Assembly: GCA_026401035.1 (NCBI GenBank) | Contig: JAPLNR010000053.1 | Location: forward strand, 89,451 to 153,450 | Reading direction: 5' to 3' | DNA length: 64,000 bases | From: Planctomycetia bacterium | Lineage (GTDB): Bacteria; Planctomycetota; Planctomycetia; Pirellulales; UBA1268 | In this document: piece by piece, positions 1 through 64,000 of the stretch | How positions within the stretch are numbered: position 1 is the first letter of the stretch | How the letters are laid out: every line of letters starts with the position of its first letter | The notes under the pieces: generated by a model | Databases searched by the model: none | Told to the model about the DNA's origin: nothing | What the model saw: only the letters and a program-made list of their open reading frames with translations | Translations under genes and position numbers: made by a program

Positions 1-507
1 GATGCGGCTGGCGGTGACGACGAGCAGGTATTCATCGTGGCGCAGGGCGAGCCGCGGAGCCCAGCGGCGACTGACGACCGCAAACGCCCGGCTGTAGCCA
101 CAACAAAACCAGTTCAGGCCGATCGTGCGGCACTGCCGCATGCCGAGCCGGCGGGCCAGCTGCCGGGCGGCATGACGCGGCCGTTCATTCGCCGCCTGTT
201 CAGGGTCGAGATGTCGCCTTGCTATCGCTGGCGGAATGAAGGAGGGCGACACGAACACGATGCCGCGGCAGTCTGCCAGGTCGCAGCCGGTTTCCCGCTG
301 GAGCCGGCGGACGGCGTGCTGGCCCATCGTCACCTCGTCTTCGAGCGAGATCCCGCGGGCCTCGATCCCGGTGTGATGGGCGAATTTGCGGGGCATCGTT
401 TCGCCAAACCAGTCGTTCTCCAGTTCCCAGGCAGACTGGTGCACTGAGATCGCCGAAATACCGAGGGGCGGATGGTTGTGCGCGTCCATGCGTGGCTCGT
501 GTTTCAT
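1..507 (-). CDS. FabH/KAS III-like condensing enzyme (thiolase fold); 5' part only, gene continues past the left edge
   Basis: Not in the ORF track because the frame is open to the window edge. My minus-strand translation from ATG 507 reads MKHEPRMDAHNHPPLGISAISVHQSAWELENDWFGETMPRKFAHHTGIEARGISLEDEVTMGQHAVRRLQRETGCDLADCRGIVFVSPSF...GLNWFCCGYSRAF. The order TGI-x-R, then a small helix, then a Cys in the N-W-F-C-C-G-Y context matches the N-terminal half of KAS III-type enzymes. Confidence 0.5.
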   Translation of the reverse strand, partial: MKHEPRMDAHNHPPLGISAISVHQSAWELENDWFGETMPRKFAHHTGIEARGISLEDEVTMGQHAVRRLQRETGCDLADCRGIVFVSPSFIPPAIARRHLDPEQAANERPRHAARQLARRLGMRQCRTIGLNWFCCGYSRAFAVVSRRWAPRLALRHDEYLLVVTASRI

Positions 508-975
508 CGGAAACCCATCGAAGCCGCCGCCGGCGGCGGGGCAGGGGACGGGGAGTGTGGCGTTCGACGGCCACCAAGGCCAGCGAGAAATTACCCGAGT
601 ATTCCCCGGCTGAATGCGCTTCCGTGAGGGAGCTTCGCAGCCCCGTCTGTGAGCCGGGAGCACAAAAGTTCTTGTCCCTCGAAGGGGTGTGCCAGGCAGC
701 GGCCTCGTGCGGCACGCTTCCCATCGGCGGAGACGCCAGACACCCGCCAACCGCTCGTTGAGTCATCCCGGTCACCGCGTGTGACCCGGCAAACGATTGC
801 AGAAGTGCCGGTGACTGTTCTATCCTTCGATCTGGCGGCTGCCCGGCACGTGACGGCGGCCCCGCACCGTTCCCGGAAAGAAACTTGCGATGGCAGGATC
901 CGGCGCGGTGCCGGCTCACGGCCATAACATCTTCGAGGTCCGCGCCACCGCGTGATCACGCACCTGCCGCGGTCG

Positions 976-2967
976 CTACGGGTGGAATCCGACGGGCGAC
1001 GCCGTCTGCGCCAGCGCGTTCGTGCGGTAGAGCTCGATGAGCCGCTCAAGCAGTTCGATCTCGCAGCGGCACTGCTCACCTGCCTCGGTGTCGGCGATGC
1101 GCCGCGGTTGCTCTCGCTCGCGGACGACGGTGATGGTCGGGATGATGTCGACTCCGTCGCGGACGGCTGCGTCGATCGAGTCGAAGTGGTGGTGCAGTGC
1201 CAGCAGCGTCCGGTCGGCCTCCTGCACGAGCGTGTAGCCCCGGTCGCCGTAGGCCTCCGAAAACGCGCCGTCGATCGTGATCGCCTTGCCGCTCCGCTTC
1301 AGCGGTGATTCGCCAGCCTCGATTTTCACCGGCACGTGGCCGTTGACGATCAGCCCCTCCACCGGATCGACGCCAAACTCCGCCAGCACCTTCTCGCAGA
1401 ACCACGGCTCGTGGATGAGCGTGAAGTATGGATCCTTCGTCTCGTGGTGCGTCCGCTCGTCGGCAACGAAGCACCGCTCGAACGTCGTGATGCGGTCCTT
1501 GCCAAAGAGCGGCGACCGCGGCCCGCTCCAGAGGTACCAGAGCACATCGAGCTGCTCCGGTCGGCGCTCCTCGAGCGCCCGGATCACGGTGCGCTGGATC
1601 TCGTCGTAGAGTTCCCGGCCACGATGCATGCGGCCCTCTATCGGCATCGGCAAAAACTCTCCCCGTTGATCGGAGGGGACGCAGCCATGGAAGATGAGAT
1701 GCTCATTGCGCCGCAGGGACATCGCTCCATGCCGCACGATCCAGCGCGCGTGCTCCCAGAGCTTTTGGCTGTGGAGAAACGAGTGCCGCATCCGGGCCAG
1801 GCAATCGGCCTCCTCCGGCGAGAGCCGATAGGGGTCGGCCGGATCGATCGTCGGAAACCGCGTGTCGCGGAGCGGATAGACACCGCCGTCGCAGGCCACC
1901 GTGCCGGCCGCGAAGTCGATGCGGTGCAGAAGCCGCCGATCGTCCATGCCCCACTCCGGGTGCCTCGCGATGAGCGGCCCCTCCAGCTTGAACTGCAGGA
2001 TCGCCGCTGCCTTGTGCATCCGGGCGACGAGGTCGTCCGGCCGCAGGCCCGACACCGTCGGCCGGAAAAAGGTGCAGGGATCGCCGGCATAGGCCGTAGC
2101 GGCCAGGTGTTCCAGCGGCGCCGTGGGAATGCTGTAGCCCTCGTCGATCTGGCCAATCCGCCGGTAGCGGAGTGAAATCCGCAGCACGTGGCAGATCAGT
2201 GGCTCGTGGCCGAGGCATGCGCCCAGCCAGGCGACGTCGTGGTTGCCCCAGACGAAGGACACGTTGGGCTGGTGCCGCAGGTAGTCGACCACGCGGTCGC
2301 CCCGCGGCCCCCGGTCCCAGCAGTCGCCGGCGATGATCAGTTCGTGCACGGCAAGATTGCGGACCAGCCGGCACGTGATGTGCACCAGATGCAACGCCCG
2401 ACCGCGCCGTAGCAACTGGTCGACGATCGCGTCGATGAATTCGCGGCCGCGGTCGGCCGTCGGCTCGTGCAGGAGCTCGGCGTAGAGTTCCACGTATTCC
2501 GGCGGGAAGACCCGCAGCGCCCGCTTAAAGCTGTAGCGGGCGGCGAGCACGCGAACGAGCTCGAAGAGGTGCTGCAGCGTCCGCCGCGAGAATTCCCGCA
2601 CCTGCTCCTGGTCGGTCGCCTCGGCTTCGAGCCGCTCCGTGACCGCGGCCGGATAGAAGATGAGCGTGAGGAAGGCCTGAAATTCCTCCGGCGTCAGGCG
2701 GTCGCGAAACAGCCGCTCCACCAGCGGCCGCAACGTGCCCGATGCGTTGTTGATGATGTGGCGGAGCTTGCGGTGCTCGCCATGCACGTCGCTGATGACG
2801 TGGATGGTACCCATCGGCAGGGTGAGGATCGCCGACAGCCGCGCGATCTCGGCATACGCCGCGTCGATGTTGGGGAACTGCCGCGCCAATGGCCTCAGGA
2901 GCACCAGTTCGCGCTGGGTGGGCCGCCCGTCAGACTCATTCTGGCCGGTGCCGGTCGTTGGGTGCAT
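976..2967 (-). CDS. fbp: fructose-1,6-bisphosphatase, class 3 (Bacillus Fbp type)
   Basis: ORF 976..3234 trimmed to Met90 (ATG at 2967), because the upstream 89 codons read through a tRNA fragment. Metallophosphoesterase blocks HVISDVHGE, GDCWDRGP, WGNHD, LIFHGCVP, WYLWSGP..LFGK and VNGHVPV plus a ~660-aa length fit class 3 FBPase. Confidence 0.9.
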   Translation of the reverse strand: MHPTTGTGQNESDGRPTQRELVLLRPLARQFPNIDAAYAEIARLSAILTLPMGTIHVISDVHGEHRKLRHIINNASGTLRPLVERLFRDRLTPEEFQAFLTLIFYPAAVTERLEAEATDQEQVREFSRRTLQHLFELVRVLAARYSFKRALRVFPPEYVELYAELLHEPTADRGREFIDAIVDQLLRRGRALHLVHITCRLVRNLAVHELIIAGDCWDRGPRGDRVVDYLRHQPNVSFVWGNHDVAWLGACLGHEPLICHVLRISLRYRRIGQIDEGYSIPTAPLEHLAATAYAGDPCTFFRPTVSGLRPDDLVARMHKAAAILQFKLEGPLIARHPEWGMDDRRLLHRIDFAAGTVACDGGVYPLRDTRFPTIDPADPYRLSPEEADCLARMRHSFLHSQKLWEHARWIVRHGAMSLRRNEHLIFHGCVPSDQRGEFLPMPIEGRMHRGRELYDEIQRTVIRALEERRPEQLDVLWYLWSGPRSPLFGKDRITTFERCFVADERTHHETKDPYFTLIHEPWFCEKVLAEFGVDPVEGLIVNGHVPVKIEAGESPLKRSGKAITIDGAFSEAYGDRGYTLVQEADRTLLALHHHFDSIDAAVRDGVDIIPTITVVREREQPRRIADTEAGEQCRCEIELLERLIELYRTNALAQTASPVGFHP

Positions 2968-3043
2968 GGGGAGGTCCGACTTGTTGCGGCGACGCGCCGA
3001 GAGACTAACATCCTCCCCGTTTCTAATCCCTACTTTACTAGAG

Positions 3044-3096
3044 TACCGGAGGAGGGACTTGAACCCGCACGCCCTTGCGGGTAACGGATTGTGAGT
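3044..3096 (-). repeat. orphan copy of the 3' half of tRNA-Leu (att-like direct repeat of 5258..5310)
   Basis: 50 of 53 nt are identical to the anticodon-loop-to-discriminator part of the intact tRNA at 5258..5340. There is no matching 5' half (D-arm or acceptor 5' strand), so it cannot fold as a tRNA. Confidence 0.85.
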
Positions 3097-3245
3097 GCGA
3101 ATAGAACCCACAGTCAAGTCGCGCTCGTATCGCGATTGTGCAAATTCCTCGGGAAGGGCGCGTGTGGCTCGGCGCGTGATTCCTGCGCCAAAACGCCTGC
3201 GCCTAACACTTTGCCTAACAGTTTCGGGCCCCACGGGAACCGCCG

Positions 3246-3431
3246 TCAGGCCGCCTGCCGGATGACGTCCAGATAGGCCCTCCAGACCCGCGAGTAGGCG
3301 CAGCCCCAGGCCTCGTCATGGCAGGCGCGGTCGAACTCCACGGGATTGATCCCCGGCGTCTTGGCCAGCCGGTCGAGTGAAAAGTTCCAGGCCAGCGCGT
3401 GCGCCCATTCGTGGCAGAGCACCTCGACGGC
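3246..3431 (-). pseudogene. remnant of an HExxH metallopeptidase-like gene (possibly ImmA/IrrE-like), interrupted by an in-frame TAG
   Basis: My translation gives AVEVLCHEWAHALAWNFSLDRLAKTPGINPVEFDRACHDEAWGCAYSRVWRAYLDVIRQAA*. It is preceded in frame by TAG (3432..3434) and then ...MSIAGTLLAGYRPPPAGPRRAAIQVLLNDEMGEP. There is no usable start codon; it lies inside the tRNA-bounded islet. Confidence 0.3.
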
Positions 3432-3789
3432 CTACGGTTCACCCATTTCATCGTTGAGCAGGACCTGGATTGCTGCGCGACGGGGGCCTGCTGGCGGGGG
3501 GCGGTATCCCGCGAGTAGTGTGCCGGCGATCGACATCCACAGCCTCTGACCCCAGCCCGACGCGAGAAATCCACGAAGCCGCCAGGCGGCCGGACTCGGA
3601 GAGACTCTGCGCCGACGTCAGAAAAACGCCACTGCAGGGGGCAGGGCAGCCGTTCCGGTTGCCGCCAATTGGGTGCCGGGAAACGCCGCACCAGCCGCAC
3701 CATCCGCCCATCAGCTCGAAAATGGCTGCGGACATGCTGGCGGAAGTGCCATTGGCCGGGCTATCCTTAGCGAACCCTAGAAACATGCG

Positions 3790-4005
3790 GTGCTTGCAAT
3801 GGATGCCGTGACTCCCCGATATGTCGTTGATGAACAGCAGGTGCCAACCGACGTGGTGCTTTCGATCGAGCAATGGCACCAGATCGTCGAGGAACTTCAC
3901 GAACTCGCCGATATTCGTGCCTACGACGAAGCAAAGTCGTGCCCACAGGAATCCATATCCCTTGAAAGTCTTGCGCGGAAACTACGGGCCGGGCGGGGAT
4001 CGTGA
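3790..4005 (+). CDS. type II antitoxin (Phd/YefM- or RelB-like) partner of the RelE/ParE toxin
   Basis: 71-aa ORF (GTG 3790, alternative ATG 3799) with an acidic helix ...WHQIVEELHELADIRAYDEAK.... Its stop overlaps the toxin start by 4 nt (GTGA). Confidence 0.7.
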   Translation: MLAMDAVTPRYVVDEQQVPTDVVLSIEQWHQIVEELHELADIRAYDEAKSCPQESISLESLARKLRAGRGS

Positions 4006-4256
4006 AGTACTCGGTCGACGTTCTGCGGTCAGCGCAGAAGCTTCTCGAAAAGCTTTCTGCCGATCAGCAGGACCGAGTGCTCGCTGTACTCGAGAGTCTT
4101 GCCGAGGTCCCGCGGCCCGATGGCTGCAGGAAGCTTTCCGGCAGGGATGCTTGGCGGGTGCGCGTTGGAGACTACCGAGTCATCTACGAGGTTGCTGATG
4201 ACACCCGCCAAGTTACCGTTGTGGTGATTGCCAATCGCAAAGATGCCTATCGTTAG
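4002..4256 (+). CDS. RelE/ParE-family type II toxin
   Basis: 84 aa. The C-terminal block WRVRVGDYRVIYEVADDTRQVTVVVIANRKDAYR is the RelE/ParE signature, and the gene is translationally coupled to the upstream antitoxin. Confidence 0.85.
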   Translation: MKYSVDVLRSAQKLLEKLSADQQDRVLAVLESLAEVPRPDGCRKLSGRDAWRVRVGDYRVIYEVADDTRQVTVVVIANRKDAYR

Positions 4257-4718
4257 CTTCAGGCTACTTGATCCCCGTCAGCCACGCAGCCGCTGCCTGG
4301 CGAGCCGGCGGATGTTCTTCTCGTAGATCTTCCGGCGGTCGGCCTCCGGGATGTCGAGTGAGTCGATCGCAGCGATGATCTCGCGGGACCGTCCAGAGAA
4401 ATCTACCACGACTACCACGCGACCCGCCTCATCCATGCGGCGGCCGACATCAAGGCCTGGTCAGAATGGCGAGCGAGCATGGCCGATCATCTGATCGAGG
4501 GCCAAGTCAAGGAAGGCGACGACGCAGGCAGTTGGCAGGCGCACGAAAGACTTGACAGAGCATGGTTTTCTTCTGGGCCGTTGGCGTCGACCTCCCTCGC
4601 GGCCCTCACCCTCGCCGAGCCGCTCGACCGCATGATGCTCAGAGCAAAGTAATCACGCCTGCTTGCAGGCAATGGCAAATGGCCGGCAACTTTTGATTTC
4701 TTGAGTGCTGGGCACTGG

Positions 4719-4979
4719 TCACGTCGGACCGTAGGCATCCTTGCGGTGGCGGATGACTCGAATCTTGACGATCAACTGCGTGTCGTCGATCGCGTGAATG
4801 ATCCGGTAGTCACCGACTCGAACCCGCCACAGGTCATCGCCACCCCGCAATTTCTTGCAACCAGTCGGTCGTAGCCGCGTGGAAAGCGAGTCGACCTTCG
4901 CAGCGACACGGTCGATGATCTGGTCGGGCAGTGCCTCGAGTTCCTTGACGGCGGACCTTCCGATCCGCACCTCATGCAC
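4719..4979 (-). CDS. RelE/ParE-family type II toxin (second copy)
   Basis: 86 aa with a GTG start. WRVRVGDYRIIHAIDDTQLIVKIRVIRHRKDAY is a paralogue-like match to the toxin at 4002..4256. Confidence 0.85.
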   Translation of the reverse strand: MHEVRIGRSAVKELEALPDQIIDRVAAKVDSLSTRLRPTGCKKLRGGDDLWRVRVGDYRIIHAIDDTQLIVKIRVIRHRKDAYGPT

Positions 4980-5202
4980 GACGACGGCCCTTCTTCAGGC
5001 GGCCGACCTTCTCCAGTCGGGATCGGACCGTCGCCCAACTCTGACTTGGCTCGCGCTCCCGCGACCTGGCGGTGGCAACATCAAGGATGTCTTCCCAAAG
5101 GCCGCTCCCTTGCCGGAGATCGATCATCACGGCGGTCTTGTGACCATGCTCGTCGAACAGGAACTTGACCCCGCGAATCATGAATGAGCCTCCGAGCCGC
5201 AC
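4972..5202 (-). CDS. type II antitoxin partner of the second RelE/ParE toxin
   Basis: 76-aa ORF (alternative start ATG 5181, MIRGVKFLFDEHGHKTAVMIDL...). It overlaps the toxin start by 8 nt. Small size and antitoxin-first order support the call. Confidence 0.65.
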   Translation of the reverse strand: MRLGGSFMIRGVKFLFDEHGHKTAVMIDLRQGSGLWEDILDVATARSREREPSQSWATVRSRLEKVGRLKKGRRRA

Positions 5203-5257
5203 CTGGAAACCGAGCTCTTGATATTATCCGATCGCGACGGGAGGTGTTTTTCAGAAA

Positions 5258-5340
5258 TACCGGAGGAGGGACTTGAACCCACACGCCCTTGCGGGCAACG
5301 GATTTTGAGTCCGTCGCGTCTGCCATTTCGCCACTCCGGC
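5258..5340 (-). tRNA. tRNA-Leu (anticodon CAA), type II with long variable arm
   Basis: The reverse complement reads GCCGGAG TG GCGAAATGGCAGACGC G ACGGA CTCAAAA TCCGT TGCCCGCAAGGGCG .GTGGG TTCAAGT CCCTC CTCCGGT A. This gives a 7-bp acceptor (G1-U72), anticodon loop CU-CAA-AA, a variable stem-loop GCCC/GGGC, a GTTCAAG T-loop and discriminator A. One U-U mismatch occurs in the T stem. Confidence 0.85.
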
Positions 5341-5466
5341 TCGTGAGAGGCCTCGCCGAACCGTCGAGATTAAGCCAGCGGCCGCGGTTTTGCCAGCACT
5401 GCTCTCCGCAGCGGGCGATTGTCCATGGTAGGGTTTTCGACGGAAGTTTTTTCGAGAGGGCGATCC

Positions 5467-6711
5467 ATGCAGGTGCTCGTATTTGAAGATGGCGGCGTCG
5501 ATCGGCTGGGCGTGCTCACGGCCGCACGGCCGGCCTGCGACCTCACGATCGGTGCGGTCACGCTCTGCGAGGCCCTCGGCCATCTCGGCAGCGTGCGGCG
5601 GGTCGTGCGGCCATATCTGGCGCGGCATATCGCGGCCCTCGCCGGTCGCCGCGTCACGCTCTGGGGCGCCGTCGCTCCCGTTGACCATGGAGAGCCGCCG
5701 GCGTCGACGCACGGTGCGATCGCCCTGGTCGTGAACGCCCGCGCGATTCCCAGCCGCACCACCATGCAGACGCTGCGCAGCCTCGTCGAGGCCGGGCACC
5801 GCGGCAGCGTGCGGCAGGGCGCCGACCTGGCGGCAGCCGTGCTGCACCTGACTGCCGATGGCGGGGGGCCTGACGACAGAGCGTGGAACAACCTGCTCGA
5901 GACCGGCTCGACCGCTGCCATCGAGGCGCTCAAGAACGCTGATCTTGATTCCGAACTCGAACTGCTGCACCAACCGCACGACGTGGCCTCCGCCCACGAG
6001 CAGGCAATCACCGGCAGCCTCGCGATGCTGATCGACTCGGGCCGCTTTCATGAGGTACGACCCGGGCTCTTCGTGGCCGAGGGCGCGAAGGTCGCCGAGC
6101 AGGTCGTCGTGCGGCAGGGACCGGTGGTGGTCGATGCCGGCGCGGAGATCGCGCCCTTCGTCTGCCTCGACGGGCCGGTCTTCATCGGCCGTCGGGCGCG
6201 CGTGAACCCGCATGCCTGGATCCGCGCGGCCACGGCGATCGGCGTTGAATGCCGCGCCGGCGGCGAGATCGAGGCGACCGTTATGGAGCCCTTTTCCAAC
6301 AAGCCCCACGATGGCTTTCTCGGCCACAGCCACGTGGGCAGCTGGGTGAACATCGCGGCGGGCACGATCACGAGCAACCTGAAGGCAACGTATGGCCCGA
6401 TCCGTCTGCATACGCCGCTGCCCGACGGCGGCCGGGAAACGATCCACACCGGCAGGCAGTTTCTGGGCGCAATGATCGGCGACTTCGCGAAGACGGCGAT
6501 CAATGCGTCGATCCCCTGCGGGGCCCGGATCGGCGTCGCCGCGACGGTCGGAGGCACGGTGCCCGAGGTGGTGCCCGCCTTTTCCAACGCACTCATCGAC
6601 GGCCACTCGACAGCCGATCAGGCCGCGACGATCCTCGAACGGATGATGGCCCGCCGGGGCCTGACGCTGCTGCCGGCCGACCGGGAACTGCTGGACGAGC
6701 TTGCCACGTAG
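5467..6711 (+). CDS. putative sugar nucleotidyltransferase, GlmU-like, with C-terminal left-handed beta-helix
   Basis: ORF 5419..6711 trimmed to ATG 5467 (MQVLVFEDGGVDRLGVLTAARPACDLTIGAVTL...). The C-terminal third shows hexapeptide-repeat character (GPVVVDAGAEIAPFVCLDGPVFIGRRARVNPHAWI...IGVECRAGGEIE...VGSWVNIAAGTITSN). Confidence 0.6.
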   Translation: MQVLVFEDGGVDRLGVLTAARPACDLTIGAVTLCEALGHLGSVRRVVRPYLARHIAALAGRRVTLWGAVAPVDHGEPPASTHGAIALVVNARAIPSRTTMQTLRSLVEAGHRGSVRQGADLAAAVLHLTADGGGPDDRAWNNLLETGSTAAIEALKNADLDSELELLHQPHDVASAHEQAITGSLAMLIDSGRFHEVRPGLFVAEGAKVAEQVVVRQGPVVVDAGAEIAPFVCLDGPVFIGRRARVNPHAWIRAATAIGVECRAGGEIEATVMEPFSNKPHDGFLGHSHVGSWVNIAAGTITSNLKATYGPIRLHTPLPDGGRETIHTGRQFLGAMIGDFAKTAINASIPCGARIGVAATVGGTVPEVVPAFSNALIDGHSTADQAATILERMMARRGLTLLPADRELLDELAT

Positions 6712-6802
6712 GCCGGCGGCGACGAAACCGGCCATTCCGCTGGGGAACGGAGCGGTCTCCAAGTATTTCGCTTCGGAAGCTTGCGGGCTACGATAGAGAA
6801 CC

Positions 6803-7681
6803 ATGTCACTCACTGATGCCTATAGCAACGGTCGGTTCGGCCTGTCGTTTGAACTGTTTCCGCCCAAGACGCCTGAATCGGCTGCGCTGATGTGGCGGAC
6901 GGTCGACGACCTGATGGCCTTCGAGCCGGCCATGATCACCTGCACCTACGGCGCCGGCGGCTCCACCCGCGGCACCACGCTCGAGGTTCTCAGGGGCGTG
7001 CGGGAGCGGCACAGCCTGCCGGTGGCCAGCCACCTCACCTGCGTGGGCAGTTCCGTCGACGAACTCCGCGACTATCTGCAGGAGGCCATTACCCTGGGAG
7101 TGGCTGCGATCGTGGCCCTCCGCGGCGATCCTCCCAAGGGGGAAACCGAGTTTCGGCAGGCGGCGGGCGGCCTGCGTTATGCATCCGATCTCGTCGCGCT
7201 CATCCGCAGCGAGTTTCCCGCGCTGGGCATCCTCGTCGCCGGCTATCCGGAGACGCATCAGGAGGCGGTGAGCCCCGACGCCGATCTCGAAAACCTGAAA
7301 CGCAAGTGCGATGCCGGCGGCGACGTCGTCGTCACGCAGCTCTTCTACGAAAATGCCGACTTCTTCCGGTTTCGCGACCGCTGCACGGCGCTCGGCATCC
7401 GGCAGCCGATCGTGCCGGGCGTGATGCCCGTGACCAATTACGCACAGATCCGCCGTATCGCCACGCTCTGCAGGGCCAAGCTGCCCGACGCGTTCACGCA
7501 GGCCTTCGAAGCCGCCGGCGACGACGAGGCCGCCCAGTTCGAGGCGGGCGTCGACTTCGCCACCCGGCAGGTGCGGGAACTGCTCGACGCCGGCGTACCG
7601 GGCATCCATTTCTACGTGCTCAACAAGTCGCCGGCGACCGTGCGGGTGCTCGAGCAGGTGGATCTGCAAGGGACGCGCTGA
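6803..7681 (+). CDS. metF: methylenetetrahydrofolate reductase
   Basis: FSFELFPPKT, CTYGAGGSTRGTT, LRGDPP, GYPE.H and VTQLFYE blocks; 292 aa. Confidence 0.9.
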   Translation: MSLTDAYSNGRFGLSFELFPPKTPESAALMWRTVDDLMAFEPAMITCTYGAGGSTRGTTLEVLRGVRERHSLPVASHLTCVGSSVDELRDYLQEAITLGVAAIVALRGDPPKGETEFRQAAGGLRYASDLVALIRSEFPALGILVAGYPETHQEAVSPDADLENLKRKCDAGGDVVVTQLFYENADFFRFRDRCTALGIRQPIVPGVMPVTNYAQIRRIATLCRAKLPDAFTQAFEAAGDDEAAQFEAGVDFATRQVRELLDAGVPGIHFYVLNKSPATVRVLEQVDLQGTR

Positions 7682-7691
7682 GGGCAAGGCC

Positions 7692-7715
7692 GGCGACTCC
7701 CGTTGCCGAGTCGCC
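7692..7715 (+). terminator. hairpin immediately after metF (possible terminator; no U-tract)
   Basis: GGCGACTC-ccgttgcc-GAGTCGCC, a perfect 8-bp stem starting 11 nt after the metF stop. Its 3' arm runs into the palindromic element at 7712. Confidence 0.3.
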
Positions 7716-7837
7716 GGGATCGGCGGAAGCTCGACGAGCATTGGAGATTTCGCTCGGTCGAGCCAGCGCCGCCGCAACATGCCGGTGCGAAATATCCACG
7801 CGAGAAGACTTCTGCCGATCCCGGCGACCAATGCGGG
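7712..7837 (+). repeat. ~125-nt imperfect-palindrome intergenic element, copy A
   Basis: Outer stem 7712-7729 pairs with 7809-7826 (18 bp, one G-U). Inner stem 7743-7753 pairs with 7787-7797 (10 of 11). The conserved tail is ACCAATGCGGG. Homologous copies at 18438, 51990, 12442, 12551 and 44277. Confidence 0.85.
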
Positions 7838-7853
7838 CTATTCGCACGGAGCG

Positions 7854-8390
7854 CTACCGCGGCGGCAGATCGTCATCCATGCTACTGATGTAGCTCCGCA
7901 GCCGTTCGAGCTCGTCGCTGACGTGCCGTAGCTTGAGCATGTTTTCCACCCGCTTCACGAGCTCCACCTTGTTGACCGGCTTGGAGAGGAAGTCGTCGGT
8001 GCCGGCCTCGACGGCCCGCTCGATGTCGCCGAGTTCACCGAGGGCCGTCACCATCAGGATCATGATCGGGCTCGTGGATGGATCGCTCTTGAGCCGCTGG
8101 CAGACCTCAAAGCCGGAGAGCTTCGGCATCATCACGTCGAGCAGGATGACGTCGGGTCGGAAGGCCGCCACCTTGTCGAGCGTGTCACGACCGTCGATGG
8201 CCGTGGCAATTTCACAGTCGATCTCGGCGAGATAGACCTCGAGGAGTTCGCGGTTGGGCTCGTTGTCGTCGGCGATGAGCACGCGGCTCTTGCGGGCGGC
8301 CACTGCTGCGGTGGGCTTGGTCTGGGGCTGGGCGGGGGGCGATTTGGGCATCGGGTCCTCGGTCGCGGCGGCGGCGTTACGGGATTTCAA
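7854..8390 (-). CDS. single-domain response regulator (CheY-like receiver)
   Basis: VLIADDNEPNRELL...PDVILLDVMMPKLSGFEVC..LK......PIMILMVTA...D..RA.EAGTDDFLSKP. An alternative start is Met14 at 8351. Confidence 0.85.
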   Translation of the reverse strand: MKSRNAAAATEDPMPKSPPAQPQTKPTAAVAARKSRVLIADDNEPNRELLEVYLAEIDCEIATAIDGRDTLDKVAAFRPDVILLDVMMPKLSGFEVCQRLKSDPSTSPIMILMVTALGELGDIERAVEAGTDDFLSKPVNKVELVKRVENMLKLRHVSDELERLRSYISSMDDDLPPR

Positions 8391-8925
8391 AGAGCGACTG
8401 GCTCTTCACGATCGCGAGATCGTCGGGAAACGTGTGGAAGGCCTGCACGAGCAGACTCTTGGCCCGGGTTTCGATGTTGATCCAACTGATCGCCCCCAGC
8501 GCCAGACGGCCGCCCGATTCGAAGCGGTGGAACATGCCGTGCTTGATTCCCTCGGCGCAGAGTTCCTGTTGGAATGTCCAAAACACCTCGGGCGCCACCG
8601 CCTCGAGCTGGAAGCAGGTCTGGTAGGAGGCACCACCGCGGCACTCCAGGCGGTCGCTCCGCTCACCGCTGAGCTTGGAGGACAGCAGCCGGCGCTTCTG
8701 GGGCAGCGGCTGGGCGGCGCTGGCCGCCACCTCGGAGAGCGTCAGCCCGTCTTTTCGCCAGGTGACGACGTGGCCGGCGCTCGTGATCGCCACCATCGCC
8801 TGATAGCCACCGCGCTCGATCGACCGTGTTGAGACGATTTCGAAGAGCTCGGGGTGCAGCCCCCGGCCATACAGCTGAAAGACCAACTCGGTGACTTTGG
8901 GGCGAACCGACAGCACTCGTTTCAT
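8377..8925 (-). CDS. conserved hypothetical protein (soluble, ~180 aa)
   Basis: ORF 8377..9015 trimmed to ATG 8925 (MKRVLSVRPKVTELVFQLYGRGLHPELFEI...). It reads like a conserved family of unknown function that I cannot name with certainty. It overlaps the response regulator ORF by 14 nt. Confidence 0.5.
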   Translation of the reverse strand: MKRVLSVRPKVTELVFQLYGRGLHPELFEIVSTRSIERGGYQAMVAITSAGHVVTWRKDGLTLSEVAASAAQPLPQKRRLLSSKLSGERSDRLECRGGASYQTCFQLEAVAPEVFWTFQQELCAEGIKHGMFHRFESGGRLALGAISWINIETRAKSLLVQAFHTFPDDLAIVKSQSLFEIP

Positions 8926-9011
8926 CTCCCGGGGGAAGTCTTGAGTATAAAATCGCCGCCCACGATGCACAAAGCCGAGTCCTGCAGCCAGCACAAACCG
9001 TACCGTGGCGA

Positions 9012-9875
9012 TCACAAGAGCCCGACGAGCATGTCGTATGCGGCATGGGCGCCGGCGGCGATGCCGAAGCCGCGGACCACGAAGAGCGTGGCAAAGAAGA
9101 TGCCGGCCAGAGCGCGAAAGGCGAAACTGTAGAGCTCGAAAGCGTCGCCGAGCGGACCGATGTAATGCGCGGCGCTGAACAGCAGGCTCGTCAGGAGCAC
9201 CGACCAGAGGCGGGCAGGCGTCGCGGAAACCCCGGCCCGCGCGAGCACCCAGATCACGACCGGCAGCAGAATGAGCCTGAAAAGCACCTCTTCATAGAGA
9301 CCGGCGCCACAGTAGCCGATGAAGCGGGTAAAAATCCCCGTCAGGCCGTCCACGATCCCCAGCGGCCAGAGTTGATGCTGCAGCCGCGCCAGGCCCACGA
9401 GCACCCCCGCCCAAAGCAGACATTCCATGACCATGCCCGCGAGCACGGCGGGGCTGAACCGCCAGCGGTCGTGCTCGATGTGGTGCCAGGCCAGCAGTCC
9501 GAGCACCATGAGCACCGGCAGCAGGAAATAGGACCCAAAGCCGAGCCCGTCGAGGAGCTGCCGTAGCCAGACATCGGCACCATTGCGGGGCGATCCGCGG
9601 CCCAGCCAGAGCACCCCGCCTTCGTACGCGAGCACCAAGGGCAGCGTGAACATCAGACTCGTCAGCGGCGTGCGGGAGAGACTCCAATAGGTTTCAAACG
9701 CCTCCGGAATTCGCTCCGCCGCCACGTCGTCGACGGCGTCGGTCGCGTCCGCCTCCGATCCAGACTCCGATCCGGAAAACTCACGGATGAGTTCGTCGGC
9801 TTGCCCGTCAAGACCCTGCGCTGCAGGGCCGGAAAAATCAGGCGTGTCGCGATCGGTGGATGAGGACGATGGCAT
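9012..9875 (-). CDS. CPBP-family intramembrane glutamic endopeptidase (CAAX protease/Abi-like)
   Basis: Motifs LYEEVLFRLILLP, FSAAHYIG and AAGAHAAYD on a multi-TM background. The start is uncertain (Met53 of ORF 9012..10031 chosen). Confidence 0.75.
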   Translation of the reverse strand: MPSSSSTDRDTPDFSGPAAQGLDGQADELIREFSGSESGSEADATDAVDDVAAERIPEAFETYWSLSRTPLTSLMFTLPLVLAYEGGVLWLGRGSPRNGADVWLRQLLDGLGFGSYFLLPVLMVLGLLAWHHIEHDRWRFSPAVLAGMVMECLLWAGVLVGLARLQHQLWPLGIVDGLTGIFTRFIGYCGAGLYEEVLFRLILLPVVIWVLARAGVSATPARLWSVLLTSLLFSAAHYIGPLGDAFELYSFAFRALAGIFFATLFVVRGFGIAAGAHAAYDMLVGLL

Positions 9876-10412
9876 GCCGGGCGGCTCGTGGGCGTTTGTG
9901 GTCAGCGGTACGCGGGCCGCGGAGAGTGCGGATTTACCGACTGTTTTCGTGGAAATGCGCCGGATTGTGCAAGGCAAATGGCATCGCGGCCGCAACGGCG
10001 CTGCGACCGGGGATGCTGGCGCTGCTGGCAAAAAAGTTTTTCAAAAAAGCACATGCGTTTTTGTTCGGTGTTTTATGGACGTGGCACTCCGGTCGCCGCG
10101 CGCATGGCTCCAGAGTCCTTGACAACTTCGACTCCCTCGGAAGAATGACGCCCGGTGGTCGAGTCGATGGTCGGGAAACGATTCCCGTCGTCCTCGCCGC
10201 GAAAAATCTCGCATCAGCAGCGACAACAAATACAAGGAGTCTGACTCGGATATTGGGGGGCGACGACTTGAGGGATCGAAAGTCGACGACCTTGGTCGTG
10301 GCCTGGATGTCCCCCCCGCTTTCGAGTGTTTGCCTGCGGGCGTCAGTAGCTGAGAGTTGCCTCGGCGGGGTGGCGGCCCCGTAGAATCAAGGCGAATACG
10401 GGGCACTACTCA

Positions 10413-11543
10413 ATGGCACGATGCCTGATCGGATGCGGTTCGAACCAGGGCCGGCGGCGGGAATACCTCGACCGGGCCCTCGAACTTTTGCGCTACATGC
10501 CGGGCGTGACCGTGCTGGCCGTCAGTCGGCCGCTGGAGACGCGGCCCATCGGCGGCCCGGCCGGCCAGGCACCATTTCTCAACGGTGCCTGTCTCCTTGA
10601 AACCGACCTCGGCCCGCACGAGGTGCTGGGCATGCTGAACGCGGTCGAGAATACGCTGCACCGCGAACGGACCGAACGGTGGGGGCCGCGAACGATCGAC
10701 CTCGATCTGCTGCTCTACGACGATCTCGTGCTCGACACCTCGAGCCTGACGTTGCCGCATCCCCGCATGACCACGCGGCGGTTCGTGCTCGAGCCCTGCG
10801 CGGAAATTGCGGGCGACGCCATGCATCCGCGGGCCGGCTGCACGGTACGGGCGCTGCTCGACAACATCTCGCAGCCGCATCCGCACGTGGCGATCGTCGG
10901 CGTGCCGGGAGCCGGCGCTCCGGAGGTGGCCTCCGTAGTCGCCGATGCGATGCTCGCCCGGCTGGTGCGCAATCCAGCGCCGCTCACGCCACAGCTCTTC
11001 GAGCCGCCCGCAGGCGACGCCGTGACAGACGCCGACACCGCGCGACTCGAAGCGGTCTGGCGGCAGTCGCTGGCCGCGCGGGCCCGGCCGCTCGAGGCTG
11101 CCGGATGGCCGGATGATCCACACGGCACCGTGGCCGACTACTGGCTGGAAACCCAGCGGCTCGCCGCCGAAGAGATCCTGCCGGCTGCATCCCGCGCGGC
11201 ATTCGCCGCCCTGTTCTCGACACATGCCGCCACCACCGTCGCGCCCCACGTCGTGGTGCTCCTGCACGTGCAGCCGGAAGTTTTGGAGGAACGAATCGCG
11301 TTTCGTGCCCGCCGGCCCGCGCCGCACTCCGACATCTTCGCGGCGCTGACGCCGACGGCCGTGTGCCCATCGACGCAGGAATCGGTGCGGCTGCTGATGC
11401 GGCTCCAAGATCGTCTCGCCTGCCGCCTGCGGACGGCCGATCCGGCCTGCGGCACGCGACCCAAAGCCACTGTCGTCATCGATGGCGGCGATCTGGGGCA
11501 GGCCGCCCTCGATGCCGTGGCCGCCGTCGAGGCGATGGCGTGA
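10413..11543 (+). CDS. folK: HPPK (2-amino-4-hydroxy-6-hydroxymethyldihydropteridine diphosphokinase) fused to a ~210-aa C-terminal P-loop-kinase-like domain with a degenerate Walker A
   Basis: The N-terminal 160 aa read IGCGSNQG...VSRPLETRPIGGP.Q..FLN....ETDL.P.E.L......E..L.RER..RWGPRTIDLDLLLY....L.....LTLPHPRM..R.FVL.P. The remainder contains VAIVGVPGAGAPEV, which has no Lys-Ser/Thr. Confidence 0.85.
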   Translation: MARCLIGCGSNQGRRREYLDRALELLRYMPGVTVLAVSRPLETRPIGGPAGQAPFLNGACLLETDLGPHEVLGMLNAVENTLHRERTERWGPRTIDLDLLLYDDLVLDTSSLTLPHPRMTTRRFVLEPCAEIAGDAMHPRAGCTVRALLDNISQPHPHVAIVGVPGAGAPEVASVVADAMLARLVRNPAPLTPQLFEPPAGDAVTDADTARLEAVWRQSLAARARPLEAAGWPDDPHGTVADYWLETQRLAAEEILPAASRAAFAALFSTHAATTVAPHVVVLLHVQPEVLEERIAFRARRPAPHSDIFAALTPTAVCPSTQESVRLLMRLQDRLACRLRTADPACGTRPKATVVIDGGDLGQAALDAVAAVEAMA

Positions 11544-11551
11544 CGACCGAC

Positions 11552-12418
11552 ATGAACACGCCCAATCCCGCACTGCCGGAGATCGAGCGCGACCCGGCGC
11601 GGATGCGGGAGAGGATTGCCGCGGCGCGGGCCGCGGGCCGCCGCGTGGGCTTCGTGCCGACGATGGGGGCCTTGCACGCGGGGCATGCGAGCCTCGCGGC
11701 GCGGGCCCGGGCCGAATGCGACGACGTGGCCGTGTCGATCTTCGTCAACCCGACGCAGTTTGCACCCCACGAGGATTTCGGCCGCTACCCGCGGACGCTC
11801 GCGACGGATTGCCAGCTGCTCGGGGAGCAGGGCGTGCGGTGGGTGTTTGCGCCGGAGGTGGCGGCGATGTATCCGCCGGGCGCCGCGACGCGGGTCGTTG
11901 TGCAGGGCCCCGCCGATCGCTTCGAGGGCGCGTCGCGGCCGGGGCATTTCGACGGCGTGGCGACGGTTGTCTGCCGGCTTTTTCAGGCGGTACCGGCCGG
12001 TGCCGCCTATTTCGGCGCCAAGGACTGGCAGCAGACGGTCGTCGTGAAGCGGATGGTTCGCGACCTCGGCCTGCCGATCGGCATCATTGTCTGCCCAACC
12101 GTTCGCGAGCCCGACGGCCTGGCGATGAGCTCGCGGAATGCCTATCTCTCCCCCGCCGAGCGCCTCCGCGCCGTCGCGCTCTCCGCCGGCCTCGCACAGG
12201 CGGGCCGACTCTGGTCGGAGGGCACCGGTGTGCCCGCGATCGAGGCGGCACTGCGGCAGTCGTTGGCGGCCCACGATGTCGCCTGCGACTACGCCGCCGT
12301 GGTCGATCCGGAGTCGCTTGAGCCCCTCGCCGACGCGAGCGGCCCCGCCATCGCGCTCGTGGCCGGCCGACTCGGCTCGACGCGGCTCATCGACAATCGC
12401 GAACTGCCTCGGCGCTGA
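11552..12418 (+). CDS. panC: pantoate--beta-alanine ligase
   Basis: ORF 11363..12418 trimmed to ATG 11552 (GTG 11540 also possible). PTMGALHAGH, SIFVNPTQF, RPGHFDGVATVV, YFGAKDWQQ and MSSRN blocks. Confidence 0.9.
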   Translation: MNTPNPALPEIERDPARMRERIAAARAAGRRVGFVPTMGALHAGHASLAARARAECDDVAVSIFVNPTQFAPHEDFGRYPRTLATDCQLLGEQGVRWVFAPEVAAMYPPGAATRVVVQGPADRFEGASRPGHFDGVATVVCRLFQAVPAGAAYFGAKDWQQTVVVKRMVRDLGLPIGIIVCPTVREPDGLAMSSRNAYLSPAERLRAVALSAGLAQAGRLWSEGTGVPAIEAALRQSLAAHDVACDYAAVVDPESLEPLADASGPAIALVAGRLGSTRLIDNRELPRR

Positions 12419-12430
12419 CCGCAACTGCCG

Positions 12431-12647
12431 TCGGAGGCGAAGGGATCGGCGGAAGCTCGACGAGCGTCGGCATATCTTTGCCGCGCGGAGGAGACTTCTG
12501 CCGTCCCAGGCCGGTTTGAGCGCGAGCGGTACGCCACCATCGGAGGCGAAGGGATCGGCGGAAGGTCGACGAGCGTCGGCATATCCTTGCCGCGCGGAGG
12601 AGACTTCTGCCGTCCCGAGCCGGTTTGAGCGCGAGCGGTACGCCACC
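12431..12647 (+). repeat. tandem duplication (2 x 109 nt), each unit holding a short form of the palindromic element
   Basis: 12431-12539 versus 12540-12647 differ at 4 positions. The short-form cores are at 12442-12507 and 12551-12616 (GGGATCGGCGGAAG...CTTCTGCCGTCCC). Confidence 0.9.
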
Positions 12648-12678
12648 GGTTCCTGGCCGTTTGTCCTACAATTGCGGC

Positions 12679-13785
12679 ATGCTCTCCACGCTCTTCCACA
12701 TTCCCGCGCGGCTCACCCTCGGAGACGCCTCGTTGCCGCTCTTCGGCTGGGGACTGCTTCTGGCCATCTGGGGAGTCGCGGGCGGGCTCGGTCTGGCCTG
12801 GGCCGCCTGGCGTGGGAGCCTGCGGGGACATTGCAGCGCCGGGCTTCGCGATGCCGTCGTCACGTTCGGCCTGCCGTTCGCGATCTCCGGGGCGATGATC
12901 CTCTGGTTGCTGCCGTCGCTCGATGACGGGCAGGGGGTGCCCATCCGCGGCTATGGACTCATGCTGCTGCTGGCGGCTGCGGCGGGCACGTGGCTTTCGA
13001 TCGTGCGCGGCCGGGCGCTGGGTTTCGATGCCGACACCATTCTCGCGCTCGGCATGGAGGTGTTTCTCTGGGGGATCGTCGGCGCGCGGATCTTCTATGT
13101 GATCGAGTACCACGAGCAATTCTTCCCACCCGGCAGGAGCCTGCTCGCAGGCCTGCCCGACGTGCTCAACATCGCCGCCGGCGGGCTCGTCGTTTTTGGC
13201 TCGCTGCCGACCGCCGCCCTGGCCGCCTGGCGGTTCGCGCGGCGGCGGGGGCTGCCGCTCCTGCGGCTGGCCGACTGCATCGCGCCGGGGCTGCTTGTCG
13301 GTCTGGCGATCGGCCGCCTCGGCTGTTTTTTGAACGGCTGCTGCTACGGCGGCCCATGTGAACTGCCGTGGGCCGTGCGGTTTCCGCCGGACAGCCCGCC
13401 GTGGCTCGATCAGGCAGCCCGCGGACTCCTGCCGGCGGGCGAGGCGACGCACCCGCGGCCCTGGAGCCTGCCGGTTCATCCGGCGCAGCTGTATGCCGCG
13501 ATCGACGCGGCGCTGCTTGCCTGGCTGGCGATCTGCGCGACGCCGCTGGCCCGCCGTGCCGGCACCGTGTTTGCCATCGTGCTCACGCTCCATCCGCTCT
13601 CGCGGCTGCTCCTCGAGGGGATCCGCGTCGATGAGCCGCCAGCCCTGGGCACGCCGCTGTCGATTTCGCAGCTGGTGTCGCTCGTGCTTCTGGCACTGGC
13701 GGCGGCCCTCTGGTGCTGGCTGTCAGCACAGCCCCCGGAAAGGCTAGACTGCTCTCCTTCTCCCTTGGACAAGCCGGCCGCATGA
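12679..13785 (+). CDS. lgt: prolipoprotein diacylglyceryl transferase
   Basis: ORF 12625..13785 trimmed to ATG 12679, since the first 18 codons lie in the repeat. GYGLMLL, GARIFYV, GGLVVFGS, GRLGCFLNGCCYG, W.V.FP and HPAQLY blocks. Confidence 0.9.
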   Translation: MLSTLFHIPARLTLGDASLPLFGWGLLLAIWGVAGGLGLAWAAWRGSLRGHCSAGLRDAVVTFGLPFAISGAMILWLLPSLDDGQGVPIRGYGLMLLLAAAAGTWLSIVRGRALGFDADTILALGMEVFLWGIVGARIFYVIEYHEQFFPPGRSLLAGLPDVLNIAAGGLVVFGSLPTAALAAWRFARRRGLPLLRLADCIAPGLLVGLAIGRLGCFLNGCCYGGPCELPWAVRFPPDSPPWLDQAARGLLPAGEATHPRPWSLPVHPAQLYAAIDAALLAWLAICATPLARRAGTVFAIVLTLHPLSRLLLEGIRVDEPPALGTPLSISQLVSLVLLALAAALWCWLSAQPPERLDCSPSPLDKPAA

Positions 13786-14054
13786 AACCCACCAATCCCG
13801 AAGACGCCGAGGTGGAGACCGAATTCAAGCGGATCGAGCACGAGCGGATCGCCCAGGAACGCGCCGAGGCCCGGGAGGACGTGGAGACCAAGACCCCCGA
13901 AAAACCACCGCATCGGGTGGAGAAGTGGCAACTGATCGCCTTGGCGCTGGCGTTGGTCGTGGGACTCCTGGCAGCCCTGTTCGCCAACACCTGGCAGCCG
14001 CCGGCCGATCCAAACTTCCCGGCCGCCACAAAAGACGGGGACGGTCGAAAATAG
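13782..14054 (+). CDS. small single-pass membrane protein, unknown function
   Basis: The ATG overlaps the lgt stop (ATGA). The N-terminus is charged (EDAEVETEFKRIEHERIAQERAEARED) and is followed by one TM helix (WQLIALALALVVGLLAALFA). Confidence 0.5.
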   Translation: MKPTNPEDAEVETEFKRIEHERIAQERAEAREDVETKTPEKPPHRVEKWQLIALALALVVGLLAALFANTWQPPADPNFPAATKDGDGRK

Positions 14055-14098
14055 AACTGCCCAAGCCGAACAACGCCCGCGAACTTCCCCCCGGAGCG

Positions 14099-14326
14099 GT
14101 GACGGTCCGCTGCCGGCTCGACGGCCCATTGGTCGTGGAACTGCCCCCCGATGCCGCGGCCCTCGGCCTCTCCCTCCGCGTGACCGATCACTTGGGCAAC
14201 GAGTACCAGCTTTTGGCCAAGAAGAAGCCCATCGCCCTCTGCCGCTGCGGAGAGAGTCAGACGCGGCCGTTCTGCGACGGCACCCATAAAACCTGCGGAT
14301 TCAAGGCGGATGAGAACGCCACCTGA
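14099..14326 (+). CDS. CDGSH-type iron-sulfur domain protein
   Basis: ALCRCGESQTRPFCDGTHK is the CDGSH 2Fe-2S motif. There is no in-frame ATG downstream of the previous gene, so GTG 14099 is taken as the start (uncertain). Confidence 0.7.
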   Translation: MTVRCRLDGPLVVELPPDAAALGLSLRVTDHLGNEYQLLAKKKPIALCRCGESQTRPFCDGTHKTCGFKADENAT

Positions 14327-14526
14327 GCTTTTCCGCGGTCCGACTGTAGGGTCTGCGAAGGCGGTGCCATGAACGGAAAGTGTTCCTCCTAAAACACTTA
14401 CGACATGCTGCCCGTCAAAAAATTCTCCTCTGTCAGCCCGGAACGATATGGACTGTCACCACAATCCCCTGTACGGTTAAACGCCTTCTGGGAGCAGTCT
14501 CCGTTCACCCCGGCAGTACGGCCTCT

Positions 14527-17052
14527 ATGTCGCCACACAAACCCAACTTTTATCAGCGGTACAGCGTCGGGATCATGGCGATCCTCGTCTTCCTGCTACC
14601 GATGGTCGTGGTCGGGGCCATCAAGGCGAAGGGCAACAACCGCAACGACGTGAAGGGCTGGCTGCCCCTCGAATACCCCGAAACACAGGTCTACCGGTTC
14701 TTTCGCCGCAATTTCCAGGGTGAGGAGTTTATTCTCATCTCCTGGGAAGGCTGCACGATGACCGATCCGCGGCTGGAACTGCTCTCGCAGAAGCTCCTCC
14801 CGCCGCCCGAAGAGGCCTCCCGGATCGACAGGCCGATCTTCTTCAAGACCGCCCAGACGGGCCCGCGGGCCGTTGAGCGGATGACGTCGGAACCGCTCAA
14901 TCTCGACCGCGAAGAGGCGATTTCCAGGCTCACGGGGGCCCTGATCGGGCCGCCGCCCGCGGGCGTGGAGGCTGGATCCGCAGCCGACGACCTCGACCAG
15001 CGGCAGACCTGCCTGGTGCTCACCCTTGCTGATACGGCGCGGGCCAACCTCCACGGGGCGATCGACACGATCCGGAAGGTGGCCCTGGAGGAGTGCGGGA
15101 TCCCCGAGAAGTCGCTCCACATGGGCGGGCCTCCGGTCGACAACGTTTCGATCGACAAGGCCGGCCAGACGAGCGTGACGATCCTCTTTGCCCTCTCGCT
15201 GGTGGTCGGCTTCTTCGTGAGCTGGTGGAGCCTGAAGAGCAAACTGCTGGTGGGCCTCGTGCTCGCCTCGGGCGTCTACAGCATGTTCGCGAGCCTCGCC
15301 GTCGTCTGGTACTCGGGCTATCCCGTCGACGCGATCCTGCTGACGATGCCGTCGCTCGTCTACGTCGCGACGACGAGCGGCGCGATCCATCTGGCAAATT
15401 ACTACCGCGACCAGCTGGCGGAGACCGGCGTGCAGGAGGGAGCGGCCGGCCGCGCCGTGCACCACGCCCTGCTGCCCCTGTCGCTCGCCACCGGCACAAC
15501 GGCCGTGGGTCTGGCGACGCTGGCGGTGAGCGAACTGGTGCCGATCAGGATGTTCGGCATCTTCTCGGCCGTCGGCGTGGTCGTGAGCTTCGTGATCCTC
15601 GTGACCTTCATGCCGGCCGCACTCGAACTGTTTCCGCCGAAGCTCAAGCTCGGCAAACTGGCCGCGGACGAGGAGAGCGACTCCTGGCGGCCGATCGAGA
15701 CCAGCCCCTGGTGGCACTTCGGCCAGTGGGTGACCCGCCACAACGGTTTGGTGACGACCGCCTGCCTGCTCGCCATGGCTGGCGTCGGCTACGGCATGAC
15801 GCGGGTTGAGAGCAGCGTGCAGCTCATGCGTCTCTTCTCGCCCAAGGCACGGATTCGCGAAGACTATCGCTGGCTCGAGACCAAGCTGGGACCGCTGGTG
15901 CCGATGGAGATCCTCGTGCGGATCGACCAGCAGGATTGCCGGCTGAACTTCCTGGAACGGATGGAACTCGTCGGCAACATCCAACGCGAGATCGGCGTGC
16001 TCGACGAGGTGGGCAGTTCGCTCTCGACCGTCACGTTCGGCCGCAGCCTCGACGCGGGCGATGCCGGCGATGGCGTCGGCGGCGCGGCGGCGCGGGCCTT
16101 CGGCCTGGGCGCCCGCACGAAGCGGAGCGTGCTCAATCGCCGACTCACCGCCCACCGACAGGACTTTCTCGACGGCGACTATCTCCGCGAGGCGCAGTCG
16201 GCGGACGGCCGCGACGAGGAGCTCTGGCGGATCAGCGCCCGGGTGAGCGCGACCAAGGAGGTCGACTACGCCCTCTTTCAGCGCGACCTGCGGACGAAGA
16301 TCGACCCGATTCTCGCCGAACTCGGCACCAACGGCGTCACCGGCATCAAGGTCGACTACACCGGGCTCGTGCCGCTGGTCTACAAGGCACAGCACTCGCT
16401 GCTCGACGGCCTGATCCTCGGCTTCGTCACCGACTTCGGCATCATCGTGGCCGTGATGATCCTGCTCTGCCGGGCGGCCTCGGCCGGCCTCGTGCTGCTC
16501 CTGCCCGCGGCATTCCCGGCGGTGATGGTGTTCGGCGGAATGGGCTGGGGCAACTCGATGCTCAAGTCGCTCGACGCCGGCACGCTGCTGATCGACATCG
16601 GCACGGTGATGGCGCCGAGCGTGGCGCTCGGCGTGACGGTCGACGACGTCGTCCACTTCATGCTCTGGTTTCGCCGCGGCATCGCCGACGGGCTCGACCG
16701 CAAGCAGGCCGTGATGCTCGCCTACAAGGGCTGCGCCCGCGCGATGTACCAGAGCTGGGGCGTGATCGGCATCGGTCTCTCCGTCTTCTCGCTCTCGCCA
16801 TTCGGGCCGACGCAGCGGTTCGGCCACATGATGCTCGCGATGCTCACGATCGCCCTGGTGGGCAACCTCGTGCTGCTGCCGGCGCTGCTGGCCGGCCCGC
16901 TCGGGGCCGTCTTCAGCTGGAGCGTGCTGCGGATCGAGGAGAAGAAAGCCCGCCGTGAAGGCCGCCGCAAGGTGAAGGCCGACCCGGGCAGCGATTCGCT
17001 CCCCGCCCCGCACGTGCTGCCGAGCCCCAGCAAGCAGGTCGTGCACGCGTAG
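14527..17052 (+). CDS. MMPL/RND-superfamily exporter
   Basis: ORF 14380..17052 trimmed to ATG 14527 (MSPHKPNFYQRYSVGIMAILVFLLP). It has two ~6-TM hydrophobic blocks, each preceded by a large soluble loop, giving the duplicated architecture typical of MMPL-type RND transporters. Confidence 0.8.
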   Translation: MSPHKPNFYQRYSVGIMAILVFLLPMVVVGAIKAKGNNRNDVKGWLPLEYPETQVYRFFRRNFQGEEFILISWEGCTMTDPRLELLSQKLLPPPEEASRIDRPIFFKTAQTGPRAVERMTSEPLNLDREEAISRLTGALIGPPPAGVEAGSAADDLDQRQTCLVLTLADTARANLHGAIDTIRKVALEECGIPEKSLHMGGPPVDNVSIDKAGQTSVTILFALSLVVGFFVSWWSLKSKLLVGLVLASGVYSMFASLAVVWYSGYPVDAILLTMPSLVYVATTSGAIHLANYYRDQLAETGVQEGAAGRAVHHALLPLSLATGTTAVGLATLAVSELVPIRMFGIFSAVGVVVSFVILVTFMPAALELFPPKLKLGKLAADEESDSWRPIETSPWWHFGQWVTRHNGLVTTACLLAMAGVGYGMTRVESSVQLMRLFSPKARIREDYRWLETKLGPLVPMEILVRIDQQDCRLNFLERMELVGNIQREIGVLDEVGSSLSTVTFGRSLDAGDAGDGVGGAAARAFGLGARTKRSVLNRRLTAHRQDFLDGDYLREAQSADGRDEELWRISARVSATKEVDYALFQRDLRTKIDPILAELGTNGVTGIKVDYTGLVPLVYKAQHSLLDGLILGFVTDFGIIVAVMILLCRAASAGLVLLLPAAFPAVMVFGGMGWGNSMLKSLDAGTLLIDIGTVMAPSVALGVTVDDVVHFMLWFRRGIADGLDRKQAVMLAYKGCARAMYQSWGVIGIGLSVFSLSPFGPTQRFGHMMLAMLTIALVGNLVLLPALLAGPLGAVFSWSVLRIEEKKARREGRRKVKADPGSDSLPAPHVLPSPSKQVVHA

Positions 17053-17128
17053 CTGCTCCCGGCGGGAGATCGCCGCCGCCGCTATTCGGGCACGCAATTT
17101 GCACGAAAGCTTGAGTTAGACTGGGGCC

Positions 17129-18373
17129 ATGACCAATCAACCTTCTTCCACGGCCGACGACCCGGCACCGGCCAGCGGCCTGCCCACCGCGACGGTGATC
17201 CTCAAGCCCAAGCGGGCCCGCCCGTTCTTCGGCCGGCATCCGTGGGTGCTCGATTCGGCGGTGCTTCGCGTCGAGGGCGACCCGACCGACGGCGCCGTGG
17301 TCGACCTCGCCACGCACGATGGCAACTTCGTGGCCCGCGGCCTCTGGAATGCCGCGAGCCGGCTCCGCGTGCGGCTCTATGCCTTCGACGCCGCCACCAA
17401 ACTCGACGGCTCCTTCTGGCAGGCCCGCATCGAATCGGCCATCAAACTCCGCCAGGTGCTCGGCCTCGACGACCGCGCCGGGGCGGCCCGCCTGGTCAAC
17501 AGCGAGGGGGACAACCTCTCCGGGCTGATCGTCGACCGCTATGGCGACTACCTCGCCGTGCAGGTGACGGCGCTGGCGATGGCGCACCGTCTCGATGCGA
17601 TCTGCGACACGCTCGAAGCGGTCGTCAAGCCGGCCGGCATCCTCCTGCGCGGCGCGGAACGGGGGCTGGCAAAACTCGAGGGGCTGCACCTCGCCGACCG
17701 GCTCGTTCGCGGCACCGCGCCCGCCGGGGCGATCTTCGTGCAGGAGCACGGCCTGAAGTTCGGCGTGGATCTCACGGAAGGGCAGAAGACCGGCTACTAC
17801 CTCGACCAGCGCGACAACCGGCAGGCTGCGGCGCGATATGCCAGGGGCCGCCGCGTGCTCGACCTGTTCTGCTACTCGGGCGGATTCAGCGTGGCCTGCG
17901 CCCAGAGCGGCGGGGCCGCGAGCGTGCTGGCCGTCGATTCGAGCGCGAAGGCGACGACGCTGGCCAAGGCGAATGCCGATCTCAACGGCGCGGCCAACGT
18001 CACGGTCGAGACAGCCGACGCCTTCGAGAAGCTCGACGCCCTCGCGGCAGCCGGCGAGCGGTTCGGCATGGTGATCCTCGACCCGCCGAAATTCGCCCGC
18101 AGCCGGGCCTCCCTGGACGACGCCCTGCGGGCCTACCACCGGATCAACCGCGTGGCCGTCGGGCTACTCGAGCCGGGCGGCATTCTCGTGACCTGCTCCT
18201 GCTCAGGCTCCGTGTCGCGGGACGATTTCCTGCAGATGCTCGCGGGCGTGGCCCAGCGGAGCGGCCGGCCCCTCCAGCTCCTCGAATGCCGCGGCGCGGC
18301 GCCAGACCATCCGGTGAGCGCCAGCTGCCTCGAGGGGGAATACCTCAAGTGCGTGATCGCCCGCGTGGCCTGA
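17129..18373 (+). CDS. rlmI: class I SAM-dependent rRNA (cytosine-C5) methyltransferase, RlmI-like (PUA + MTase)
   Basis: HPWVLDSAV, GLWNAASRLRVRLY, GQKTGYYLDQRDNR, VLDLFCYSGGFSV and ILDPPKFA blocks. Confidence 0.8.
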   Translation: MTNQPSSTADDPAPASGLPTATVILKPKRARPFFGRHPWVLDSAVLRVEGDPTDGAVVDLATHDGNFVARGLWNAASRLRVRLYAFDAATKLDGSFWQARIESAIKLRQVLGLDDRAGAARLVNSEGDNLSGLIVDRYGDYLAVQVTALAMAHRLDAICDTLEAVVKPAGILLRGAERGLAKLEGLHLADRLVRGTAPAGAIFVQEHGLKFGVDLTEGQKTGYYLDQRDNRQAAARYARGRRVLDLFCYSGGFSVACAQSGGAASVLAVDSSAKATTLAKANADLNGAANVTVETADAFEKLDALAAAGERFGMVILDPPKFARSRASLDDALRAYHRINRVAVGLLEPGGILVTCSCSGSVSRDDFLQMLAGVAQRSGRPLQLLECRGAAPDHPVSASCLEGEYLKCVIARVA

Positions 18374-18437
18374 GTTTTTGAACGGCGAAAGCCTGCGCGG
18401 AACGGGATCTGCGGGGCGTGGCTGCCGATGCTGAGGA

Positions 18438-18561
18438 GCCGGGTCGGCGGAAGCTCGCGGAGCATTGGAGTTTTCGCCGGGTTGAGGTCGGCGCTCCTGC
18501 ACGGGCTCGGTGCGAAAAATCCACGCGACAAGACTTCTGCCGACCCGGCGACCAATGCGGG
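18438..18561 (+). repeat. ~125-nt imperfect-palindrome intergenic element, copy C
   Basis: Outer stem 18438-18453 pairs with 18534-18549 (16 bp, one G-U). Inner stem 18467-18477 pairs with 18512-18522. The tail is GACCAATGCGGG. Confidence 0.85.
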
Positions 18562-18585
18562 TTGTTTGTGCAGCGCGGCGAGCGG

Positions 18586-18633
18586 GGCAGGCTTGAGCCT
18601 GTCGCTGTGATTGACAGGCTGAAGCCTGTCCTA
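18586..18633 (-). repeat. two adjacent REP-like hairpins; the second carries the TAG stop of the gene at 18631..18906
   Basis: GGCAGGC-ttga-GCCTGTC lies at 18586-18603 and GACAGGC-tgaa-GCCTGTC at 18613-18630, followed by CTA (18631-18633). On the minus strand this reads TAGGACAGGCTTCAGCCTGTC. Confidence 0.85.
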
Positions 18634-18906
18634 CAGTTTCCGCAGGCGCGTGTATTCGTCCATGGTGACGGTCGTGAGTTCGCCGTCGTCGCGGGACAGG
18701 ATCAGGACGTCGCTGTAGACCTTGTCGTCGGGGTTGCGGCGGAAGTGCAGCCCATGGCGGCGGCGCTCGCGGCAGAGCACCTTGCCCACCGTCGTCGTGC
18801 TCCACTTCGCGCTCGAGCCGACGGTGACGCCGTGGATCACCTCCACCCGGTCGCCCGGCTGGAGCTGTTCGTAGAGGCTGCGGGCCTGGTATTCCTCGGG
18901 GGTCAT
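18631..18906 (-). CDS. hypothetical small protein downstream of ilvC
   Basis: ORF 18631..18930 trimmed to Met9 ([23 protein letters not shown]...). This start overlaps the ilvC stop by 1 nt. No recognisable family. Confidence 0.45.
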   Translation of the reverse strand: MTPEEYQARSLYEQLQPGDRVEVIHGVTVGSSAKWSTTTVGKVLCRERRRHGLHFRRNPDDKVYSDVLILSRDDGELTTVTMDEYTRLRKL

Positions 18907-19910
18907 CAGACTTCCTTCGATTCGATCCACTTCATCATCTTGCGGAGGCCGCGGCCGGTCTCCGTGAGCTTGTGCTCCCGCTCGCGGCGGCGCGTGCTCT
19001 TGAACATTGCCGCTCCGCCACGGTTCTCGAGGATCCAGTCGCGGGCAAACTCGCCCGAGCGGATCTCCTCGAGGATCTTCTTCATTTCCTTGCGGGTCTC
19101 TTCGGTGATGATCCGCTTGCCCCGCGTGTAGTCACCGTATTCGGCCGTGTTCGACACGCTGTACCGCATGTATTCCAGGCCGCCCTGATACAGGAGGTCG
19201 ACGATGAGCTTCATCTCGTGGAGGCATTCGAAATAGGCCATCTCCGGCTGGTAGCCTGCCTCGACGAGCGTGTCGAAGCCGGCCTTGATGAGCTCGGAAA
19301 CACCGCCGCAGAGCACGGCCTGCTCACCGAAGAGGTCGGTTTCCGTCTCTTCCGCGATCGTTGTCTCGATCACACCGCCCCGCGTGCCGCCGATGCCCTT
19401 GGCATAGGCGAGGCCGAGCTTCTTGGTCTCGGGCGAGGCGCCGGGGCCGAGGGCGATCAGGCAGGGCACGCCGCCCCCCTTCACGTATTCGCTCCGCACC
19501 AGGTGCCCGGGGCCCTTGGGGGCCACCAGCATGATGTCGTGGCCGGCCGGCGGCTCGACCTGGCCGAAGTGGAAGTTGAAGCCGTGGCTGGCCATCAGCA
19601 CGGCGCCCTTCTTCAGGTTCGGCTTGATCGCCGCTTTGTAGACGTCGCCCTGCAGTTCGTCCGGCAGCAGGATGTTGACAAGGTCGGCCTGCTTGACGGC
19701 CTCCTCGACGCTCACGGGAGCGAAGCCATGGCTCTTGGCGAGTTCATAGTTGGGGCCGCCCGGCCGCTGCGCCACGACCACCTTTAGCCCGCTGTCGCGG
19801 AGGTTCTGCGCCTGGGCGTGGCCCTGGCTGCCATAGCCGATGATGGCGATGGTCTTTCCCTCGAGGGCCTTCAGGTCGGCATCGGCGTCGTAATAGATCG
19901 TTGCAGGCAC
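18906..19910 (-). CDS. ilvC: ketol-acid reductoisomerase (class I)
   Basis: GTG start at 19910 ([36 protein letters not shown]). The upstream part of ORF 18906..20027 is Pro-rich non-homologous sequence. 334 aa. Confidence 0.92.
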
Positions 19911-19977
19911 GGTGTGCTCCGGGTGTGGCGAGAGAAGATTGGTGAAAAAAGTAGGTGAAAAAATGAAGAGCGGACGA

Positions 19978-20535
19978 TCAGGCGAAGGAATCGGTCTCGG
20001 CGGCCGCGTCGGCGGGTCGGGCACCATCGGCAGCCTCGGTGACTTCGCGGGTGGGCGGGCTGCCCCGCACCATCGCGATCCGGCCGGTGCGGACGAGCTC
20101 CAGAATGCCGAGCGGCCGCATCAACTCGATGAAGCCCTCGATCTTCTTTTCGGTGCCGGAGATCTCCACGACCACGCTGTCGGCGGCCACGTCGACGATC
20201 CGGCCGCGGAAAATCTCGGCGAGTTCCTTGACGTGAGACCGTGTCGGGCCGGCCGGGGCGGAGACCTTCAGCAGCATCAGATCGCGTTCGACGTAGTTGC
20301 GGGAGCTGATGTCGTCGACACGGACCACCGTCACGATCTTTTCCAGCTGCCGCCGCACCTGGTCGAGCATGCGGTCGTCGCCCCGCAGCACGAAGGTCAT
20401 CCGTGAAAAACCGCGGTCTTCGGTCTCACCGACGGCGAGGCTGTCGATGTTGTAGCCGCGGGAGGCAAGCATGCCCGAGACGTGCGCCAGCACGCCCGGA
20501 ACGTTTTGGACGGTGGCCGAAATCACATGTCGCAT
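19978..20535 (-). CDS. ilvN: acetolactate synthase small (regulatory) subunit
   Basis: Trimmed to ATG 20535 ([40 protein letters not shown]...). ACT domain plus a C-terminal ALS_ss_C-like part. Confidence 0.9.
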
Positions 20536-20710
20536 GTCTGCGGTCGGCAAGGAATTGCCGCGAGAGGGGGGCGGGAGGGCATCAAGGGACAGCCCCGGAG
20601 TGTAGTTTGGGCTGTCCGGCCGATTCAAGCCTCCGGCCGCGGTTTGCCCCGGGGTTTGGGCGGCGATCGTGGGCGGGTTTGCCGCCTGTGGCGGGGATGC
20701 CGGTCGTGCG

Positions 20711-20738
20711 TTGACACGGCCGTGAAAAAGCCGATAGT
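20711..20738 (+). promoter_or_regulatory. candidate sigma-70-type promoter for rpsB
   Basis: TTGACA (20711-20716), a 16-nt spacer, then GATAGT (20733-20738), 37 nt upstream of the rpsB ATG. Confidence 0.35.
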
Positions 20739-20774
20739 TTGCGGTGCTCCACTGCCCTTGAAACCCTCAACCCC

Positions 20775-21608
20775 ATGAGTGTGAGAAGCGTGTCGAACGT
20801 CTTGGCCCAAGAGTTGATCGAAGCCGGCGTGCATTTTGGCCATCGTGCCAGCCGCTGGAATCCGAAGATGAAGCCGTACATCCACGGCCGTCGCAACCTC
20901 ATCCACATTATCGACGTCCGCGAGACCATCCGTGGACTGCTCCGGGCCCGCAAATATCTGAAGCAGGTGTCCACCACCGGCAGCCTCGTGCTCTTCGTGG
21001 GTACGAAGCGGCAGGGCGCCGAGGCCGTGGCCCGCGAGGCGGCCCGTTGCGGCATGCCCTACGTGAGCGACCGCTGGCTTGGCGGCACACTCACCAATTT
21101 CCGCACGATCCGCAACCGTCTGGCCCGCCTCGAGGAACTCGAGAAACTCATGCCGTCGGAGGAATTCAGCGCCTACTCGAAGAAGATGCAGTCGTCGCTG
21201 CGGCGCGAGTTCCGCAAGATGGAACGGAATCTCGGCGGCATTCGCACACTGTCGCGGCTGCCCGAATGCCTCGTCGTGTTCGACCCGAAGAAGGAAAAGA
21301 ACGCGGTCAACGAGGCCCGGAAGATGGGCATCACCACCGTGTCGCTGATCGACACCGACTGCGACCCCGACATGGTCGATCTGCCGATCCCCGGCAATGA
21401 CGACTCGATCCGCTCGATCGAACTCGTCGCCGCCCGACTGGCCGACGCCATCCTCGAGGGCAAGTCACAGGTGGCGGCTGAAGCTCAGGTGAAGGCCGAG
21501 GGTGCCGACGTGTCCGGCGACGCCGAGACGGGCGAGGGCAAGGCGAAGGCCGGCCCGAAGCCCCGCGCGACCGCCAAGAAGGCCATGCCGAAGCCCCCGA
21601 AGGTCTAA
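20775..21608 (+). CDS. rpsB: 30S ribosomal protein S2
   Basis: Trimmed to ATG 20775. [33 protein letters not shown] with a Lys/Ala-rich acidic C-terminal tail. Confidence 0.92.
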
Positions 21609-21770
21609 AGCTCTCATGCGGGGAAGGCCGCCCATGGCCCTTTCCCGCTTGGCAGCGGCAGAAACGCCAAGGTTTTTGCCACTGCCGGGCATGGCCTGCC
21701 ACCGTGCTTCGCCTTGTGGCCACGACTTTTTCCAGCCAGCACACATCGTTTGACAGAGGAGTGAAGACCC

Positions 21771-22610
21771 ATGGCCGAGATTACAGCAGCCGCAGTGATG
21801 GCCCTCCGCGACAAGACGGGCCTGCCAATGATGGAGTGCAAAAAGGCGCTCCTGGAGTGCGGCGGCAACACCGACGAGGCGGTCGAGTGGCTCCGCAAGC
21901 AGGGCATCAAGACACAGGCCATGCGGGCTGACCGCGAGATGTCGATGGGCCGGCTGGCCGTCTATGCCGATCCGGCGAAGGGCGTAGGCACGATCATCGA
22001 ACTGAAGTGCGAGAGCGCGCCGGTGGCCGGCAGCCCCGACTTCAAGGATCTCGCCAACGACATCGCGAAAACACTGGCCCTTGGTCCGGGCGCGAAGACG
22101 CCGGCCGATCTGCTGGCCCAGAAGAGCCAGGCACACCCCGACAAGACGCTCGGCGAACTGAAGGACGACCTCTTCAATCGCATGCGCGAGGTCTTCGACC
22201 TGGCGCGGATCTGCCGCATCGATGCCCCGTGCGGCGGCTATGCCCATCACGACGGCTCCAAGGCGGCGCTCGTCGAGGTCGCCGGCAAGACAACTGCCCC
22301 CGAGGCGGCCACGACCGCCAAGGAGATCGCCATGCACGTCGTGGCGCTCGCTCCGCAGGCGATCACCAAGGAGGATCTCGATCCGGCCGTGGTCGCCAAG
22401 GAACGGGAGATTCTCACCGAAGCGGCCCGCAGCGAAGGCAAGCCGGAAAACATCATCGCCAAGATGATCGAGGGTCGGCTGCGAAATTTCTTCAGCCAGT
22501 GCGTGCTCCTCGAGCAGCCGTTCGTGAAGGACGACAAGCAGACGGTCAGCCAGTTTGCCAAGGCGGCCGGACTCGAAGTGAAGCGGATGGAGAATTGGAA
22601 GCTATCTTGA
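21771..22610 (+). CDS. tsf: translation elongation factor Ts
   Basis: [45 protein letters not shown] (UBA-like N-terminus), with an AGAGGAG Shine-Dalgarno (SD) sequence upstream. Confidence 0.92.
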
Positions 22611-22653
22611 CGCGGTGCGAGCCAGCCCTGGCCGCTCTCAGGACCGACAAGAC

Positions 22654-23388
22654 ATGACGGCTGCTCCTTATCGCCGCGTGCTCCTCAAACTCTCGGGTGA
22701 GAGCTTCGCCCGGCCGGGAGAGCGGGGCATCTCGATGGACGAGGTCGTCCACGTGGCCCAGCAGATGGTCCAGGCCGCCGCGAGCGGCGTGCAACTGGCG
22801 ATCGTCATCGGTGGCGGCAACATCCTCCGCGGGGCCTCGTTCACCGCCGGCAATTCCGGCGTGCAGGAGGCCACGGCCCACTACATGGGCATGCTCGCCA
22901 CCATGATCAACGGCCTGGCCCTGCAGGACGCGCTCGAAAGCCTCGGCGCCCAGACCCGGCTGATGACCGCGATCCGCATGGACGGGGTCGCCGAGCCCTA
23001 CATCCGCCGCCGCGCCCGCCGGCACCTCGAGAAGGGGCGGATCGTGATCCTCGCCGCCGGCACGGGCAGCCCGTTCGTGACGACCGACACGGCCGCGGCC
23101 CAGCGGGCCCTGGAACTCGAGACCGACATCCTCATGAAGGCCACGCGCGTGGACGGCGTCTTCTCCGACGACCCGGAAAAAAATCCCCATGCGTTGCTCT
23201 ACCGCGACCTCACCTACCAGCAGGTGCGGGAGCAGAATCTCCGCGTGATGGATGCCACCGCCATCTCGCAATGCATGGAACACGCGATGCCGATCCTCGT
23301 CTTCAACTACCGCAAGGAAGGCAACATCGAGCGGGCCGTGGCCGGTGAGCGGATCGGCACGCTGGTCAGCGCGAAGGTCGCCCCATGA
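22654..23388 (+). CDS. pyrH: UMP kinase
   Basis: Trimmed to ATG 22654. [33 protein letters not shown]-like and TTDTAAA.RA blocks. Confidence 0.92.
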
Positions 23389-25343
23389 GCCAACCCCACC
23401 ATGATCACCGCCACTATGCGTGGTGGCTGATCATGTGCCTCTGTGGTGTCGATTACTTCAGCACGCTCGGCTACCAGCCCTCGATCGCCTTCGAGGGGGC
23501 CGGCACGCTCGCCCCGATCGCGACGTTCGTGCTCGTGCTCGTGACGCTCTTCGGGGCCCTGCCGATCTACCGGCACGTGGCCGGCGAGACGCCCGACGGC
23601 GTCGGCTCGATCGGCATGATCGAGCGGATGTTCCGCGGCTGGTCGGGCAAGATCGTGGTGCTCGTGCTGATCGGCTTCGCGGCCACCGACTTCGTGATCA
23701 CGAAGACGCTCTCCGCCGCCGACGCGGCCGCCCATCTCATCAGCAATCCGCTCTACGCCGATATCGCGCCGGCCTGGATGCAGAGCCAGATGGCGGTGAC
23801 GATGTTTCTGCTGGTGATGCTGGGGGCGATGTTCCTCAAGGGCTATGGCGAGGTGGTGGGGCTGGCGACGATTCTCGTGATCGCCTTCCTCGGACTCTCG
23901 TTCGTGGTCATCGCGGCCGGGCTCTTCTACCTGTTCACGCATCCCACGCTCCTGCCGCACTGGATCGGCGAGATCACGGCCGGCAGCTACCACCTCGCCC
24001 ATGCCCCACTCCCCGGCAGCGGGCCCTGGGTCGCGCTTGGCATCTCGCTCCTGGTGTTCCCGAAACTGGCCCTCGGCTTGAGCGGCTTCGAGACGGGCGT
24101 GCTGCAGATCCATCTGGTCGAGGGCACCCCGGCCGACCCGGCGAACCAGGCAGCCCGCATCGCCAACACGCGAAAACTGCTCCTTGTCGCCGCACTCATC
24201 ATGTCGGTGCTGCTGATCGGCTCGTCGCTCGTGACCGGCACCGACACGCTGATCCCGGCCGACGAGCTCCGGCTCGAGCCCGTGAAGGGCAAGGCGATCG
24301 ACCGGGCGCTGGCCTACATCGCCCACGGCGAAAGCCCTCATCCGATCTGTCCGCTCTTCGGCAACGCGTTCGGCACCGCCTACGACGTGAGCACGATCCT
24401 GATCCTCTGGTTCGCCGGTGCCTCGGCGATGGCCGGCCTGCTCAACATGGTGCCCCGCTACCTGCCGCGGTTCGGCATGGCGCCGGAGTGGGCGGGGGCC
24501 TACCGGCCGCTCGTGATCGCCTTCACCGTCATCAATCTGGTTGTGACGCTCGCCTTCCGGGCCGACGTCTCCGCCCAGGGCGGCGCCTACGCCACGGGCG
24601 TGCTCGTGCTCATGACCAGCGCCTGCATTGCGTCGCTGATCCACATTCACAAGGAGTTCCGCAGCGCGACGGAGCATCGGGCAGGCCTCTTCTGGCAGCA
24701 AATCGGCTTCGGGCTGATCACGCTCGTCTTCATCTACACGACGCTCGCCAACATCTGGGAACGGCCCGACGGCATCATCATCGCCTCCATCTTCATCGCC
24801 TGCGTGATGCTGATCTCGTTCACGTCGCGGGCCTGGCGGAGTGACGAGTTGCGGCTCAAGGAATTCCGGTTCGCCGACGACGCCGAGCGGATGCTCTGGA
24901 CCGACATCCTGCTCGAGGGGGCGTTTCGGGTGCTCGTGCCGCACCGGCCGGGCAGCCGGTCGCTGGACGAGAAGGAGACGGAGATCCGCCGCAAGCACCG
25001 CATCCCCGACAACGTGCCCATCGTGTTTCTCGAGGTGCACTACGGCGACGTGAGCGAGTTTGAAAACGCGCCCATCATCTCGGTGCGGCAAGAGGGCAAC
25101 CGGTTCATCATCACGGCCCGCGATGTCGTCTCGGTGTCGCACACGATCGCCCAGCTCGCGATGGAGATGACCAAGAGCAGCGCCCCGCTCGACGTGGTCT
25201 TCGGCTGGAGCAAGGGCGGCAGCCTGAAACTCGCGCTTGATTACGTGCTCTTCGGGCAGGGCGACGTGCCCAATCGCGTGGTCGACCTGCTCGACAAGGC
25301 GATCACCGACCCCGCCAAGCGGCCGACCGTCATCGTCGGCTAA
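23385..25343 (+). CDS. APC-superfamily-like permease with a ~180-aa C-terminal cytoplasmic domain
   Basis: The ATG overlaps the pyrH stop (ATGA). It has about 12 hydrophobic segments in the first ~470 aa, then a soluble tail (...[19 protein letters not shown]...[17 protein letters not shown]...). The family assignment is tentative. Confidence 0.55.
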
Positions 25344-25467
25344 CAAAGCTGGCCGCGCGGTGCGACCGGTCGGCTTGCCTGCGGCCAGACGCTCCTGCAA
25401 GAATTATGACTCTGCCGGCGCCGCGCCGGACCTGCCGCCGCCCCCGACCACGAAGGAGCCTTTTGCG

Positions 25468-26028
25468 ATGCCCGCCGACGACATTCTGCTCGACGCCGAG
25501 GAACGGATGGAGAAGGCGGTCGATGTCTTCCGCCACGCGCTGACCGGCATCCGCACCGGGCGGGCCAACCCCGGGCTCGTCGATTCCCTGCGGGTGGAGG
25601 TCTATGGCTCCCCGACCCCGATCAAGGCGTTGGCGAGCGTCGGTGCGCCCGAGCCCAACCAGATCGTCGTGCGGCCGTTCGATCCGGGCACGATCAAGGA
25701 TATCGAGAAGGCGATCCAGGCCTCCGACCTGGGGCTCAATCCGCAGAGCGACGGCCGGCTGATCCGGATCACGATCCCCGCCCTCTCGACGGACGTGCGG
25801 AAGAAGATGACAGCCCGCATCAAGGAACTGGCTGAGGAGTCCCGCGTGGCGATCCGCAACGTGCGCCGCGACGGCAACAAGGCGGCCGACACCGAGAAGA
25901 CCGACGGCACCCTCACCGAGGACGACTGCGAGTCGACCAAGGAGGAGGTGCAGGAACTCACGAAAAAGTATGAGGCGAAGGTGGGCGACCTCGCGCGGGC
26001 GAAGGAAGCCGAAGTGATGGAGCAATAG
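25468..26028 (+). CDS. frr: ribosome recycling factor
   Basis: Trimmed to ATG 25468, with a GAAGGAG SD sequence 10 nt upstream. GIRTGRANPGL.D...V.YG...P....A.V..PE......PFD; 186 aa. Confidence 0.92.
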   Translation: MPADDILLDAEERMEKAVDVFRHALTGIRTGRANPGLVDSLRVEVYGSPTPIKALASVGAPEPNQIVVRPFDPGTIKDIEKAIQASDLGLNPQSDGRLIRITIPALSTDVRKKMTARIKELAEESRVAIRNVRRDGNKAADTEKTDGTLTEDDCESTKEEVQELTKKYEAKVGDLARAKEAEVMEQ

Positions 26029-26046
26029 CGCCCGGCCCGCCGGCCG

Positions 26047-26811
26047 ATGCGTGTGGCAATGATCGAAGTCGTCGATCTGGTGAAGCACTACCGGGCGAGC
26101 GACGGCAGCGTGGTCCGCGCGGTCGATGGGGTGTCGTTGGCCGTCCACCCCGGCGAGATGGTGGGCCTGCTCGGGGCCAACGGCGCCGGCAAGACGACGA
26201 CACTGCGGGTGCTCGCCACGCTGCTCAAGCCGACGTCGGGTACCGCCCGCGTCGCCGGCTGCGACGTGCGGCACGATCCCGTCGGCGTGCGGCGCAGCCT
26301 CGGCTATGTGTCGGCGACGACGGGCGTTCCCGACCGGCTGACGGCCCGGGAGATCTTCAGTTCTTTCGGCGAACTGCATGGCCTGGAGGCGGCCGGCCTC
26401 GCGGCCCGCGTCGAACGGCTCATCGAGGTTCTCGACCTCGCGTCATGCGCTGACCGGCCGGCAGGGCGGCTCTCGTCGGGGCAGCGGCAGCGGGTGTCGC
26501 TCGGCAGGGCGCTCATTCACGATCCGCCGGCGCTGGTGCTCGACGAGCCGACCAATGCCCTCGACGTGGTCGGCGCCCGCGACCTGCTCTCGTTTCTTGC
26601 CCAGTTGCGGGGCGAGGGCCGCGCGATCCTGCTCTCCACCCACCGGCTCCATGAAATCGAAAATCGCTGCGATCGCTTCGTGATCATCCACGGCGGACGC
26701 GTGCTGGCCACGGGCACCCGCGACGAACTGCTCGCCGCCTGGGCGGACGGGCAGGGGGCCGAACTGGAAGACGCCTTCTTCGCCGCGTTGGCCGGAGGGG
26801 GTGCGGGATGA
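26047..26811 (+). CDS. ABC transporter ATP-binding protein (ABC-2/NatA-like)
   Basis: Walker A GANGAGKTT, Q-loop, signature LSSGQRQR, Walker B LVLDEPTNALD and an H-loop. Confidence 0.9.
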   Translation: MRVAMIEVVDLVKHYRASDGSVVRAVDGVSLAVHPGEMVGLLGANGAGKTTTLRVLATLLKPTSGTARVAGCDVRHDPVGVRRSLGYVSATTGVPDRLTAREIFSSFGELHGLEAAGLAARVERLIEVLDLASCADRPAGRLSSGQRQRVSLGRALIHDPPALVLDEPTNALDVVGARDLLSFLAQLRGEGRAILLSTHRLHEIENRCDRFVIIHGGRVLATGTRDELLAAWADGQGAELEDAFFAALAGGGAG

Positions 26812-28943
26812 GGCAGACGGAACGCCACGCCGGCGGACTGCGGGCCGCCCTCGCGATCGCCCGCCGCGACCTCGTGGAGTTTGTCCGCGACCGGCGCACG
26901 CTCTTCATCACGCTTCTGCTCCCGATGGTCACCTATCCGATCCTTGCCCTCTCGACGGCGCTCGGGCTGCGGACGGCCTCGAGCGAGATCGAGGCGCAGC
27001 GGGCACCGACGAAGATCGTCGTGACCGTCTCGGGTCCGGATGCAATCGCCCTCGTCGACCGCATTGGATTCGTGGAGAAAAAGACGACCGGCAGCGGCCG
27101 CGAGGGCTGGCCGTCTGCGATCGAAATGGAGGCGGTCACGGCCGCCGACGCCCGCGGGCGGCTCGATCAGGGGGTGGCCGATCTCTGGCTCGAGGCGCCG
27201 CGGGGCTGCATCGCGGCGCTCGATGCGGACGGGACGGTCGCCATCCCGGTGCACCTGCCGCCCGGCAGGCCGCCGAACCGCCGCGTGCGCGACCAGTTCG
27301 ACGCCGTCATGCGGAGCCTTGCCGAAGACGTCCGCTCCCGCCGCATCCAATTGGCCGGGCTGCCGGCGAGCGTGCTGGCCCCCTTGAAGCTCGTCTTCGT
27401 CGATGGGCTGGAGGAGTCTCGTCCACCGCCGGCCCACAGCATCATGTCGACGCTCGCCGGCGGCGTGCTCGTGCTCCTGGCGGTGCTCACGCTGACGGGG
27501 GCCTTCTATCCGGCGATCGACGCCATTGCCGGCGAGAAGGAACGCGGCACGATCGAGACGCTCCTGATCGCCCCCTGCGGTTCGCGGGACATCGTCTTCG
27601 GCAAGTTCCTCGCCGTGTTCACCGTGACGCTCGCCACGCTTGCGGCCAATGCCGTCTCGATCGCGGCGACGGCCGCGGTGTCGCGCCGGTTCCTGCCCGC
27701 CGACATCACCATGGCGCTGCCGGACAGCGCGGTGGTGGCAATCCTCGTGACGGTGCTGGCGTTCGCTGGGCTGGCGGCCCTATCCGCCGCGACGTGCCTC
27801 GCGGTGACGACGGCCTCGAAGAGCGGCAAGGAGGCGCAGAACACGCTCACGCCCGTGATCCTGCTCGTCAGCGCGCTGGCCGGCACGGCGCTGCTGCCCG
27901 GCATGCGGAGCGACAGCCTGCTGGCGGCGGTGCCCTTTTCGGGGCAGGTGCTCGTGTCGCGGGGCGTCTTCGCGGCCGGCGAGGCCGGGCCGCATGCCGT
28001 CCCGGCCGTTCTTGGCCCGCTGGCGGTCACGCTCCTGTCGGCGGCCGCGGGCACCTGGCTCCTGCTGCGGGCCACGGCCTCGATGCTCACCGACGAAGAC
28101 ATTCTCTTTCGCGGCGGCGACGTGGCCGGGGCGGGCTTCAACCGGCCCGGCCGGCGGACGCGGCCCAATGTCGTGCAGGGCGTGCTGCCGATCGTCGCCG
28201 GATTGGCCGCGCTCTGGTATGTGCAGGGGATCTCGCCGGACGACCTCGTGCGGGCGATCCCGCTCCAGCAGACCGCCGCCGTCATCCTCCCGCTTTTGGC
28301 GGTGACCTGGTGGCAGCGGGTCGACATCCGGCAGACGTTCCGCCTCGCCTGGCCTGGTGGAGCCGCAGGGCCGGCCACGTGGTGGGGAGGCGTCGGCTGG
28401 CTCGTCGGCGCGGCGGCCCTCGGCGCGGCCGTGTTCGTGATCGGGGCCACCACGCTCCTGGCCGTGAAGGGCACGGTGCTGTCGGACGAGGCGCGGCTGC
28501 TCTCGAATAAGCTCCTCGAGTTGATGGAAAGCCAGCCCGCGTGGGTTTCCTGGGGGCTGATGGCGGCGCTCCCGGCTGTCTGCGAGGAATGCCTGTTCCG
28601 GGGCTGGGTGCAGAGCGGGTTTGCGGGCCGGGCCGAGTCGCGGCAGCGTGTCGTAGCGGCGATCGTCGCGCAGGCTGCGCTGTTTGCGGTCTTTCACCTG
28701 CTCCCGGAGCGGATGCCGCAGACCTTCTTCCTGGGGCTCGTGCTGGGCGGGCTGACCCACGCCTCAGGGAGCCTGCTGCCGGCCATCGTCTGCCACATCG
28801 CGCACAACAGCATGCCGCTGGCCCTCCTGGCCGCGGGCCTGCCTCGCTGGGCGCTGCCGGCATCTGTAGGATGTCTGCTGCTCGGAGCGGTTCTGCTCAC
28901 GAACGGCAGCCGCGGGCGCAGCAGGATGGAGCCTTTGGAATGA
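26808..28943 (+). CDS. fusion protein: ABC-2 (NatB-type) permease + C-terminal CPBP intramembrane protease domain
   Basis: ATGA overlap with the ATPase gene. The N-terminal part has TM1, a large loop, GEKERGTIETLL and 5 TM segments. The C-terminal ~230 aa carry the CPBP motifs EECLFRGW, FAVFHLLP and HIAHNS. Confidence 0.8.
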   Translation: MRQTERHAGGLRAALAIARRDLVEFVRDRRTLFITLLLPMVTYPILALSTALGLRTASSEIEAQRAPTKIVVTVSGPDAIALVDRIGFVEKKTTGSGREGWPSAIEMEAVTAADARGRLDQGVADLWLEAPRGCIAALDADGTVAIPVHLPPGRPPNRRVRDQFDAVMRSLAEDVRSRRIQLAGLPASVLAPLKLVFVDGLEESRPPPAHSIMSTLAGGVLVLLAVLTLTGAFYPAIDAIAGEKERGTIETLLIAPCGSRDIVFGKFLAVFTVTLATLAANAVSIAATAAVSRRFLPADITMALPDSAVVAILVTVLAFAGLAALSAATCLAVTTASKSGKEAQNTLTPVILLVSALAGTALLPGMRSDSLLAAVPFSGQVLVSRGVFAAGEAGPHAVPAVLGPLAVTLLSAAAGTWLLLRATASMLTDEDILFRGGDVAGAGFNRPGRRTRPNVVQGVLPIVAGLAALWYVQGISPDDLVRAIPLQQTAAVILPLLAVTWWQRVDIRQTFRLAWPGGAAGPATWWGGVGWLVGAAALGAAVFVIGATTLLAVKGTVLSDEARLLSNKLLELMESQPAWVSWGLMAALPAVCEECLFRGWVQSGFAGRAESRQRVVAAIVAQAALFAVFHLLPERMPQTFFLGLVLGGLTHASGSLLPAIVCHIAHNSMPLALLAAGLPRWALPASVGCLLLGAVLLTNGSRGRSRMEPLE

Positions 28944-30028
28944 GCAGATGCAGGGCTGGGTGGGCAGTGGTGCTGTGGGTGTTCACGATCTCCACCGCCG
29001 CTCTGGCGGCCGACACTGCGGCCACGCCACCGCGACTGCGGGTGGCCGTCACCCCGATCGCCTCGGCGCTGGAGTGGACCGGCGAGCAGCCCACCGGCGT
29101 GATGGTCGACATCTGGGAGAATCTCGCCGGCCGTCTCGGCGTGACGACCGACTTCGTGAAGGCGGCGACGTTCTCCAAACTGCTTGCGACGCTCCCGGCC
29201 GGAGAAGCCGATGTCGCCCTCGGGCCGATAGCGATCACCGAGGAGCGGGAACGGCGGGTGGATCTCACCCACCCGATTTTTCACTCCGGCCTGCGGATCG
29301 CCGTCCGCCAGCGGAACAACTCAGGATTTCTCGCGGCGCTCCGCTCACTGCTCTCCTGGGACCTGCTCGGATTGCTGGGGCTCGTCATCGGACTGGCGCT
29401 GCTGTCGGGCCATCTTCTCTGGTGGTTCGAGCACAAGGGCAACGACAGGTCGTTTCCACCGCAGTATCCCCGCGGCGTCGGGGAGGCGACCTGGTGGATC
29501 GCTTCGACGATCGTCACCGGTGGCTGCGACGACAAGCACGTTGACAGCATGCTGGGCCGTGGGATCGCCCTCATCTGGATGGTCGGCGGCATCGGGCTGA
29601 TCGCCGCGTTCACCAGCGTGCTCACCGCCACGATGACGGCGGAGCGGGTGACCGGCACGATCCAGGCGGTCCGTGATCTCGCCGGCCGCACGGTCGGCTG
29701 TCAGATGGAGGCCGTCTCGATCGAGTCGGTGAGGCAGCGGGGTGGAATCGTGCAGGAATTTTCCACGCTCACCGAGGCGCTCGATGCGCTTGACCTCGGC
29801 ATGGTGGAGGCCGTGGTGGGGGAAAATCAACAGCTGATGTATCTCACCAACCAGTCCCGGCGGGGAACCATCCGACTCGTCGGCGCCATGTTCGACTCAT
29901 TCGACTACGGGCTCGGCCTCCCCGCCGGCAACGCCCTCCGCGAGGACCTCAACACGGCGATCCTCCGCATGCGGGAAGACGGCACGCTCAACCGCATCAA
30001 GGAGGAGTGGCTCGGCAGCCACGAGTAG
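28940..30028 (+). CDS. GluR0-like ligand-gated channel: periplasmic binding-protein fold split by a 2-TM pore module
   Basis: ATGA overlap with the upstream gene. The order is a signal peptide, SBP lobe 1, TM (LLGLLGLVIGLALLSGHLLWWF), pore loop EATWWIASTIVTGGCDD, TM (GIALIWMVGGIGLIAAFTSVLTA), then SBP lobe 2 ending ...LNRIKEEWLG. 362 aa. Confidence 0.7.
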   Translation: MSRCRAGWAVVLWVFTISTAALAADTAATPPRLRVAVTPIASALEWTGEQPTGVMVDIWENLAGRLGVTTDFVKAATFSKLLATLPAGEADVALGPIAITEERERRVDLTHPIFHSGLRIAVRQRNNSGFLAALRSLLSWDLLGLLGLVIGLALLSGHLLWWFEHKGNDRSFPPQYPRGVGEATWWIASTIVTGGCDDKHVDSMLGRGIALIWMVGGIGLIAAFTSVLTATMTAERVTGTIQAVRDLAGRTVGCQMEAVSIESVRQRGGIVQEFSTLTEALDALDLGMVEAVVGENQQLMYLTNQSRRGTIRLVGAMFDSFDYGLGLPAGNALREDLNTAILRMREDGTLNRIKEEWLGSHE

Positions 30029-30046
30029 GACAGGCTTCAGCCTGTC
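30026..30046 (+). repeat. REP-like hairpin TAGGACAGGCTTCAGCCTGTC (the TAG is the stop of the channel gene)
   Basis: 7-bp stem and 4-nt loop. It fills the 22-nt gap between convergent genes (stops at 30028 and 30051). Confidence 0.85.
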
Positions 30047-30050
30047 ATCC

Positions 30051-31505
30051 TCAAGCCAGCAGGGCCTTGACCGGCTTCGCCGGCTCGACGCCCGTGAGCT
30101 TCGAATCGAGGCCCTGGTATTGCACGGTGAACCGCATGTGGTCGATGCCCAGCAGGTGCAGCATCGTGGCATGCAGGTCGCGGACGTGGACGACGTCCTG
30201 GATGGCGTTGTAGCCGAAGTCGTCGGTCGCACCGTGCACGATGCCCGGCCGAATGCCGCCGCCGGCGAGCAGCATGCTGAAGCCCTTGATGTGGTGGTCG
30301 CGGCCGATCTGCTCCCCCTTGCCCTGGCCCATCGGCGTCCGGCCAAACTCGCCGCCGACCACGACGAGCGTCTCGTCGAGCAGGCCGCGGCGTTCGAGGT
30401 CGATCAGGAGCGCGGCCGCGGCCTGATCGGTCGGCGGGCAGATCTGCTGCATGTAGCCGTCGATGCCACCGTGGTGATCCCAGTCGCTGTGATAGAGGTG
30501 CACGAACCGCACGCCCCGCTCCACGAGCCGCCGCGCCATCAGGCAGTTGGTGCCGACGGTCGCCTTGCCCGGTTGCGCGCCGTAGAGCGCGAGCGTCTCG
30601 GCCGATTCGCCGGAGAGATCGGCGAGTTGCGGCACGCTCGTCTGCATCTTGAACGCCAGTTCGTACTGCCTCAAGCGGGTCGCGATCTCGGGGTCGGCGA
30701 GTGACGCGAGCCGATGGTTTTCCAGCGCCGCGACCGTGTCGATCAGATCCCGCTGGTGGGCCGTCGACACGCCGGGCGGATTGGTCACATAGTGCACCGG
30801 CGGCCCGCTCGTCGAAAACTCGACGCCCTGAAACTGCCCCGGCAAAAAGCCGGAGTGCCACTGCCGCGCCGCAATCGGCTGTGGATTGCGGCCCAGCTTG
30901 CTGGTCATCACCACGAAGCCGGGCAGGTCGTGGGCCTCGCTGCCGAGGCCATACGTCACCCAGGCCCCCATGCTCGGCCGGCCGGAAAGCCCGGTGCCGC
31001 AATTCATGAACGTGTGGGCCGGATCATGATTGATCTGCTCGGTCACCATGCTTCGCACGACCGCGTACTTGTCGGCCAGACTCCCCAGCAACGGAAAGTA
31101 GTCGCTCACCTCCGTGCCGCACTCACCATGCCGCGAAAATGACTTTCTGGGACCGAGGCAGATCAGTTTCTGCCCCTGGAGCTGCGCGATCGGCTGGCCG
31201 GCCGTCACGCTCTCCGGCATCTCCTTGCCGTCGAGTGTGGCGAGCAACGGCTTGGGGTCGAAGGTCTCCAGATGGCTCGGCCCGCCGGCCAGGCAGAGGA
31301 AGATCACCGACTTGGCCTTGGGCGGATGGTGGAGCGGATAGACCGCGCCCGGATAGCGGCCGGCGGCAGGAGCCGGGCCCGCGGCCGCCGAGACGGTCGC
31401 CGCCAGCCCGTCGCGGGCCAGCAGCCCCGCGAGCGCGGCGCCGCCGAGCGACAGGCCCGATCGGGCGAGGAACGTGCGGCGGTGGATCGCGAGTGGGTCG
31501 TGCAT
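30051..31505 (-). CDS. DUF1501 domain protein (sulfatase-fold, Tat signal)
   Basis: The N-terminus is Tat-like (HRRTFLARSGLSLGGAALAGL). FLCLAGGPSHLETFDPKP, GGEFGRTP and DHH..GFSMLLAGGG blocks are typical of DUF1501. Confidence 0.85.
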   Translation of the reverse strand: MHDPLAIHRRTFLARSGLSLGGAALAGLLARDGLAATVSAAAGPAPAAGRYPGAVYPLHHPPKAKSVIFLCLAGGPSHLETFDPKPLLATLDGKEMPESVTAGQPIAQLQGQKLICLGPRKSFSRHGECGTEVSDYFPLLGSLADKYAVVRSMVTEQINHDPAHTFMNCGTGLSGRPSMGAWVTYGLGSEAHDLPGFVVMTSKLGRNPQPIAARQWHSGFLPGQFQGVEFSTSGPPVHYVTNPPGVSTAHQRDLIDTVAALENHRLASLADPEIATRLRQYELAFKMQTSVPQLADLSGESAETLALYGAQPGKATVGTNCLMARRLVERGVRFVHLYHSDWDHHGGIDGYMQQICPPTDQAAAALLIDLERRGLLDETLVVVGGEFGRTPMGQGKGEQIGRDHHIKGFSMLLAGGGIRPGIVHGATDDFGYNAIQDVVHVRDLHATMLHLLGIDHMRFTVQYQGLDSKLTGVEPAKPVKALLA

Positions 31506-31549
31506 GATGCGCCTTCCGTTCGAGAAACCGCCGGGACGGCGGCCCGTTT

Positions 31550-34045
31550 TCAGTATCTCGCGATGGCCTCGTGAAGGTTCAGGACGGCCCGCGCCGTGGC
31601 GGTCCAGGCCGCGAGTTCGGCCGCGTCGAGCGTCTTGTCGCGCGGGGCGACGCCGACGGCGAGCAGGTCCTTGGTGGCCTGGGGGTTGGCCTTGAATTCC
31701 ACGCGGCGGCGGTCGAGCAGGCCCTTCACCAACGCGAGCTCGTCGGCGTCTGGCCCGCGTGAGAGGGTCCGCTTCCAGAGGAATGCGATCCGCTCGTCAT
31801 CGGCGGCGCCCGCTTCCGCGAGCGCCAGTTCGGCCAGCTTCCGCGCCGCCTCGATAAAGGTCGGGTCGTTGAGCAGGACGAGCGCGGCCTTCGGCGTGTT
31901 GGACCGCATCCGCGTGGCCGTACATTCCTCGCGGCTGGGGGCATCGAAGGCGAGCAGTTGCGGATGGAGAAACATCCGCTGCCAGTGCACATAGAGGCCG
32001 CGCCGCCACTGGCGGTCATCCTTATCGACCTTGTACTCACGCTGCGGGAAATTCAGATGCTGGTAATAGCCTGCCGGCTGGTAAGGATGAACGCTCTCGC
32101 CGCCGAGCCGCTCGACCAGCAGGCCGCAGGCGAAGAGCGCGGTGTCGCGAACGCCCTCCGCGGGCAGCCGCCACCGTCCCTGCCGCGCCAGCAGCCGGTT
32201 GTCGGGGTCGCGGGCCAACAGGTCGGCCGGGGCGGCGGACGACATCCGATAGGCCCGGCTCGTCACGATCGTGCGAATGATCTGTTTCACATCCCAGCCG
32301 CTCGCCAGAAACTCGATCGCTAGCCGGTCGAGCAGTTCCGGATGATCGGGCAATTCCCCCTGGCCGCCGAAATCACCGGCGCTGCGGCAGAGGCCGGCGC
32401 CGAAGAAGAGCGCCCAGATCCGGTTGGCCGTCACCCGGGCCGTGTATTCCCCGGCACCGCCCGAAGCCACGGGCGTGGTCAGCCAGCGGGCGAGGTCGGC
32501 GCGGGAGGCACGGCCGTTGGTGCCGAGGCTGCCGAGAAATCCGGGGATCGCCGGCTCAACGATCGGCCCTGTCTCGTCCAGCCAGTTGCCGCGGGGCAGA
32601 ACCCTCACGTCGCGTGGCTGCTTGAGGGCCCTGGTCACCATCAAGGCCCGATCAAGCTGCTGTCTTTCGACCTTCAGCTGGTCGAGCTCGATCCGGCTGG
32701 CGACGACGCCCTCGGGTTCCGGCTCCGGCGGCTGGGCACGCGGCGGCAGTACCAGCGGCGGCAGTTGGTTGTCGAGCGAATGCATCCGGGCGTCGAGTTC
32801 CGTCGCCCGCTCGCGATCAAATGGGCCGACGAGCTGCACCTCCGGCTCGCGGCGGGTGGGGAGCGCATTGGTGCCGTTCTTGAAATGCTTTTCGTCGTCG
32901 ATGTCGGCGAAGAAGGCCCCCAGCGCGTGGAAATCGCGGGCGGTGTAGGGGTCGTATTTGTGGTCGTGGCACTGGGCGCAGCCCACGGTCGCCCCCATCC
33001 ACACGCCCGACACGTTGCGAATCCGATCGGCCTGGTAGATCGCCCGATATTCCTTCGCCTGCAGACCGCCTTCGTGCGTCGTCTGGAGCAGGCGGTTGTA
33101 CGCACTGGCGAGCACCGGATCGTCGGCATGCTCGCCGTTGAAGGGGCCGACGAGGTCGCCCGCCAGTTGCAGCACGGTAAAGCGATCGAAGGGCACGTTG
33201 TCGCGAAACGACTTGATCACCCAGTCGCGGTAGGGCGAGATGTTGTGGGGCTGGTCGCCGTGGTAGCCCACCGTATCGGCATACCGCACGAGATCGAGCC
33301 ACCAGGCGGCCATCCGTTCGGCATGCCGCGGGGAGGCCAGCAGACGGTCGACCAGGAACATGTATGCGTCGGGCCGAGTGTCGGCGAGATACGCATCGAC
33401 TTCCTGCGGCGACGGCGGCAGGCCGGTGAGGTCGAATGTCACCCGGCGGAGGAGCGTGAGCGGGTCGGCATCTGCCGCCGGCTCGATTCCCTCTTCCTCG
33501 AGTCGGCCGAGAATGAAGGGGTCGATCCAGTTGGAGCCCCAGTCGGCCTGTCTGACCGGTGGCGGCGCATGCGTCGTGGGCGCGACATAGGCCCAGTGGG
33601 CCGCATACGGGGCCCCGGCCGCAATCCAGCGGGCGAGCAGTTCCTTCTGCGCCGCCGTGAGCACATGATTGCTCTCCGGCGGCGGCATGATCGTGTCGGG
33701 ATCGGTCTCGTGGATCCGCGCGATCAGTTCACTTTGGTCGGGATGCCCCGGCACGATGGCGGTGGCGGCACTGTCGAGCTCGGCGAGTGCCGCATCGCGG
33801 TCGTCGAGCCGCAGGCCGCCGCGGCGGTCGTGCTCGTCGGGGCCGTGGCAGGCGAAGCAGTTTTGCGACAGGATCGGCCGGATGTCGCGATTGAAGTCGG
33901 GGGCTTTTCCACCGGACGGGGAGGCCCCGAAGCCCGACGCCGCCACACCCCATGCCGCCAAACACCACGCCACCGCCGACAGGCGGCCAGGCACTCTTCT
34001 ACGGGAGGGGCTGGCTGAGGGCATGCGGCAATCCCTTAGATCCAC
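31550..34045 (-). CDS. DUF1549/DUF1553 protein with N-terminal planctomycete cytochrome-c domain
   Basis: The heme motif CFACHGP is followed by GGLRLD. Later CAQCHDHKYDP and FGGQGE.P.HPELLD blocks appear. It is paired with the downstream DUF1501 gene. Confidence 0.85.
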   Translation of the reverse strand: MDLRDCRMPSASPSRRRVPGRLSAVAWCLAAWGVAASGFGASPSGGKAPDFNRDIRPILSQNCFACHGPDEHDRRGGLRLDDRDAALAELDSAATAIVPGHPDQSELIARIHETDPDTIMPPPESNHVLTAAQKELLARWIAAGAPYAAHWAYVAPTTHAPPPVRQADWGSNWIDPFILGRLEEEGIEPAADADPLTLLRRVTFDLTGLPPSPQEVDAYLADTRPDAYMFLVDRLLASPRHAERMAAWWLDLVRYADTVGYHGDQPHNISPYRDWVIKSFRDNVPFDRFTVLQLAGDLVGPFNGEHADDPVLASAYNRLLQTTHEGGLQAKEYRAIYQADRIRNVSGVWMGATVGCAQCHDHKYDPYTARDFHALGAFFADIDDEKHFKNGTNALPTRREPEVQLVGPFDRERATELDARMHSLDNQLPPLVLPPRAQPPEPEPEGVVASRIELDQLKVERQQLDRALMVTRALKQPRDVRVLPRGNWLDETGPIVEPAIPGFLGSLGTNGRASRADLARWLTTPVASGGAGEYTARVTANRIWALFFGAGLCRSAGDFGGQGELPDHPELLDRLAIEFLASGWDVKQIIRTIVTSRAYRMSSAAPADLLARDPDNRLLARQGRWRLPAEGVRDTALFACGLLVERLGGESVHPYQPAGYYQHLNFPQREYKVDKDDRQWRRGLYVHWQRMFLHPQLLAFDAPSREECTATRMRSNTPKAALVLLNDPTFIEAARKLAELALAEAGAADDERIAFLWKRTLSRGPDADELALVKGLLDRRRVEFKANPQATKDLLAVGVAPRDKTLDAAELAAWTATARAVLNLHEAIARY

Positions 34046-34208
34046 GAACCATTCATGTTTTACGGAAACCGGTAAATTGTAGCCTCTGATCGGGGCCGCA
34101 GCGACGCCACGGCTCGCTCGTTGACGCCACCGGCACCCGCACGTAGATTCTGGCGAGATTCCGGCAGAAAGCCATCAGTTCCCCCAGCGAAAGGTCTCGA
34201 AACCGCCC

Positions 34209-36995
<2,787 letters not shown>

Positions 36996-37022
36996 TCACG
37001 CCTGGCTCAACGCGCACAATCC

Positions 37023-37324
37023 GGCTTCGGGCGACCCGTACCCCGTCGCCGGACGTTCGCTACGGGCATCCTGCCCTTCGCTCTCTCGATGCTGACCGCG
37101 CTCCGCCATCCTGGCTGCGCTTGTCAGCAACGCCGGCTCCCGGGGTACGGGTCGCCCAAAGCCTCCCTCAACTGGTGAACTGCAGAAAGCGGGTAGGCTC
37201 GGGGCTGCACATGCCCTCTCGCGGGCTATGGGAGCGAGCGCAGGCAGGATGCCGAAGCGAGCGGACATGCAGTGAGCGAAGGACAGGATGTCCGCAGCGA
37301 ACGTCCGCCGAGAGGGCATGCTGC
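37023..37324. repeat. cluster of interleaved inverted and direct repeats between ppdK and the DASS gene
   Basis: IR1 is 37023-37045 versus 37141-37163 (22 of 23). IR2 is 37051-37083 versus 37274-37306 (30 of 33). IR3 is 37207-37224 versus 37305-37324. A weaker direct copy of the IR2 motif lies at about 37233-37265. Confidence 0.8.
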
Positions 37325-38620
37325 GTGGTGGCCGGCGTGGCGCCAGCGAAGGAGGTGTTTCGGCCCTTTGCCGATCCGCTGATCTTCCTCTTCATCGGGT
37401 CATTCCTGCTCGCCGAGGCGATCCGGCTCCACGGGCTCGACCGACGGCTGGCCTACGGGGTGCTCTCGGTGCCATGGGTCGATGAGCGACCACGGCGGAT
37501 TCTCGCGGCCGTCGCGCTCGTGTCGGTGCTCATCAGCGCTTTTATCTCCAATACCTGCACCGCCGCGATGATGATGTCGATCGTGTCGGGCATTCTCGCG
37601 GCCGTGGAGGCGGCAGCCGGCGAAACCGGGCGGCGTCCGTTGCCCGCCTTTGCGACGAGCCTCTTTCTCTGCGTGGCCTTCGCCGCGTCGATCGGCGGCC
37701 TGGCGACGCCGATCGGCACGCCTCCCAACCTGATCGGCCTCGCCTTCATTCGTGACCAGCTCGGCGTGAATGTCTCGTTTCCCGGCTGGTGCGCCATCGG
37801 CGTGCCGGTTGCGGCGGTGCTGGCGACGATCGCCGTGCGGGTGCTCACCTGGCTCTTTCCGGCGGGCGTCGAGCGACTCGACGGCGTGGCGGAGTACGTA
37901 GCGACGGAGCGGACGCGGCTCGGCACCTGGTCGACAGGGCAGCGTTCGACGGCGCTGGCCTTCGCGATCACCGTCGCGCTCTGGGTATTGCCCGGGCTCG
38001 TGCTCGTGGCCCTCGGCGCGAGTCATCCGGCCGCGAAGTGGCTGGCGGCACGGCTACCCGAGGGTGTGGCGGCGCTCATCGGGGCGCTCCTTCTTTTCCT
38101 CTTGCCGGGCGGCGCCCGGCAGGGCCGCTGGCGACCGGCGCTTGAATGGAAGGAAGCGCGGATCGACTGGGACATCGTGCTCCTCTACGGCGGCGGGATG
38201 GCGCTCGGCGAACTCTGCTTTTCGACGGGGCTCGCCGCGGCCATCGGCGGGTCGATCAATGGCTGGATTCCCGCCGGCCCCTGGGGCGGCACGGTGCTCG
38301 TGGCGGTGGCGACCATCGTGGCGGTCATCACGAGCGAATTCACGAGCAACACCGCGAGCGCCAACATGGTCGTGCCCGTGGTGATCGCCCTGGCGCGGGC
38401 CACGGGCAGCGACCCGCTCATGGCCGCGCTCGCCGCGACGTTCGCGGCGAGCCTGGGCTTCATGATGCCGGTGAGCACGCCATGCAACGCGATCGTCTAC
38501 GGCTCTGGCCGGGTGCCGCTCAGGTCCATGATGGCGAGCGGCGCGGTCATCGATGTGGCAGGCACGCTCGTCGTCACGGCGGCCATGCTGATGGCAGGCT
38601 GGTTCTGGATCAATCCATGA
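37325..38620 (+). CDS. DASS/SLC13-family anion:sodium symporter, apparently lacking its N-terminal ~45 residues
   Basis: Homology-like sequence begins at ...AKEVFRPFADPLIFLFIGSFLLAEAIRLHGLDRRLA. The two hairpin motifs are FISNTCTAAMM and SEFTSNTASANM. The first 68 codons of ORF 37121..38620 are repeat-derived and non-hydrophobic. The start (GTG 37325) is a guess. Confidence 0.7.
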   Translation: MVAGVAPAKEVFRPFADPLIFLFIGSFLLAEAIRLHGLDRRLAYGVLSVPWVDERPRRILAAVALVSVLISAFISNTCTAAMMMSIVSGILAAVEAAAGETGRRPLPAFATSLFLCVAFAASIGGLATPIGTPPNLIGLAFIRDQLGVNVSFPGWCAIGVPVAAVLATIAVRVLTWLFPAGVERLDGVAEYVATERTRLGTWSTGQRSTALAFAITVALWVLPGLVLVALGASHPAAKWLAARLPEGVAALIGALLLFLLPGGARQGRWRPALEWKEARIDWDIVLLYGGGMALGELCFSTGLAAAIGGSINGWIPAGPWGGTVLVAVATIVAVITSEFTSNTASANMVVPVVIALARATGSDPLMAALAATFAASLGFMMPVSTPCNAIVYGSGRVPLRSMMASGAVIDVAGTLVVTAAMLMAGWFWINP

Positions 38621-38649
38621 TCGGGGCTGAGATCAGGCTGTGATCTGAA

Positions 38650-39141
38650 TCAGAATCCTCCATCGACGACCGCGCCGCACTGGTGGCAGCGGGGCAGGTG
38701 GGGCGACGGCGGCGTCGGCATGTAGCCCTCGGCGCACCAGGTATGCAGCCGCGGGAAACAGGGCGGCAGCGTCATGCAGTTTGCCCGGGCGTATTGCCGC
38801 AGGTGCAACTGGTGACAGGGCTTGGCCTGGAAGACCACGCCGCCGCATCCGGTTCCGCAGGCCGGACCACATCCCGCTCCGCAGGGCTGACCATGCACGC
38901 TGCCATGCCATGGCGGCCGCTGGACGTTGTTGCAGCCGCAGCCCCCGGCCGACGATCCACCGTCCATCGCGGCGGACATGCCCGACTCCTCGGTCATGGT
39001 GATCGTTTCCTGCGCGACTCGCGCGGCGGGCCGAGCGGAAGGCCGCGCGGCGGGCTGTGCGGCGGCCGTGTTGCTCAGGCAGACCGAGGCCAGCGTTCCG
39101 ACGATCACGAGGAGGGCAAGGGGGGGGCGGACAATTCGCAA
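38650..39141 (-). CDS. secreted Cys/Gly/His-rich protein, unknown function
   Basis: A TTG start at 39141 gives MRIVRPPLALLVIVGTLASVCLSNTAAAQ (a signal peptide). The C-terminal ~100 aa are rich in Cys (GGCGCNN..HGQPCGAGCGPACGTGCGG...PCHQLH...CFPRLHTWC...RCHQCG). A GGAG lies 11 nt upstream. The start is uncertain. Confidence 0.4.
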   Translation of the reverse strand: MRIVRPPLALLVIVGTLASVCLSNTAAAQPAARPSARPAARVAQETITMTEESGMSAAMDGGSSAGGCGCNNVQRPPWHGSVHGQPCGAGCGPACGTGCGGVVFQAKPCHQLHLRQYARANCMTLPPCFPRLHTWCAEGYMPTPPSPHLPRCHQCGAVVDGGF

Positions 39142-39296
39142 CGTACCAGACTCCAGGGCAGGCAGTGACGGGTCACCACGATCCACACGGGGTGTTTCGT
39201 CGCGGAGCGGGCCGGCAGTTGAACGACGGCGCAAACAGGTGGAGCCATGCCAATTGTGCGGATCATGCTGCCGTTCTGCCGGCCGCATTGGGTAAG

Positions 39297-40538
39297 ATGC
39301 TGCCCATGAAACGGACAAGCATCGCACTCGACTATGGTGGCACGGATCCGCTCACGCTCGACGTGGAGGTGTCGGCCCTCGTGGCCGATTGCCTCGGGCC
39401 GCAGGGCGCCACCGCGACAGAGGCCACGAAGCTCGTGGGCGGGGCGGTCGCCAATCCACCGTCCGGTCCGCCGCTGGCCGCCCATGTGGTGCCGGGGGAC
39501 CGCGTGGCGATCGCGTTTGCCGGTGACGTGCCGCAGATGGCCGCCGTGACGGCAGCCGTGGTCGCGCAGATCTCCGCAGCCGGCGTCGCGGCGAACGACA
39601 TCACGCTGCTCCACGCCCCGCCGCTCGAGGCGGTCGCGGGGCCGGCGACGGCCGCAGCACTGCCGGCGGCTCTGGGCGGCCCGGGGAGCGTTCACGAATT
39701 CGATCCCGCCGTCGTGGCCGACACGGCCTACCTCACGGCCGACGAGGATGCGCGGCCGCTCCACCTCGCCCGCACGCTCGTCGATGCCGACGTGGTCGTG
39801 TCGATCGGCGGCTGGGGTTTCGACGCGGCGCTCGGCGGCCGGTCGCTCGACGGAGAACTCTGGCCCACGTTCGCCCGGCAGAGCTGTCGGCAGGATCTCA
39901 TTCGCACGTTGGCGAAGAAGGGCCGCCATGCCCTCGCGGGCTGGCGGTCGAACATGCAGGAGATCACCTGGCAGCTCGGCGTCTGCGCGAGCCTGCGGCT
40001 GGTGGCAGGCCGCGGCGATTCGCTCGCGGCCGCATGCTTCGGCCTGCCGGAGACCGCCGCGCGGCAGGCCCGCGAACAGGCCGCGGCCTGGAGCCCGGAG
40101 GTGAGAGCGCCGGCGGCGCTCACGATCTGCTCGCTCGCCAGCCCGCAGCGTGGATTTGCCGCGATCACGCGGGCCGTGGCGGCGGCCGCCCGTGTGACCC
40201 AGCCCGGCGGAACGGTCTGCATCGCCAGCACGGTCACCGCACCCCCGGGCACGATCTTCACCCGCTGGCGGCAGGGCGCGCCACTCGAGCCGCTCATCCA
40301 CGAGGCGATCGGCACGGGCGATTCGGCTCTCATCGCCGACGCGGTCGAGACGCGGCTCTTCGCCCGGGCGCTCGACGATCGCCGACTCGTGCTGCTCTCG
40401 GCCCTCGACGAGTCGACGGTCGAGGACCTCGAATTCGGCTTCGCCGACACCCCCGCCGTCGTGGAACGACTCGCCCGGCGGGCCGAAAGCCTGATCGTGC
40501 TCCGTGAAGCCGACCGGATGTTTCCCCGGCTCTCGTAG
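39297..40538 (+). CDS. LarA-like (lactate racemase N-terminal domain/DUF2088-type) protein
   Basis: ORF 39057..40538 trimmed to ATG 39297. The layout VVPGDRVAIAF..., ADVVVSIGGWGFDAALGGRS and PGGTVCIAS parallels the LarA blocks (..IVIISSDHTRP.., ADLLISEGFIESHFFAGFSGGRK, EGGTIIMVA). Key residues differ. Confidence 0.55.
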   Translation: MLPMKRTSIALDYGGTDPLTLDVEVSALVADCLGPQGATATEATKLVGGAVANPPSGPPLAAHVVPGDRVAIAFAGDVPQMAAVTAAVVAQISAAGVAANDITLLHAPPLEAVAGPATAAALPAALGGPGSVHEFDPAVVADTAYLTADEDARPLHLARTLVDADVVVSIGGWGFDAALGGRSLDGELWPTFARQSCRQDLIRTLAKKGRHALAGWRSNMQEITWQLGVCASLRLVAGRGDSLAAACFGLPETAARQAREQAAAWSPEVRAPAALTICSLASPQRGFAAITRAVAAAARVTQPGGTVCIASTVTAPPGTIFTRWRQGAPLEPLIHEAIGTGDSALIADAVETRLFARALDDRRLVLLSALDESTVEDLEFGFADTPAVVERLARRAESLIVLREADRMFPRLS

Positions 40539-40556
40539 GACAGGCTTCAGCCTGTC
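40536..40556 (+). repeat. REP-like hairpin TAGGACAGGCTTCAGCCTGTC (the TAG is the stop of the LarA-like gene)
   Basis: Identical 21-mer to 30026 and 51936. Confidence 0.85.
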
Positions 40557-40558
40557 TC

Positions 40559-40592
40559 ATAAAAAACAAACCGGGCCGCTTTCGCGGCCCGG
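40559..40592 (-). terminator. intrinsic terminator for the PEP-CTERM gene
   Basis: The minus strand reads CCGGGCCGC-gaaa-GCGGCCCGG followed by TTTGTTTTTTAT. It has a 9-bp GC stem and lies 86 nt after the stop at 40678. Confidence 0.7.
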
Positions 40593-40677
40593 TTCGCTGA
40601 ACTCCATCCACCACCACGCGGATGTTGTGTATTGCGACCGATACGAAGCCTCGGTCGAGGGCCTTTCAGCCAAGCGA

Positions 40678-41625
40678 TCAAGCCGTCAAGGCGATCGCTC
40701 CGTTCAGGTCACCAGCAGCCTGCCCCTGATCATCACCTTCGTCACTATCTTGGCTCCGCTGCTTGCGGCGGCGGTAGCCATTGGCGACGACGGCCACGGC
40801 ACCCAGGCCCGCGAGAATGATCGTCGGCGGTTCGGGGACGGGAACAGGGATCGCGGCAGCGGGACCATTCACGTTGAAGTTCGTGACTCTCGTCTCTGCC
40901 GCACCATAGACACTGGCAGCACCGATGACCGCCGTGTATTGGAAGGCGATCTGTGTGATGTTAGCCGATGGACTGAGGCCGGCCGTGGCACGAAGTGCAG
41001 CCCAGTCGAGAACTGTGGAACCCTGCCAGCTGCCCGTCGTGGCGGCATTTTGCGGCCCGTTGTCGGTAACGTCCGAAGGAACGATCAGCATTGAGCCGGC
41101 AATCGGTGCACCACCGCTATACGGCGCCCAGTCCACTCCGGTGACCTGTACGGAGTAGTCGCCCGACATCGTCACCTTGGCGATCGATGCCGGCGTACCC
41201 ACGCCTATATCGCCAGCTGCGAACGGCGCCCACACACTGTATGAGCCTGCAATATTGAAACTGATGCCCGTCAAAGCGTAACCAAGGTAACCGGGATCCC
41301 CTGGGAGGGAGTTGCCGCTGATGTCCATGTTCAACTGTGAACTCTTGGTCTTCAACTCGAAAAGAGTGCTTTGGTCGGTCTGGACGAAACCCTGGGGCCC
41401 AAACGACAGCTGGGAATTCGGGTTGTTCGTCAACACAGGAGTCGCGGGGACAAACAACCCAGGGGGGATCGTCGCGCCGCTCTCTGAGACATTGGCGTAC
41501 GTCACCTCTGTGCCTACGAACGTGCCATAGTTCAGGGTGCCGGCTTGGCCAGCCAGCGACCCGAGGGCGGCACTGAAAAACAGTGCCACGGGAAGCACCC
41601 GCATGCGGGAAGATCTTGCAGACAT
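40678..41625 (-). CDS. PEP-CTERM-anchored secreted protein
   Basis: ORF 40678..42372 trimmed to ATG 41625 (MSARSSRMRVLPVALFFSAALGSLAGQA signal peptide). Near the C-terminus it has VPEPPTIILAGLGAVAVVANGYRRRKQR (PEP, TM, then Arg cluster), followed by an extra ~25-aa acidic tail. Confidence 0.75.
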   Translation of the reverse strand: MSARSSRMRVLPVALFFSAALGSLAGQAGTLNYGTFVGTEVTYANVSESGATIPPGLFVPATPVLTNNPNSQLSFGPQGFVQTDQSTLFELKTKSSQLNMDISGNSLPGDPGYLGYALTGISFNIAGSYSVWAPFAAGDIGVGTPASIAKVTMSGDYSVQVTGVDWAPYSGGAPIAGSMLIVPSDVTDNGPQNAATTGSWQGSTVLDWAALRATAGLSPSANITQIAFQYTAVIGAASVYGAAETRVTNFNVNGPAAAIPVPVPEPPTIILAGLGAVAVVANGYRRRKQRSQDSDEGDDQGQAAGDLNGAIALTA

Positions 41626-42080
41626 GGTTCGTGATCCTGTCTTCGTGATGGAGTTCAGAGCGTTCGGAGACGGTGAGGCTCCTGCCAGGGTGGCCTCCGG
41701 CGGGGATGAGCCCGACGGATCCCGCGGTGGTGAGGCAGTCGAAAAGTGGTGGTGACTGCTCACCGGCCAGCGGCCAGGTGAATGGGGGGGGTGGTTTGCG
41801 GGTGGCCGTCGTGTCGCGGTCGCCTGCATCTCCGGGGCGACGTGGTGCATCCACACCCGCCGCCGTCTGGCCTTCCGCGCCACGCGTCGCCGCGTGTTAC
41901 GGGCGAGCGGCCCGCGAAGGCGGCGCGAGTTCGTGCGCTGCCTGAGCCGCGAGGGGCTGCCGGATCGGGTTGGTCGGGAACGAGGCATGGAAACACGCTT
42001 TGCTGACGGACTGATCGGACTGGGAACACAGGGCGAGAAACGGACGGGATCGACTGCTGAACCGACGTGGACGGGGGCGA

Positions 42081-42263
42081 CTACCAGGCAAACCGCTTGT
42101 TGCGGCGGCGGTGGATGCCGTTGGCAGACGTCGGACGGCTGCCGGACCGGGCGTAGCGGGGCTGCGCGGTGCGGCGGGATTCGTGATCGCTCTCGCGGCG
42201 ATCGCGGATGCGCTGCGACGAGTAGTCGAGGTTCATTTCGTCGGCATGGTTCGGGGCTGACAT
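42081..42263 (-). CDS. small Arg-rich basic protein (60 aa), unknown function
   Basis: An AAGGAG SD sequence lies 9 nt upstream of ATG 42263. The gene sits 75 nt after the receiver-like gene. No homologue recognised. Confidence 0.4.
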   Translation of the reverse strand: MSAPNHADEMNLDYSSQRIRDRRESDHESRRTAQPRYARSGSRPTSANGIHRRRNKRFAW

Positions 42264-42337
42264 GGTGAGCTTCTCCTTGACTGAATGGGGCTGAACGGGG
42301 CTGAAAAAGTCGTTGTGTGAAAACTAAAACCGCGGGA

Positions 42338-42832
42338 TCACCAGGCACCGGCGAAGGTCGGAGCACCGGCACGGAGGCGACGGGCCTCCACGCAGAGGCT
42401 CGTCAGGCTGTCGCCATCGCACACGCCGGGCAGATAGAGCCATGCGCCCAACTGACGGGCCCAGAGCTCCTCGTCGACGTTGTCTTCCGAGCCGCAGATC
42501 ACCAGCAGCGTGCCCGGTCGGGCAGCCAGTTCTTCCGCGATCTCGATCGTGTCGTTCACGCGGTCGCCGAGCGGCACGGCGATGTCGACGATCGCCAACT
42601 GAAAGTCGCGGTCGACGGCCTGGCGAAGATCACTAGTCGTTGCGGGCGACGCACATTCGAGCCATCCGGCGAGTTCAACAGCCGCTTCAAAACGGCTGCG
42701 ACGCGACGCATCGCCCGACACTACCAGGCAGTCGAGAAGTCCGGCCCGGCGGACACCACGCGGGCTGACCGCGTCGGCCGACTTGGGCGTCATCACTTCC
42801 GACGCGATACCTACTGCTGCAACCATCATCAT
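42338..42832 (-). CDS. receiver-like (pseudo-receiver) domain protein
   Basis: Trimmed to the ATGATGATG at 42832, preceded by AAAGGAGGTG. It has a CheY-like topology (CLVVSGD..., FQLAIVDIAVP, LLVICGSED, GAWLYLPG), but the N-terminal acidic pair is SGD. Confidence 0.5.
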   Translation of the reverse strand: MMMVAAVGIASEVMTPKSADAVSPRGVRRAGLLDCLVVSGDASRRSRFEAAVELAGWLECASPATTSDLRQAVDRDFQLAIVDIAVPLGDRVNDTIEIAEELAARPGTLLVICGSEDNVDEELWARQLGAWLYLPGVCDGDSLTSLCVEARRLRAGAPTFAGAW

Positions 42833-43122
42833 CGTGCACCTCCTTTGGATCTGCTTGCTTCGCCTTGCGGCACAAGAAGGAAATGCACAGCGCGTGCCAA
42901 ACAGCGCCGCAGGAACATGCGCGGTGCGCAAGCGGCTTGTCGCACGGCACTTGCGGCCAAAAGAATTTTTTTGGCGCGGGGAAAACGGCCGGCGGTCGAC
43001 TCACCATGGTGGTGATGCCAATTCACGCCGCGGCGGCCCGAACGCGAGAAGAGCCCTTGTTTCCAAGGGGCTCAGGCACTTCCTCACCAGAGTGGTGAGG
43101 TCTCACCAGAACGGTGGCTGCT

Positions 43123-44130
43123 TTACCGGTCCGGGAAATTCAGCACGCGATGGACCAAGCGGTCGGCGGTAATCGGCCCCCAGTGGCGGGAATCACGGCT
43201 GCCTGATGGAAAATCGCCGAGCACGAACACGTCATCCGGCCCGAGACTCCACTCCGTGACCCCGTCGGCCGCCGGCCGGTGCAGGATGTCGCGCCAGACG
43301 GAAAGCCTGTCGATCGTGATCACGGCGTCTGCACCATCCTGCTTGAATGCCGGCTCGAGCCGGCATTCGAGCAGGGGTGGGTGGTCCGGCACTGCGTCGC
43401 CAGCGGGCCAGTGCCGGGCGATACTCCACTCGGCCGGTGCGCCGCCAGGGAGAGCGGCACGCTGTGTCACAGCACCGCGTGCTCCAGGAGGCACGGGCCA
43501 GGCTACGGGCCAGGCGGCAGCCACAAACCGGCCGTCGAGCCGGCCAGCAACGAGGACAAACTGTCCGGAGGCTGTGGGCGTGAATCGAGCCGCCCGCGCA
43601 TCGACCGAGAGGATCACCCCCGCAGGCATTGCCGGGCTCACCTGCAGGGTGACGATGGCGGCGATCCCGACATCATGTACGGGCAATAACAGCCGGCGTT
43701 CCTCCGGCGCGAAGGCGGCGTCATCGAGAATCGGGGCCTCCACGAGCAGGCGGATCACGCCCGCGGACGAGCGCTCTTCCACGACGGCCACGGGCGTTGC
43801 GATCTGGGTGAGCACGGGGGGAGGCGTGAGCAGCCGTGCGCCGTCGATGGACAGATCGCCGGCCGCGATCCCGACGCGTTCGCCCGGCAGGCCCACGAGC
43901 CGCTTGATGGTGCTGCTGCCGTCCGGCGCCTGCACGATCCAGCGGTCGAACCGTCGGCGGCGCCGCAGGCTGTCGAGCGCTGGAAATGCCCCGCTCGCCA
44001 CGACATCGCCAGGGAGCAGTCCCGGCGCCATCGACAGGCCGTCGACCTCCCAGCGAAGCGGCCGGGCCGCGAGCAGCGCTAGCGCAGCTAGGGCCACAAC
44101 GGTCACGATGATCGGCAGACGACGAGGCAT
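43123..44130 (-). CDS. lepB: signal peptidase I
   Basis: ORF 43123..44391 trimmed to ATG 44130 (MPRRLPIIVTVVALAALALLA TM). The blocks are the catalytic-Ser block GLSMAPGL, IKRLVGLPGE and GDFPSGSRDSRHWG. There is a long insertion between boxes. Confidence 0.8.
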   Translation of the reverse strand: MPRRLPIIVTVVALAALALLAARPLRWEVDGLSMAPGLLPGDVVASGAFPALDSLRRRRRFDRWIVQAPDGSSTIKRLVGLPGERVGIAAGDLSIDGARLLTPPPVLTQIATPVAVVEERSSAGVIRLLVEAPILDDAAFAPEERRLLLPVHDVGIAAIVTLQVSPAMPAGVILSVDARAARFTPTASGQFVLVAGRLDGRFVAAAWPVAWPVPPGARGAVTQRAALPGGAPAEWSIARHWPAGDAVPDHPPLLECRLEPAFKQDGADAVITIDRLSVWRDILHRPAADGVTEWSLGPDDVFVLGDFPSGSRDSRHWGPITADRLVHRVLNFPDR

Positions 44131-44276
44131 GTCGGTCAGTATCGCAGGGCCGCAGACGGGCAGAAGCCCGTCCCGATCCTGTTCGGCACGGCCCGGGCCA
44201 GGCCCGGAGGGCCGGGTTGAAGCCAGCCACCGGATGTTTCCCGTGAAGCCACCTGCTGGGGAGGCGAGGCCGGAAG

Positions 44277-44318
44277 TGCAGCGCGAAGGAGACTTCTGCC
44301 GCCGGCGACCAATGCGGG
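44277..44318 (+). repeat. right-half fragment of the palindromic element (copy D)
   Basis: TGCAGCGCGAAGGAGACTTCTGCCGCCGGCGACCAATGCGGG matches the right arm and tail of copy E almost exactly. Confidence 0.75.
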
Positions 44319-44344
44319 TGAGCGGCACGGCGGCACAGACGAGG

Positions 44345-45019
44345 TCATGGCTTGGGGGCGCGGCGGCGGATTTCGAGGAGCACGCTCTCATTGTCGCTAC
44401 CCCGGATCGGCCAGGCGGCGATGCGCCGGACTGTGACCTTCTTCACGAAGCCCTTGTGCCGGGCCTCCCCTTTCTCGTCCTCCCACCGGGGACCCTTGAT
44501 GACGAGCAGCCGGCTGTAACTCTCGCACAGCGGCTCGAACCAGCCGAGGAGTTTGATCAGCGGCGCCACCGCCCGAACGACGAGTGTGTCGAAGCGGTTC
44601 TTTCCGGTGGCCGCTTTGATCACGATCCCCTGCGCCGCCCCCTCATGCACCGGGATCGCGAGGCCGCTCTCGGCCACGATCTCGCGGACAGCCTTCGCCT
44701 TTTTGGCCACGCTGTCGCAAAGCTCGACCCGGAGGTCGGGGCGGAGAATGGCGAGGATCACGCCCGGCACGCCGCCGCCGGTGCCGACGTCGAGCACGTG
44801 CTCGTTCGCGGCCAGGTGCGGGGCGATCGCCACGGCATCGGCCACGTCGCGGGAGACGAATTTCTCGACGTCCGTGTGCCGGGTGAGATTCAGCCGCTCG
44901 TTCCAAGACCAGAGGCTCGCCGCATAGGCGGCGAGCCTCTGGGTGGATTCGGATGGCACCGCAAGGCCCAGGCGCTGCGCTTCGTCGGCAATCGCCCGGG
45001 CAAGCTCTTGGTGCATCAC
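44345..45019 (-). CDS. rsmG: 16S rRNA (guanine527-N7)-methyltransferase
   Basis: NLTR....E.F..R...[17 protein letters not shown]...V.L.DS..KK and LVVRAVA blocks. It overlaps glnN by 4 nt. Confidence 0.88.
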
Positions 45020-47190
45020 TTGATGAACAGCATTTCGCGGTAGGTCGGCAGCGGCCAGAGATCGTCGGGCAGGATGACCTCCATCTGATCGGCCGTTTCC
45101 CGCAGGGCGACCATCGCCGGAATCACGTCGTCGTGAAAGTGCTTCACCTCGGCCCGCAGATCGGCCGCTCCGTGGTGGCTGAGCGTCTTTTCGAGCGACT
45201 CAATCCGCCCCTCGAACTCGCCCACGAGTTTGGTGAGCTTGTCGAGCGTGCCCATGTGCACGGGCTTTCCCAACGTCTGCAGTTTCGACGCCGTGTCGAC
45301 CAGTTCGCCCTGGTAGCGGTATCCCGCCGGCAGAATCATCGTCTTGGCGATCTGCACGGCCGAGGCGGCCTCGGTGTTGATGTCCTTGCAGTACCGCTCC
45401 ATGTAGATGTCGTACCGACTCCGCATCTCCCGCTCGGAGAGCACGCCATACTTCTCGAAGAGGGCGATGTTCTTCGGCGCGACGAGCACATCGAGAGCCT
45501 CGGGGGTGGCCTTCAGATTCGGCAGGCCGCGTCTCTTGGCCTCGTCGTGCCATTCCTGCGAGTAGCCGTTGCCGTTGAAGATCACCGCCTTGTGATCGGA
45601 GACGATCTTCTGCAGCAGCTTTTCCACCGCGGCGGGGAGCTTGCCGATGTCGCCACCGGTCACCTTCTCCAGTTCGGTGGCGATGTAGTCGAGGCTTTCG
45701 GCCACGATCGTGTTGAGCGCCACGAGTGGACCGGCGATCGACTGGCTCGAACCCACCGCCCGAAACTCGAACTTGTTGCCCGTGAATGCGAACGGGCTCG
45801 TGCGGTTGCGGTCCCCGGCATGCTTCGGCAGCGAGGGCAGCGTGTCGACGCCGACGGTCAATGTGCCGCTCGACTTGGAGCTCGTCGCCTTGCCCTTCTC
45901 GATCTGCTCGAAGACGTCGGCGAGCTGATCGCCGAGGAAGATCGAGATGATGGCTGGCGGGGCCTCATTGGCACCGAGCCGGTGATCATTGCCGCTGGCC
46001 GCGACGACCGCCCGCAGCATGTCGGCGTGGAGATGCACGGCGCGGATGACCGCCGCGCAGAACACGAGAAACTGCATGTTGGCGTGCGGAGTCTCGCCCG
46101 GCTCGAGGAGGTTTCCCAGCTTGCAGCCGATCGACCAGTTGACGTGCTTGCCCGACCCATTGATGCCCGCGAAGGGCTTTTCGTGCAGCAGGCAGGCCAT
46201 GCCGTACTTCTGTGCCACCCGCGTCAGCATCTGCATGATCGACTGCTGGTGGTCGGTGGCGATGTTGGCGTTTTCGTAGAGGGGAGCGATCTCGTACTGG
46301 CTCGGCGCCACCTCGTTGTGCCGGGTTTTCACCGGCACGCCGAGCTTGAAGAGCTCCCGCTCCGCGTCGAGCATGCAGGCCAGCACCCGCTCCGGGATGC
46401 TGCCGAAATACTGGTCTTCAAACTCCTGTCCCTTGGGCGGCTTGGCACCGAACAGCGTGCGGCCCGTCATCACGAGGTCGGGGCGGGCAAAGAAGAAATT
46501 GCGATCGATCAGGAAGTATTCCTGCTCCGGCCCGCAGGAGGCCGACACCTGGCCGATATCCTTGTGGCCGAAGAGGGCGAGCACGCGGCGGGCCTGCTTG
46601 TCGATGGCCTGCATCGACCGCAGCAGCGGCGTTTTCTTGTCGAGCGCCTCGCCCGTCCACGAGCAGAAGGCCGTGGGGATGCAGAGGGTGGTGCCGTTGG
46701 GATTATCGAGGATGTAGGCGGGGCTGGTCGGATCCCAGGCGGTGTAGCCACGGGCCTCGAACGTGGCCCGCAAACCGCCCGAGGGGAAGCTCGACGCGTC
46801 GGGCTCGCCCTGGATCAGTTCCTTGCCGGAAAATTCAGCGATCGCGTCGCCGTCGCCGGTCGGCGTGAGAAAACTGTCGTGCTTTTCGGCGGTGAGGCCC
46901 GTCAGGGGATAGAAGACGTGGGCGTAGTGCGTGGCCCCCTTTTCGATCGCCCAGTCCTTCATGGCCAGCGCCACGGCGTCGGCGATGTTGGGGTCGATCG
47001 GCTTGCCCTGCTTGATCGTCGCCTGCAACGCCTTGTAGACGCTTTTCGGCAGGCGATCCTTCATCACCGAATCGCTGAAGACGTTGGCCCCGAAAATCTC
47101 GCTCGTGGGCGTCTCGCGGAAATTCCAGGCGTGGCCGTTCGACTTGTAGTTGTTGATGGCGGCAACAGCGCTGGCACGGGCGGAAGTCAT
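45016..47190 (-). CDS. glnN: glutamine synthetase, type III
   Basis: 724 aa. The N-terminus [23 protein letters not shown]... and the blocks [21 protein letters not shown] and NGSGKH.NWS are characteristic of GSIII. Confidence 0.9.
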
Positions 47191-47414
47191 GGCAAGGTCC
47201 TTCTTTTCAGGGCGCAGTCAGGGCGCAGGATGGGCGTGATCAAGCACAACGTCCGCCGCAGCCAGAAGGAAGATTTCATGCGGAGAACGTCGACTCATGA
47301 GAGTCTTTTGGCAGCGTAGCGGCCGGGAAGAGGCAGTTCAAGTAGCGGCCCCGGGAATCCGTCCGCGCGAATTTCTCGCGGGCTCCGGAACCCCCGATCG
47401 GCGGGAGCTTGGGG

Positions 47415-49160
47415 CTACCGGGCGGCGGTTGCCCGCGGCTGCGGCCGCGGCGTCGGCCGCGCGGTTTCGCGGCCCCGGCCGGTGGGCTGGGCGGCATTCC
47501 TGATCGCAGGCTGTGCGGTCGACCGGCGGGCGACCTCGACCGCGGCGTCGACGACAGGATCGCTGACCGCGACACCGCCGGCTGCGGCAGTCAGCGACAC
47601 GCCGTCGACCGGCTTGGCGACGGAATGCACGGCCAGGTGGGGTTCGACGCCCACGCCGCTGTAGGGATGGCCGTTGGGCGAGTAGAACTTCGCCGTCGTC
47701 AGCCGCATGCCGACGCCGGCCACCTCGAGCGGGAAGATGCCCTGGATCGAACCCTTGCCATAACTCTTCGAGCCGACGATCGTGCCGCGGGCGTGGTCGC
47801 GGATGGCACCCGCGAAGATCTCGCTCGAACTCGCCGAGTCGCCGTCGATGACGACGACCAGCGGCATCCGCCAGGTGCCGGGACGAGTGGCCGTGTAGTT
47901 GAAGTCTTCCTCCGGGCTCCGGCCCCGGGTCGCTACCACGAGACCCCGCTCGAGGAAGAGATCGGCCACGTCGACGGCCGCGGACAGCAGACCGCCGGGA
48001 TTGCCCCGCAGGTCGATGATCAGCGACCTCATGCCGGCCGCATCGAGCCGCCGCAGGGCCGCTTCGAGGTCGGCGGCGGTCGTCTTCTGAAAGGTCGAGA
48101 TCTTGAGGTGCGCGACGCCCGCGGCGGGATCGACCATCCGCACGTCCTCGATGCTCGGCACCTCGACATGCTCGCGACGAACCGACACGGCCCGGGCCGG
48201 GGAAGGCGCCCGCAGCACCGCGAGCGTGGCAACCGATCCGGCCGGGCCCTGGAGCAGTTGTGAGGCCTGATCCACGGTCATCCCGCCGATCGATCGGCCG
48301 CCCACACCCACCAAGTGATCGCCCGCCCGGATGCCGGCCCGTTCCGCCGGGCTTCCTGGAATCACGTGCACCACGAGCAGGCCGTCGCTGGCCGCCTTGA
48401 GTTCCACGCCGAGACCGACGAAGTTGCCCTCGATCTGGGCGTACAGATCGTCGAGCTGGCCGGTGGTGAGAAACGCCGAGTATTCATCGAGTCCACCCAT
48501 GGCCGCCGCGGTCATCTCCATCAGCGCGACGGCGGGAGCGATGCCGAGCGACGAATGGGCGATGCGGCCGATCCAGGCGGCGAGCGCCTCGGCGTCGGCC
48601 TGCGTGGCAACCGTGCGGCCGCCGAGAAGCTGCGTGACCTGCTCGCGGTAGAGCATCCGCCGCTCGGGAGTGGCGTGGGGGGCGTGGATCGAGACGAAAA
48701 GCGGGTCGTCGATGGCGATATCCATCGCCAGACTGCCCCGCGAAACGAGCCGCGCAAAATCGGGCGCCTCGACGTGGTGGGAGGCGATCCGGGCGAGCAC
48801 CTCGGAGTAGACCCGCCGGGCATCGGCTTCCGTGAGCTTCGTCAGTTGGGTGCGGAAGGCGTTTTCGGTGTGCCGCTTCGCCAGATCGCAGTGAATCTTG
48901 GCCAGGTCATACCGCTGCTGGAGTTCCGGGGCGAGCGTCCCTTTGCGGGCCGCCATCTCACAAACGCTGACCACGTCGGCCCAGCGCCGTTCCCCTGCCA
49001 AAAGCGTGGTCTTGGAGGCGAGATCTTCGTGGGCCTGCCCAAACGCCACCCCTGCGGCGGACAGCAGCCAGATCGCGAGCAGCTGAAACTGCAGGGAACG
49101 GCCGCCAAAAAGACGGCCGATCGAGGATGAGGCAAGCGTCGAGGGCTGGACGACGTTCAC
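47415..49160 (-). CDS. S41-family C-terminal processing peptidase (PDZ + peptidase)
   Basis: ORF 47415..50018 trimmed to GTG 49160, because the upstream part is antisense to the sigma gene. It has a PDZ domain (VIPGSPAERAGIRAGDHLVGV), IDLRGNPGGLL and GDSASSSEIFAGA..D..RG.IVG..SYGKG. Confidence 0.82.
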   Translation of the reverse strand: MNVVQPSTLASSSIGRLFGGRSLQFQLLAIWLLSAAGVAFGQAHEDLASKTTLLAGERRWADVVSVCEMAARKGTLAPELQQRYDLAKIHCDLAKRHTENAFRTQLTKLTEADARRVYSEVLARIASHHVEAPDFARLVSRGSLAMDIAIDDPLFVSIHAPHATPERRMLYREQVTQLLGGRTVATQADAEALAAWIGRIAHSSLGIAPAVALMEMTAAAMGGLDEYSAFLTTGQLDDLYAQIEGNFVGLGVELKAASDGLLVVHVIPGSPAERAGIRAGDHLVGVGGRSIGGMTVDQASQLLQGPAGSVATLAVLRAPSPARAVSVRREHVEVPSIEDVRMVDPAAGVAHLKISTFQKTTAADLEAALRRLDAAGMRSLIIDLRGNPGGLLSAAVDVADLFLERGLVVATRGRSPEEDFNYTATRPGTWRMPLVVVIDGDSASSSEIFAGAIRDHARGTIVGSKSYGKGSIQGIFPLEVAGVGMRLTTAKFYSPNGHPYSGVGVEPHLAVHSVAKPVDGVSLTAAAGGVAVSDPVVDAAVEVARRSTAQPAIRNAAQPTGRGRETARPTPRPQPRATAAR

Positions 49161-49346
49161 GAGTGCAATCCGTTCGCGGGAGCCGCATCCTGTCGCGGCA
49201 GGCAGCGGTCTCTCCGTTGACCGCCTGCGATTATGGATCACATTTCGGGGCTGGTCAAAAAACCGGTGTGGCGGGAAAAGAACCGGCCGGCATTGTGAGA
49301 AGAGACACATTGGTAGGATGGATGCCACAGAGGCGGCAGTCTTTCC

Positions 49347-50015
49347 ATGACCAGCACAACCGATCCAACCAGCCAGTCCGGCACCCCAGCGCCAGCCGAC
49401 CCACAGCACACGCAAGTGCTGCTCGATCGCGTGCGGCAGGGGGACGGGGCCGCGGTCAACGGGCTGCTTGAACGGCATCGCGAGGCCATTCGGCGGATGA
49501 TCGACCGCCGCATGGATCGGGCGGTGCAGCGGCGGGTCGACGCCAGCGACATCGTGCAGGATGTGATGATCGAGGCCAACCGGCGGTTGGGTGATTACCT
49601 CGCCAACCCGACGATGCCCTTCCAGCTCTGGCTGCGACACATGGCACGGGACCGGTTGATTGATGCCCATCGGCGGCATCGCGTCGCCTCGACCCGCAGC
49701 GTCGACCGCGAGGTGGCCTTGCCGACGGCCGACGGCTCCGGTGATTCCCGGCCCGACGTGCTCGGGCAGTTTGCCGATCGCGAACTCACCCCCGCGGCCG
49801 CCGCCACCTGGCACGAGCTCGAGCGGCGGTTTGCCGCAGCGGTCGAACAGCTCGAGGACGCCGACCGCCAGATCGTGCTCCTCCGGCATTTCGAGCATCT
49901 TTCGACCGCTGAGGCCGCCGACGCCCTCGGGCTTTCGAAGGCCGCCGCGGGGATGCGCTACCTGCGGGCCATGCGGCGGCTCCGCGTCCTGCTCGACGGC
50001 GGGGATGGCGCCTAG
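49347..50015 (+). CDS. ECF-type RNA polymerase sigma factor
   Basis: Region 2 is [17 protein letters not shown]...[19 protein letters not shown]. Region 4 is the [32 protein letters not shown]. Confidence 0.85.
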
Positions 50016-50061
50016 CATTCCCCAGATTCCTCACAGCATCCGCAGCCGGTCAACGTGCTCC

Positions 50062-51825
50062 ATGGTTCCTCCCGCCAACAGTCCCGCGATCACGCCATCT
50101 TTTGGCCGGGTCCGCGCCGTCGACGTGCCGCTGGCAGCGGAGCAGGAGGAGCGGCTCGCCACGCTGCTTGACGAGCTCTCCGAGACGGAGCATGCGTTGG
50201 CTCATGGGCGGCTCGAGCAGCTGTCCGCGCTGCACCCCGACCTCGCGAGCCAGCTCCGCGAGCTCTTCGCCGCCATGCTCGTGACCGACGCGGTGGCACT
50301 GGAGTCGACGATCCTGTATTCCGGCACGTCGACCCGCAGCCCCGAGCCGCCGACCTTGGTGCACGGCGTTCCCGCGAGCGAACTGCCGCAGTTCGTGCCC
50401 GGCGTGACCGCTTTGCCGGCGACGCTCGGAGATTACGAGCTGCTCGAGGAGATCGGCCGCGGAGGCATGGGAGTTGTCTACCGGGCCACCCAGAAGAGCC
50501 TCGGTCGGACGGTGGCGCTCAAGATGCTCCTCCGCCGCGATCTGGCCAGCGGCGCGGATCTCGCCCGGTTTCGCAGCGAGGCGGCGGCGGCCGCGCATCT
50601 CGATCACCCGGGGATCGTTTCGATCTTCGAGGTCGGCGAAAGCGACGGGCATCCCTTCTACAGCATGCGGTTCATCGAGGGGACGACGCTCGCCAAGCAG
50701 TTGGCGCTGGGAACGATCTCACCGCGGGACGGGGCCGCGCTGTTGGCCAGAGTGGCCGATGCCGTGCAGGCGGCGCACGACCGCGGCGTGCTCCACCGCG
50801 ATCTCAAGCCGTCGAACATCCTGATCGACGCCGCGGGCCGGCCGCATGTCACCGACTTCGGCCTTGCCAAGCGGCTTGAGGCCGATCAATCCGTGACGCA
50901 CACCGGCGCCATCCTCGGCACGCCCTGCTACATGTCGCCCGAACAGGCCGCCGGCAGCCGCGGCGACGTCGGGCCGACGAGCGATGTCTGGAGTCTGGGG
51001 GCGATCCTCTACCAGATGCTCACGGGCCGGCCGCCCTTTCAGGCCGCGAGCCCGATGGACACGCTCCTGGCGGTGCTCGAAAACGATCCCCCCGCCCCCC
51101 GCACCGTGGTGGCGGGCGTGAACCGCGACCTCGAGATGATCGCGCTGAAGAGCCTGCAGAAGCCGCAGGAGCTGCGGTATGCCTCGGCCGGCGCCCTGGC
51201 CGCCGACCTGCGGGCCTTTCTGGCCGGCGAGACGATCGCCGCCCGCCGCGGCGGGCTCGCCGACATCGCCGCCCGGCTCTTCCGCGAAACGCACCATGCG
51301 GTCGTGCTCGAAAACTGGGGCCTGCTCTGGATGTGGCACTCCGTCGTGCTGCTCGGCCTCTGCGTGACGACCGACGTGCTCGCCTGGCAGGGCGTCACGA
51401 CCCGCTGGCCGTATCTGGTGCTCTGGGCCGGAGGGCTCGCGCTCTGGGCGCCGATCTTCTGGGCGCTGCGGCATCGCACCGGCCCGGTGACGGCCGTCGA
51501 GCGACAGATCGCCCACGTCTGGGGCGGCAGCGTGATCGCGAGCATCATGCTCTTCTGGGTCGAGGCGCTCCTCGACCTGCCCGTGCTCACGCTCTCGCCG
51601 GTGCTCGCGCTCCTGGCCGGGCTCGTCTTCTTCGCAAAGGCGGGGATCCTCTCCGGTGCGTTCTACATTCAGGCGGCGGTGCTCTTCGCGACGGCGCTGG
51701 TGATGTGCCTGGTGCGCACCGAGTCGCAGCAGGACATCTCGCACGTGATCTTCGGCCTCGTCAGCGCCGCCTGCTTCTTCGTGCCGGGCCTCAAGTATTT
51801 CCGGCAGCGCGGCCGATCTGCCTGA
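50062..51825 (+). CDS. Ser/Thr protein kinase with a C-terminal multi-pass membrane domain
   Basis: ORF 49660..51825 trimmed to ATG 50062. ATG 50005, which overlaps the sigma gene, is also possible. Kinase blocks are [31 protein letters not shown] and SPEQ. The C-terminal ~220 aa hold about 6 hydrophobic helices. Confidence 0.85.
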
Positions 51826-51935
51826 TCGCGGTTGCGAACCGTCACGGCGCTGGCGAAAAGGGAGGGGACTGGCTCGTGTTCCGCAGGAACAGGTGCCTGT
51901 GCCAATCCTGTTCGGCACGGCGATTGCACCCCGAG

Positions 51936-51956
51936 TAGGACAGGCTTCAGCCTGTC
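51936..51956 (+). repeat. REP-like hairpin TAGGACAGGCTTCAGCCTGTC
   Basis: Third identical plus-strand copy, 110 nt after the kinase stop. Confidence 0.85.
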
Positions 51957-51989
51957 ATCCCCTGTCCTGCCCTCGCCTGTTCCGCCGTG

Positions 51990-52112
51990 CCGCATTGGTC
52001 GCCGGCGGCAGAAGTCTCCTTCGCGCTGCATTTTCTCCGTTGACGACCTACGGAGCTGCCGACCCCAGAAGGTCGAAAATGCAGACGCTCGTCGAGCTTC
52101 AGCCGACCGACT
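51990..52112 (-). repeat. ~125-nt imperfect-palindrome intergenic element, copy E (inverted orientation)
   Basis: The reverse complement reads GGTCGGCTGAAGCTCGACGAGC...CTGCATTTTC...GAAAATGCAG...GGAGACTTCTGCCGCCGGCGACCAATGCGG. The inner stem is a perfect 10 bp. Confidence 0.8.
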
Positions 52113-52145
52113 CCTCACAGGTGACTTCAAGCAAATCCGCGGCGA

Positions 52146-53699
52146 TCAGCCGATGAAGAGCGTCGCGAGCCAGTAGAGGCCGCCGGAGAGGGCCATCGCC
52201 ACCGGCAGCGTGAGGATCCAGGCCAGGGCGATCTCGCGGACAGTTTCCGGCTGGATGCCCGAATTGTTGGCCCACATCGTGCCGGCCACGCCGCTGGAGA
52301 GCACGTGCGTGGTGCTCACCGGCATGCCGAGCGAGTCGGCCAGGCCGATCGTCGTGGCGGCGACCAATTCGGCCGCGCCCCCCTGGGCATAGGTGAGGTG
52401 TGTCTTGCCGATCTTCTCCCCCACTGTTTTCACGATCCGTTCCCAGCCAAACATCGTGCCGAGTCCGAGGCAGACCGCCACGCCCATCACGACCCATTCC
52501 GGCACGTATTCCACCGGCTTGGCCAATTGGCCGGCGAGGCTCTTGAGCACCTTGCGGCGGTCCTCGGCCAGCGAATCGCCGAACTGCCGCAGCAGCGTGC
52601 GGACCGAGGCCCCGAGCTCCACCAGTTGCGTCCGCAGTTTCCAGCGGTCGTCGGCCTGCAGGTCATCGAAACTCGTCCGGCCGTCGAGGCTCGCGAGCAC
52701 GTCCTGCACCAAGGGCAGAGGATCGAGCGTGGCGAGGACGACGTCGTTGCCGGGATACGGGTCGACGATGTTCTCGATCATTTCCGACTCGAGCACGGCC
52801 GCAGCGGCCACGCTGCTGCTCCGCGAGATCTGCTCCACCCGCGACTCGGCCCGGTGACGGTCGCGAAGCGCGTTCATCATCAGCGCCAGCTGCGGCTCGG
52901 AGAGCTCCGCCTCCAGCTTCCGGGCCGCCGCGACCGTGGCAGTGATCTCCGCCGATGACGTGTTCATGTTGAGCGCGTAGGTCGCCGGCACGATGCCGAT
53001 GAGCACGAGCATGATCAGCCCCATTCCCTTCTGGCCGTCGTTGGAGCCGTGCGCGAAGCTCACGCCGGTGCAGGTGCCGATGAGCAGGGCCCGGATCCAT
53101 AACGGGGGCGGCGCGTCGCCATGCGGCGGCTCATAGAGTTCCTTCGCCGGGATCAGTCTGCGCGACAGGAGCAGCAGGCCCGCCGCCAGGCCGAAGCCGA
53201 CGAGCGGCGAGAGAACCAGCGCCATGCCGACCTCGCTCGCCTTGTGCCAGTTGATTCCCTTGAAGACGGAGCCGTGCTCGAGCCAGGCATTCATCATGCC
53301 CACGCCCATGATCGAGCCGATCAGCGAATGCGAACTCGAGGCCGGCAGGCCGCGGTACCAGGTGGCGAAATTCCAGATGATCGCTGCGCCCAGGAGCGAC
53401 AGCACCATCGCCAGCCCACGCCCCGTCTTGATGTTGATGAGCAGATCGACCGGCAGCAGGTGCACGATGCTGAAGGCGACGCCGATGCCGCCGGCATGCA
53501 CGCCGATGAAGTTCCAGAGGCCGGACCAGATCACGGCCGGCGTCGGCTTCAGCGACTTCGTGTAGATGACGGTGGCCACCGCATTGGCCGTGTCGTGAAA
53601 GCCGTTGATCACCTCGAAGCCGAAGGCGATCACCAGCGCCACCAAAAGCAGGATCATCTGCCCGCCGCCGAGGCCGCCCAACGCATCGAAAAGTTCCAT
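52146..53699 (-). CDS. inorganic phosphate transporter, PiT family
   Basis: N-terminal FEVINGFHDTANAVAT and C-terminal PVSTTHV..S.V.G repeats of the PHO4 fold flank a long cytoplasmic loop. Confidence 0.9.
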   Translation of the reverse strand: MELFDALGGLGGGQMILLLVALVIAFGFEVINGFHDTANAVATVIYTKSLKPTPAVIWSGLWNFIGVHAGGIGVAFSIVHLLPVDLLINIKTGRGLAMVLSLLGAAIIWNFATWYRGLPASSSHSLIGSIMGVGMMNAWLEHGSVFKGINWHKASEVGMALVLSPLVGFGLAAGLLLLSRRLIPAKELYEPPHGDAPPPLWIRALLIGTCTGVSFAHGSNDGQKGMGLIMLVLIGIVPATYALNMNTSSAEITATVAAARKLEAELSEPQLALMMNALRDRHRAESRVEQISRSSSVAAAAVLESEMIENIVDPYPGNDVVLATLDPLPLVQDVLASLDGRTSFDDLQADDRWKLRTQLVELGASVRTLLRQFGDSLAEDRRKVLKSLAGQLAKPVEYVPEWVVMGVAVCLGLGTMFGWERIVKTVGEKIGKTHLTYAQGGAAELVAATTIGLADSLGMPVSTTHVLSSGVAGTMWANNSGIQPETVREIALAWILTLPVAMALSGGLYWLATLFIG

Positions 53700-53956
53700 G
53701 CTCCGCCACTCCCTGCGGCCGCCATCGGCCCGATCGAAAGCCTCGAGCCGTCGCTGAACTGACGGTGGCTGAACTTAGGTGGCGCCCGTGCCCCACACAA
53801 GCGGCCGGCGGTTGCACATCGAATTCTCACAGTGCGAGGATTCGTCGCACGATTCGGAGAGCCCGGCCCAAACATTTAGCCGTTGCTCGGCCGCAGGCGA
53901 ACACGGCCGGCGGCTGGGACGTATAACAAGTTCCCCGAAGAGGTACGACAACCCCG

Positions 53957-54715
53957 ATGGCCAAAGGCAACCGACTCCGGGTCGAACGGCGGTTTGCCGG
54001 CTCGACCGTCACCTACATGCACCACGGCATCGACGTCGGTGACGGCACCGTCGTACATGCCCGGCCCGCGAATTTTTCGCGGCCGCTCGCCGGCGGCAGC
54101 GTGGTGCGGACGAGCCTGGCCGAATTCGCGGGCGGCAGCCCGGTGCTCGTCACCACGGAGCCACAGGCGGCTTTTCCGCCTGAAGAGATCGTCGATCGGG
54201 CCCTCTCCCACGTCGGCCGCGACGGCTACTGCCCCATGGTCGACAACTGCGAGCACTTCGTGACCTGGTGCGCGACCGGCGCGCGGGCGAGCCGCCAGGT
54301 GGAGATCGTGATCGGGCGGATCGGCAGTGCCGCGAAGCGGGTGGCGGCCGCCGTGTCGGCGCGGGTGGCGGCCGGGGCTGCCGAACGGCTGGTCGTGCGG
54401 ACGGCCGTTGGCACGTCGATCCGCGTGGGGCTCAAGACGCTCGTGCCGGCGGCGATCGTCGCCGAAGGGGCAGCGCTGGCCGCGGAATGGACGGCACATC
54501 AGGCCGGGAGGTCAGCCGCGGAGAGCCGCATGGCGGGCGAGTCGGCGGGGCTCGCCACGAGCGCTGCAACGCTCGCGCTGGCGGGCATCCCGGGCGGACC
54601 GGCCGGCATGGTGGGCGGTGCGCTCGCCGGCGCCGCGATCTGGGCTGGCGGCTCGCTGGCGTTTCATGTTTGGAATCACTCCGCCGGCCGGAGTTCCGCG
54701 TCCGGCACGCGGTAG
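53957..54715 (+). CDS. LRAT/H-rev107-type (NlpC/P60 superfamily) domain protein with a Gly/Ala-rich hydrophobic C-terminal half
   Basis: YMHHGIDVGDGTVVHA (His box) and MVDNCEHFVTWCATG (NCEHF catalytic Cys box). The C-terminal 120 aa read AAIVAEGAALAAEW...ATLALAGIPGGPAGMVGGALAGAAIWAGGSLAF. Confidence 0.7.
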   Translation: MAKGNRLRVERRFAGSTVTYMHHGIDVGDGTVVHARPANFSRPLAGGSVVRTSLAEFAGGSPVLVTTEPQAAFPPEEIVDRALSHVGRDGYCPMVDNCEHFVTWCATGARASRQVEIVIGRIGSAAKRVAAAVSARVAAGAAERLVVRTAVGTSIRVGLKTLVPAAIVAEGAALAAEWTAHQAGRSAAESRMAGESAGLATSAATLALAGIPGGPAGMVGGALAGAAIWAGGSLAFHVWNHSAGRSSASGTR

Positions 54716-55563
54716 TGCAGGCAGACCCAGTCGGCGGCCTGTGAGCGCTCCGGCCGCCCGAGCCGCGGGTCAAGCACGTCGCGGACACGTTGCTCGCGAT
54801 CGGCCAGGATGCCGCCCAGGATCAGGTGGTCGCCGGTTCTCGCGATCAGGGCGTCGGCGAGGTCGACGATCGTGTCGGCGAACAGGTTTGCGAGCACGAT
54901 GGTCCAGCGGCCCGGCACGGCATCGAGGGGCGTGGTGTCGAACGACACGTTCAAGCCATTGCGGACGGCTTGAGAACGGGCATCTTCGACCGCGACTGGG
55001 TCGTGGTCGATGCCGTAGGCGTCGGCGCCGAGATGGGCCGCCGCCAGCGCGAGGATTCCGGAGCCACAGCCGACATCGAGCACCCGCTCGCGGGGCGTCG
55101 CGCCGAGGAGGGAGACGAGCCGCTCGAGAACCAGACGCGTGGTCGCATGTTGGCCCGTTCCAAAACCCTGCCCGGGCTCGATGATCAGTGCTCCCGGCTC
55201 CGTTTCCCAGGGCGGCGTGACAGCGAGTCGGCCGAAGCGGAGAACGGGAAAGTGGATTCGCCACGCCGTGGACCAGTCCTCGTCGGGGACCGCCTCCCAG
55301 CGGGCGGCAGCGGCACGCGGCAGACACGCCTCGGCTGCCGCGCGGACGGCCTCGTTCGGCGCCTCGAACCAGGCCCGCAGGCGAACGGTGCGGGCGGGCG
55401 GTGCAGGTGGGCCGATGTCCCACGTCTGACGCGGCGTCGGCTCGATGCCAGCGTCGCCCTCCTCGGCAACCCCGGCGGCGCCGAGGTTGAATATCGCCGA
55501 GGAGACGCCGGAGAAGCGTCGCCGGGCCAGACCATCGACGACGAGAGATACCCAGTGAGCCAT
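54676..55563 (-). CDS. prmA: ribosomal protein L11 methyltransferase
   Basis: IEPGQGFGTGQHATT, VLDVGCGSGILALAAA.LGA, GIDHDP.AV and ANLFAD blocks. Its 3' end overlaps the convergent gene at 53957..54715 by 40 nt. Confidence 0.85.
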   Translation of the reverse strand: MAHWVSLVVDGLARRRFSGVSSAIFNLGAAGVAEEGDAGIEPTPRQTWDIGPPAPPARTVRLRAWFEAPNEAVRAAAEACLPRAAAARWEAVPDEDWSTAWRIHFPVLRFGRLAVTPPWETEPGALIIEPGQGFGTGQHATTRLVLERLVSLLGATPRERVLDVGCGSGILALAAAHLGADAYGIDHDPVAVEDARSQAVRNGLNVSFDTTPLDAVPGRWTIVLANLFADTIVDLADALIARTGDHLILGGILADREQRVRDVLDPRLGRPERSQAADWVCLHYRVPDAELRPAE

Positions 55564-55611
55564 CGGCAGGTTCTCAATCCTTCGTGGGAAAAGTGGCTTT
55601 CATTTTTCCCG

Positions 55612-57570
55612 TCAGGATTTGTAATCACTCAGCGAGCCCGGATCCCAAGACACCCGCAGAGCGTTGAGGACGGCGACCACGTCGATCGCCTCCTGGAGCA
55701 GGGCGCCGGCCGCCGGGGGTAGGAGGCCCGCCGCGGCGAAGCCCATGCCGACGAGGCTCGCGGCCATGCCGCCGACGGCGCTTTGCAGCGCGACGTTCCG
55801 CAGCCGCCGGCCGATATGAAAGAGCTCGTCGACCCGCTCGAGCGCCGAATCCATCACCACGGCGCCCGCCGCCTCGCTCGTGACGTCGCTCGCCGTGCCC
55901 ATCGCGATGCCCACCGTGGCGGCGGCGAGCGCGGGAGCGTCGTTGATGCCGTCGCCGACGAATACCGTCGGCGCGAGCTTTGTCGCCTCCTCGACGAGCC
56001 GCAGTTTGCCCTCCGGCTGGATGCCCGCATGCACCTCCTTGATGCCGACGATGTCGGCGAGCCAGCGGACCTCGCTCTCGCGGTCGCCGGAAACCAGCAT
56101 CACCCGCGTGAGTCCGTGCGCCGGCTTCAGGTGGCTCACGAACGTGGCGCCGTCCGCCCGGGGCGAATCGCGAAACCGCAGCAGCCCGGCTGTGCGGCCG
56201 TCAATCACGACCACACACTCCAGGCCGCCCGCCACCGCGGGCAGTTTTTCTACGCCGGCAGGATCCACCTGCGGAAGTTTCTGGCGGCTGGTGATGGCGA
56301 CGGCATGCACGGCGGCGGCGCCGTTGAGCCGCTGCACGCGGCCGATCAGCCCGTGTCCCGGCTTCTCGGCGAGCTCCTCGACCTCGAGCAGCCGCACCGA
56401 CTGTTCGGCGGCCGCCTGCACGACGGCCGCGGCCAGGGGATGCTTCGAATAGCTTTCGAGGCTGGCGGCCACCGCCAGAAGATCCGCGCGGCTCCAGCCG
56501 TCGAACGTGACGACATCGACGAGCTTGGGCGTGCCGTAGGTGAGCGTGCCGGTCTTGTCGAAGATCGCGGTGCGGCAGGTGTCGAGCCGCTCGAGAATCG
56601 CAGGGTCGCGGATCACGATCCCACGCTTCGCCGCCAGCGACACGGCGCCGATGATCGCCACCGGGATCGCAATCAACAGCGGGCAGGGGGTGGCGACGAC
56701 GAGCACGGCGAGAAACCGCGTGGCGCTGCCGCTGAAGTACCAGGCGGCCGCGGCAATCGCGACGGCCAGCGGCGTATAGAAGGCTCCGAGGGCATCGGCG
56801 AGCCGGCGCAGCTGCGGCCGCCGCTCCTCGCTCGTCCGCAACACGTCCATGATCTTGGCATAGCGGCTGTCGGCAGCCACCCGATCGGTGCGGACCTCGA
56901 GCGCGGCCTGGCCGTTGATCGAGCCGGAGAGCACGTTCGAGCCCGGCGCTTTCGCCATCCGGTAGGGTTCGCCGGTGAGATAGCTTTCGTCCATCGAGCC
57001 CCGGCCCGACACCACCGTGCCGTCCACGGGGCAGATCTCGTGGGGCAGCACCACGATCACGTCGCCGACGGCCACCTCGGAAAGCGTGATGTCGGTGAGC
57101 CCCGCGGACGTCTTCCGGTGGGCGAGCGTCGGCATGCGACGGGCGAGCGCATTGAGCACGTCGCCCGCCCGGCTCACGGCCCGCGATTCGAGCGCCTCAC
57201 CACCCGAGAGCATGAGCACCACGAGCACACCGGCCAGATACTCGCCGAGCAGGATGCTCGTGATGATCGAGATGCCGGCGAGCAGGTCGGAGCCGAACGT
57301 GCCGGCGAAGAGCTTCCGGAGTAGATCCCAGACGAGCGGCAGGCCGCCGAGGACGAGCATTGTCACCAGCGGCAGATCAGCGAGCGTGAGGCCGCGGCCG
57401 GGGAAGAACCGCCCCGGATCGAGCGGCCCGAGGTCGAGCGGCTGGCCGCCCTGGCCCGACCATGTGATGACCCCCCAGACGACAAGCGCCACGATCGACG
57501 CGACGGCGATCGTTTCGTTGACGGGAAAGCCGCGGTCATGCCGAGACGCCGGATCGTGGGGTGTGGCCAT
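55612..57570 (-). CDS. heavy-metal P1B-type ATPase without an N-terminal metal-binding domain
   Basis: [25 protein letters not shown] and TGEP blocks. The TM motif is ATPCPL. Confidence 0.88.
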
Positions 57571-57597
57571 GGAGTCGTGCTGCCGCCTTGTTTTTTT

Positions 57598-58221
57598 CTA
57601 GCTGTGCATGCGGGGGAGGGGATCGCCCGTGGCAATGATCGCGGCCTCCGCGGCGGCGAGCCAGTGGAGCCGTTCTCGTACGGCCTCTTCGGCCGCGAAG
57701 TCGCAGGCCAGCCGCACGTAGGTGCTGTGGTGCCGCGCCTCCGACTCAAACAGGCCACGGTAAAAATCGCGGAGCTCCTGATCGGCCACATGGTCGGCCA
57801 GCAGCGCAAACCGCTCACAACTCCGCGCCTCGATGAGGCCGGCCACGAGCAGCCGGTCGACCGCCCTGCCCGGCTCCTCCTTGCGGATTAATTCGTGCAG
57901 CCGCTGCCCATAGCTGCTCGGCGTGAGTTTTTGAAACGGGATGCCACGCCGCTCGAGCAGGTCGAGCACCAGCCGAAAATGCTCGAGTTCCTCGTTGACG
58001 ATCTCCGTCATCGCGCGGGCGAGCGCGACGTTGTCGACATAGGAGAAGAGCAGGTTCATCGCCACGCCGGCGGCCTTCTTCTCGCAGTGGGCGTGGTCGA
58101 TGAGTATCTGGTCGAGGGAGGTGTCGACCTGGGCGAACCAGCGGGCGGCGGAGGCGGATTGCAGGCTGAGCATCGTGTCTGATTGCCGGGGCGGGGTGGA
58201 AGGTGCATCATACCGGCTCAC
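57598..58221 (-). CDS. miaE: tRNA-(ms2io6A37)-hydroxylase MiaE-like diiron protein
   Basis: DHAHCEKKAAG...NEELEHF...ARSCERF...ESEARHH, the paired ExxH diiron motifs. An alternative start is Met17 (58173). Confidence 0.75.
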   Translation of the reverse strand: MSRYDAPSTPPRQSDTMLSLQSASAARWFAQVDTSLDQILIDHAHCEKKAAGVAMNLLFSYVDNVALARAMTEIVNEELEHFRLVLDLLERRGIPFQKLTPSSYGQRLHELIRKEEPGRAVDRLLVAGLIEARSCERFALLADHVADQELRDFYRGLFESEARHHSTYVRLACDFAAEEAVRERLHWLAAAEAAIIATGDPLPRMHS

Positions 58222-58256
58222 GAAAGGAACCCGCCCCAGCGGCCGGAACGCCCCGC

Positions 58257-58661
58257 ATGATCGCCTTCGACCGCCCCGAACCGCCGCCGCGCAAGCCCGA
58301 TCGCAACGTGCTCGGCCTGCCGCTGGCTCCCTGCTCGCGGGATCCCCTCACCGGATTTTTCCGCGACGGCTGCTGCCGCACGGGGCCCGGCGATGTCGGC
58401 GTGCACACCGTCTGCGCGGTGATGACGAAAGATTTTTTGAAATTCACGGTGGCCGCCGGCAACGACCTGGTCACGCCGCGACCGGAGTGGGATTTCCCGG
58501 GGCTCGTCGAGGGCGACCACTGGTGCCTCTGCGCCGAGCGCTGGCTCGAGGCGGCCCAGGCGGGGCGGGCGCCGCCGGTGGTGCTCGAGGCGACGCACGA
58601 GAAGTCGCTCGATGTCGTGCCGTTCGAACTGCTCAAGAAACACGCCGCACCGCCAGCGTGA
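58257..58661 (+). CDS. DUF2237-family protein
   Basis: Trimmed to ATG 58257. NVLG.PL..CS.DP.TGFFRDGCC.TGP.D.G.H.VCA.MT..FL.F....GNDL....P...FPGL..GD.WCLCA.RW. Confidence 0.75.
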   Translation: MIAFDRPEPPPRKPDRNVLGLPLAPCSRDPLTGFFRDGCCRTGPGDVGVHTVCAVMTKDFLKFTVAAGNDLVTPRPEWDFPGLVEGDHWCLCAERWLEAAQAGRAPPVVLEATHEKSLDVVPFELLKKHAAPPA

Positions 58662-58694
58662 AGACGGCGACACCATGAACGCCGCGCTGCTCCC

Positions 58695-59456
58695 ATGACT
58701 GCCCTGCTCCCGTTAGTCATCGGCCTCGTTGCGCTCCTCTATGCCTCCGTCGGGCACGCCGGCGCGACGGGCTACATCGCGGTGATGACGCTCCTCGGCC
58801 TCGCGCCTCAGGTGATCCGCCCCACGGCGCTGCTGCTCAACGTGATCGTGGCGACGATCGCCACCGTTCAATTTTTCCGGGCCGGTCATTTTCGCTCCGG
58901 CCTCTTCTGGCCGCTGGCGGTGGCGAGCGTGCCCTGCGCGGCGATCGGCGGGGCGATCGACCTGCCGACGGGAGCGTTCGAGGCGCTCGTGGGCGTCGTG
59001 CTGCTCCTGTCGGCCATCCAGATCGTTCGCGCTGCGCTGCACCGGCAGGAGGCTGGCGTGGAGGAGGCGAGCGCGACCGCCGAAGGGCCGCGACCGCTCA
59101 CTGCAATGCTGCTTGCGGCCCTCGGTGGGGCGATCGGCCTGCTCTCCGGGCTCACCGGTGTCGGCGGCGGCGTGTTTCTCACGCCCGCCCTGCTGGCGCT
59201 GCGGGCCGCACCCGTGAAGCAGATCGCGGCGATCACGGCCCCCTTCATCCTGCTGAACTCTCTCGCCGGCCTCGCCGGGGGTCTGTTCGCCGGCCGGCCG
59301 CTGCCGCCCATCAGCCTGCCGGTAATCGCAGCCGCGGCCCTCGGCGGCGCGATCGGCTCGCAGCTCGGCGCCTTCCGGCTGCCGGTCCGCACACTGCGAT
59401 TCCTGATGGCCGCCGTCCTCGCTTTCGCGAGCGTGAAGCTGCTCGGAATAATCTAG
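58695..59456 (+). CDS. TauE/SafE-family anion exporter
   Basis: Eight hydrophobic segments with duplicated G-rich motifs (SVGHAGATGY...; GLTGVGGGVFLTP). Confidence 0.82.
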   Translation: MTALLPLVIGLVALLYASVGHAGATGYIAVMTLLGLAPQVIRPTALLLNVIVATIATVQFFRAGHFRSGLFWPLAVASVPCAAIGGAIDLPTGAFEALVGVVLLLSAIQIVRAALHRQEAGVEEASATAEGPRPLTAMLLAALGGAIGLLSGLTGVGGGVFLTPALLALRAAPVKQIAAITAPFILLNSLAGLAGGLFAGRPLPPISLPVIAAAALGGAIGSQLGAFRLPVRTLRFLMAAVLAFASVKLLGII

Positions 59457-59477
59457 CGGACGATGGAAGAACTCGGC

Positions 59478-59810
59478 TCAGTGGGCCGAGGCCTTCGAAA
59501 ACACGTTGAGCACGATGACGCCTGCGACGATCAGGCCCATGCCGAGGATTGCCGGAGCATCGAGCTTCTGGCCGAAGAAGATCCAGCCGATCGCGGTGAT
59601 GAGCGTCACGCCCGCGCCGCTCCAGATGGCATAGGCGATTCCCACGGGAATGTCTTTGAGCGTCAGCGAGAGGAAGAAAAACGCGAGGCCGTAGCCGGCG
59701 ATCACCAGCACGCTCGGCACGAGCTTCGTGAAGCCTTCCGAGGCGCGGAGAAAACTCGTGCCCACGACCTCCGCCACGATCGCAATCGTCAGGTAGAGCC
59801 AGTGGATCAT
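59478..59810 (-). CDS. SMR-family small multidrug efflux protein (EmrE/QacE-like)
   Basis: Trimmed to ATG 59810 ([27 protein letters not shown]). It has a membrane Glu in TM1, 4 TM segments and 110 aa. Confidence 0.88.
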
Positions 59811-59905
59811 TGGGGAGCCTTTTTCCGAGGAGACAAAGCGTCTTGCGGACCGCACCGGCCAGCGCCGCACGGCCCGCAGTGTAATACGGCTCACGGCCGG
59901 GACGG

Positions 59906-60334
59906 TCATAACTTGAAGCGGGCGATCGCCTGCGTCGCCCGTGGGCGGGACGACGGGTCGGCTTGCACAGACTGCTCGATGGCCTCCCGAGCCTCGGTCT
60001 TGCGTCCGAGGTGCGCCAGCGACACCCCGCGGTTGAACAACGCGATGGCGTGCCTCGGATCCACGGCCAGGGCTCGATCGCAGTCAGCGAGGGCCTCGGC
60101 GGTTCGGCCGAGATCGAGCAGCACGCAGGCGCGGTTCGCCAGGGCTTCGACGTGACGCGGCGACAATGTCACGGCCTGCGTATATGCATCGAGGGATTCG
60201 CGGACCTTCCCCTGATCCGCCCGGCTCATGGCGACGTTGAACCAGAGATCGGCGTCGCGCACACCCGCAAGGACCGCCCCGAAGACCGGCGAAGCGATGG
60301 AACGCAATTGGTTTCGCGGCGGAACGTCAGGCAT
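59906..60334 (-). CDS. TPR-repeat protein
   Basis: ORF 59906..60709 trimmed to ATG 60334. It has three TPR-like units (W.N.A......G...E.L.AY..A..L.P....AL.NRA). Confidence 0.65.
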
Positions 60335-60402
60335 GCCATGAGCCGTTCTCGGGGACGATGAAAAATTGTCGACGGCCACCGCACCCGCGTCAATCTTCTC
60401 CC

Positions 60403-60639
60403 TCGGCCTTCGTGAAACCGTTCCTTGCCGCCGTTGTCGTCGGTGACGGTCGTGATCCTCACGGCATGACGGCCGATATCGACCCCCATGATGTCGCGAA
60501 GAGAGGCGCGCTCGTAGCGGCCTTCGGCGTCGGTGATCGCTCGGCTCGTGCGGCCAGCACCTTCGGGGGTGAAGAGCACAAGTGCCTCCGGCCTCTGCAC
60601 GGCCGGCAGTACGGGGTTCGTCGTGGCCTTCTCCTGCAA
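60403..60639 (-). pseudogene. 5'-truncated remnant of a small carboxypeptidase-regulatory-like (prealbumin-fold) protein
   Basis: The frame of ORF 60226..60666 reads ...VLFTPEGAGRTSRAITDAEGRYERASLRDIMGVDIGRHAVRITTV. This resembles the C-terminal half of the short lipoproteins common in planctomycetes. There is no signal peptide, and the upstream part is replaced by the IS91 remnant. Confidence 0.35.
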
Positions 60640-60906
60640 GGGCCGGGGCGTGTGTCCGTCGTGCAACGGACGCCACCTGGCACAGACGGCGGCGCATCTC
60701 GTCGATCACGTCATCCCGCCGGTGCCGCCCTCACCAAGATCTTCCTTGACGAGATCGAGCGGTCGCTGCTCACGGCCTCGGGTGTCACCGCTGCTGCCGA
60801 CACGCCGAGTGCTTCCCGCCCACAGCTCGGCGGCATCTCCTTCCTGCACCGCTTCGGCTCGGCGCTCAACCATCATGTGCACCTTCACGCCTGCGTGACC
60901 GACGGC
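60629..60906 (+). mobile_element. IS91-family transposase remnant (two short fragments in different frames)
   Basis: Frame of ORF 60533: FSCKGRGVCPSCNGRHLAQTAAHLVDHVIPPVP, the Zn-binding N-terminal block. Frame of ORF 60358: ALTKIFLDEIERSLL...GGISFLHRFGSALNHHVHLHACVTDG, the IS91 block before the HUH region. The intervening and downstream transposase sequence is missing. Confidence 0.6.
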
Positions 60907-61333
60907 GACTCAGGGGCCATTGACGGCACCCAGTTTCGCGATCCAGCCGGCCAGCGCGTCGACCGGGCCACGATACCCACCCCCGTCGTCGAGCAGCTGG
61001 AGAACGCGATTTACGAGTTCCTGCCCTCTGGCTTCGAGATCAACGACGGCGGCCAAGGGACTCTCACGCTGGATGTTCCCACAGGCAGGATCACGCTCGC
61101 GCACCAAGAGAACTACACCGAGAGCCGTGACAGCACCCGGGAGTTCGAGCTGTAATGGCGCACCCGTATCCCCACGCTGTCAGTTCGGCACGCTCACGCT
61201 TTCGGCGAGCAGCACGTTCTTGAGGACTTGGGGCAGGATCCCGACGGTCCACGACTGGCTGGGACGTATTCAGCCCGAGAGTTGGATGCTGGGGCGGGGA
61301 CATGCGTTGAACGAATAGGCCGCGTGGGTGAGG

Positions 61334-62338
61334 TCAGAAATCGACTTTCTCAACCTTCCCATTTTTTTCCAGATACAGCTCGTAGGCGTGCTCTCGCAGA
61401 CTGAACACCTCCTCGATCACATAGCTATCCGCGGAGTGCACGGCAGACTCCACCCACGCCCTCTTCTCCGCGGGCAGATCAGCCAATGTGATCACGTTCT
61501 CGATCTCGAAGCCCTCATGCCAGACGAATTCGAACGCTAACCCCTTGTTTGCCCACTTCAGCTTTGCTTCATAGCCGTTGTCAATCGGCAGCCAGTCAAT
61601 GTCAGCTCTGTTGTGCGATGCGATGGTTGCGGTCGCCGATGACAGCATGCCCAGACCAGAGAGCACCATTGCGGAATAACCGATTCGCCTGAAAGCCAGA
61701 ACGCTGATTTTGCCGACGACCCACTTTGCGGACCACGCGGCCAGAACCGCTGCCATCGCGACAACTGCCCCCACAGACATGGCCTTGTAGGTCATCAGTC
61801 CAAACAAGGTGTAGAGAACCAGCTTGATGAGATGGAGCAGGATTTCGTTGGTTGCCCGGGTTGCGATGATTTCCTCTTTGGACATGCCGCAGGTGAGATA
61901 AAACCTATTGAAGAGCAGGCCCACCGCCCCCGCCAAGCCCGAGACAAACCCCACCGAGAAGCCGAGGAAAGCCAGCCGATACTTCGACGGCCGAGCGGTT
62001 TCGTGCTTCTCGCCGTTCCTGACCAGCTGGGCGATATTGCTGACCAGAAACAGGCCCATCAGCAGCTCCAAGTACATCGGATTGCAGTATTGGAGCAGCC
62101 ACGCCCCCAGCCACACTGCTGGTATCGACGCTGGGACAAAGTTTCGCACGATGTCCCAGCGGATGCTCTTACGGAAGGCCACCAGCCGTGACAACGAGTT
62201 GGTTGCAGTGCCTATCGACAGCGCCGCAGGAACCGAGCTGATGGGCAGAACTCGGCTGAGGATCGGGATCAGAATCAATCCCGCTCCGCCCCCGCAGATC
62301 GTACTGAGAAGGAACGCGGCGACAGCGGTAACAAACAA
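61334..62338 (-). CDS. TauE/SafE-family membrane protein fused to a ~90-aa C-terminal soluble (PepSY-like?) domain
   Basis: The N-terminal 245 aa are a TauE-type polytopic region (GGGAGLILIPIL...GLAGAVGLLFNRF). The tail is ...LADLPAEKRAWVESAVHSADSYVIEEVFSLREHAYELYLEKNGKVEKVDF. It lies in the lower-GC region. Confidence 0.65.
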   Translation of the reverse strand: MFVTAVAAFLLSTICGGGAGLILIPILSRVLPISSVPAALSIGTATNSLSRLVAFRKSIRWDIVRNFVPASIPAVWLGAWLLQYCNPMYLELLMGLFLVSNIAQLVRNGEKHETARPSKYRLAFLGFSVGFVSGLAGAVGLLFNRFYLTCGMSKEEIIATRATNEILLHLIKLVLYTLFGLMTYKAMSVGAVVAMAAVLAAWSAKWVVGKISVLAFRRIGYSAMVLSGLGMLSSATATIASHNRADIDWLPIDNGYEAKLKWANKGLAFEFVWHEGFEIENVITLADLPAEKRAWVESAVHSADSYVIEEVFSLREHAYELYLEKNGKVEKVDF

Positions 62339-63208
62339 GACGATCTGAATGGCCCTGACCCTCTGAGTGGCCGGCTACAAGCGGGAATCGCTCGTATTCT
62401 AGAGGGTCTGCTCCCGCCCCGATTCCCTGATTCCTGACGAATGCTCAAGGCTGGTATGTGATACGGCGCTTGCGGCAATGTGGGCACGTTCCAACTATCC
62501 AGATCGCAAGGGTATGCAGCCCAAAGCGTCATTGAGCCGGGCGACGAAGAATCCTACAAGCAGGTCGTCGTGATTCTTGCCGCCTGCCTGAGCGACTGCG
62601 ATCCTCGCCCACGCCAGAAAGCAGGAAGCAAGTGGTCGATTCCAGTGCCCAAGTGAAAGGAACGTGCTATGAAATCTCCTGAACAGGTCACGGACGATGT
62701 TATGGGATCCAGCGTCGCGACCCAAGTCGTAGATGTAATACGCCATGCAGTGTTTGCTGGCGCGGTGGCTCTGCCAATGGCTCTCTTGGCTGCCGCAGAC
62801 GGTTTCGAAAGCGACTCCGACTTCGCTTCGGCGGGGGAGTTGTGGCTTGATGTCCAGAACAGAATGAAGGTGGCAACAGAAAGAAATCTGTAGAAGCCGA
62901 GGCTGACGCCCGCGCTTTCATAACCCGGTCACGCTGTCAGGGGTGGCACACATCGCCAGTGCTCGCCTGATTTGGCAGCAGAAGGGACTCAGGATGAGAA
63001 CCCACTGACCGGCTAGCCAGAAGCAGCAGTGACCAGAAAACCAGAGAGTGAGAGTGAAGGTGCCCAATTGGCCGTAGCGCCGACCTTAACTCGCACAACA
63101 CCCCTGAAAAAAAGGAGATTCGTGCTGTGCGTTAAGGAGTTAAGGAGATTTTGCTTCCGACCCCACTCGGCGCGAATGCACGTGGCCCCTTCTCACTCGC
63201 CGGCAGGC

Positions 63209-63988
63209 TTACTGACGACCAAATGGCCACCACGCCAACCGCCATGTGCTGGTGTCGTCTTTGTCAGTGAGCTCAGCCGGTTCCTCGTACGAGACCTGAG
63301 CCTCGGGCAATACCTCGATCTCATCCCCGTCGACCACAACCTCGGCTACGGGGGCAGATACCAGCCGGGCTTGGACACGGCCGACAGCATGCCCGGCCAC
63401 CACGGCACCGGCATAGATGGGTAATGCGACCGGTGCGACAAAGTCACCGACCGCACCACCTACATACGTGCCATAGGCCGGAAATAAGATCCGGTAGCTC
63501 TCGCGTTCCAGTTCCGACTCGTCGTTTTCTTGGGCATAGGCGATCGCGTCCCCGGTGGCGATTGCTTCTGGCCAGAGGCTTACAACGGGCAGTGCGGCAC
63601 AGAGTGCATACGTGCCCGGAAGCTTTCGCCGGGTGAAGTCTTTCGCGTGCCCTCCTTCGTGCAGGGCTATAGCTGACACGTCGCTATAGAGGTGGATCGT
63701 GCCCGTAAACGGGTTGTAGTGGTCGCCGCCGATGAGACGCCCCGGCAGGATCGCTTCGCCGGCCACAGACAAAGCGCCAAGCGTGTAGCGATAGCCCCAG
63801 CCGACGGTCTTGTTGGCCCGTAGCCTCCGCCAGTCTTCCAGCGGGGCGTATTGGTTGATCCGGACCTTCACGTGGTCCAAATCGTTGTCGTCGAGATACT
63901 GGCGAATGGCCTCTTCAGTGTCCGCAGAGACGTTGTGATTCTCCACACGTCGGTCCCAGAGAATCACTTTCGAGGGGATGCCAAACAC
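63209..63988 (-). CDS. hypothetical protein with an HExxH-type motif (ALHEGGHAKD)
   Basis: 259-aa ORF in the lower-GC region. The frame may stay open upstream to the window edge, so the N-terminus is uncertain. No family recognised. Confidence 0.5.
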   Translation of the reverse strand: MFGIPSKVILWDRRVENHNVSADTEEAIRQYLDDNDLDHVKVRINQYAPLEDWRRLRANKTVGWGYRYTLGALSVAGEAILPGRLIGGDHYNPFTGTIHLYSDVSAIALHEGGHAKDFTRRKLPGTYALCAALPVVSLWPEAIATGDAIAYAQENDESELERESYRILFPAYGTYVGGAVGDFVAPVALPIYAGAVVAGHAVGRVQARLVSAPVAEVVVDGDEIEVLPEAQVSYEEPAELTDKDDTSTWRLAWWPFGRQ

Positions 63989-64000
63989 CCAGCCAACCCC

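Follow-up and report, generated by a model that had tools for sequence, protein, structure and literature searches.

The stretch of DNA analysed here, hereafter the window, comprises 64,000 nt of the genome of a freshwater planctomycete (assembly GCA_026401035.1, contig JAPLNR010000053.1, positions 89,451-153,450 of the forward strand). Between fbp and an intact tRNA-Leu(CAA) gene lies an islet with two toxin-antitoxin (TA) operons, gene fragments and non-coding DNA, bounded by two copies of the 3' part of that tRNA (Table 1). A preliminary description of this DNA placed an 83-nt tRNA-Leu on the minus strand at 5258-5340, where it is called by both ARAGORN and Rfam, and noted that the left copy lacks a 5' half, and no tRNA is called there by either program. 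The 53-nt direct repeat recorded earlier (50 of 53 nt identical) was recomputed with the same result and extends to 52 identical positions out of 56, with the discriminator base exactly at one end and the 5' edge of the anticodon loop at the other. A 37-mer from the repeat core occurs at two sites in the 64 kb, these being the two repeat copies, against none expected in shuffled sequences, and the many scattered copies that a generic tRNA-derived repeat would leave are not observed in the window. The locus thus contains the target tRNA's 3' part as a direct repeat, one copy lying inside the intact gene. In the sister strain L001 the fragment has 54 of 56 positions identical, so two of the substitutions in the window's left copy are recent decay. 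The adjacency of the tRNA-Leu and an NTP-transferase gene is kept in the related loci L097-L102 and L123.

Table 1. Coordinates of the features of the tRNA-Leu(CAA) islet and its boundaries.
Feature	Position (nt)	Strand	Remarks
Distal att core (attR): displaced tRNA-Leu(CAA) 3' part, anticodon loop to discriminator base	3044-3099	-	
Conserved non-coding arm of the element family (putative P' arm)	3100-3245 (146 nt)		
Pseudogene remnant of the family's terminal HExxH gene	3246-3465	-	
Filler DNA, no credible gene	3466-3789		No Pfam match in any frame
Antitoxin 1, 68-71 aa	3790-4005	+	Weak RelB-like Pfam match, 24.4 bits, below cut-off
Toxin 1, RelE/ParE superfamily, 84 aa	4002-4256	+	ParE_toxin 38.8 bits, E = 1.5e-9
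3' fragment of a gene (earlier 'amidohydrolase tail'), cut at junction	4278-4384	-	No HMM match
Last ~88 codons of BlaR1-like Peptidase_M56 gene	4385-4652	+	Alignment with L097
Toxin 2, RelE/ParE superfamily, 86 aa	4719-4979	-	ParE_toxin 42.9 bits, E = 7.5e-11
Antitoxin 2, 69-76 aa depending on start codon	4972-5202	-	No family match
Spacer, antitoxin 2 to tRNA 3' end, 55 nt	5203-5257		Without arm motif
Proximal att core (attL): 3' part of intact tRNA-Leu(CAA)	5258-5313	-	Within tRNA
Intact tRNA-Leu(CAA)	5258-5340	-	ARAGORN and Rfam (54.9 bits)

The base composition of the DNA between the repeats (3100-5257) is atypical, with a GC content of 61.3% as compared to 66.8% for the window and 66.6% and 67.6% for the flanks. 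This value is 2.2 SD low and the second lowest of any equal-sized stretch within the window. The drop estimated by hand in the preliminary description (57-58% against about 70%) is real, although the contrast was overstated. More telling is the GC3 of the TA genes, which is 57-74% compared to 84-87% in fbp, the NTP-transferase gene and metF. The islet thus differs from its host in both GC and GC3, as expected of an integrative element.

Both toxins exceed the Pfam ParE_toxin cut-off of 23 bits and are 50% identical to each other, while each is preceded by a small antitoxin gene overlapping the toxin gene, by 4 nt in pair 1 and 8 nt in pair 2. On these features the two operons, recognised earlier as RelE/ParE-type pairs, are predicted to be type II toxin-antitoxin systems of this type; toxin 1 falls below the cut-off of NCBIfam RelE_StbE. 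The 57-codon ORF at 4479-4652, previously listed among the debris, belongs to a BlaR1-like Peptidase_M56 gene, of which it is the 3' tail, and the 52-codon ORF on the minus strand at 4278-4436, likened to an amidohydrolase tail, has no Pfam match and its first 17 codons are merely antisense to the BlaR1-like tail. The filler DNA at 3466-3789 has no match in any related locus, and the larger segment 3466-4384, TA pair 1 included, has none in any member of the element family described below, with tblastx revealing no other remnants of family genes. A six-frame Pfam scan of 3044-5260 gives no Phage_integrase or other recombinase match, in agreement with the earlier description of the islet as integrase-less. 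No copy of GCCTAACA is present near the tRNA on the tRNA side of the islet.

The left end of the islet (3046-3465) shows 85-89% identity (blastn) to the ends of family members on at least 25 metagenome contigs. When metagenomes were scanned for the 24-nt tandem motif of the arm, 30 contigs were identified, of which 25 combine the 3' fragment of tRNA-Leu with this 146-nt arm and the HExxH gene, two start inside the arm and one is an internally deleted copy. Other genomes thus carry homologous element ends at this att site, and the proposal of a decayed element at a tRNA 3' end is strengthened by a left end homologous to the conserved end of widespread tRNA-Leu-associated elements. The DNA outside the tRNA fragment falls into 16 classes, several of which are similar to the tRNA-proximal arm of L123. 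The arm contains the tandem 12-mers GCCTAACACTTT and GCCTAACAGTTT at 3201-3224, with the signature GCCTAACAsTTT occurring twice, and this motif is unique within the window. In every locus it lies at a fixed, gapless offset of 147 nt from where the 37-nt core probe begins, and over 45 locus pairs identity is 93.3% in the arm, as compared to 84.0% at the third codon positions of the adjacent gene. The two 12-bp direct repeats most likely represent arm-type integrase binding sites.

Adjacent to the arm are the C-terminal 61 codons (3246-3431) of the HExxH gene, with an upstream in-frame TAG at 3432-3434 (CTA on the plus strand), as previously described, and nucleotide homology of this remnant to the family stops near 3465. 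The intact protein is approximately 130-160 aa in length and has 368 homologues (E <= 1e-5) in a 90%-identity protein database. An intact homologue (P0241) gives two weak Pfam matches, to SprT-like (18.4 bits, cut-off 25.6) and M78 (13.3 bits, cut-off 22), and no match to the HExxH protein was found in PDB, PHROG or NCBIfam. One database source labels a homologue 'ImmA (M78 family)'. Neither arm motif is present in the viral collection, where relatives of the HExxH protein are only 26-52% identical and lie away from element ends. At one end of the element family, the small HExxH gene is divergent from a gene coding for an HTH protein.

Other members of the family add to this picture. In L123 the fragment and an intact tRNA are located 4.6 kb apart on one contig. 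Tyrosine integrases had been suggested for a search near other tRNA-Leu genes, and a tyrosine-recombinase C-terminal remnant (HDFRRAF...LMRHETIETTLSYY) does adjoin the intact tRNA of L123; it aligns to positions 127-170 of 172 in Pfam Phage_integrase with E = 0.012, below the cut-off, and is the sole integrase remnant of the family, no full-length gene having been recovered. Beside this remnant, ~80-90 nt from the L123 tRNA, GCGCCTAACAGT occurs twice, the same 8-mer as in the arm repeat. Contigs with intact HExxH genes stop 0.4-2.2 kb into the element, and a six-frame Pfam scan of the element side of L131 (4.9 kb) reveals a PD-(D/E)XK nuclease and a weak HTH match, with no integrase. L138-L141 have this HExxH gene too, and their arm, recognisably homologous, is joined to the 3' half of another tRNA (anticodon loop CTCATAA). 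Two tRNA fragments lie 818 nt apart in L108, which would indicate successive insertions, while in L124 BlaI/BlaR1-like genes come after the 2.1-kb end module of the family. Toxin genes are also present in other decayed islets at tRNA-Leu, namely a ParE pair in L097 and a HepT-like gene in L098, and the islet of L108 contains a weak PemK match with a small ORF upstream. No account of tRNA-associated elements in Planctomycetes was found in a literature search.

The closest comparison is provided by L097, which is 98.2% identical to window positions 4382-13141. Its islet is 3.5 kb in length with a perfect 53-55-nt repeat, and encodes a full 712-aa BlaR1-like protein and a BlaI-like repressor, both intact, as well as TA pair 2, in which toxin 2 differs by four amino acids and antitoxin 2 is identical. 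Homology to L097 ends at 4382-4385 within the window's islet, and this left edge of the BlaR1-like tail is, from the alignment, a deletion or recombination junction. Unlike the single simple islet envisaged at first, the islet is thus composite, joined internally at 4382-4385, and has only its right part in common with L097. The left ends of the two islets likewise have no one simple history in common, because L097 has other genes in its outer flank, one Cache-like and one for a solute-binding protein, and its arm has diverged, showing 72-75% identity to the metagenome loci. No homologue of this solute-binding protein exceeds 88% identity, and the homologues occur in unrelated contexts, without a tRNA or an amidohydrolase gene. 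Extension of the L097 left flank was aimed at a 'large deletion' model, and its outcome speaks neither for nor against it.

An empty site, which the preliminary description proposed to look for, was found neither among 80 fbp loci nor in metagenomes. No tRNA-Leu is present in the 33 closest of the 80 fetched fbp loci, which were scanned for tRNAs; blastn of the tRNA against all fetched loci gives no match among the 80 fbp loci apart from L001, and by blastn and tblastn the shared neighbourhood is limited to fbp itself. An exact-match scan of the JGI metagenomes for the left junction between the fbp flank and the fragment gave 0 matches. Position 3043 joined directly to the full tRNA would read ...CTAGAG followed by TACCGG...GAGTCCGTCGCG. 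The more distant L099-L102 contain an MscS gene directly after tRNA-Leu and no islet, an empty-looking site with a different neighbour. The islet was earlier held to begin 77 nt upstream of fbp and to supply part of its promoter region; since the standard model makes the distal tRNA fragment original host DNA, islet DNA would start ~125-135 nt upstream instead.

The region 3044-5313 is very probably the decayed, now immobile remnant of at least one integrative element of the tyrosine-integrase type. The element or elements would have recombined with tRNA-Leu(CAA) at a core spanning the anticodon loop to the 3' end, such that integration rebuilt the tRNA (5258-5340) and the displaced 3' part (3044-3099) stayed at the far end. 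The 420 nt at 3046-3465 represent the conserved far end of an element family common in freshwater planctomycetes, comprising the non-coding arm with its two 12-bp direct repeats and the tail of the small HExxH gene. Later deletion or replacement would have taken away the integrase together with the tRNA-proximal arm and almost every element gene, and this reshaping would have joined unrelated DNA to the BlaR1-like gene tail at 4382-4385, while the two intact TA operons outlasted the decay. The recombination mechanism and the number and order of insertion events are reconstructed from these comparisons, and the islet may have persisted through its TA modules, any stabilising role of which is putative, with support that is indirect and limited to the toxin genes kept in the islets of L097, L098 and L108.

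A single insertion between tRNA-Leu and fbp followed by decay in place, with everything between the repeats representing leftovers of one element, is possible though we consider it unlikely. Only one repeat pair occurs in the window, the left end belongs to the element family and the gene order in L124 demonstrates that BlaI/BlaR1-like genes can be part of such an element. This reading is, however, difficult to reconcile with L097, which shares the right 0.9 kb at 98% but differs in arm and outer flank, with the lack of any family match for 3466-4384 and its TA pair 1, and with the occurrence of tandem att scars in the family. A broader proposal, which is speculative and rather doubtful, would be that the 3' side of tRNA-Leu(CAA) is an accretion hotspot in the clade of this planctomycete, that an undescribed family defined by the GCCTAACA arm and the HExxH/HTH module can switch tRNA, and that its decayed copies are TA-only mini-islets between att cores, shuffled or re-mobilised in trans in a somewhat cassette-like manner.

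For the islet of the window itself, mobilisation in trans (CIME-like), with excision via the two att cores by an integrase encoded elsewhere, is improbable. Direct repeats are kept at both ends, the arm 12-mers are intact, and mini-islets containing only toxin-type genes between tRNA fragments recur. The cores, however, differ inside the anticodon loop, the presumed crossover region (ATTGTGAGT versus ATTTTGAGT, with T/G at 3091 versus 5305), a difference shared by the sister strain L001. Furthermore, the tRNA side lacks the arm motif, and all contigs found of the window's species carry the islet. The identical overlap and the two arms of a trans-mobilisable islet are thus not present, and, because there is no integrase, no tRNA-proximal arm and no identity of the cores in the anticodon loop, the islet looks fixed.

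Also quite improbable is a role for the fragment and arm in the host, where they would be maintained as a structured RNA or as a promoter reading outward into fbp and not as a recombination site. Conservation of the arm beyond third codon positions would be consistent with such a function, as would a sigma-70-like hexamer pair (TTGACT-18-CACAAT, 3117-3088) which straddles the fragment/islet junction and faces fbp; across the family its -35 hexamer is conserved, and so is the position corresponding to the -10. One such pair is, however, no better than chance (0.6 expected), the fold of the arm alignment has no covariation support (covariation term +0.62; compensatory pairs 2/63), and an Rfam scan that included the arm found nothing but tRNA. 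The presence of the same arm on another tRNA type in L138-L141 is a better fit to an att arm.

An assembly chimera, in which a left part (fbp, fragment and HExxH remnant) and a right part (TA pairs and tRNA) from different strains or loci were joined at a shared 30-mer, is very improbable. Independent assemblies are 100% identical to the window, with the ERR153022xx and SRR206986xx samples covering 1-3769 and the ERR153022xx samples alone covering 3740-7741. In several samples, independent short-read contigs stop at 3765/3769 or start at 3740/3742, which indicates an assembly-graph branch at 3740-3769, and the left (to 3769) and right (from 3740) parts are linked by the window's own assembly and by 30-nt overlaps of short-read contigs. 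In L097, moreover, the right part adjoins other DNA. Against a chimera, the contigs on either side all match the window at 100%, and the 30 nt by which their ends overlap is exactly k-1, the value that a true path should give when a variant exists elsewhere in the population. Independent confirmation of fbp, the fragment and the arm comes from L001. A local event without integration, in which slippage or segmental duplication copied the tRNA 3' half, has nothing but the repeat itself in its favour and is effectively refuted by the metagenome loci, where the fragment invariably comes with one and the same foreign arm and HExxH gene (at least 25 loci); the end of the repeat at the anticodon loop and the integrase remnant in L123 also speak against it.

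As the decayed remnant of integrative DNA, the tRNA-associated islet with its TA modules is of a well-known kind and an ordinary genomic scar. In Escherichia coli, islands are found at leuX, itself a tRNA-Leu(CAA) gene. Williams (2002) reportedly surveyed P4-type and related integrases with crossover in the anticodon loop at tRNA genes. The window resembles tyrosine-integrase tRNA islands in its regenerated tRNA, in the displaced 3' part forming a distal repeat with identity from the anticodon loop to the 3' end, and in its atypical composition, and its relatives do so in the short motif near both ends in one of them, as for arm-type sites, and in the use of different tRNAs by related elements. 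Unlike these islands, the window has no integrase and its relative only a remnant, with no full-length family member recovered, and the host is a planctomycete and the conserved terminal gene codes for an uncharacterised HExxH protein.

CIMEs are integrase-less, att-flanked elements derived from ICESt1/ICESt3 in Streptococcus thermophilus. The islet likewise consists of integrase-less DNA between att-type repeats beside the target gene, and L108 shows tandem att-scar accretion, but in the window the att cores differ in the presumed overlap, one arm is missing and there is no sign of mobilisation. TA modules stabilise mobile islands, examples being mosAT in SXT and the TA cassettes found in superintegrons. 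Similarly, nothing but the type II RelE/ParE-type operons is still intact among the genes of the decaying islet, and toxin-type genes recur in other decayed islets at tRNA-Leu, although stabilisation is here putative and the antitoxins have no confident family assignment. ImmR and ImmA are a pair of regulators encoded by ICEBs1, an element of Bacillus subtilis whose integration site is a tRNA-Leu gene. The small HExxH gene divergent from an HTH gene at the end of a tRNA-Leu element is reminiscent of this pair, as a lead only, while the M78 and SprT-like matches are below their cut-offs, the integrase is at the opposite end and the window's copy is a pseudogene.

The islet accounts for a small atypical stretch of this planctomycete genome and corrects the reading of its 'debris', while the region upstream of fbp, having been rearranged, should be interpreted with caution. 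The succession of a tRNA-Leu 3' half, the arm with GCCTAACAsTTT twice and the HExxH gene provides a signature for finding the family in freshwater Planctomycetes.

The intact minus-strand tRNA-Leu of the preliminary description was found by ARAGORN and Rfam alike, and the direct repeat of its 3' part is 50/53 identical over the 53-nt span originally proposed. Read directly, the repeat begins exactly at the discriminator base, and its perfect identity stops at the 5' edge of the anticodon loop, with two of the next three bases matching. Within the 64 kb, a 37-mer of the repeat core occurs only in the two repeat copies, with none expected in shuffles. The two RelE/ParE-type toxin-antitoxin (TA) pairs reported in the islet are likewise upheld, both toxins (50% identical to one another) being above the ParE_toxin cut-off, with a toxin score under the cut-off for the narrower model RelE_StbE, and each being overlapped by an upstream small gene. 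No recombinase of any kind was detected in six-frame Pfam scans of 3044-5260, in keeping with an integrase-less islet. The low GC content attributed to the islet is a real contrast, but only about half as large as first estimated: 61.3% across 3100-5257 versus 66.8% in the window and 66.6% and 67.6% in the flanks, which is 2.2 SD under the mean, and lower values occur in just one other same-size stretch (60-62 kb). The GC3 of the four TA genes is 57-74%, versus 84-87% for fbp, metF and the NTP-transferase gene. Within the window, GC falls lowest at 60300-62400 (57-58%), a stretch that contains a putative low-GC membrane-protein gene (61334-62338) and two ORFs (60358-61155 and 60533-60898) that look fragmented and are candidate IS91-family transposases, with motifs (CPSCNGR... 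and FLHRFGSALNHHVHLH) typical of that family.

Features of the tRNA-Leu(CAA) islet and its fbp neighbour (window coordinates)
Feature	Position	Strand	Evidence
fbp (class 3 FBPase)	start 2967	- (same strand as tRNA)	Pfam FBPase_2, E = 5e-209
tRNA 3' fragment, direct repeat	3044-3099 vs 5258-5313	same orientation	52/56 identical
Antitoxin 1	3790-4005	+	small gene overlapping toxin 1 from upstream; weak RelB-like match
Toxin 1	4002-4256	+	Pfam ParE_toxin above cut-off
Toxin 2	4719-4979	-	Pfam ParE_toxin above cut-off
Antitoxin 2	4972-5202	-	small gene overlapping toxin 2 from upstream; no family match
tRNA-Leu(CAA)	5258-5340	-	ARAGORN + Rfam, 54.9 bits; sole tRNA of window

The right part of the islet is shared with the contig of a close relative (L097), which is 98.2% identical to the window from 4382 to 13141 and encodes the same tRNA, a toxin 2 with four substitutions and an identical antitoxin 2. 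Beyond TA pair 2, L097 contains a full 712-aa Peptidase_M56 (BlaR1-like) gene and a BlaI-like repressor gene, and past these a tRNA fragment that matches the tRNA perfectly over 53-55 nt. It follows from this alignment that the 57-codon ORF at 4479-4652, previously considered debris, forms the 3' tail of the BlaR1-like gene, that the 52-codon ORF runs antisense to this tail over its first 17 codons, and that a junction is present at 4382-4385, where the identity ends. On its outer side, the L097 fragment is flanked by genes for a Cache-like protein and a solute-binding protein rather than by fbp. The two loci share the right 0.9 kb of the islet at 98% identity, whereas the arms and outer flanks differ, a mosaic for which at least two insertions, then deletion or recombination between arrays, is the likeliest origin. 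The segment 3466-4384, including TA pair 1, had no match in any of the loci compared.

The left ends of the window and L097 can be aligned without gaps, with two tandem copies of GCCTAACAsTTT at equal distance from the core; in the window these 12-mers are found at 3201-3224 and at no other place. A metagenome scan with the 24-mer yielded 30 contigs, 25 of which contain, at fixed spacing, a tRNA-Leu 3' fragment, the same 146-nt non-coding arm (3100-3245 in the window) and the stop codon of a HExxH gene. Two more start within the arm, one (L132) is a copy with an internal deletion, situated 1.3 kb away from an intact tRNA-Leu, and two (L109 and L111) are AT-rich and otherwise unrelated. The latter carry the exact 24-nt motif GCCTAACACTTTGCCTAACACTTT (L109 388-550; L111 1636-1659), and L109 also has a complete tRNA-Leu(CAA) whose 5' end is ~55 nt away from it; related elements of other phyla may therefore use this motif. 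Window positions 3046-3465 are 85-89% identical to the family loci, and 16 classes are distinguished in the sequence on the outer side of the fragment; the family data rule out a non-integrative duplication as the source of the repeat. In a comparison of ten loci whose HExxH gene is intact, the mean pairwise identity is 98.7% for the tRNA fragment, 93.3% for the arm and 94.4%, 96.7% and 84.0% for codon positions 1, 2 and 3 of the HExxH gene. The arm being more conserved than the third codon position, these values show purifying selection on the HExxH gene and constraint on the non-coding arm. Constraint of this kind could reflect a structured RNA, a reading that covariation does not support. 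The intact HExxH protein (~130-160 aa) has 368 homologues (E <= 1e-5) in a 90%-identity protein database and sub-threshold SprT-like and M78 matches. Many family loci retain a ~2.1-kb module in which the arm and HExxH gene are accompanied by a divergent gene of 236-252 aa, whose HTH matches are weak, and by a ~120-aa gene. In some loci, a PD-(D/E)XK nuclease gene comes after this module.

In the relative L123, the fragment and intact tRNA are 4.6 kb apart, the NTP-transferase gene lies past the tRNA as it does in the window, and the tRNA is adjoined by a ~80-codon remnant (...SAHDFRRAFG...LMRHETIETTLSYYVG...) matching the last 44 positions of Pfam Phage_integrase under the cut-off (E = 0.012). 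Two copies of GCGCCTAACAGT occur between this integrase-like remnant and the tRNA. In lambda-type systems, the arm-type sites of heterobivalent tyrosine integrases take the form of a short motif near both ends, which the short motif near both L123 ends appears to resemble. Four further loci (L138-L141) contain the HExxH gene of the family together with an arm that is recognisably homologous (CTGTTAGCAAAACTGTTAGCAAA ... CGTTCCCGAGGAATTCGCA ... CGCGATACGA). In these, the arm (e.g. L140 1846-2040) adjoins the 3' half of another tRNA, with the anticodon loop CTCATAA and an implied anticodon CAU, suggesting a related element that has a different tRNA as its target. Related integrases whose targets have changed are expected to leave such a pattern, a common arm on differing tRNA cores. 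In L108 (reverse-complement, ~729-1600), two tRNA-Leu 3' fragments 818 nt apart enclose just a small antitoxin-like ORF and a PemK/MazF-like toxin ORF (Pfam E = 0.0028, under cut-off), forming a mini-islet of toxin-antitoxin-type genes only, within a tandem array of att scars. These double fragments, together with outer flanks of several fragments that resemble the tRNA-proximal arm of L123, indicate tandem accretion.

The window copy is itself dead, as its integrase is lost, no arm motif is present on its tRNA side (where the gap between the tRNA and antitoxin 2 is only 55 nt), its HExxH gene is a fragment broken by a stop and its two cores differ within the anticodon loop (ATTGTGAGT vs ATTTTGAGT), as they also do in the sister strain. 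At other anticodon-loop sites the overlap region is the loop; if this applies here, the core heterology would block excision. Mobilisation of the islet in trans is unlikely, given the heterologous cores and the missing arm.

The sister strain, a same-species MAG (L001), is 99% identical to the window over 908-3291 and includes fbp, the tRNA fragment and adjoining DNA, but departs from it at 3285/3286, where the end of an IS3-family element takes over. This element (L001 1-164; OrfA start MPRGKKFTAEQIIGKLREAEV) sits inside the HExxH remnant, and short-read contigs of SRR20698643/53 stop at 3317/3323, which fits the same insertion polymorphism. The L001 fragment matches the tRNA at 54/56 positions, so that two of the four mismatches in the window fragment represent recent decay; those at 3091 and 3097 are common to both strains. 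On the 3' side of fbp, L001 (2548-4370) has ~1.4 kb and ~0.2 kb more DNA than the window (608-908). Similarities of 51-67 nt (76-80%) connect three places, namely the spacer that separates the Cache-like gene of L097 from its solute-binding-protein gene (1154-1263), a site downstream of fbp (window ~767-832) and the terminus of the IS3-like element (L001 122-172), and may represent a solo inverted repeat or miniature derivative. Short-read contigs match the window at 100%, those of ERR153022xx and SRR206986xx samples covering 1-3769 and those of ERR153022xx only covering 3740-5324 and 5296-7741. Contigs from several samples end at 3765/3769 or start at 3740/3742, with overlaps of 30 nt, marking an assembly-graph branch caused by a variant strain or by a repeat located elsewhere in the population. 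The window thus represents a genuine locus, with a small doubt only on the join at 3740-3769.

The left repeat lies 77 nt from the fbp start, and the fbp promoter had been proposed to be partly islet-derived from this point. Since the distal fragment is host DNA in the standard integration model, element DNA would instead start at ~3092-3100, ~125-135 nt upstream. A sigma-70-like pair (TTGACT-18-CACAAT; 3117-3088, minus strand) spans the arm/fragment junction and faces fbp, and its -35 hexamer and corresponding -10 position (CAAAAT) are kept across the family. With one promoter-like match versus 0.6 expected, and a sigma-70 consensus that may not be that of planctomycetes, the pair is no more than chance gives and is not evidence for an fbp promoter. 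No empty fbp-tRNA site was found in the relative loci or metagenomes searched. The downstream neighbour of tRNA-Leu(CAA) has changed repeatedly, as an MscS gene directly follows the tRNA in four relatives (L099-L102) and a HepT-like toxin gene (9361-9765) stands between the MscS gene and the tRNA in L098. The NTP-transferases of these five relatives share ~77% protein identity (~80% at the DNA level) with that of the window (78% for L098). The HepT-like gene, beside which no tRNA fragment is detectable in L098, adds a further toxin gene to this hotspot.

The observation of a decayed integrative islet at tRNA-Leu, and the main conclusion drawn from it, were right, and a decayed tRNA-integrated remnant is an already known kind of feature. 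A literature search found no published description of a tRNA-Leu(CAA)-integrating element family in freshwater planctomycetes. The islet is a composite, fixed remnant of such an element, whose family is recognisable in many freshwater planctomycete contigs.

Follow-up and report, generated by a model that had tools for sequence, protein, structure and literature searches.

REPINs are REP doublets that form hairpins and are mobilised by RAYT tyrosine transposases; their inverted ends are conserved around a variable spacer, and they often show compensatory changes (Bertels & Rainey 2011, PMC3116915). In the case of GTAG REPs, Di Nocera et al. (2013, PMC3733652) reported that the TAG of the tag often supplies the stop codon of a gene. 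They also described GTAG REPs and numerous tyrosine-transposase genes in Planctomycetes, R. baltica among them.

The window, by which we mean the whole 64-kb stretch of planctomycete DNA that was analysed, contains several hairpins of about 125 nt. We find that these hairpins belong to a family of small mobile palindromic repeats that had not been named before and whose members occupy intergenic positions in a clade of freshwater Pirellulales (Planctomycetota). Selfish or junk repeats of this kind are ordinary in bacteria, and the family does not open a new category of genetic element; an RNA gene is not demonstrated. The best explanation, which we consider likely, is that the copies are non-autonomous interspersed palindromic DNA repeats, REPIN/MITE-like and specific to this clade of freshwater Pirellulales.

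The original prediction, made from the sequence of the window, described six copies (A, B1, B2, C, D and E), and every detail of their coordinates and sequences that we checked is correct. A covariance model built from 31 copies of the family and run over the 64-kb window without filters matches exactly these six (Table 1), and the next match has an E-value of 0.19. The scores are 117–146 bits for sense copies and 19–29 bits for antisense copies. The 20-mer of the left arm has five matches in the window with at most one mismatch, where 0.09 would be expected, and the right arm has four, against 0.32 expected. Copies A, C, B1 and B2 fold far below shuffled sequences (z from -3.4 to -5.4), while the fold of E is weaker (z -1.9).

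Table 1. Positions, strands and settings of the family members and REP1 sequences of the window.
Feature	Position	Strand	Covariance model (bits)	Fold	Parts and setting
Copy A, type-1 core	7696-7843	+	117.5	-74.4 kcal/mol, z -5.4	Degenerate head; hairpin 7710-7828; tail GGCGACCAATGCGG 7823-7836; fills the convergent spacer between metF 6803-7681 (+) and a response-regulator gene 7854-8390 (-)
Copy B1, short form	12424-12526	+	58.1	z -4.3	First unit of a tandem duplication; 3' of panC, 5' of lgt
Copy B2, second tandem unit	12531-12635	+	53.9	z -4.6	
Copy C, type-1 core	18421-18567	+	126.7		Full head CGATGCTGAGGAG 18426-18438; outer stem 18438-18453/18534-18549; tail 18547-18560; 3' of RlmI-like methyltransferase gene 17129-18373 (+)
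REP1 doublet 3' of copy C	18583-18634	+			Degenerate inverted REP1 and canonical GACAGGCTGAAGCCTGTCCTAC 18613-18634
Solo REP1	30025-30046	-			Fills a 22-nt convergent spacer; TAG 30026-30028 is the stop of gene 28967-30028
Solo REP1	40535-40556	-			TAG 40536-40538 is the stop of gene 39288-40538
Copy D, type-2 variant	44274-44338	+	26.1		5'-truncated: right arm and tail; antisense, between rsmG and a signal-peptidase gene
Spacer and REP1 after the tail of copy E	51935-51982 (REP1 51935-51956)	-			Composite unit together with E
Copy E, type-2 core	51983-52128	-	146.1		Between a Ser/Thr kinase gene (+) and a PHO4 phosphate-transporter gene (-)

The structural description of these copies also stands for the most part. 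The inner stems lie at 7743-7753/7787-7797 in A and at 18467-18477/18512-18522 in C, the outer stem of C has 16 bp as read from the sequence, the pair a7747-t7793 of A is replaced by t18471-a18518 in C, and the outer stems of A and C differ by the paired GATC/G-TC indel. The conserved tail is as described, and its 14-mer is found four times in the window without mismatch. The outer stem of A is real and contains one G-U pair, but the 18 bp ascribed to it are too few, since 7710-7729 pairs with 7809-7828 over 20 bp. The unit as a whole is also larger than described: it starts earlier, with a head, and a spacer and a REP often follow.

B1 keeps the outer stem of the family, TCGGCGGAAG/CTTCTGCCG, and has a short core, with a head (GGAGGCGAAGGG) and a tail that differ from those of the family. 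B1 and B2 form a tandem duplication of 109 nt (12428-12536/12537-12645, 95% identity). Copy D is 85% identical to E (blastn), with an exact right arm, and contains an insertion, GAGGCCGGAAG, that is also present in the family member of another locus, L018 (compared with L018:2836-3017). The core of E consists of an inner stem, CTGCATTTTC/GAAAATGCAG, and two small apical hairpins. The neighbours of the window copies are housekeeping genes, namely metF, the response regulator, panC, lgt, the rRNA methyltransferase, rsmG, the signal peptidase, the kinase and PHO4.

The full unit consists, in this order, of an unpaired conserved head, CGATGCUGAGGAG (CGATGCTGAGGAG), a long imperfect hairpin and an unpaired conserved tail, GGCGACCAAUGCGG (GGCGACCAATGCGG). 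In many copies the tail is followed, after a semi-conserved spacer of about 35 nt, by a single GTAG-type REP whose orientation does not vary; the hairpin measures about 100–125 nt and the whole composite about 190–225 nt. The base of the hairpin, TCGGCKGAAGCTCG.../...GACTTCTGCCG, is common to all copies, and the interior occurs in at least four interchangeable core types: type 1 in A and C, type 2 in E, D and most others, a short type 3 and the short B type. The head and tail of the short forms are unlike those of the long copies. The head GATGCTGAGGAG and the tail CCAATGCGG are not complementary to one another, so the ends are asymmetric, and extended folds do not support a hairpin that reaches into the conserved flanks on either side. 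It had been proposed that CCAATGC in the tail could form a pseudoknot with GCATTGG inside the element. This pairing is available to the type-1 core only and is not conserved across core types: all of the 22 type-2 copies are devoid of the GCATTGG partner, while 21 of them keep the tail.

The attached REP, which we call REP1 (GACAGGCTGAAGCCTGTCCTAC), reads on the opposite strand as GTAG followed by a 7-bp stem-loop, which makes it a GTAG-type REP; the motif GTAG+GACAGGC-loop-GCCTGTC occurs 79 times in 272 kb. Within 110 nt on the 3' side of the tail, REP1 is found 21 times in the same orientation and never inverted, and only 21 of the 54 hairpin copies have a REP1 on this side. When copies at unrelated sites of one MAG are compared, the similarity ends just before GATG and just after CTAC, and the spacer is conserved. 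The window contains four identical 22-nt REP1s. Three of them provide, with the TAG of their tag, the stop codon of the gene that they abut: the two solo REP1s and that of copy C, where the CTA of CTAC (18631-18633) is the stop codon of a convergent gene (18631-18930, - strand). Over the 272 kb, the TAG stop of a neighbouring gene is supplied by 21 of 47 distinct REP1 copies.

Other short sequences are found near family members. The response-regulator gene beside copy A also ends at CTAC (CTA 7854-7856). A third short repeat, CGTGCCGAACAGGATYGG, lies beside copies D and E (44173-44190 and 51902-51919, both on the - strand), that is, two matches in the window for 0.01 expected, and it adjoins family members in L025, L029 and L032 too. 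Tandem arrays made from half a REP1 occur downstream of family members, with about four repeats of CAATGACAGG and at least six of GGGACACTGACAGGCT (L025, ~985-1075, and L035, ~2140-2260).

A pattern scan with one genome per species found the family solely in four lake MAGs of Pirellulales/Planctomycetia (14 stretches), and a metagenome scan added 21 lake contigs that carry it. The 272 kb of DNA that was analysed contains 54 hairpins, of which 43 are distinct. The scan of viral contigs and plasmids returned zero copies of the family.

The copies are insertions, gained and lost among close relatives and even from strain to strain, and they decay into fragments and tandem duplicates. In the orthologous loci L006, L009, L011 and L019 (88–91% identity), two sites are filled in some and element-free in others. 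The spacer between metF and the response-regulator gene, which contains copy A, is 172–174 nt long with the element in the window species and its variants (94–100% MetF identity); in the sister lineages L056, L066 and L069 (86–88% MetF) it measures 31, 41 and 32 nt and has no match to the covariance model. The 31-nt spacer consists of REP1 only, and both stop codons are positionally conserved in the element-free spacers. A conspecific strain (L039) has an identical RlmI-like protein, and its 6.2-kb locus differs from the window by about 1% outside the element site; at the site of copy C, it carries a different, divergent member of the family on the opposite strand. We note that the head of this member (L039:3746-4022, equivalent to window 18374-18630) pairs with an internal complement, not with the usual arms, and that the member is flanked by direct REP1-like repeats.

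The presence or absence of the element between lineages and the inverted, different member in a nearly identical strain favour the mobile repeat, which was one of the two alternatives of the original prediction. Fragments, tandem duplication and assembly breaks point in the same direction; five short-read contigs, for instance, end within the left arm of A, B1 or C. The pairs of filled and unfilled sites gave no insertion or excision junction that is exact to the nucleotide, as either the whole spacers differ or several repeats are involved. A search for unfilled sites of B, C and D by exact-protein look-up returned mostly short contigs that end in the repeat, or nothing.

The other alternative is a functional structured RNA. 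Such an RNA could stabilise transcripts from their 3' UTR, separate convergent genes as a terminator or insulator, or be an sRNA; selection would then act at the RNA level and dispersal would be secondary. The strong folds and the excess of covariation speak for it. The statement that the fold rather than the sequence is conserved holds, with 86.9% of cells paired. We counted 11 pairs changed on both sides, against 5.4 ± 1.1 in shuffles, of which none out of 500 reached 11, and 3 in slid controls. Since the register of pairing differs between the type-1 and type-2 cores, the inner stem escaped RNAalifold when used by itself, and covariation was accordingly counted on a manual structure. In addition, linker indels on opposite arms are perfectly correlated (GA/TC, AA/TT, none/none, G/AC), and private double compensations are found in single copies (L005, L022, L025, L033, L034). 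In 42 of 45 copies the fold of the top strand is the more stable of the two, with a mean difference of 6 kcal/mol and partly through G-U pairs, and this counts for an RNA as well. A perfect stem of 20 bp would moreover be a substrate of RNase III if it were transcribed.

However, an excess of compensatory change does not work as a criterion for RNA in the way that had been suggested, since hairpin DNA repeats such as REPINs show it as well, so that it does not prove by itself that there is an RNA; covariation is equally expected of either (PMC3116915). Part of the "compensation" is probably mechanical, judging from the alleles of copy A. The population contains three alleles, with clustered differences in the head and the apical loop. 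Compared with L045 and L016, the window allele shows clustered changes (GAGGAG to GAGTCG, plus others) by which the left arm becomes the exact complement of the right one, and this would be the product expected of hairpin-templated (quasipalindrome) correction. The comparison of window 7690-7780 with L016 and L045-L055 shows copy A to be a hot spot of mutation in the species: the window and L016 have 17 differences over 1284 nt, and 9 of these fall into a segment of about 100 nt that includes the head of A, its left half and the immediate 5' flank.

The position of the copies can also be read in favour of an RNA, as most of them lie just past stop codons and between convergent genes. Based on gene calls that rely on codon usage, convergent spacers make up 21% of the spacers in this DNA but hold 27 of 44 copies (about 16 of 27 independent sites, ~60%). 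The apparent rule that the element shares the strand of its upstream gene is uninformative in this respect, because it is automatic in convergent spacers. In co-directional (tandem) spacers, which alone are informative, about 4–5 copies are sense and 5 are antisense, which argues against an RNA; a sense bias with respect to the upstream gene, which was strong with crude gene calls, vanished in tandem spacers after better calls. Copies accumulate where insertion does little harm, in convergent spacers and next to clusters of REPs. In 9 of 34 copies, against ~6% by chance, the head has the CTAC of a REP at most 26 nt on its 5' side, a hint that insertion occurs beside the ends of REPs. Frequently the 5' flank reads YCCC or a REP places its CTAC 0–20 nt upstream; no invariant target was found.

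The absence of the element from orthologous sites of sister lineages and its exchange or inversion between strains show that it is dispensable, and this, together with the wholesale exchange of core types, also weighs against selection for an RNA. No U-tract follows the hairpin. The proposal of an intrinsic terminator was rejected: the sequence after the hairpin is GGCGACCAAUGCGG, and a scan of 18300-18700 gave one weak antisense site, which is inside the element. When Rfam was searched at gathering thresholds with the window, tRNA-Leu was the sole match and the hairpin element was unmatched, and a search at E≤1 with five loci that carry the element left it unmatched as well. The idea of a 3' stabiliser, terminator or sRNA finds no positive support, considering the balance of sense and antisense copies, the absence of an Rfam match and that of a U-tract. 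We consider it distinctly unlikely that the family is a functional RNA, and an RNA would be at most a side effect of the repeat.

The copies could also be classical MITEs, that is, internally deleted insertion sequences of a DDE transposase whose terminal inverted repeats would be the arms of the hairpin. This hypothesis would account for the long inverted arms, the variable interior, the multiple copies per genome, the fragments and the insertion polymorphism. However, the search for target-site duplications, which the original prediction had advised, gave no more than chance for both candidate 3' boundaries: direct repeats next to the element reach 0–2 nt at most, as in a random control, with one 4-nt match that also occurs in the control. 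It is for this reason, and because the outermost termini are not complementary, that the family does not qualify as classical MITEs. Two further observations go against this origin: arms split around a gene are seen neither in the window nor at other loci, and the link to the GTAG REP has a fixed orientation. We regard a classical MITE as very unlikely.

Integron attC sites, too, are imperfect palindromes; they measure 60–140 nt, lie at the 3' ends of genes and have conserved ends around a variable centre. This resemblance to another type of recombination site, or the fact that the frame starting at the ATG of the head is free of stops in 21 of 28 copies, as expected of a small protein-coding gene, makes neither of these two readings tenable, and both are effectively refuted: the flanking genes are housekeeping genes 5–30 kb apart and not cassettes, RYYYAAC/GTTRRRY boxes are absent as read from the sequence, both orientations occur, and open frames are present but none is conserved across copies, since the element length modulo 3 is spread (11/10/7) and paired 2-nt indels of the arms shift the frame between subfamilies.

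The hairpin repeat probably moves as single-stranded DNA. A host-encoded enzyme acting on single-stranded DNA (HUH/Y1, RAYT-like) may copy the unit by recognising the folded top strand, the head and the tail, in the way that has been proposed for REPINs. We propose a RAYT-like mobilisation on the basis of the REPIN-like layout, the asymmetric ends without target-site duplication, the strand-specific fold, and the GTAG REPs and transposases of planctomycetes. Neither the examination of genes flanked by inverted REPs nor tblastn, with RAYT and IS200 queries that were only approximate, revealed a transposase of any kind in the 272 kb, and we therefore give this step somewhat less than an even chance. 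The weak RAYT/IS200 matches obtained by tblastn were ClpS and noise. The orientation of the copies is not biased with respect to local GC skew (20 vs 15, a weak test), and the replication-strand signature of the IS200/IS605 type is not seen.

Two processes probably maintain the hairpin itself: selection for mobilisability, and hairpin-templated correction that would copy one arm from the other. Effects on transcripts, such as a block of read-through between convergent genes, would be a by-product. A bolder proposal, which is unlikely to hold in all its parts, is that the composite of about 200 nt (head, untagged hairpin, tail, spacer and single GTAG REP) would be one transposition unit of a RAYT-like single-strand DNA enzyme, intermediate between REP/REPIN and IS200/IS605-type elements, whose palindrome would be kept perfect by self-templated, arm-from-arm correction and not by selection on an RNA.

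The window also contains features that are distinct from the family. Another palindromic repeat, of about 300 nt, is found at 37010-37316, between the gene of a 929-aa protein and the next gene; its 51-nt inverted arms are 37041-37091 and 37266-37316, and it is 82–90% identical to sequences from other Pirellulales MAGs (L003:15-326 and L011:3-242). It may be another mobile repeat or an RNA. One copy of a 56-nt direct repeat (3044-3099 and 5258-5313, 93% identity) is the 3' part of tRNA-Leu(CAA) (5258-5340), and the 2.2 kb in between contain only short, poorly scoring ORFs. The arrangement resembles what a small element that had integrated at the tRNA would leave as an att-site remnant. The G+C content is 0.59–0.62 at 60001-64000, and about 0.66–0.70 elsewhere in the window.

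In the genomes of freshwater Pirellulales, the hairpin units account for contig breaks, variable intergenic lengths and hairpin signals in the assemblies, and it is advisable to mask them before searching for ncRNAs or terminators. The turnover between strains is visible in public lake time-series, which offers a way of watching insertion, inversion and hairpin-correcting mutation in nature. The family is also a well-sampled planctomycete addition to the small set of hairpin repeats that persist in a lineage, such as REPINs.

Like REPINs, the family is made of hairpin units of about 100 nt, with two conserved inverted ends, a less conserved spacer and common compensatory changes; the copies are extragenic and numerous, they form tandem clusters and leave singlet remnants (copy D), and there is no target-site duplication. 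On the contrary, the arms of the family (GAGGAGNCGG..TCGGCKGAAGCTCG and its partner) have neither GTAG nor a REP-like self-palindromic core, the head and tail are unpaired and non-complementary, the cores are discrete and interchangeable, and a single, separate GTAG REP is attached in one orientation. REPINs are linked to a cognate RAYT gene, which the same repeats flank in the genome, whereas none is linked to the hairpin family in the 272 kb. The family does not belong to the REPINs, since the arms of its hairpin are not tagged REPs. GTAG REPs are numerous extragenic stem-loops of 20–40 bp that carry GTAG at one end. The attached REP1 is a typical GTAG REP, with its GTAG, its 7-bp stem and its TAG that often gives the stop of the abutting gene, while the long hairpin is 3–5 times the length of a REP and untagged. 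The combination of a REP and other motifs in a mosaic composite is reminiscent of the BIMEs of E. coli.

The PATEs (palindrome-associated elements) derived from IS200/IS605 are moved as single-stranded DNA and insert 3' of a fixed tetra- or pentanucleotide. They resemble the family in their asymmetric ends with hairpins, the lack of a target-site duplication, a strand-specific fold and a frequent position 3' of a short motif, which is CTAC in the case of the family. They differ in that the halves of our family pair into one long hairpin, not into separate left-end and right-end hairpins, and in that no TnpA was found in the 272 kb and no bias with respect to the replication strand was detected, in a weak test. 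The ERIC (or IRU) sequences of enterobacteria are imperfect palindromes of about 127 bp. These sequences, Correia/NEMIS and other bacterial MITEs resemble the family in size, in being imperfect palindromes, in their intergenic location near gene ends and in their many dispersed copies; the family differs from ERIC and Correia/NEMIS by the absence of any sequence relationship that we could see, the absence of a TA or other target-site duplication, the asymmetry of its termini and the phylum in which it occurs. The closest known kind is the world of REPINs and REPs, with a mosaic organisation similar to that of BIMEs, and in size and shape the family resembles ERIC and bacterial MITEs.

Follow-up and report, generated by a model that had tools for sequence, protein, structure and literature searches.

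Bacterial ABC-2 permeases that carry a CPBP intramembrane protease are catalogued as NCBIfam NF041647 ([quoted passage not shown]), a family without experimentally established function. A functional pairing of an ABC-2-type exporter with an intramembrane protease is found in EcsAB-RasP of Bacillus subtilis, where the transporter is needed for protease function. Prokaryotic iGluR homologues, GluR0 of Synechocystis (slr1257) among them, have the minimal order signal peptide-S1-M1-P-M2-S2, without an amino-terminal domain or M4, with S1 retaining a conserved Arg and S2 an acidic residue; Ger et al. 2010 (PMC2950845), who surveyed them, state that an ABC-transporter domain is absent from all members of Groups 1 and 2. 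Two further systems offer points of comparison: AMPA and kainate receptors with auxiliary subunits, in which the channel core is ringed by accessory membrane proteins, and the KATP complex (Kir6.x and SUR), in which a pore-loop channel and an ABC protein occur in a fixed 1:1 ratio.

The locus described here, in a 64,000-nucleotide stretch from a Planctomycetia bacterium (the window), brings such elements together in three adjacent genes: G1 for an ABC ATPase, G2 for an ABC-2 permease/CPBP protease fusion and G3 for an iGluR-type protein. What appears to be new is the conserved coupling or fusion of an iGluR-type gene to an ABC exporter/membrane-protease gene; our literature search found no description of this pairing. 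The preliminary description, which knew of no system with this combination, is supported on this point for the trio, but the ABC-2/CPBP fusion in itself is not new and is the one catalogued as NF041647.

G2 resembles NF041647 members in its two-domain order, in the invariant GEKERGT and CPBP motifs and in the overlap of its start by an ABC ATPase gene (seen in loci L085, L086 and L089), but an iGluR-like partner was found in none of the best 120 members listed and in none of five sampled neighbourhoods. EcsAB-RasP differs in that RasP is a site-2 metalloprotease rather than a CPBP protein, is not fused to EcsB and has no channel partner. G3 has the minimal GluR0 architecture with the same conserved S1 and S2 residues; in place of the K+ filter T-V-G-Y-G-D, however, it has TGGCDD, with an AMPA-type GCD tip, and because it has no K+ signature it stands nearer to Group 2 of Ger et al. 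2010 (PMC2950845), although, unlike both groups, it is joined to an ABC permease by coupling or fusion. The name "GluR0-like" therefore fits the architecture and not the pore, which lacks GYG and is not of the K+ type. AMPA and kainate receptors match best, in fold as in sequence, across LBD and TMD together, and have G-C-D at the tip of the pore and a related gate motif in M3 in common with G3, but identity is only ~20%, and G3 has no amino-terminal domain, M4 or cytoplasmic tail; its putative accessory partner, an ABC exporter/protease, is unrelated to TARPs or cornichons. KATP serves as a working analogy only. In the putative G2-G3 complex the 1:1 ratio is enforced by fusion in relatives, but homology of the partners to those of KATP goes no further than the ABC ATPase: SUR belongs to the type IV ABCC proteins, whereas G2, of type V, is an ABC-2 permease whose ATPase is separate, and G3 would be ligand-gated from the periplasm.

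Layout of the locus

The three genes are co-directional, and both ATGA overlaps given in the preliminary description were confirmed in the sequence:

25468-26028, plus strand: frr (ribosome recycling factor), immediately 5' of G1; PF01765 on the identical gene at locus L001
26047-26811, plus strand: G1, ABC transporter ATPase, 254 aa
26808-26811, plus strand: ATGA overlap of the G1 stop and G2 start, read in the sequence
26808-28943, plus strand: G2, ABC-2 (type V) permease/CPBP glutamic-type intramembrane protease fusion, 711 aa
28940-28943, plus strand: ATGA overlap of the G2 stop and G3 start, read in the sequence
28940-30028, plus strand: G3, iGluR-type subunit, 362 aa

Because G1 begins 18 nt past the frr stop codon, the trio may be the tail of a longer, frr-containing transcription unit. 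This gap measures 16-40 nt in most related loci, a sequence scan of the gap between frr and G1 turned up nothing promoter- or terminator-like, and identical public contigs have a co-directional run rpsB-tsf-pyrH-(652-aa ORF)-frr upstream. The proposed "three-gene operon" accordingly stands as a trio, probably as the end of a run including frr and not as a unit of its own. The longest mechanical ORF for G3 starts at a GTG at 28541, which is a high-GC artefact; the start is placed at the ATG at 28940 on the strength of independent gene calls and of the overlap conserved in related unfused loci. The genes found around the trio are rpsB, tsf, pyrH, frr, a DUF1501/PSD1 pair and PPDK.

The ATPase and the permease/protease fusion

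G1 is a canonical ABC ATPase (Pfam ABC_tran, E 6.5e-30), whose translation contains Walker A GANGAGKTT, the signature LSSGQRQ, Walker B LVLDEP and the H-loop STH. Its best NCBIfam matches are of the DrrA, GldA and NodI type, all under cut-off.

G2 matches Pfam ABC2_membrane_2 (5.7e-17) and Rce1-like/CPBP (2.3e-18), with ABC2_membrane_3/4 also matching, so that a permease joined to a complete CPBP domain, as described before, is borne out. NF041647 spans the protein end to end (aa 12-673 against profile positions 3-633 of 636) at 401.7 bits, under the cut-off of 435; by sequence, G2 appears to be a member or near-member of this widespread family. The parts of G2 are:

26808-28091, plus strand: ABC-2 transmembrane domain (aa 1-428), from model secondary structure and Foldseek
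28092-28169, plus strand: Arg-rich linker from ABC-2 to CPBP (DEDILFRG...RPGRRTRP), conserved in the alignment
28170-28940, plus strand: CPBP domain (aa 455-711), with the Rce1-like match at aa 578-669, E 2.3e-18

The AF2 model of G2 (pLDDT 80.3) shows six long helices in the ABC-2 domain, which we assign as transmembrane, with TM1 and TM2 separated by a periplasmic alpha/beta domain of ~145 aa; in Foldseek it comes closest to the type V exporters ABCH-9C, NosY, ABCG and CcmB. The motif GEKERGTIETLL (aa 242-253, nt 27531-27566), which the translation contains as quoted in the preliminary description, is invariant or nearly so in the homologue alignment A3. The linker, with invariant residues D429, E430, L433, F434, R435, G436, R446, P447, R450 and P453, is probably cytoplasmic according to the positive-inside rule.

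The three CPBP motifs EExxxR, FxxxH and HxxxN are intact, as EECLFR (aa 593-598, nt 28584-28601, within EECLFRGW, 593-600), FAVFH (aa 626-630, nt 28683-28697, within FAVFHLLP, 626-633) and HIAHN (aa 663-667, nt 28794-28808, within HIAHNS, 663-668), followed by a last TM helix and a basic tail. Across 29 homologues, as in distant NF041647 members, residues E593, E594, R598, F626, H630, H663 and N667 do not vary, and the protease is predicted to be catalytically intact.

The iGluR-type protein

In G3 a Pfam SBP_bac_3 match (6.4e-25) is interrupted by Lig_chan (5.9e-12) and Ion_trans_2, in agreement with the earlier reading of a binding-protein fold split by a pore. The order is signal peptide-S1-M1-pore loop-M2 (eukaryotic M3)-S2, with neither amino-terminal domain nor M4:

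28940-29011, plus strand: signal peptide (aa 1-24, ...TAALA-AD), helix 5-23 in the AF2 model
29030-29323, plus strand: S1 lobe (aa 31-128) of the ligand-binding clamshell, from alignments to 2pyy, a bacterial iGluR LBD, and to GlnH-type binding proteins
29357-29431, plus strand: M1 helix (aa 140-164), which the model shows as helix 140-164; Lig_chan covers aa 149-258
29471-29545, plus strand: pore helix and pore loop (aa 178-202), WWIASTIVTGGCDDKHVD, from conservation and the GluA1 alignment
29549-29650, plus strand: M2 helix (aa 204-237; eukaryotic M3 equivalent), helix in the model and HMMER alignment to GluA1
29651-30025, plus strand: S2 lobe (aa 238-362), from alignments to 4zv1, 2pyy and 4f3p

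With phmmer, aa 78-358 align to the GluA1 LBD-TMD in a single stretch (E 3.7e-21), and the top Foldseek matches of the AF2 model (pLDDT 81.5) are all LBD-TMD chains of AMPA or kainate (GluK2) receptors (E 4e-25). The signal peptide is probably cleaved after ALA, following the AxA rule. Within GPIAITEER of the S1 lobe, R103 holds the position of the alpha-carboxylate-binding Arg and is invariant; in S2, 90% or more of the sequences conserve E295, at the alpha-amino-binding acidic position.

No part of G3 is better conserved than the pore helix and loop, with a consensus frequency of 0.88 against 0.70-0.73 in the two lobes; 56 homologues show no variation at G194, C196, D197, D198, K199, H200 and D202. 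The tip TGGCDD is invariant, its TGGCD aligning with QQGCD of the AMPA receptor GluA1, and the M2 segment AFTSVLTATMTAER aligns in HMMER with the iGluR gate motif SYTANLAAFLTVER of the same receptor. In domains and fold G3 is of the iGluR type, and its ligand-site and pore residues are intact.

Conservation, overlap and fusion

Whether the genes are kept together outside this genome, the point on which the preliminary description had staked its reading, was followed through 72 loci from related Planctomycetota MAGs with ~90% identical frr proteins. In the informative sample of 66 species-level genomes, all uncultured Planctomycetota MAGs, G2 lies directly 5' of G3 in 58, and G1 precedes G2 wherever the contig extends far enough. 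Co-conservation of the three genes thus reaches well past this genome, and this check does not refute the earlier reading. The MAGs carrying the trio are uncultured freshwater Planctomycetes, labelled Pirellulales or Planctomycetia where classified. A 4-nt NTGA stop/start overlap is retained at 38 of the 44 unfused G2-G3 loci, although the proteins are only ~50-80% identical to those of the window, and conservation of the overlap itself makes the stoichiometric expression suggested earlier plausible. The flanks vary far more than the trio: the DUF1501 gene lies 3' in only ~14 loci, and the 652-aa ORF upstream in 11.

At 14 loci, in as many genomes and in two separate clades that include the deepest one (G3 identity 48-50%), G2 and G3 form one open frame. 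Ten of these fused ORFs are complete, at 1,062-1,133 aa and with no internal stop codon, and many independent fused G2-G3 proteins occur in metagenomes (e.g., P0166, with 36 member sequences). These natural fusions confirm the link between G2 and G3. Where the genes are fused, the signal peptide of G3 is turned into an internal TM helix; the junction, with two TM helices and a basic loop, is consistent with the G2 C-terminus lying in the cytoplasm and the S1 lobe in the periplasm. AxA-like sites persist there, and the fused protein could be cut by signal peptidase after membrane insertion.

The link to G1-G2 is not obligate, and G3 is a lineage-specific add-on. Eight species have G3 without adjacent G1-G2, four of them with G3 directly after frr and four in unrelated contexts; locus L088 reads frr-...-G1-G2-PPDK without G3; and the NF041647 fusion is widespread in Planctomycetota and other phyla, with hundreds of clusters lacking G3. 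The species sampled are close relatives, so some of the synteny reflects descent and not selection. Judged from these sequences, a physical association of the G2 and G3 products is well supported, and the function of any complex between them is what we infer below.

Proposed function and alternatives

We lean, with confidence slightly better than even, towards an exporter/protease formed by G1 and G2 with G3 as its stoichiometric, physically associated iGluR-type partner, the two regulating each other. G1 and G2 would make up an ATP-driven ABC-2 (type V) exporter whose permease bears the CPBP protease; by analogy with EcsAB-RasP, intramembrane cleavage followed by expulsion of the product is a plausible logic for G2. 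To such an NF041647-type machine one clade of uncultured Planctomycetota would have recruited G3, made 1:1 with G2 through translational coupling in the window and as a single polypeptide in relatives. G3 would assemble as a tetramer, as in other pore-loop channels, flanked by ABC-2/CPBP units; a small periplasmic ligand would close its amino-acid-type clamshell and gate the pore, which would conduct cations without K+ selectivity. The state of the channel would be tied to the ATPase/protease cycle of G1-G2, with influence presumably running in both directions.

It is rather unlikely that G3 is a membrane-anchored binding protein or sensor serving the ABC-2/CPBP machine, its pore-like segment being a mere anchor. 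Homologues of G3 do carry the annotation "ABC-type amino acid transport substrate-binding protein", its LBD has its nearest sequence neighbours among Gln/Arg-type binding proteins, and its fusion to an ABC permease in relatives recalls importers such as GlnPQ, in which binding domains are fused to ABC permeases. However, the pore helix and loop are the most conserved part of the protein, and solo genes retain this conservation; the whole M1-P-M2 module matches iGluR channels in sequence and fold, and binding proteins are not known as partners of type V (ABC-2) exporters.

Also improbable is a pump and a leak that share a gradient without forming a complex, with G1-G2 as a NatAB-like Na+ extruder and G3 as an independent ligand-gated cation channel. 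The overlaps would provide the co-expression and the acidic cluster D197, D198 and D202 lies in the pore loop, but the conserved CPBP domain and the repeated G2-G3 fusion are left unexplained. The Na+ assignment itself, made in the preliminary description ("NatB-type") and echoed in the names that JGI gives to homologues of G2 ("sodium transport system permease", "ABC-type Na+ efflux pump permease"), proved to be a COG-level transfer: no NatB-specific model matched G2, and none of its structural neighbours (ABCH, NosY, ABCG, CcmB) is an ion pump.

Quite improbable, too, is the absence of any functional link, G3 having been inserted 3' of an old frr-G1-G2 block and persisting by descent in a narrow clade. 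This would suit the G3-less block at L088, the eight species with G3 apart from G1-G2 and the relatedness of all 72 loci; against it stand the fusions in two separate clades, the deepest included, the frequency of the 4-nt overlap and the turnover of flanking genes around a trio that stays together. Self-protection against antimicrobial peptides or bacteriocins, with G3 as an accessory, is very unlikely: although classical immunity components include Abi/CPBP proteins as well as ABC-2 exporters such as LanFEG and SagGHI, and weak NCBIfam matches to the SagH permease and a lantibiotic-protection ATPase were obtained, these matches are all far under cut-offs, and the role, also raised earlier, is unsupported given the lack of bacteriocin/RiPP genes among the neighbours listed above, the frr-adjacent housekeeping location conserved across species and a PADLOC search without result for G2 or G3.

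The hairpin after G3

The repeated hairpin noted after G3 was recovered directly 3' of its TAG stop:

30029-30046, no strand: REP-like hairpin GACAGGC-TTCA-GCCTGTC

It lies between the stop codon of G3 and that of the convergent DUF1501 gene on the minus strand (30051-31505). The window holds 11 strand-matches against 0.08 expected by chance, corresponding to five strong copies and one weak, the others lying at 18586, 18613, 40539 and 51939, with the weaker one at 44155. Four of the five strong copies are at convergent gene ends, and the copy at 40539 is directly 3' of the stop codon of a plus-strand gene.

Organization of the locus

The trio consists of three co-directional genes, an ABC ATPase gene (G1), a gene for an ABC-2 permease with a CPBP protease domain (G2) and an iGluR-type gene (G3), and the two ATGA stop/start overlaps reported in the preliminary description lie exactly at 26808-26811 (G1/G2) and 28940-28943 (G2/G3) in the window sequence.

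Features of the locus
25468-26028, frr, ribosome recycling factor gene, stop codon 18 nt before the G1 start
26047-26811, + strand, G1, ABC ATPase, 254 aa
26808-28943, + strand, G2, ABC-2 permease and CPBP protease, 711 aa
28940-30028, + strand, G3, iGluR-type protein, 362 aa
30029-30046, hairpin GACAGGC-TTCA-GCCTGTC, directly 3' of the G3 stop codon

The G3 start is taken as ATG 28940, in agreement with the public annotation of identical metagenome contigs and with the overlap conserved in relatives; a GTG at 28541, proposed by a mechanical ORF list, was rejected, the extension crossing the CPBP-coding sequence out of frame. Upstream, the identical public contigs carry the co-directional cluster rpsB-tsf-pyrH-(652-aa membrane ORF)-frr, and the neighbours of the trio in the window or these contigs include a DUF1501 gene, a PSCyt/PSD1 gene and also PPDK. 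The initial view of a three-gene operon stands as regards co-direction and overlap, but probably not as regards a standalone unit, G1 beginning only 18 nt past the frr stop codon; judged by spacing and co-direction, frr and the trio probably belong to one longer transcription unit, of which the trio is the end. A consensus scan of 21000-30400 was uninformative on transcription units, yielding no promoter-like sites and six terminator-like sites (3.4 expected, hence not enriched), none of them between these genes. The 652-aa multi-pass membrane ORF (23385-25343, + strand) lies between pyrH and frr, its start overlapping the pyrH stop by 4 nt, and has no match in Pfam, NCBIfam or PADLOC. With 76-91% identity it occurs in just 11 of 72 related loci and is thus a variable insert of the tsf-pyrH-frr cluster.

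An ABC exporter fused to an intramembrane protease

G1 belongs to the canonical ABC ATPases (ABC_tran, E 6.5e-30), its translation showing the Walker A and B, signature and H-loop motifs. G2 matches ABC-2 permease families (ABC2_membrane_2/3/4) and an Rce1-like/CPBP domain in Pfam, and aligns end to end with NF041647, the NCBIfam ABC permease/CPBP protease family (aa 12-673 on profile positions 3-633 of 636, E 6.7e-120); the ABC-2 permease forms the N-terminal and the CPBP domain the C-terminal part of a single polypeptide. Its score of 401.7 bits falls just under the curated cut-off of 435, and the same profile matches all 29 members tested of A4, an alignment of distant homologues, with 574 bits for the distant relative P0255. 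G2, with G1, is a near-member of a family already catalogued by annotation, and it has an adjacent partner ATPase, G1, which overlaps the G2 start by 4 nt, as the ATPase gene does in the family loci L085, L086 and L089.

The CPBP motifs EExxxR (593-598), FxxxH (626-630) and HxxxN (663-667) are in place; E593, E594, R598, F626, H630, H663 and N667 are invariant in A3, the alignment of close homologues, and have equivalents in A4. Both the Pfam matches and these intact catalytic motifs confirm the earlier description of a permease fused to a complete CPBP domain, and because the motifs are invariant in close and distant homologues the protease is presumably active. The AF2 model of G2 (pLDDT 80.3) comprises an N-terminal amphipathic helix, TM1 and a periplasmic alpha/beta domain of ~145 residues, followed by five further long helices, a conserved basic linker and a bundle of ~nine helices. 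The solved folds nearest to this model are the type V ABC exporters ABCH-9C, NosY, ABCG and CcmB; the G2 sequence itself had no match in the PDB. In EcsAB-RasP, cleavage in the membrane is followed by expulsion of the product, and this logic may be the closest known analogue of how the fusion works.

A glutamate receptor-type protein with a non-K+ pore loop

In Pfam, G3 is an SBP_bac_3 domain split by Lig_chan and Ion_trans_2, the last match being marginal (24.6 bits). This agrees with the periplasmic binding-protein fold interrupted by a pore module that had been recognized from the sequence, as do the AF2 model (pLDDT 81.5) and Foldseek, in which all top matches are ligand-binding and transmembrane (LBD-TMD) chains of AMPA/kainate (GluK2) receptors (E 4e-25). 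The order is signal peptide, S1 lobe, M1, pore loop, M2 and S2 lobe, with neither an amino-terminal domain nor M4, and the model places helices 140-164, 178-193 and 204-237 between the two lobes. Against GluA1, one continuous match spans the ligand-binding and membrane domains (aa 78-358, E 3.7e-21). In the ligand-binding clamshell, the alpha-carboxylate contact position is occupied by the invariant R103 and the alpha-amino contact position by E295 (conservation at least 90%), opposite which 2pyy has an Asp in the alignment; an Arg in S1 and an acidic residue in S2 are the conserved ligand contacts of prokaryotic iGluRs (Ger et al., PMC2950845).

The pore loop is STIVTGGCDDKHVD (WWIASTIVTGGCDDKHVD) and lacks GYG or GFG, and with it the K+ channel signature T-x-G-Y/F-G. 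The label "GluR0-like" is therefore apt for the architecture but not for a K+ pore, and G3 is nearer to the non-K+ "Group 2" of the prokaryotic iGluR homologues surveyed by Ger et al. (PMC2950845) than to GluR0. According to the same study, no Group 1 or Group 2 protein contains an ABC-transporter domain. In the HMMER alignment with GluA1, TGGCD of G3 pairs with QQGCD, and in the gate region AFTSVLTATMTAER pairs with SYTANLAAFLTVER. Eukaryote-type iGluRs have an amino-terminal domain, M4 and the gate motif SYTANLAAF, whereas G3, with 362 aa ending at S2, has none of these whole and keeps the gate motif only partly, as FTSVLTAT. At the pore tip (G3 aa 193-197, 29516-29530), G-C-D is identical to that of the AMPA-type QQGCD, with D at the Q/R+4 position.

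It is unlikely that G3 is a sensor or binding protein that does not conduct, as the pore segment is the best-conserved part of the protein (consensus frequency 0.88 vs ~0.7 in both lobes), with G194, C196, D197, D198, K199, H200 and D202 invariant in 56 homologues, and as even solo G3 genes, those with no adjacent G1-G2, keep the pore loop.

Conservation and fusion of the exporter and channel genes

A pattern scan with the G3 alignment, limited to one genome per species, yielded 72 loci, in which the window proteins were compared by tblastn. All are from uncultured MAGs, assigned to Planctomycetota (a few bins, evidently mislabelled, excepted) and, where classified, to Pirellulales or Planctomycetia; the window accordingly comes from an uncultured lineage of Planctomycetota. 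With G3 at a contig edge, 6 loci were uninformative; among the remaining 66, G2 lies directly upstream of G3 in 58, and 8 have G3 with no adjacent G1-G2. G1 precedes G2 wherever the contig extends that far. Hence the trio, whose restriction to this genome would have undone the original proposal, is co-conserved across species. Flanking genes turn over, the DUF1501 gene following in only ~14 loci and the 652-aa ORF standing upstream in 11, so the persistence of the trio exceeds block synteny.

The link is tighter than adjacency. A 4-nt NTGA stop/start overlap is kept in 38 of 44 unfused loci, and in 14 of the 58 linked loci G2 and G3 share a single open frame, complete in ten cases (1,062-1,133 aa, no internal stop codon). 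Independent protein searches retrieved many further fused proteins from metagenomes, some of them partial CPBP-G3 fusions and others full triple fusions (P0166, P0171, P0210, P0224 and P0233, for example). In the neighbour-joining tree of G3, fusions occupy two separate clades, one sister to the window's clade and the other, with 48-50% identity, branching off deepest. At the fusion point a TM helix is followed by a basic loop and by another TM helix, the former signal peptide; this topology is compatible with the C-terminus of G2 being cytoplasmic and the S1 lobe periplasmic.

At the level of gene organization, 1:1 co-production of G2 and G3 is shown to be enforced, up to covalent fusion. The fusions in 14 species and the conserved overlap argue that the ABC protein and the channel are physically associated; for evidence drawn from genomes alone, the support for this link seems unusually strong. 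Release of G3 from the fusions by the CPBP domain was considered and not adopted, since signal peptidase, for which the junction has AxA-like sites, accounts more simply for any processing. Among G3 residues specific to G2-coupled lineages, sought as an interface signature, only 33, 122 and 139 emerged, weakly, and no convincing pattern.

Cation homeostasis by an exporter and a channel acting without a complex is quite unlikely: it draws only on the Na+ label of G2 homologues, a name transferred by sources, and leaves the protease domain and the G2-G3 fusions unexplained. The likeness to NatAB consists of an ABC-2 permease with an adjacent ATPase, G1, and G2 matched no NatB-specific NCBIfam model. 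That the genes stay together by descent only, with no functional link, is decidedly improbable, being contradicted by the two fusion clades and the conserved 4-nt overlap. The bacteriocin self-immunity initially suggested can be given hardly any credence, since the locus sits in a housekeeping position (neighbours rpsB, tsf, pyrH, frr, DUF1501, PSD1 and PPDK) with no linked peptide genes, bacteriocin/RiPP precursors or biosynthesis genes, and PADLOC returned no match for G2 or G3. A defence role was likewise rejected, PADLOC giving only generic ATPase similarity, for G1.

Several loci depart from the common arrangement. In four of the eight species with solo G3 genes the gene follows frr directly, here too with a 4-nt overlap, and in four others it lies in unrelated contexts. 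L027, L072, L074 and L076 have no G1-G2 at the frr/G3 junction; there a GTG that overlaps the frr stop by 4 nt opens the longest G3 frame, and G3 is apparently tied directly to the translation-factor gene. In the deep-branching L079 (8610-10505), the G2 frame, which differs from that of G3, continues beyond the G3 stop codon; the locus resembles the fused gene of its sisters L078 and L080 after a frameshift or a mis-assembly. Two extra pairs of ABC ATPase and ABC-2-like permease, sized 342+410 aa and 317+271 aa (e.g. L048:2727-6809), lie between frr and G1 in L025, L031, L048, L051, L052, L078-L080, L082 and L088, making a run of three ABC systems. Such loci mostly have fused G2-G3, and two of the four extra proteins have no family match. 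Gaps of ~3.7-3.8 kb occur at the same frr-G1 position in L034 and L049, outside this list.

The G2 family without the channel

At E <= 1e-30 the G2 family comprises 480 clusters (50% identity), almost all of two-domain proteins of 650-790 aa; only two clusters reach ~1,100 aa. Distant NF041647 members occur in Phycisphaerae, Isosphaeraceae, Hydrogenedentes, Lentisphaerae and Zixibacteria. None of the distant representatives listed has SBP or Lig_chan domains, five sampled neighbourhoods of such loci contain no G3-like gene, and the longer NF041647 proteins carry no extra Pfam domains, save P0227, a partial G3 fusion. Closer to the window, L088 reads pyrH-frr-two extra ABC pairs-G1-G2-PPDK with no G3, its G2 being 53% identical to the window's; in L087 this PPDK gene comes after the full trio. 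As the G1-G2 family is widespread without G3, G1-G2 is an old self-sufficient module and G3 a lineage-specific recruit. In two distant NF041647 loci (L083:5012-6726 and L084:5214-6907) the permease/protease gene has no adjacent ATPase and is preceded by a conserved pair encoding a tandem-PDZ protein and a NUDIX hydrolase.

Proposed working and significance

The trio brings together an ATPase whose motifs are intact, a type V exporter domain, a full CPBP catalytic set, and an iGluR-type clamshell and pore module, both complete, the non-K+ pore loop being strongly constrained. Pore-loop channels are tetramers and type V exporters are dimers. G3 would accordingly be expected to form a tetrameric pore flanked by ABC-2/CPBP units, and since type V exporters are dimers, two exporters per G3 tetramer would satisfy the 1:1 stoichiometry. 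A small amino-acid-type ligand in the periplasm may gate a cation pore, whose state would be coupled to the ATPase/protease cycle; control could run either way, from ligand to exporter or from the ATP cycle to the channel. The cluster of acidic and thiol/imidazole residues at the cytoplasmic pore end (C196, D197, D198, H200, D202) invites the speculation that permeation is non-selective or of divalent cations.

The most far-reaching reading, tentative and rather doubtful, is that a G3 tetramer, four ABC-2/CPBP units and the ATPases form one supercomplex linking periplasmic ligand binding to ATP hydrolysis, with intramembrane proteolysis possibly also mechanically linked to both. If true, bacteria would have their own version of KATP-like ABC-channel coupling, and a bacterial glutamate-receptor homologue would for the first time be known to have an "auxiliary subunit" system. 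KATP, in which an ABC protein joins a pore-loop channel, is the nearest functional analogy, although the partners here are not homologous to it. Should the coupling amount to co-expression only, the trio would represent tidy lineage-specific operon growth of limited wider interest.

Full-text literature searches on CPBP/ABC fusions and on links between iGluR and CAAX proteins retrieved no description of an ABC-2/CPBP-iGluR architecture, in keeping with the opening impression that no such combination had been described. Familiar as the parts are, their conserved coupling and triple fusion are new and so far confined to one uncultured lineage. To our knowledge, bacterial iGluR homologues are few, mostly studied as isolated domains and with no known partners. 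A clade in which the channel repeatedly occurs as a fusion with an ABC exporter/protease offers a concrete hypothesis on such partners, and its natural single-chain constructs (~1,100 aa) could serve directly for cryo-EM and biochemistry. The partnership with G3 provides a first functional lead for the large NF041647 family. The non-K+ pore tip (TGGCDD, resembling AMPA-type QQGCD) bears on how eukaryotic iGluR pores diverged from K+-channel-like ancestors, and its AMPA-like GCD may be relevant to their origin.

A hairpin repeat at gene ends

The hairpin after G3, first described as a REP element, proved to recur in the window and to lie past gene ends, in line with that description. Other copies of the 18-nt sequence GACAGGCTTCAGCCTGTC are found at 18586-18630 (a tandem pair, 18586/18613), 40539-40556 and 51939-51956, with a weak one at 44155-44172; chance alone would give 0.08 strand-matches, and 11 are found. 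Each strong copy is situated shortly after a gene 3' end, four of the five at convergent gene ends (three of four sites between convergent genes), and the copy at 40539 comes directly past the stop codon of a + strand gene. The hairpin is a REP-like or terminator-like repeat family of this genome.
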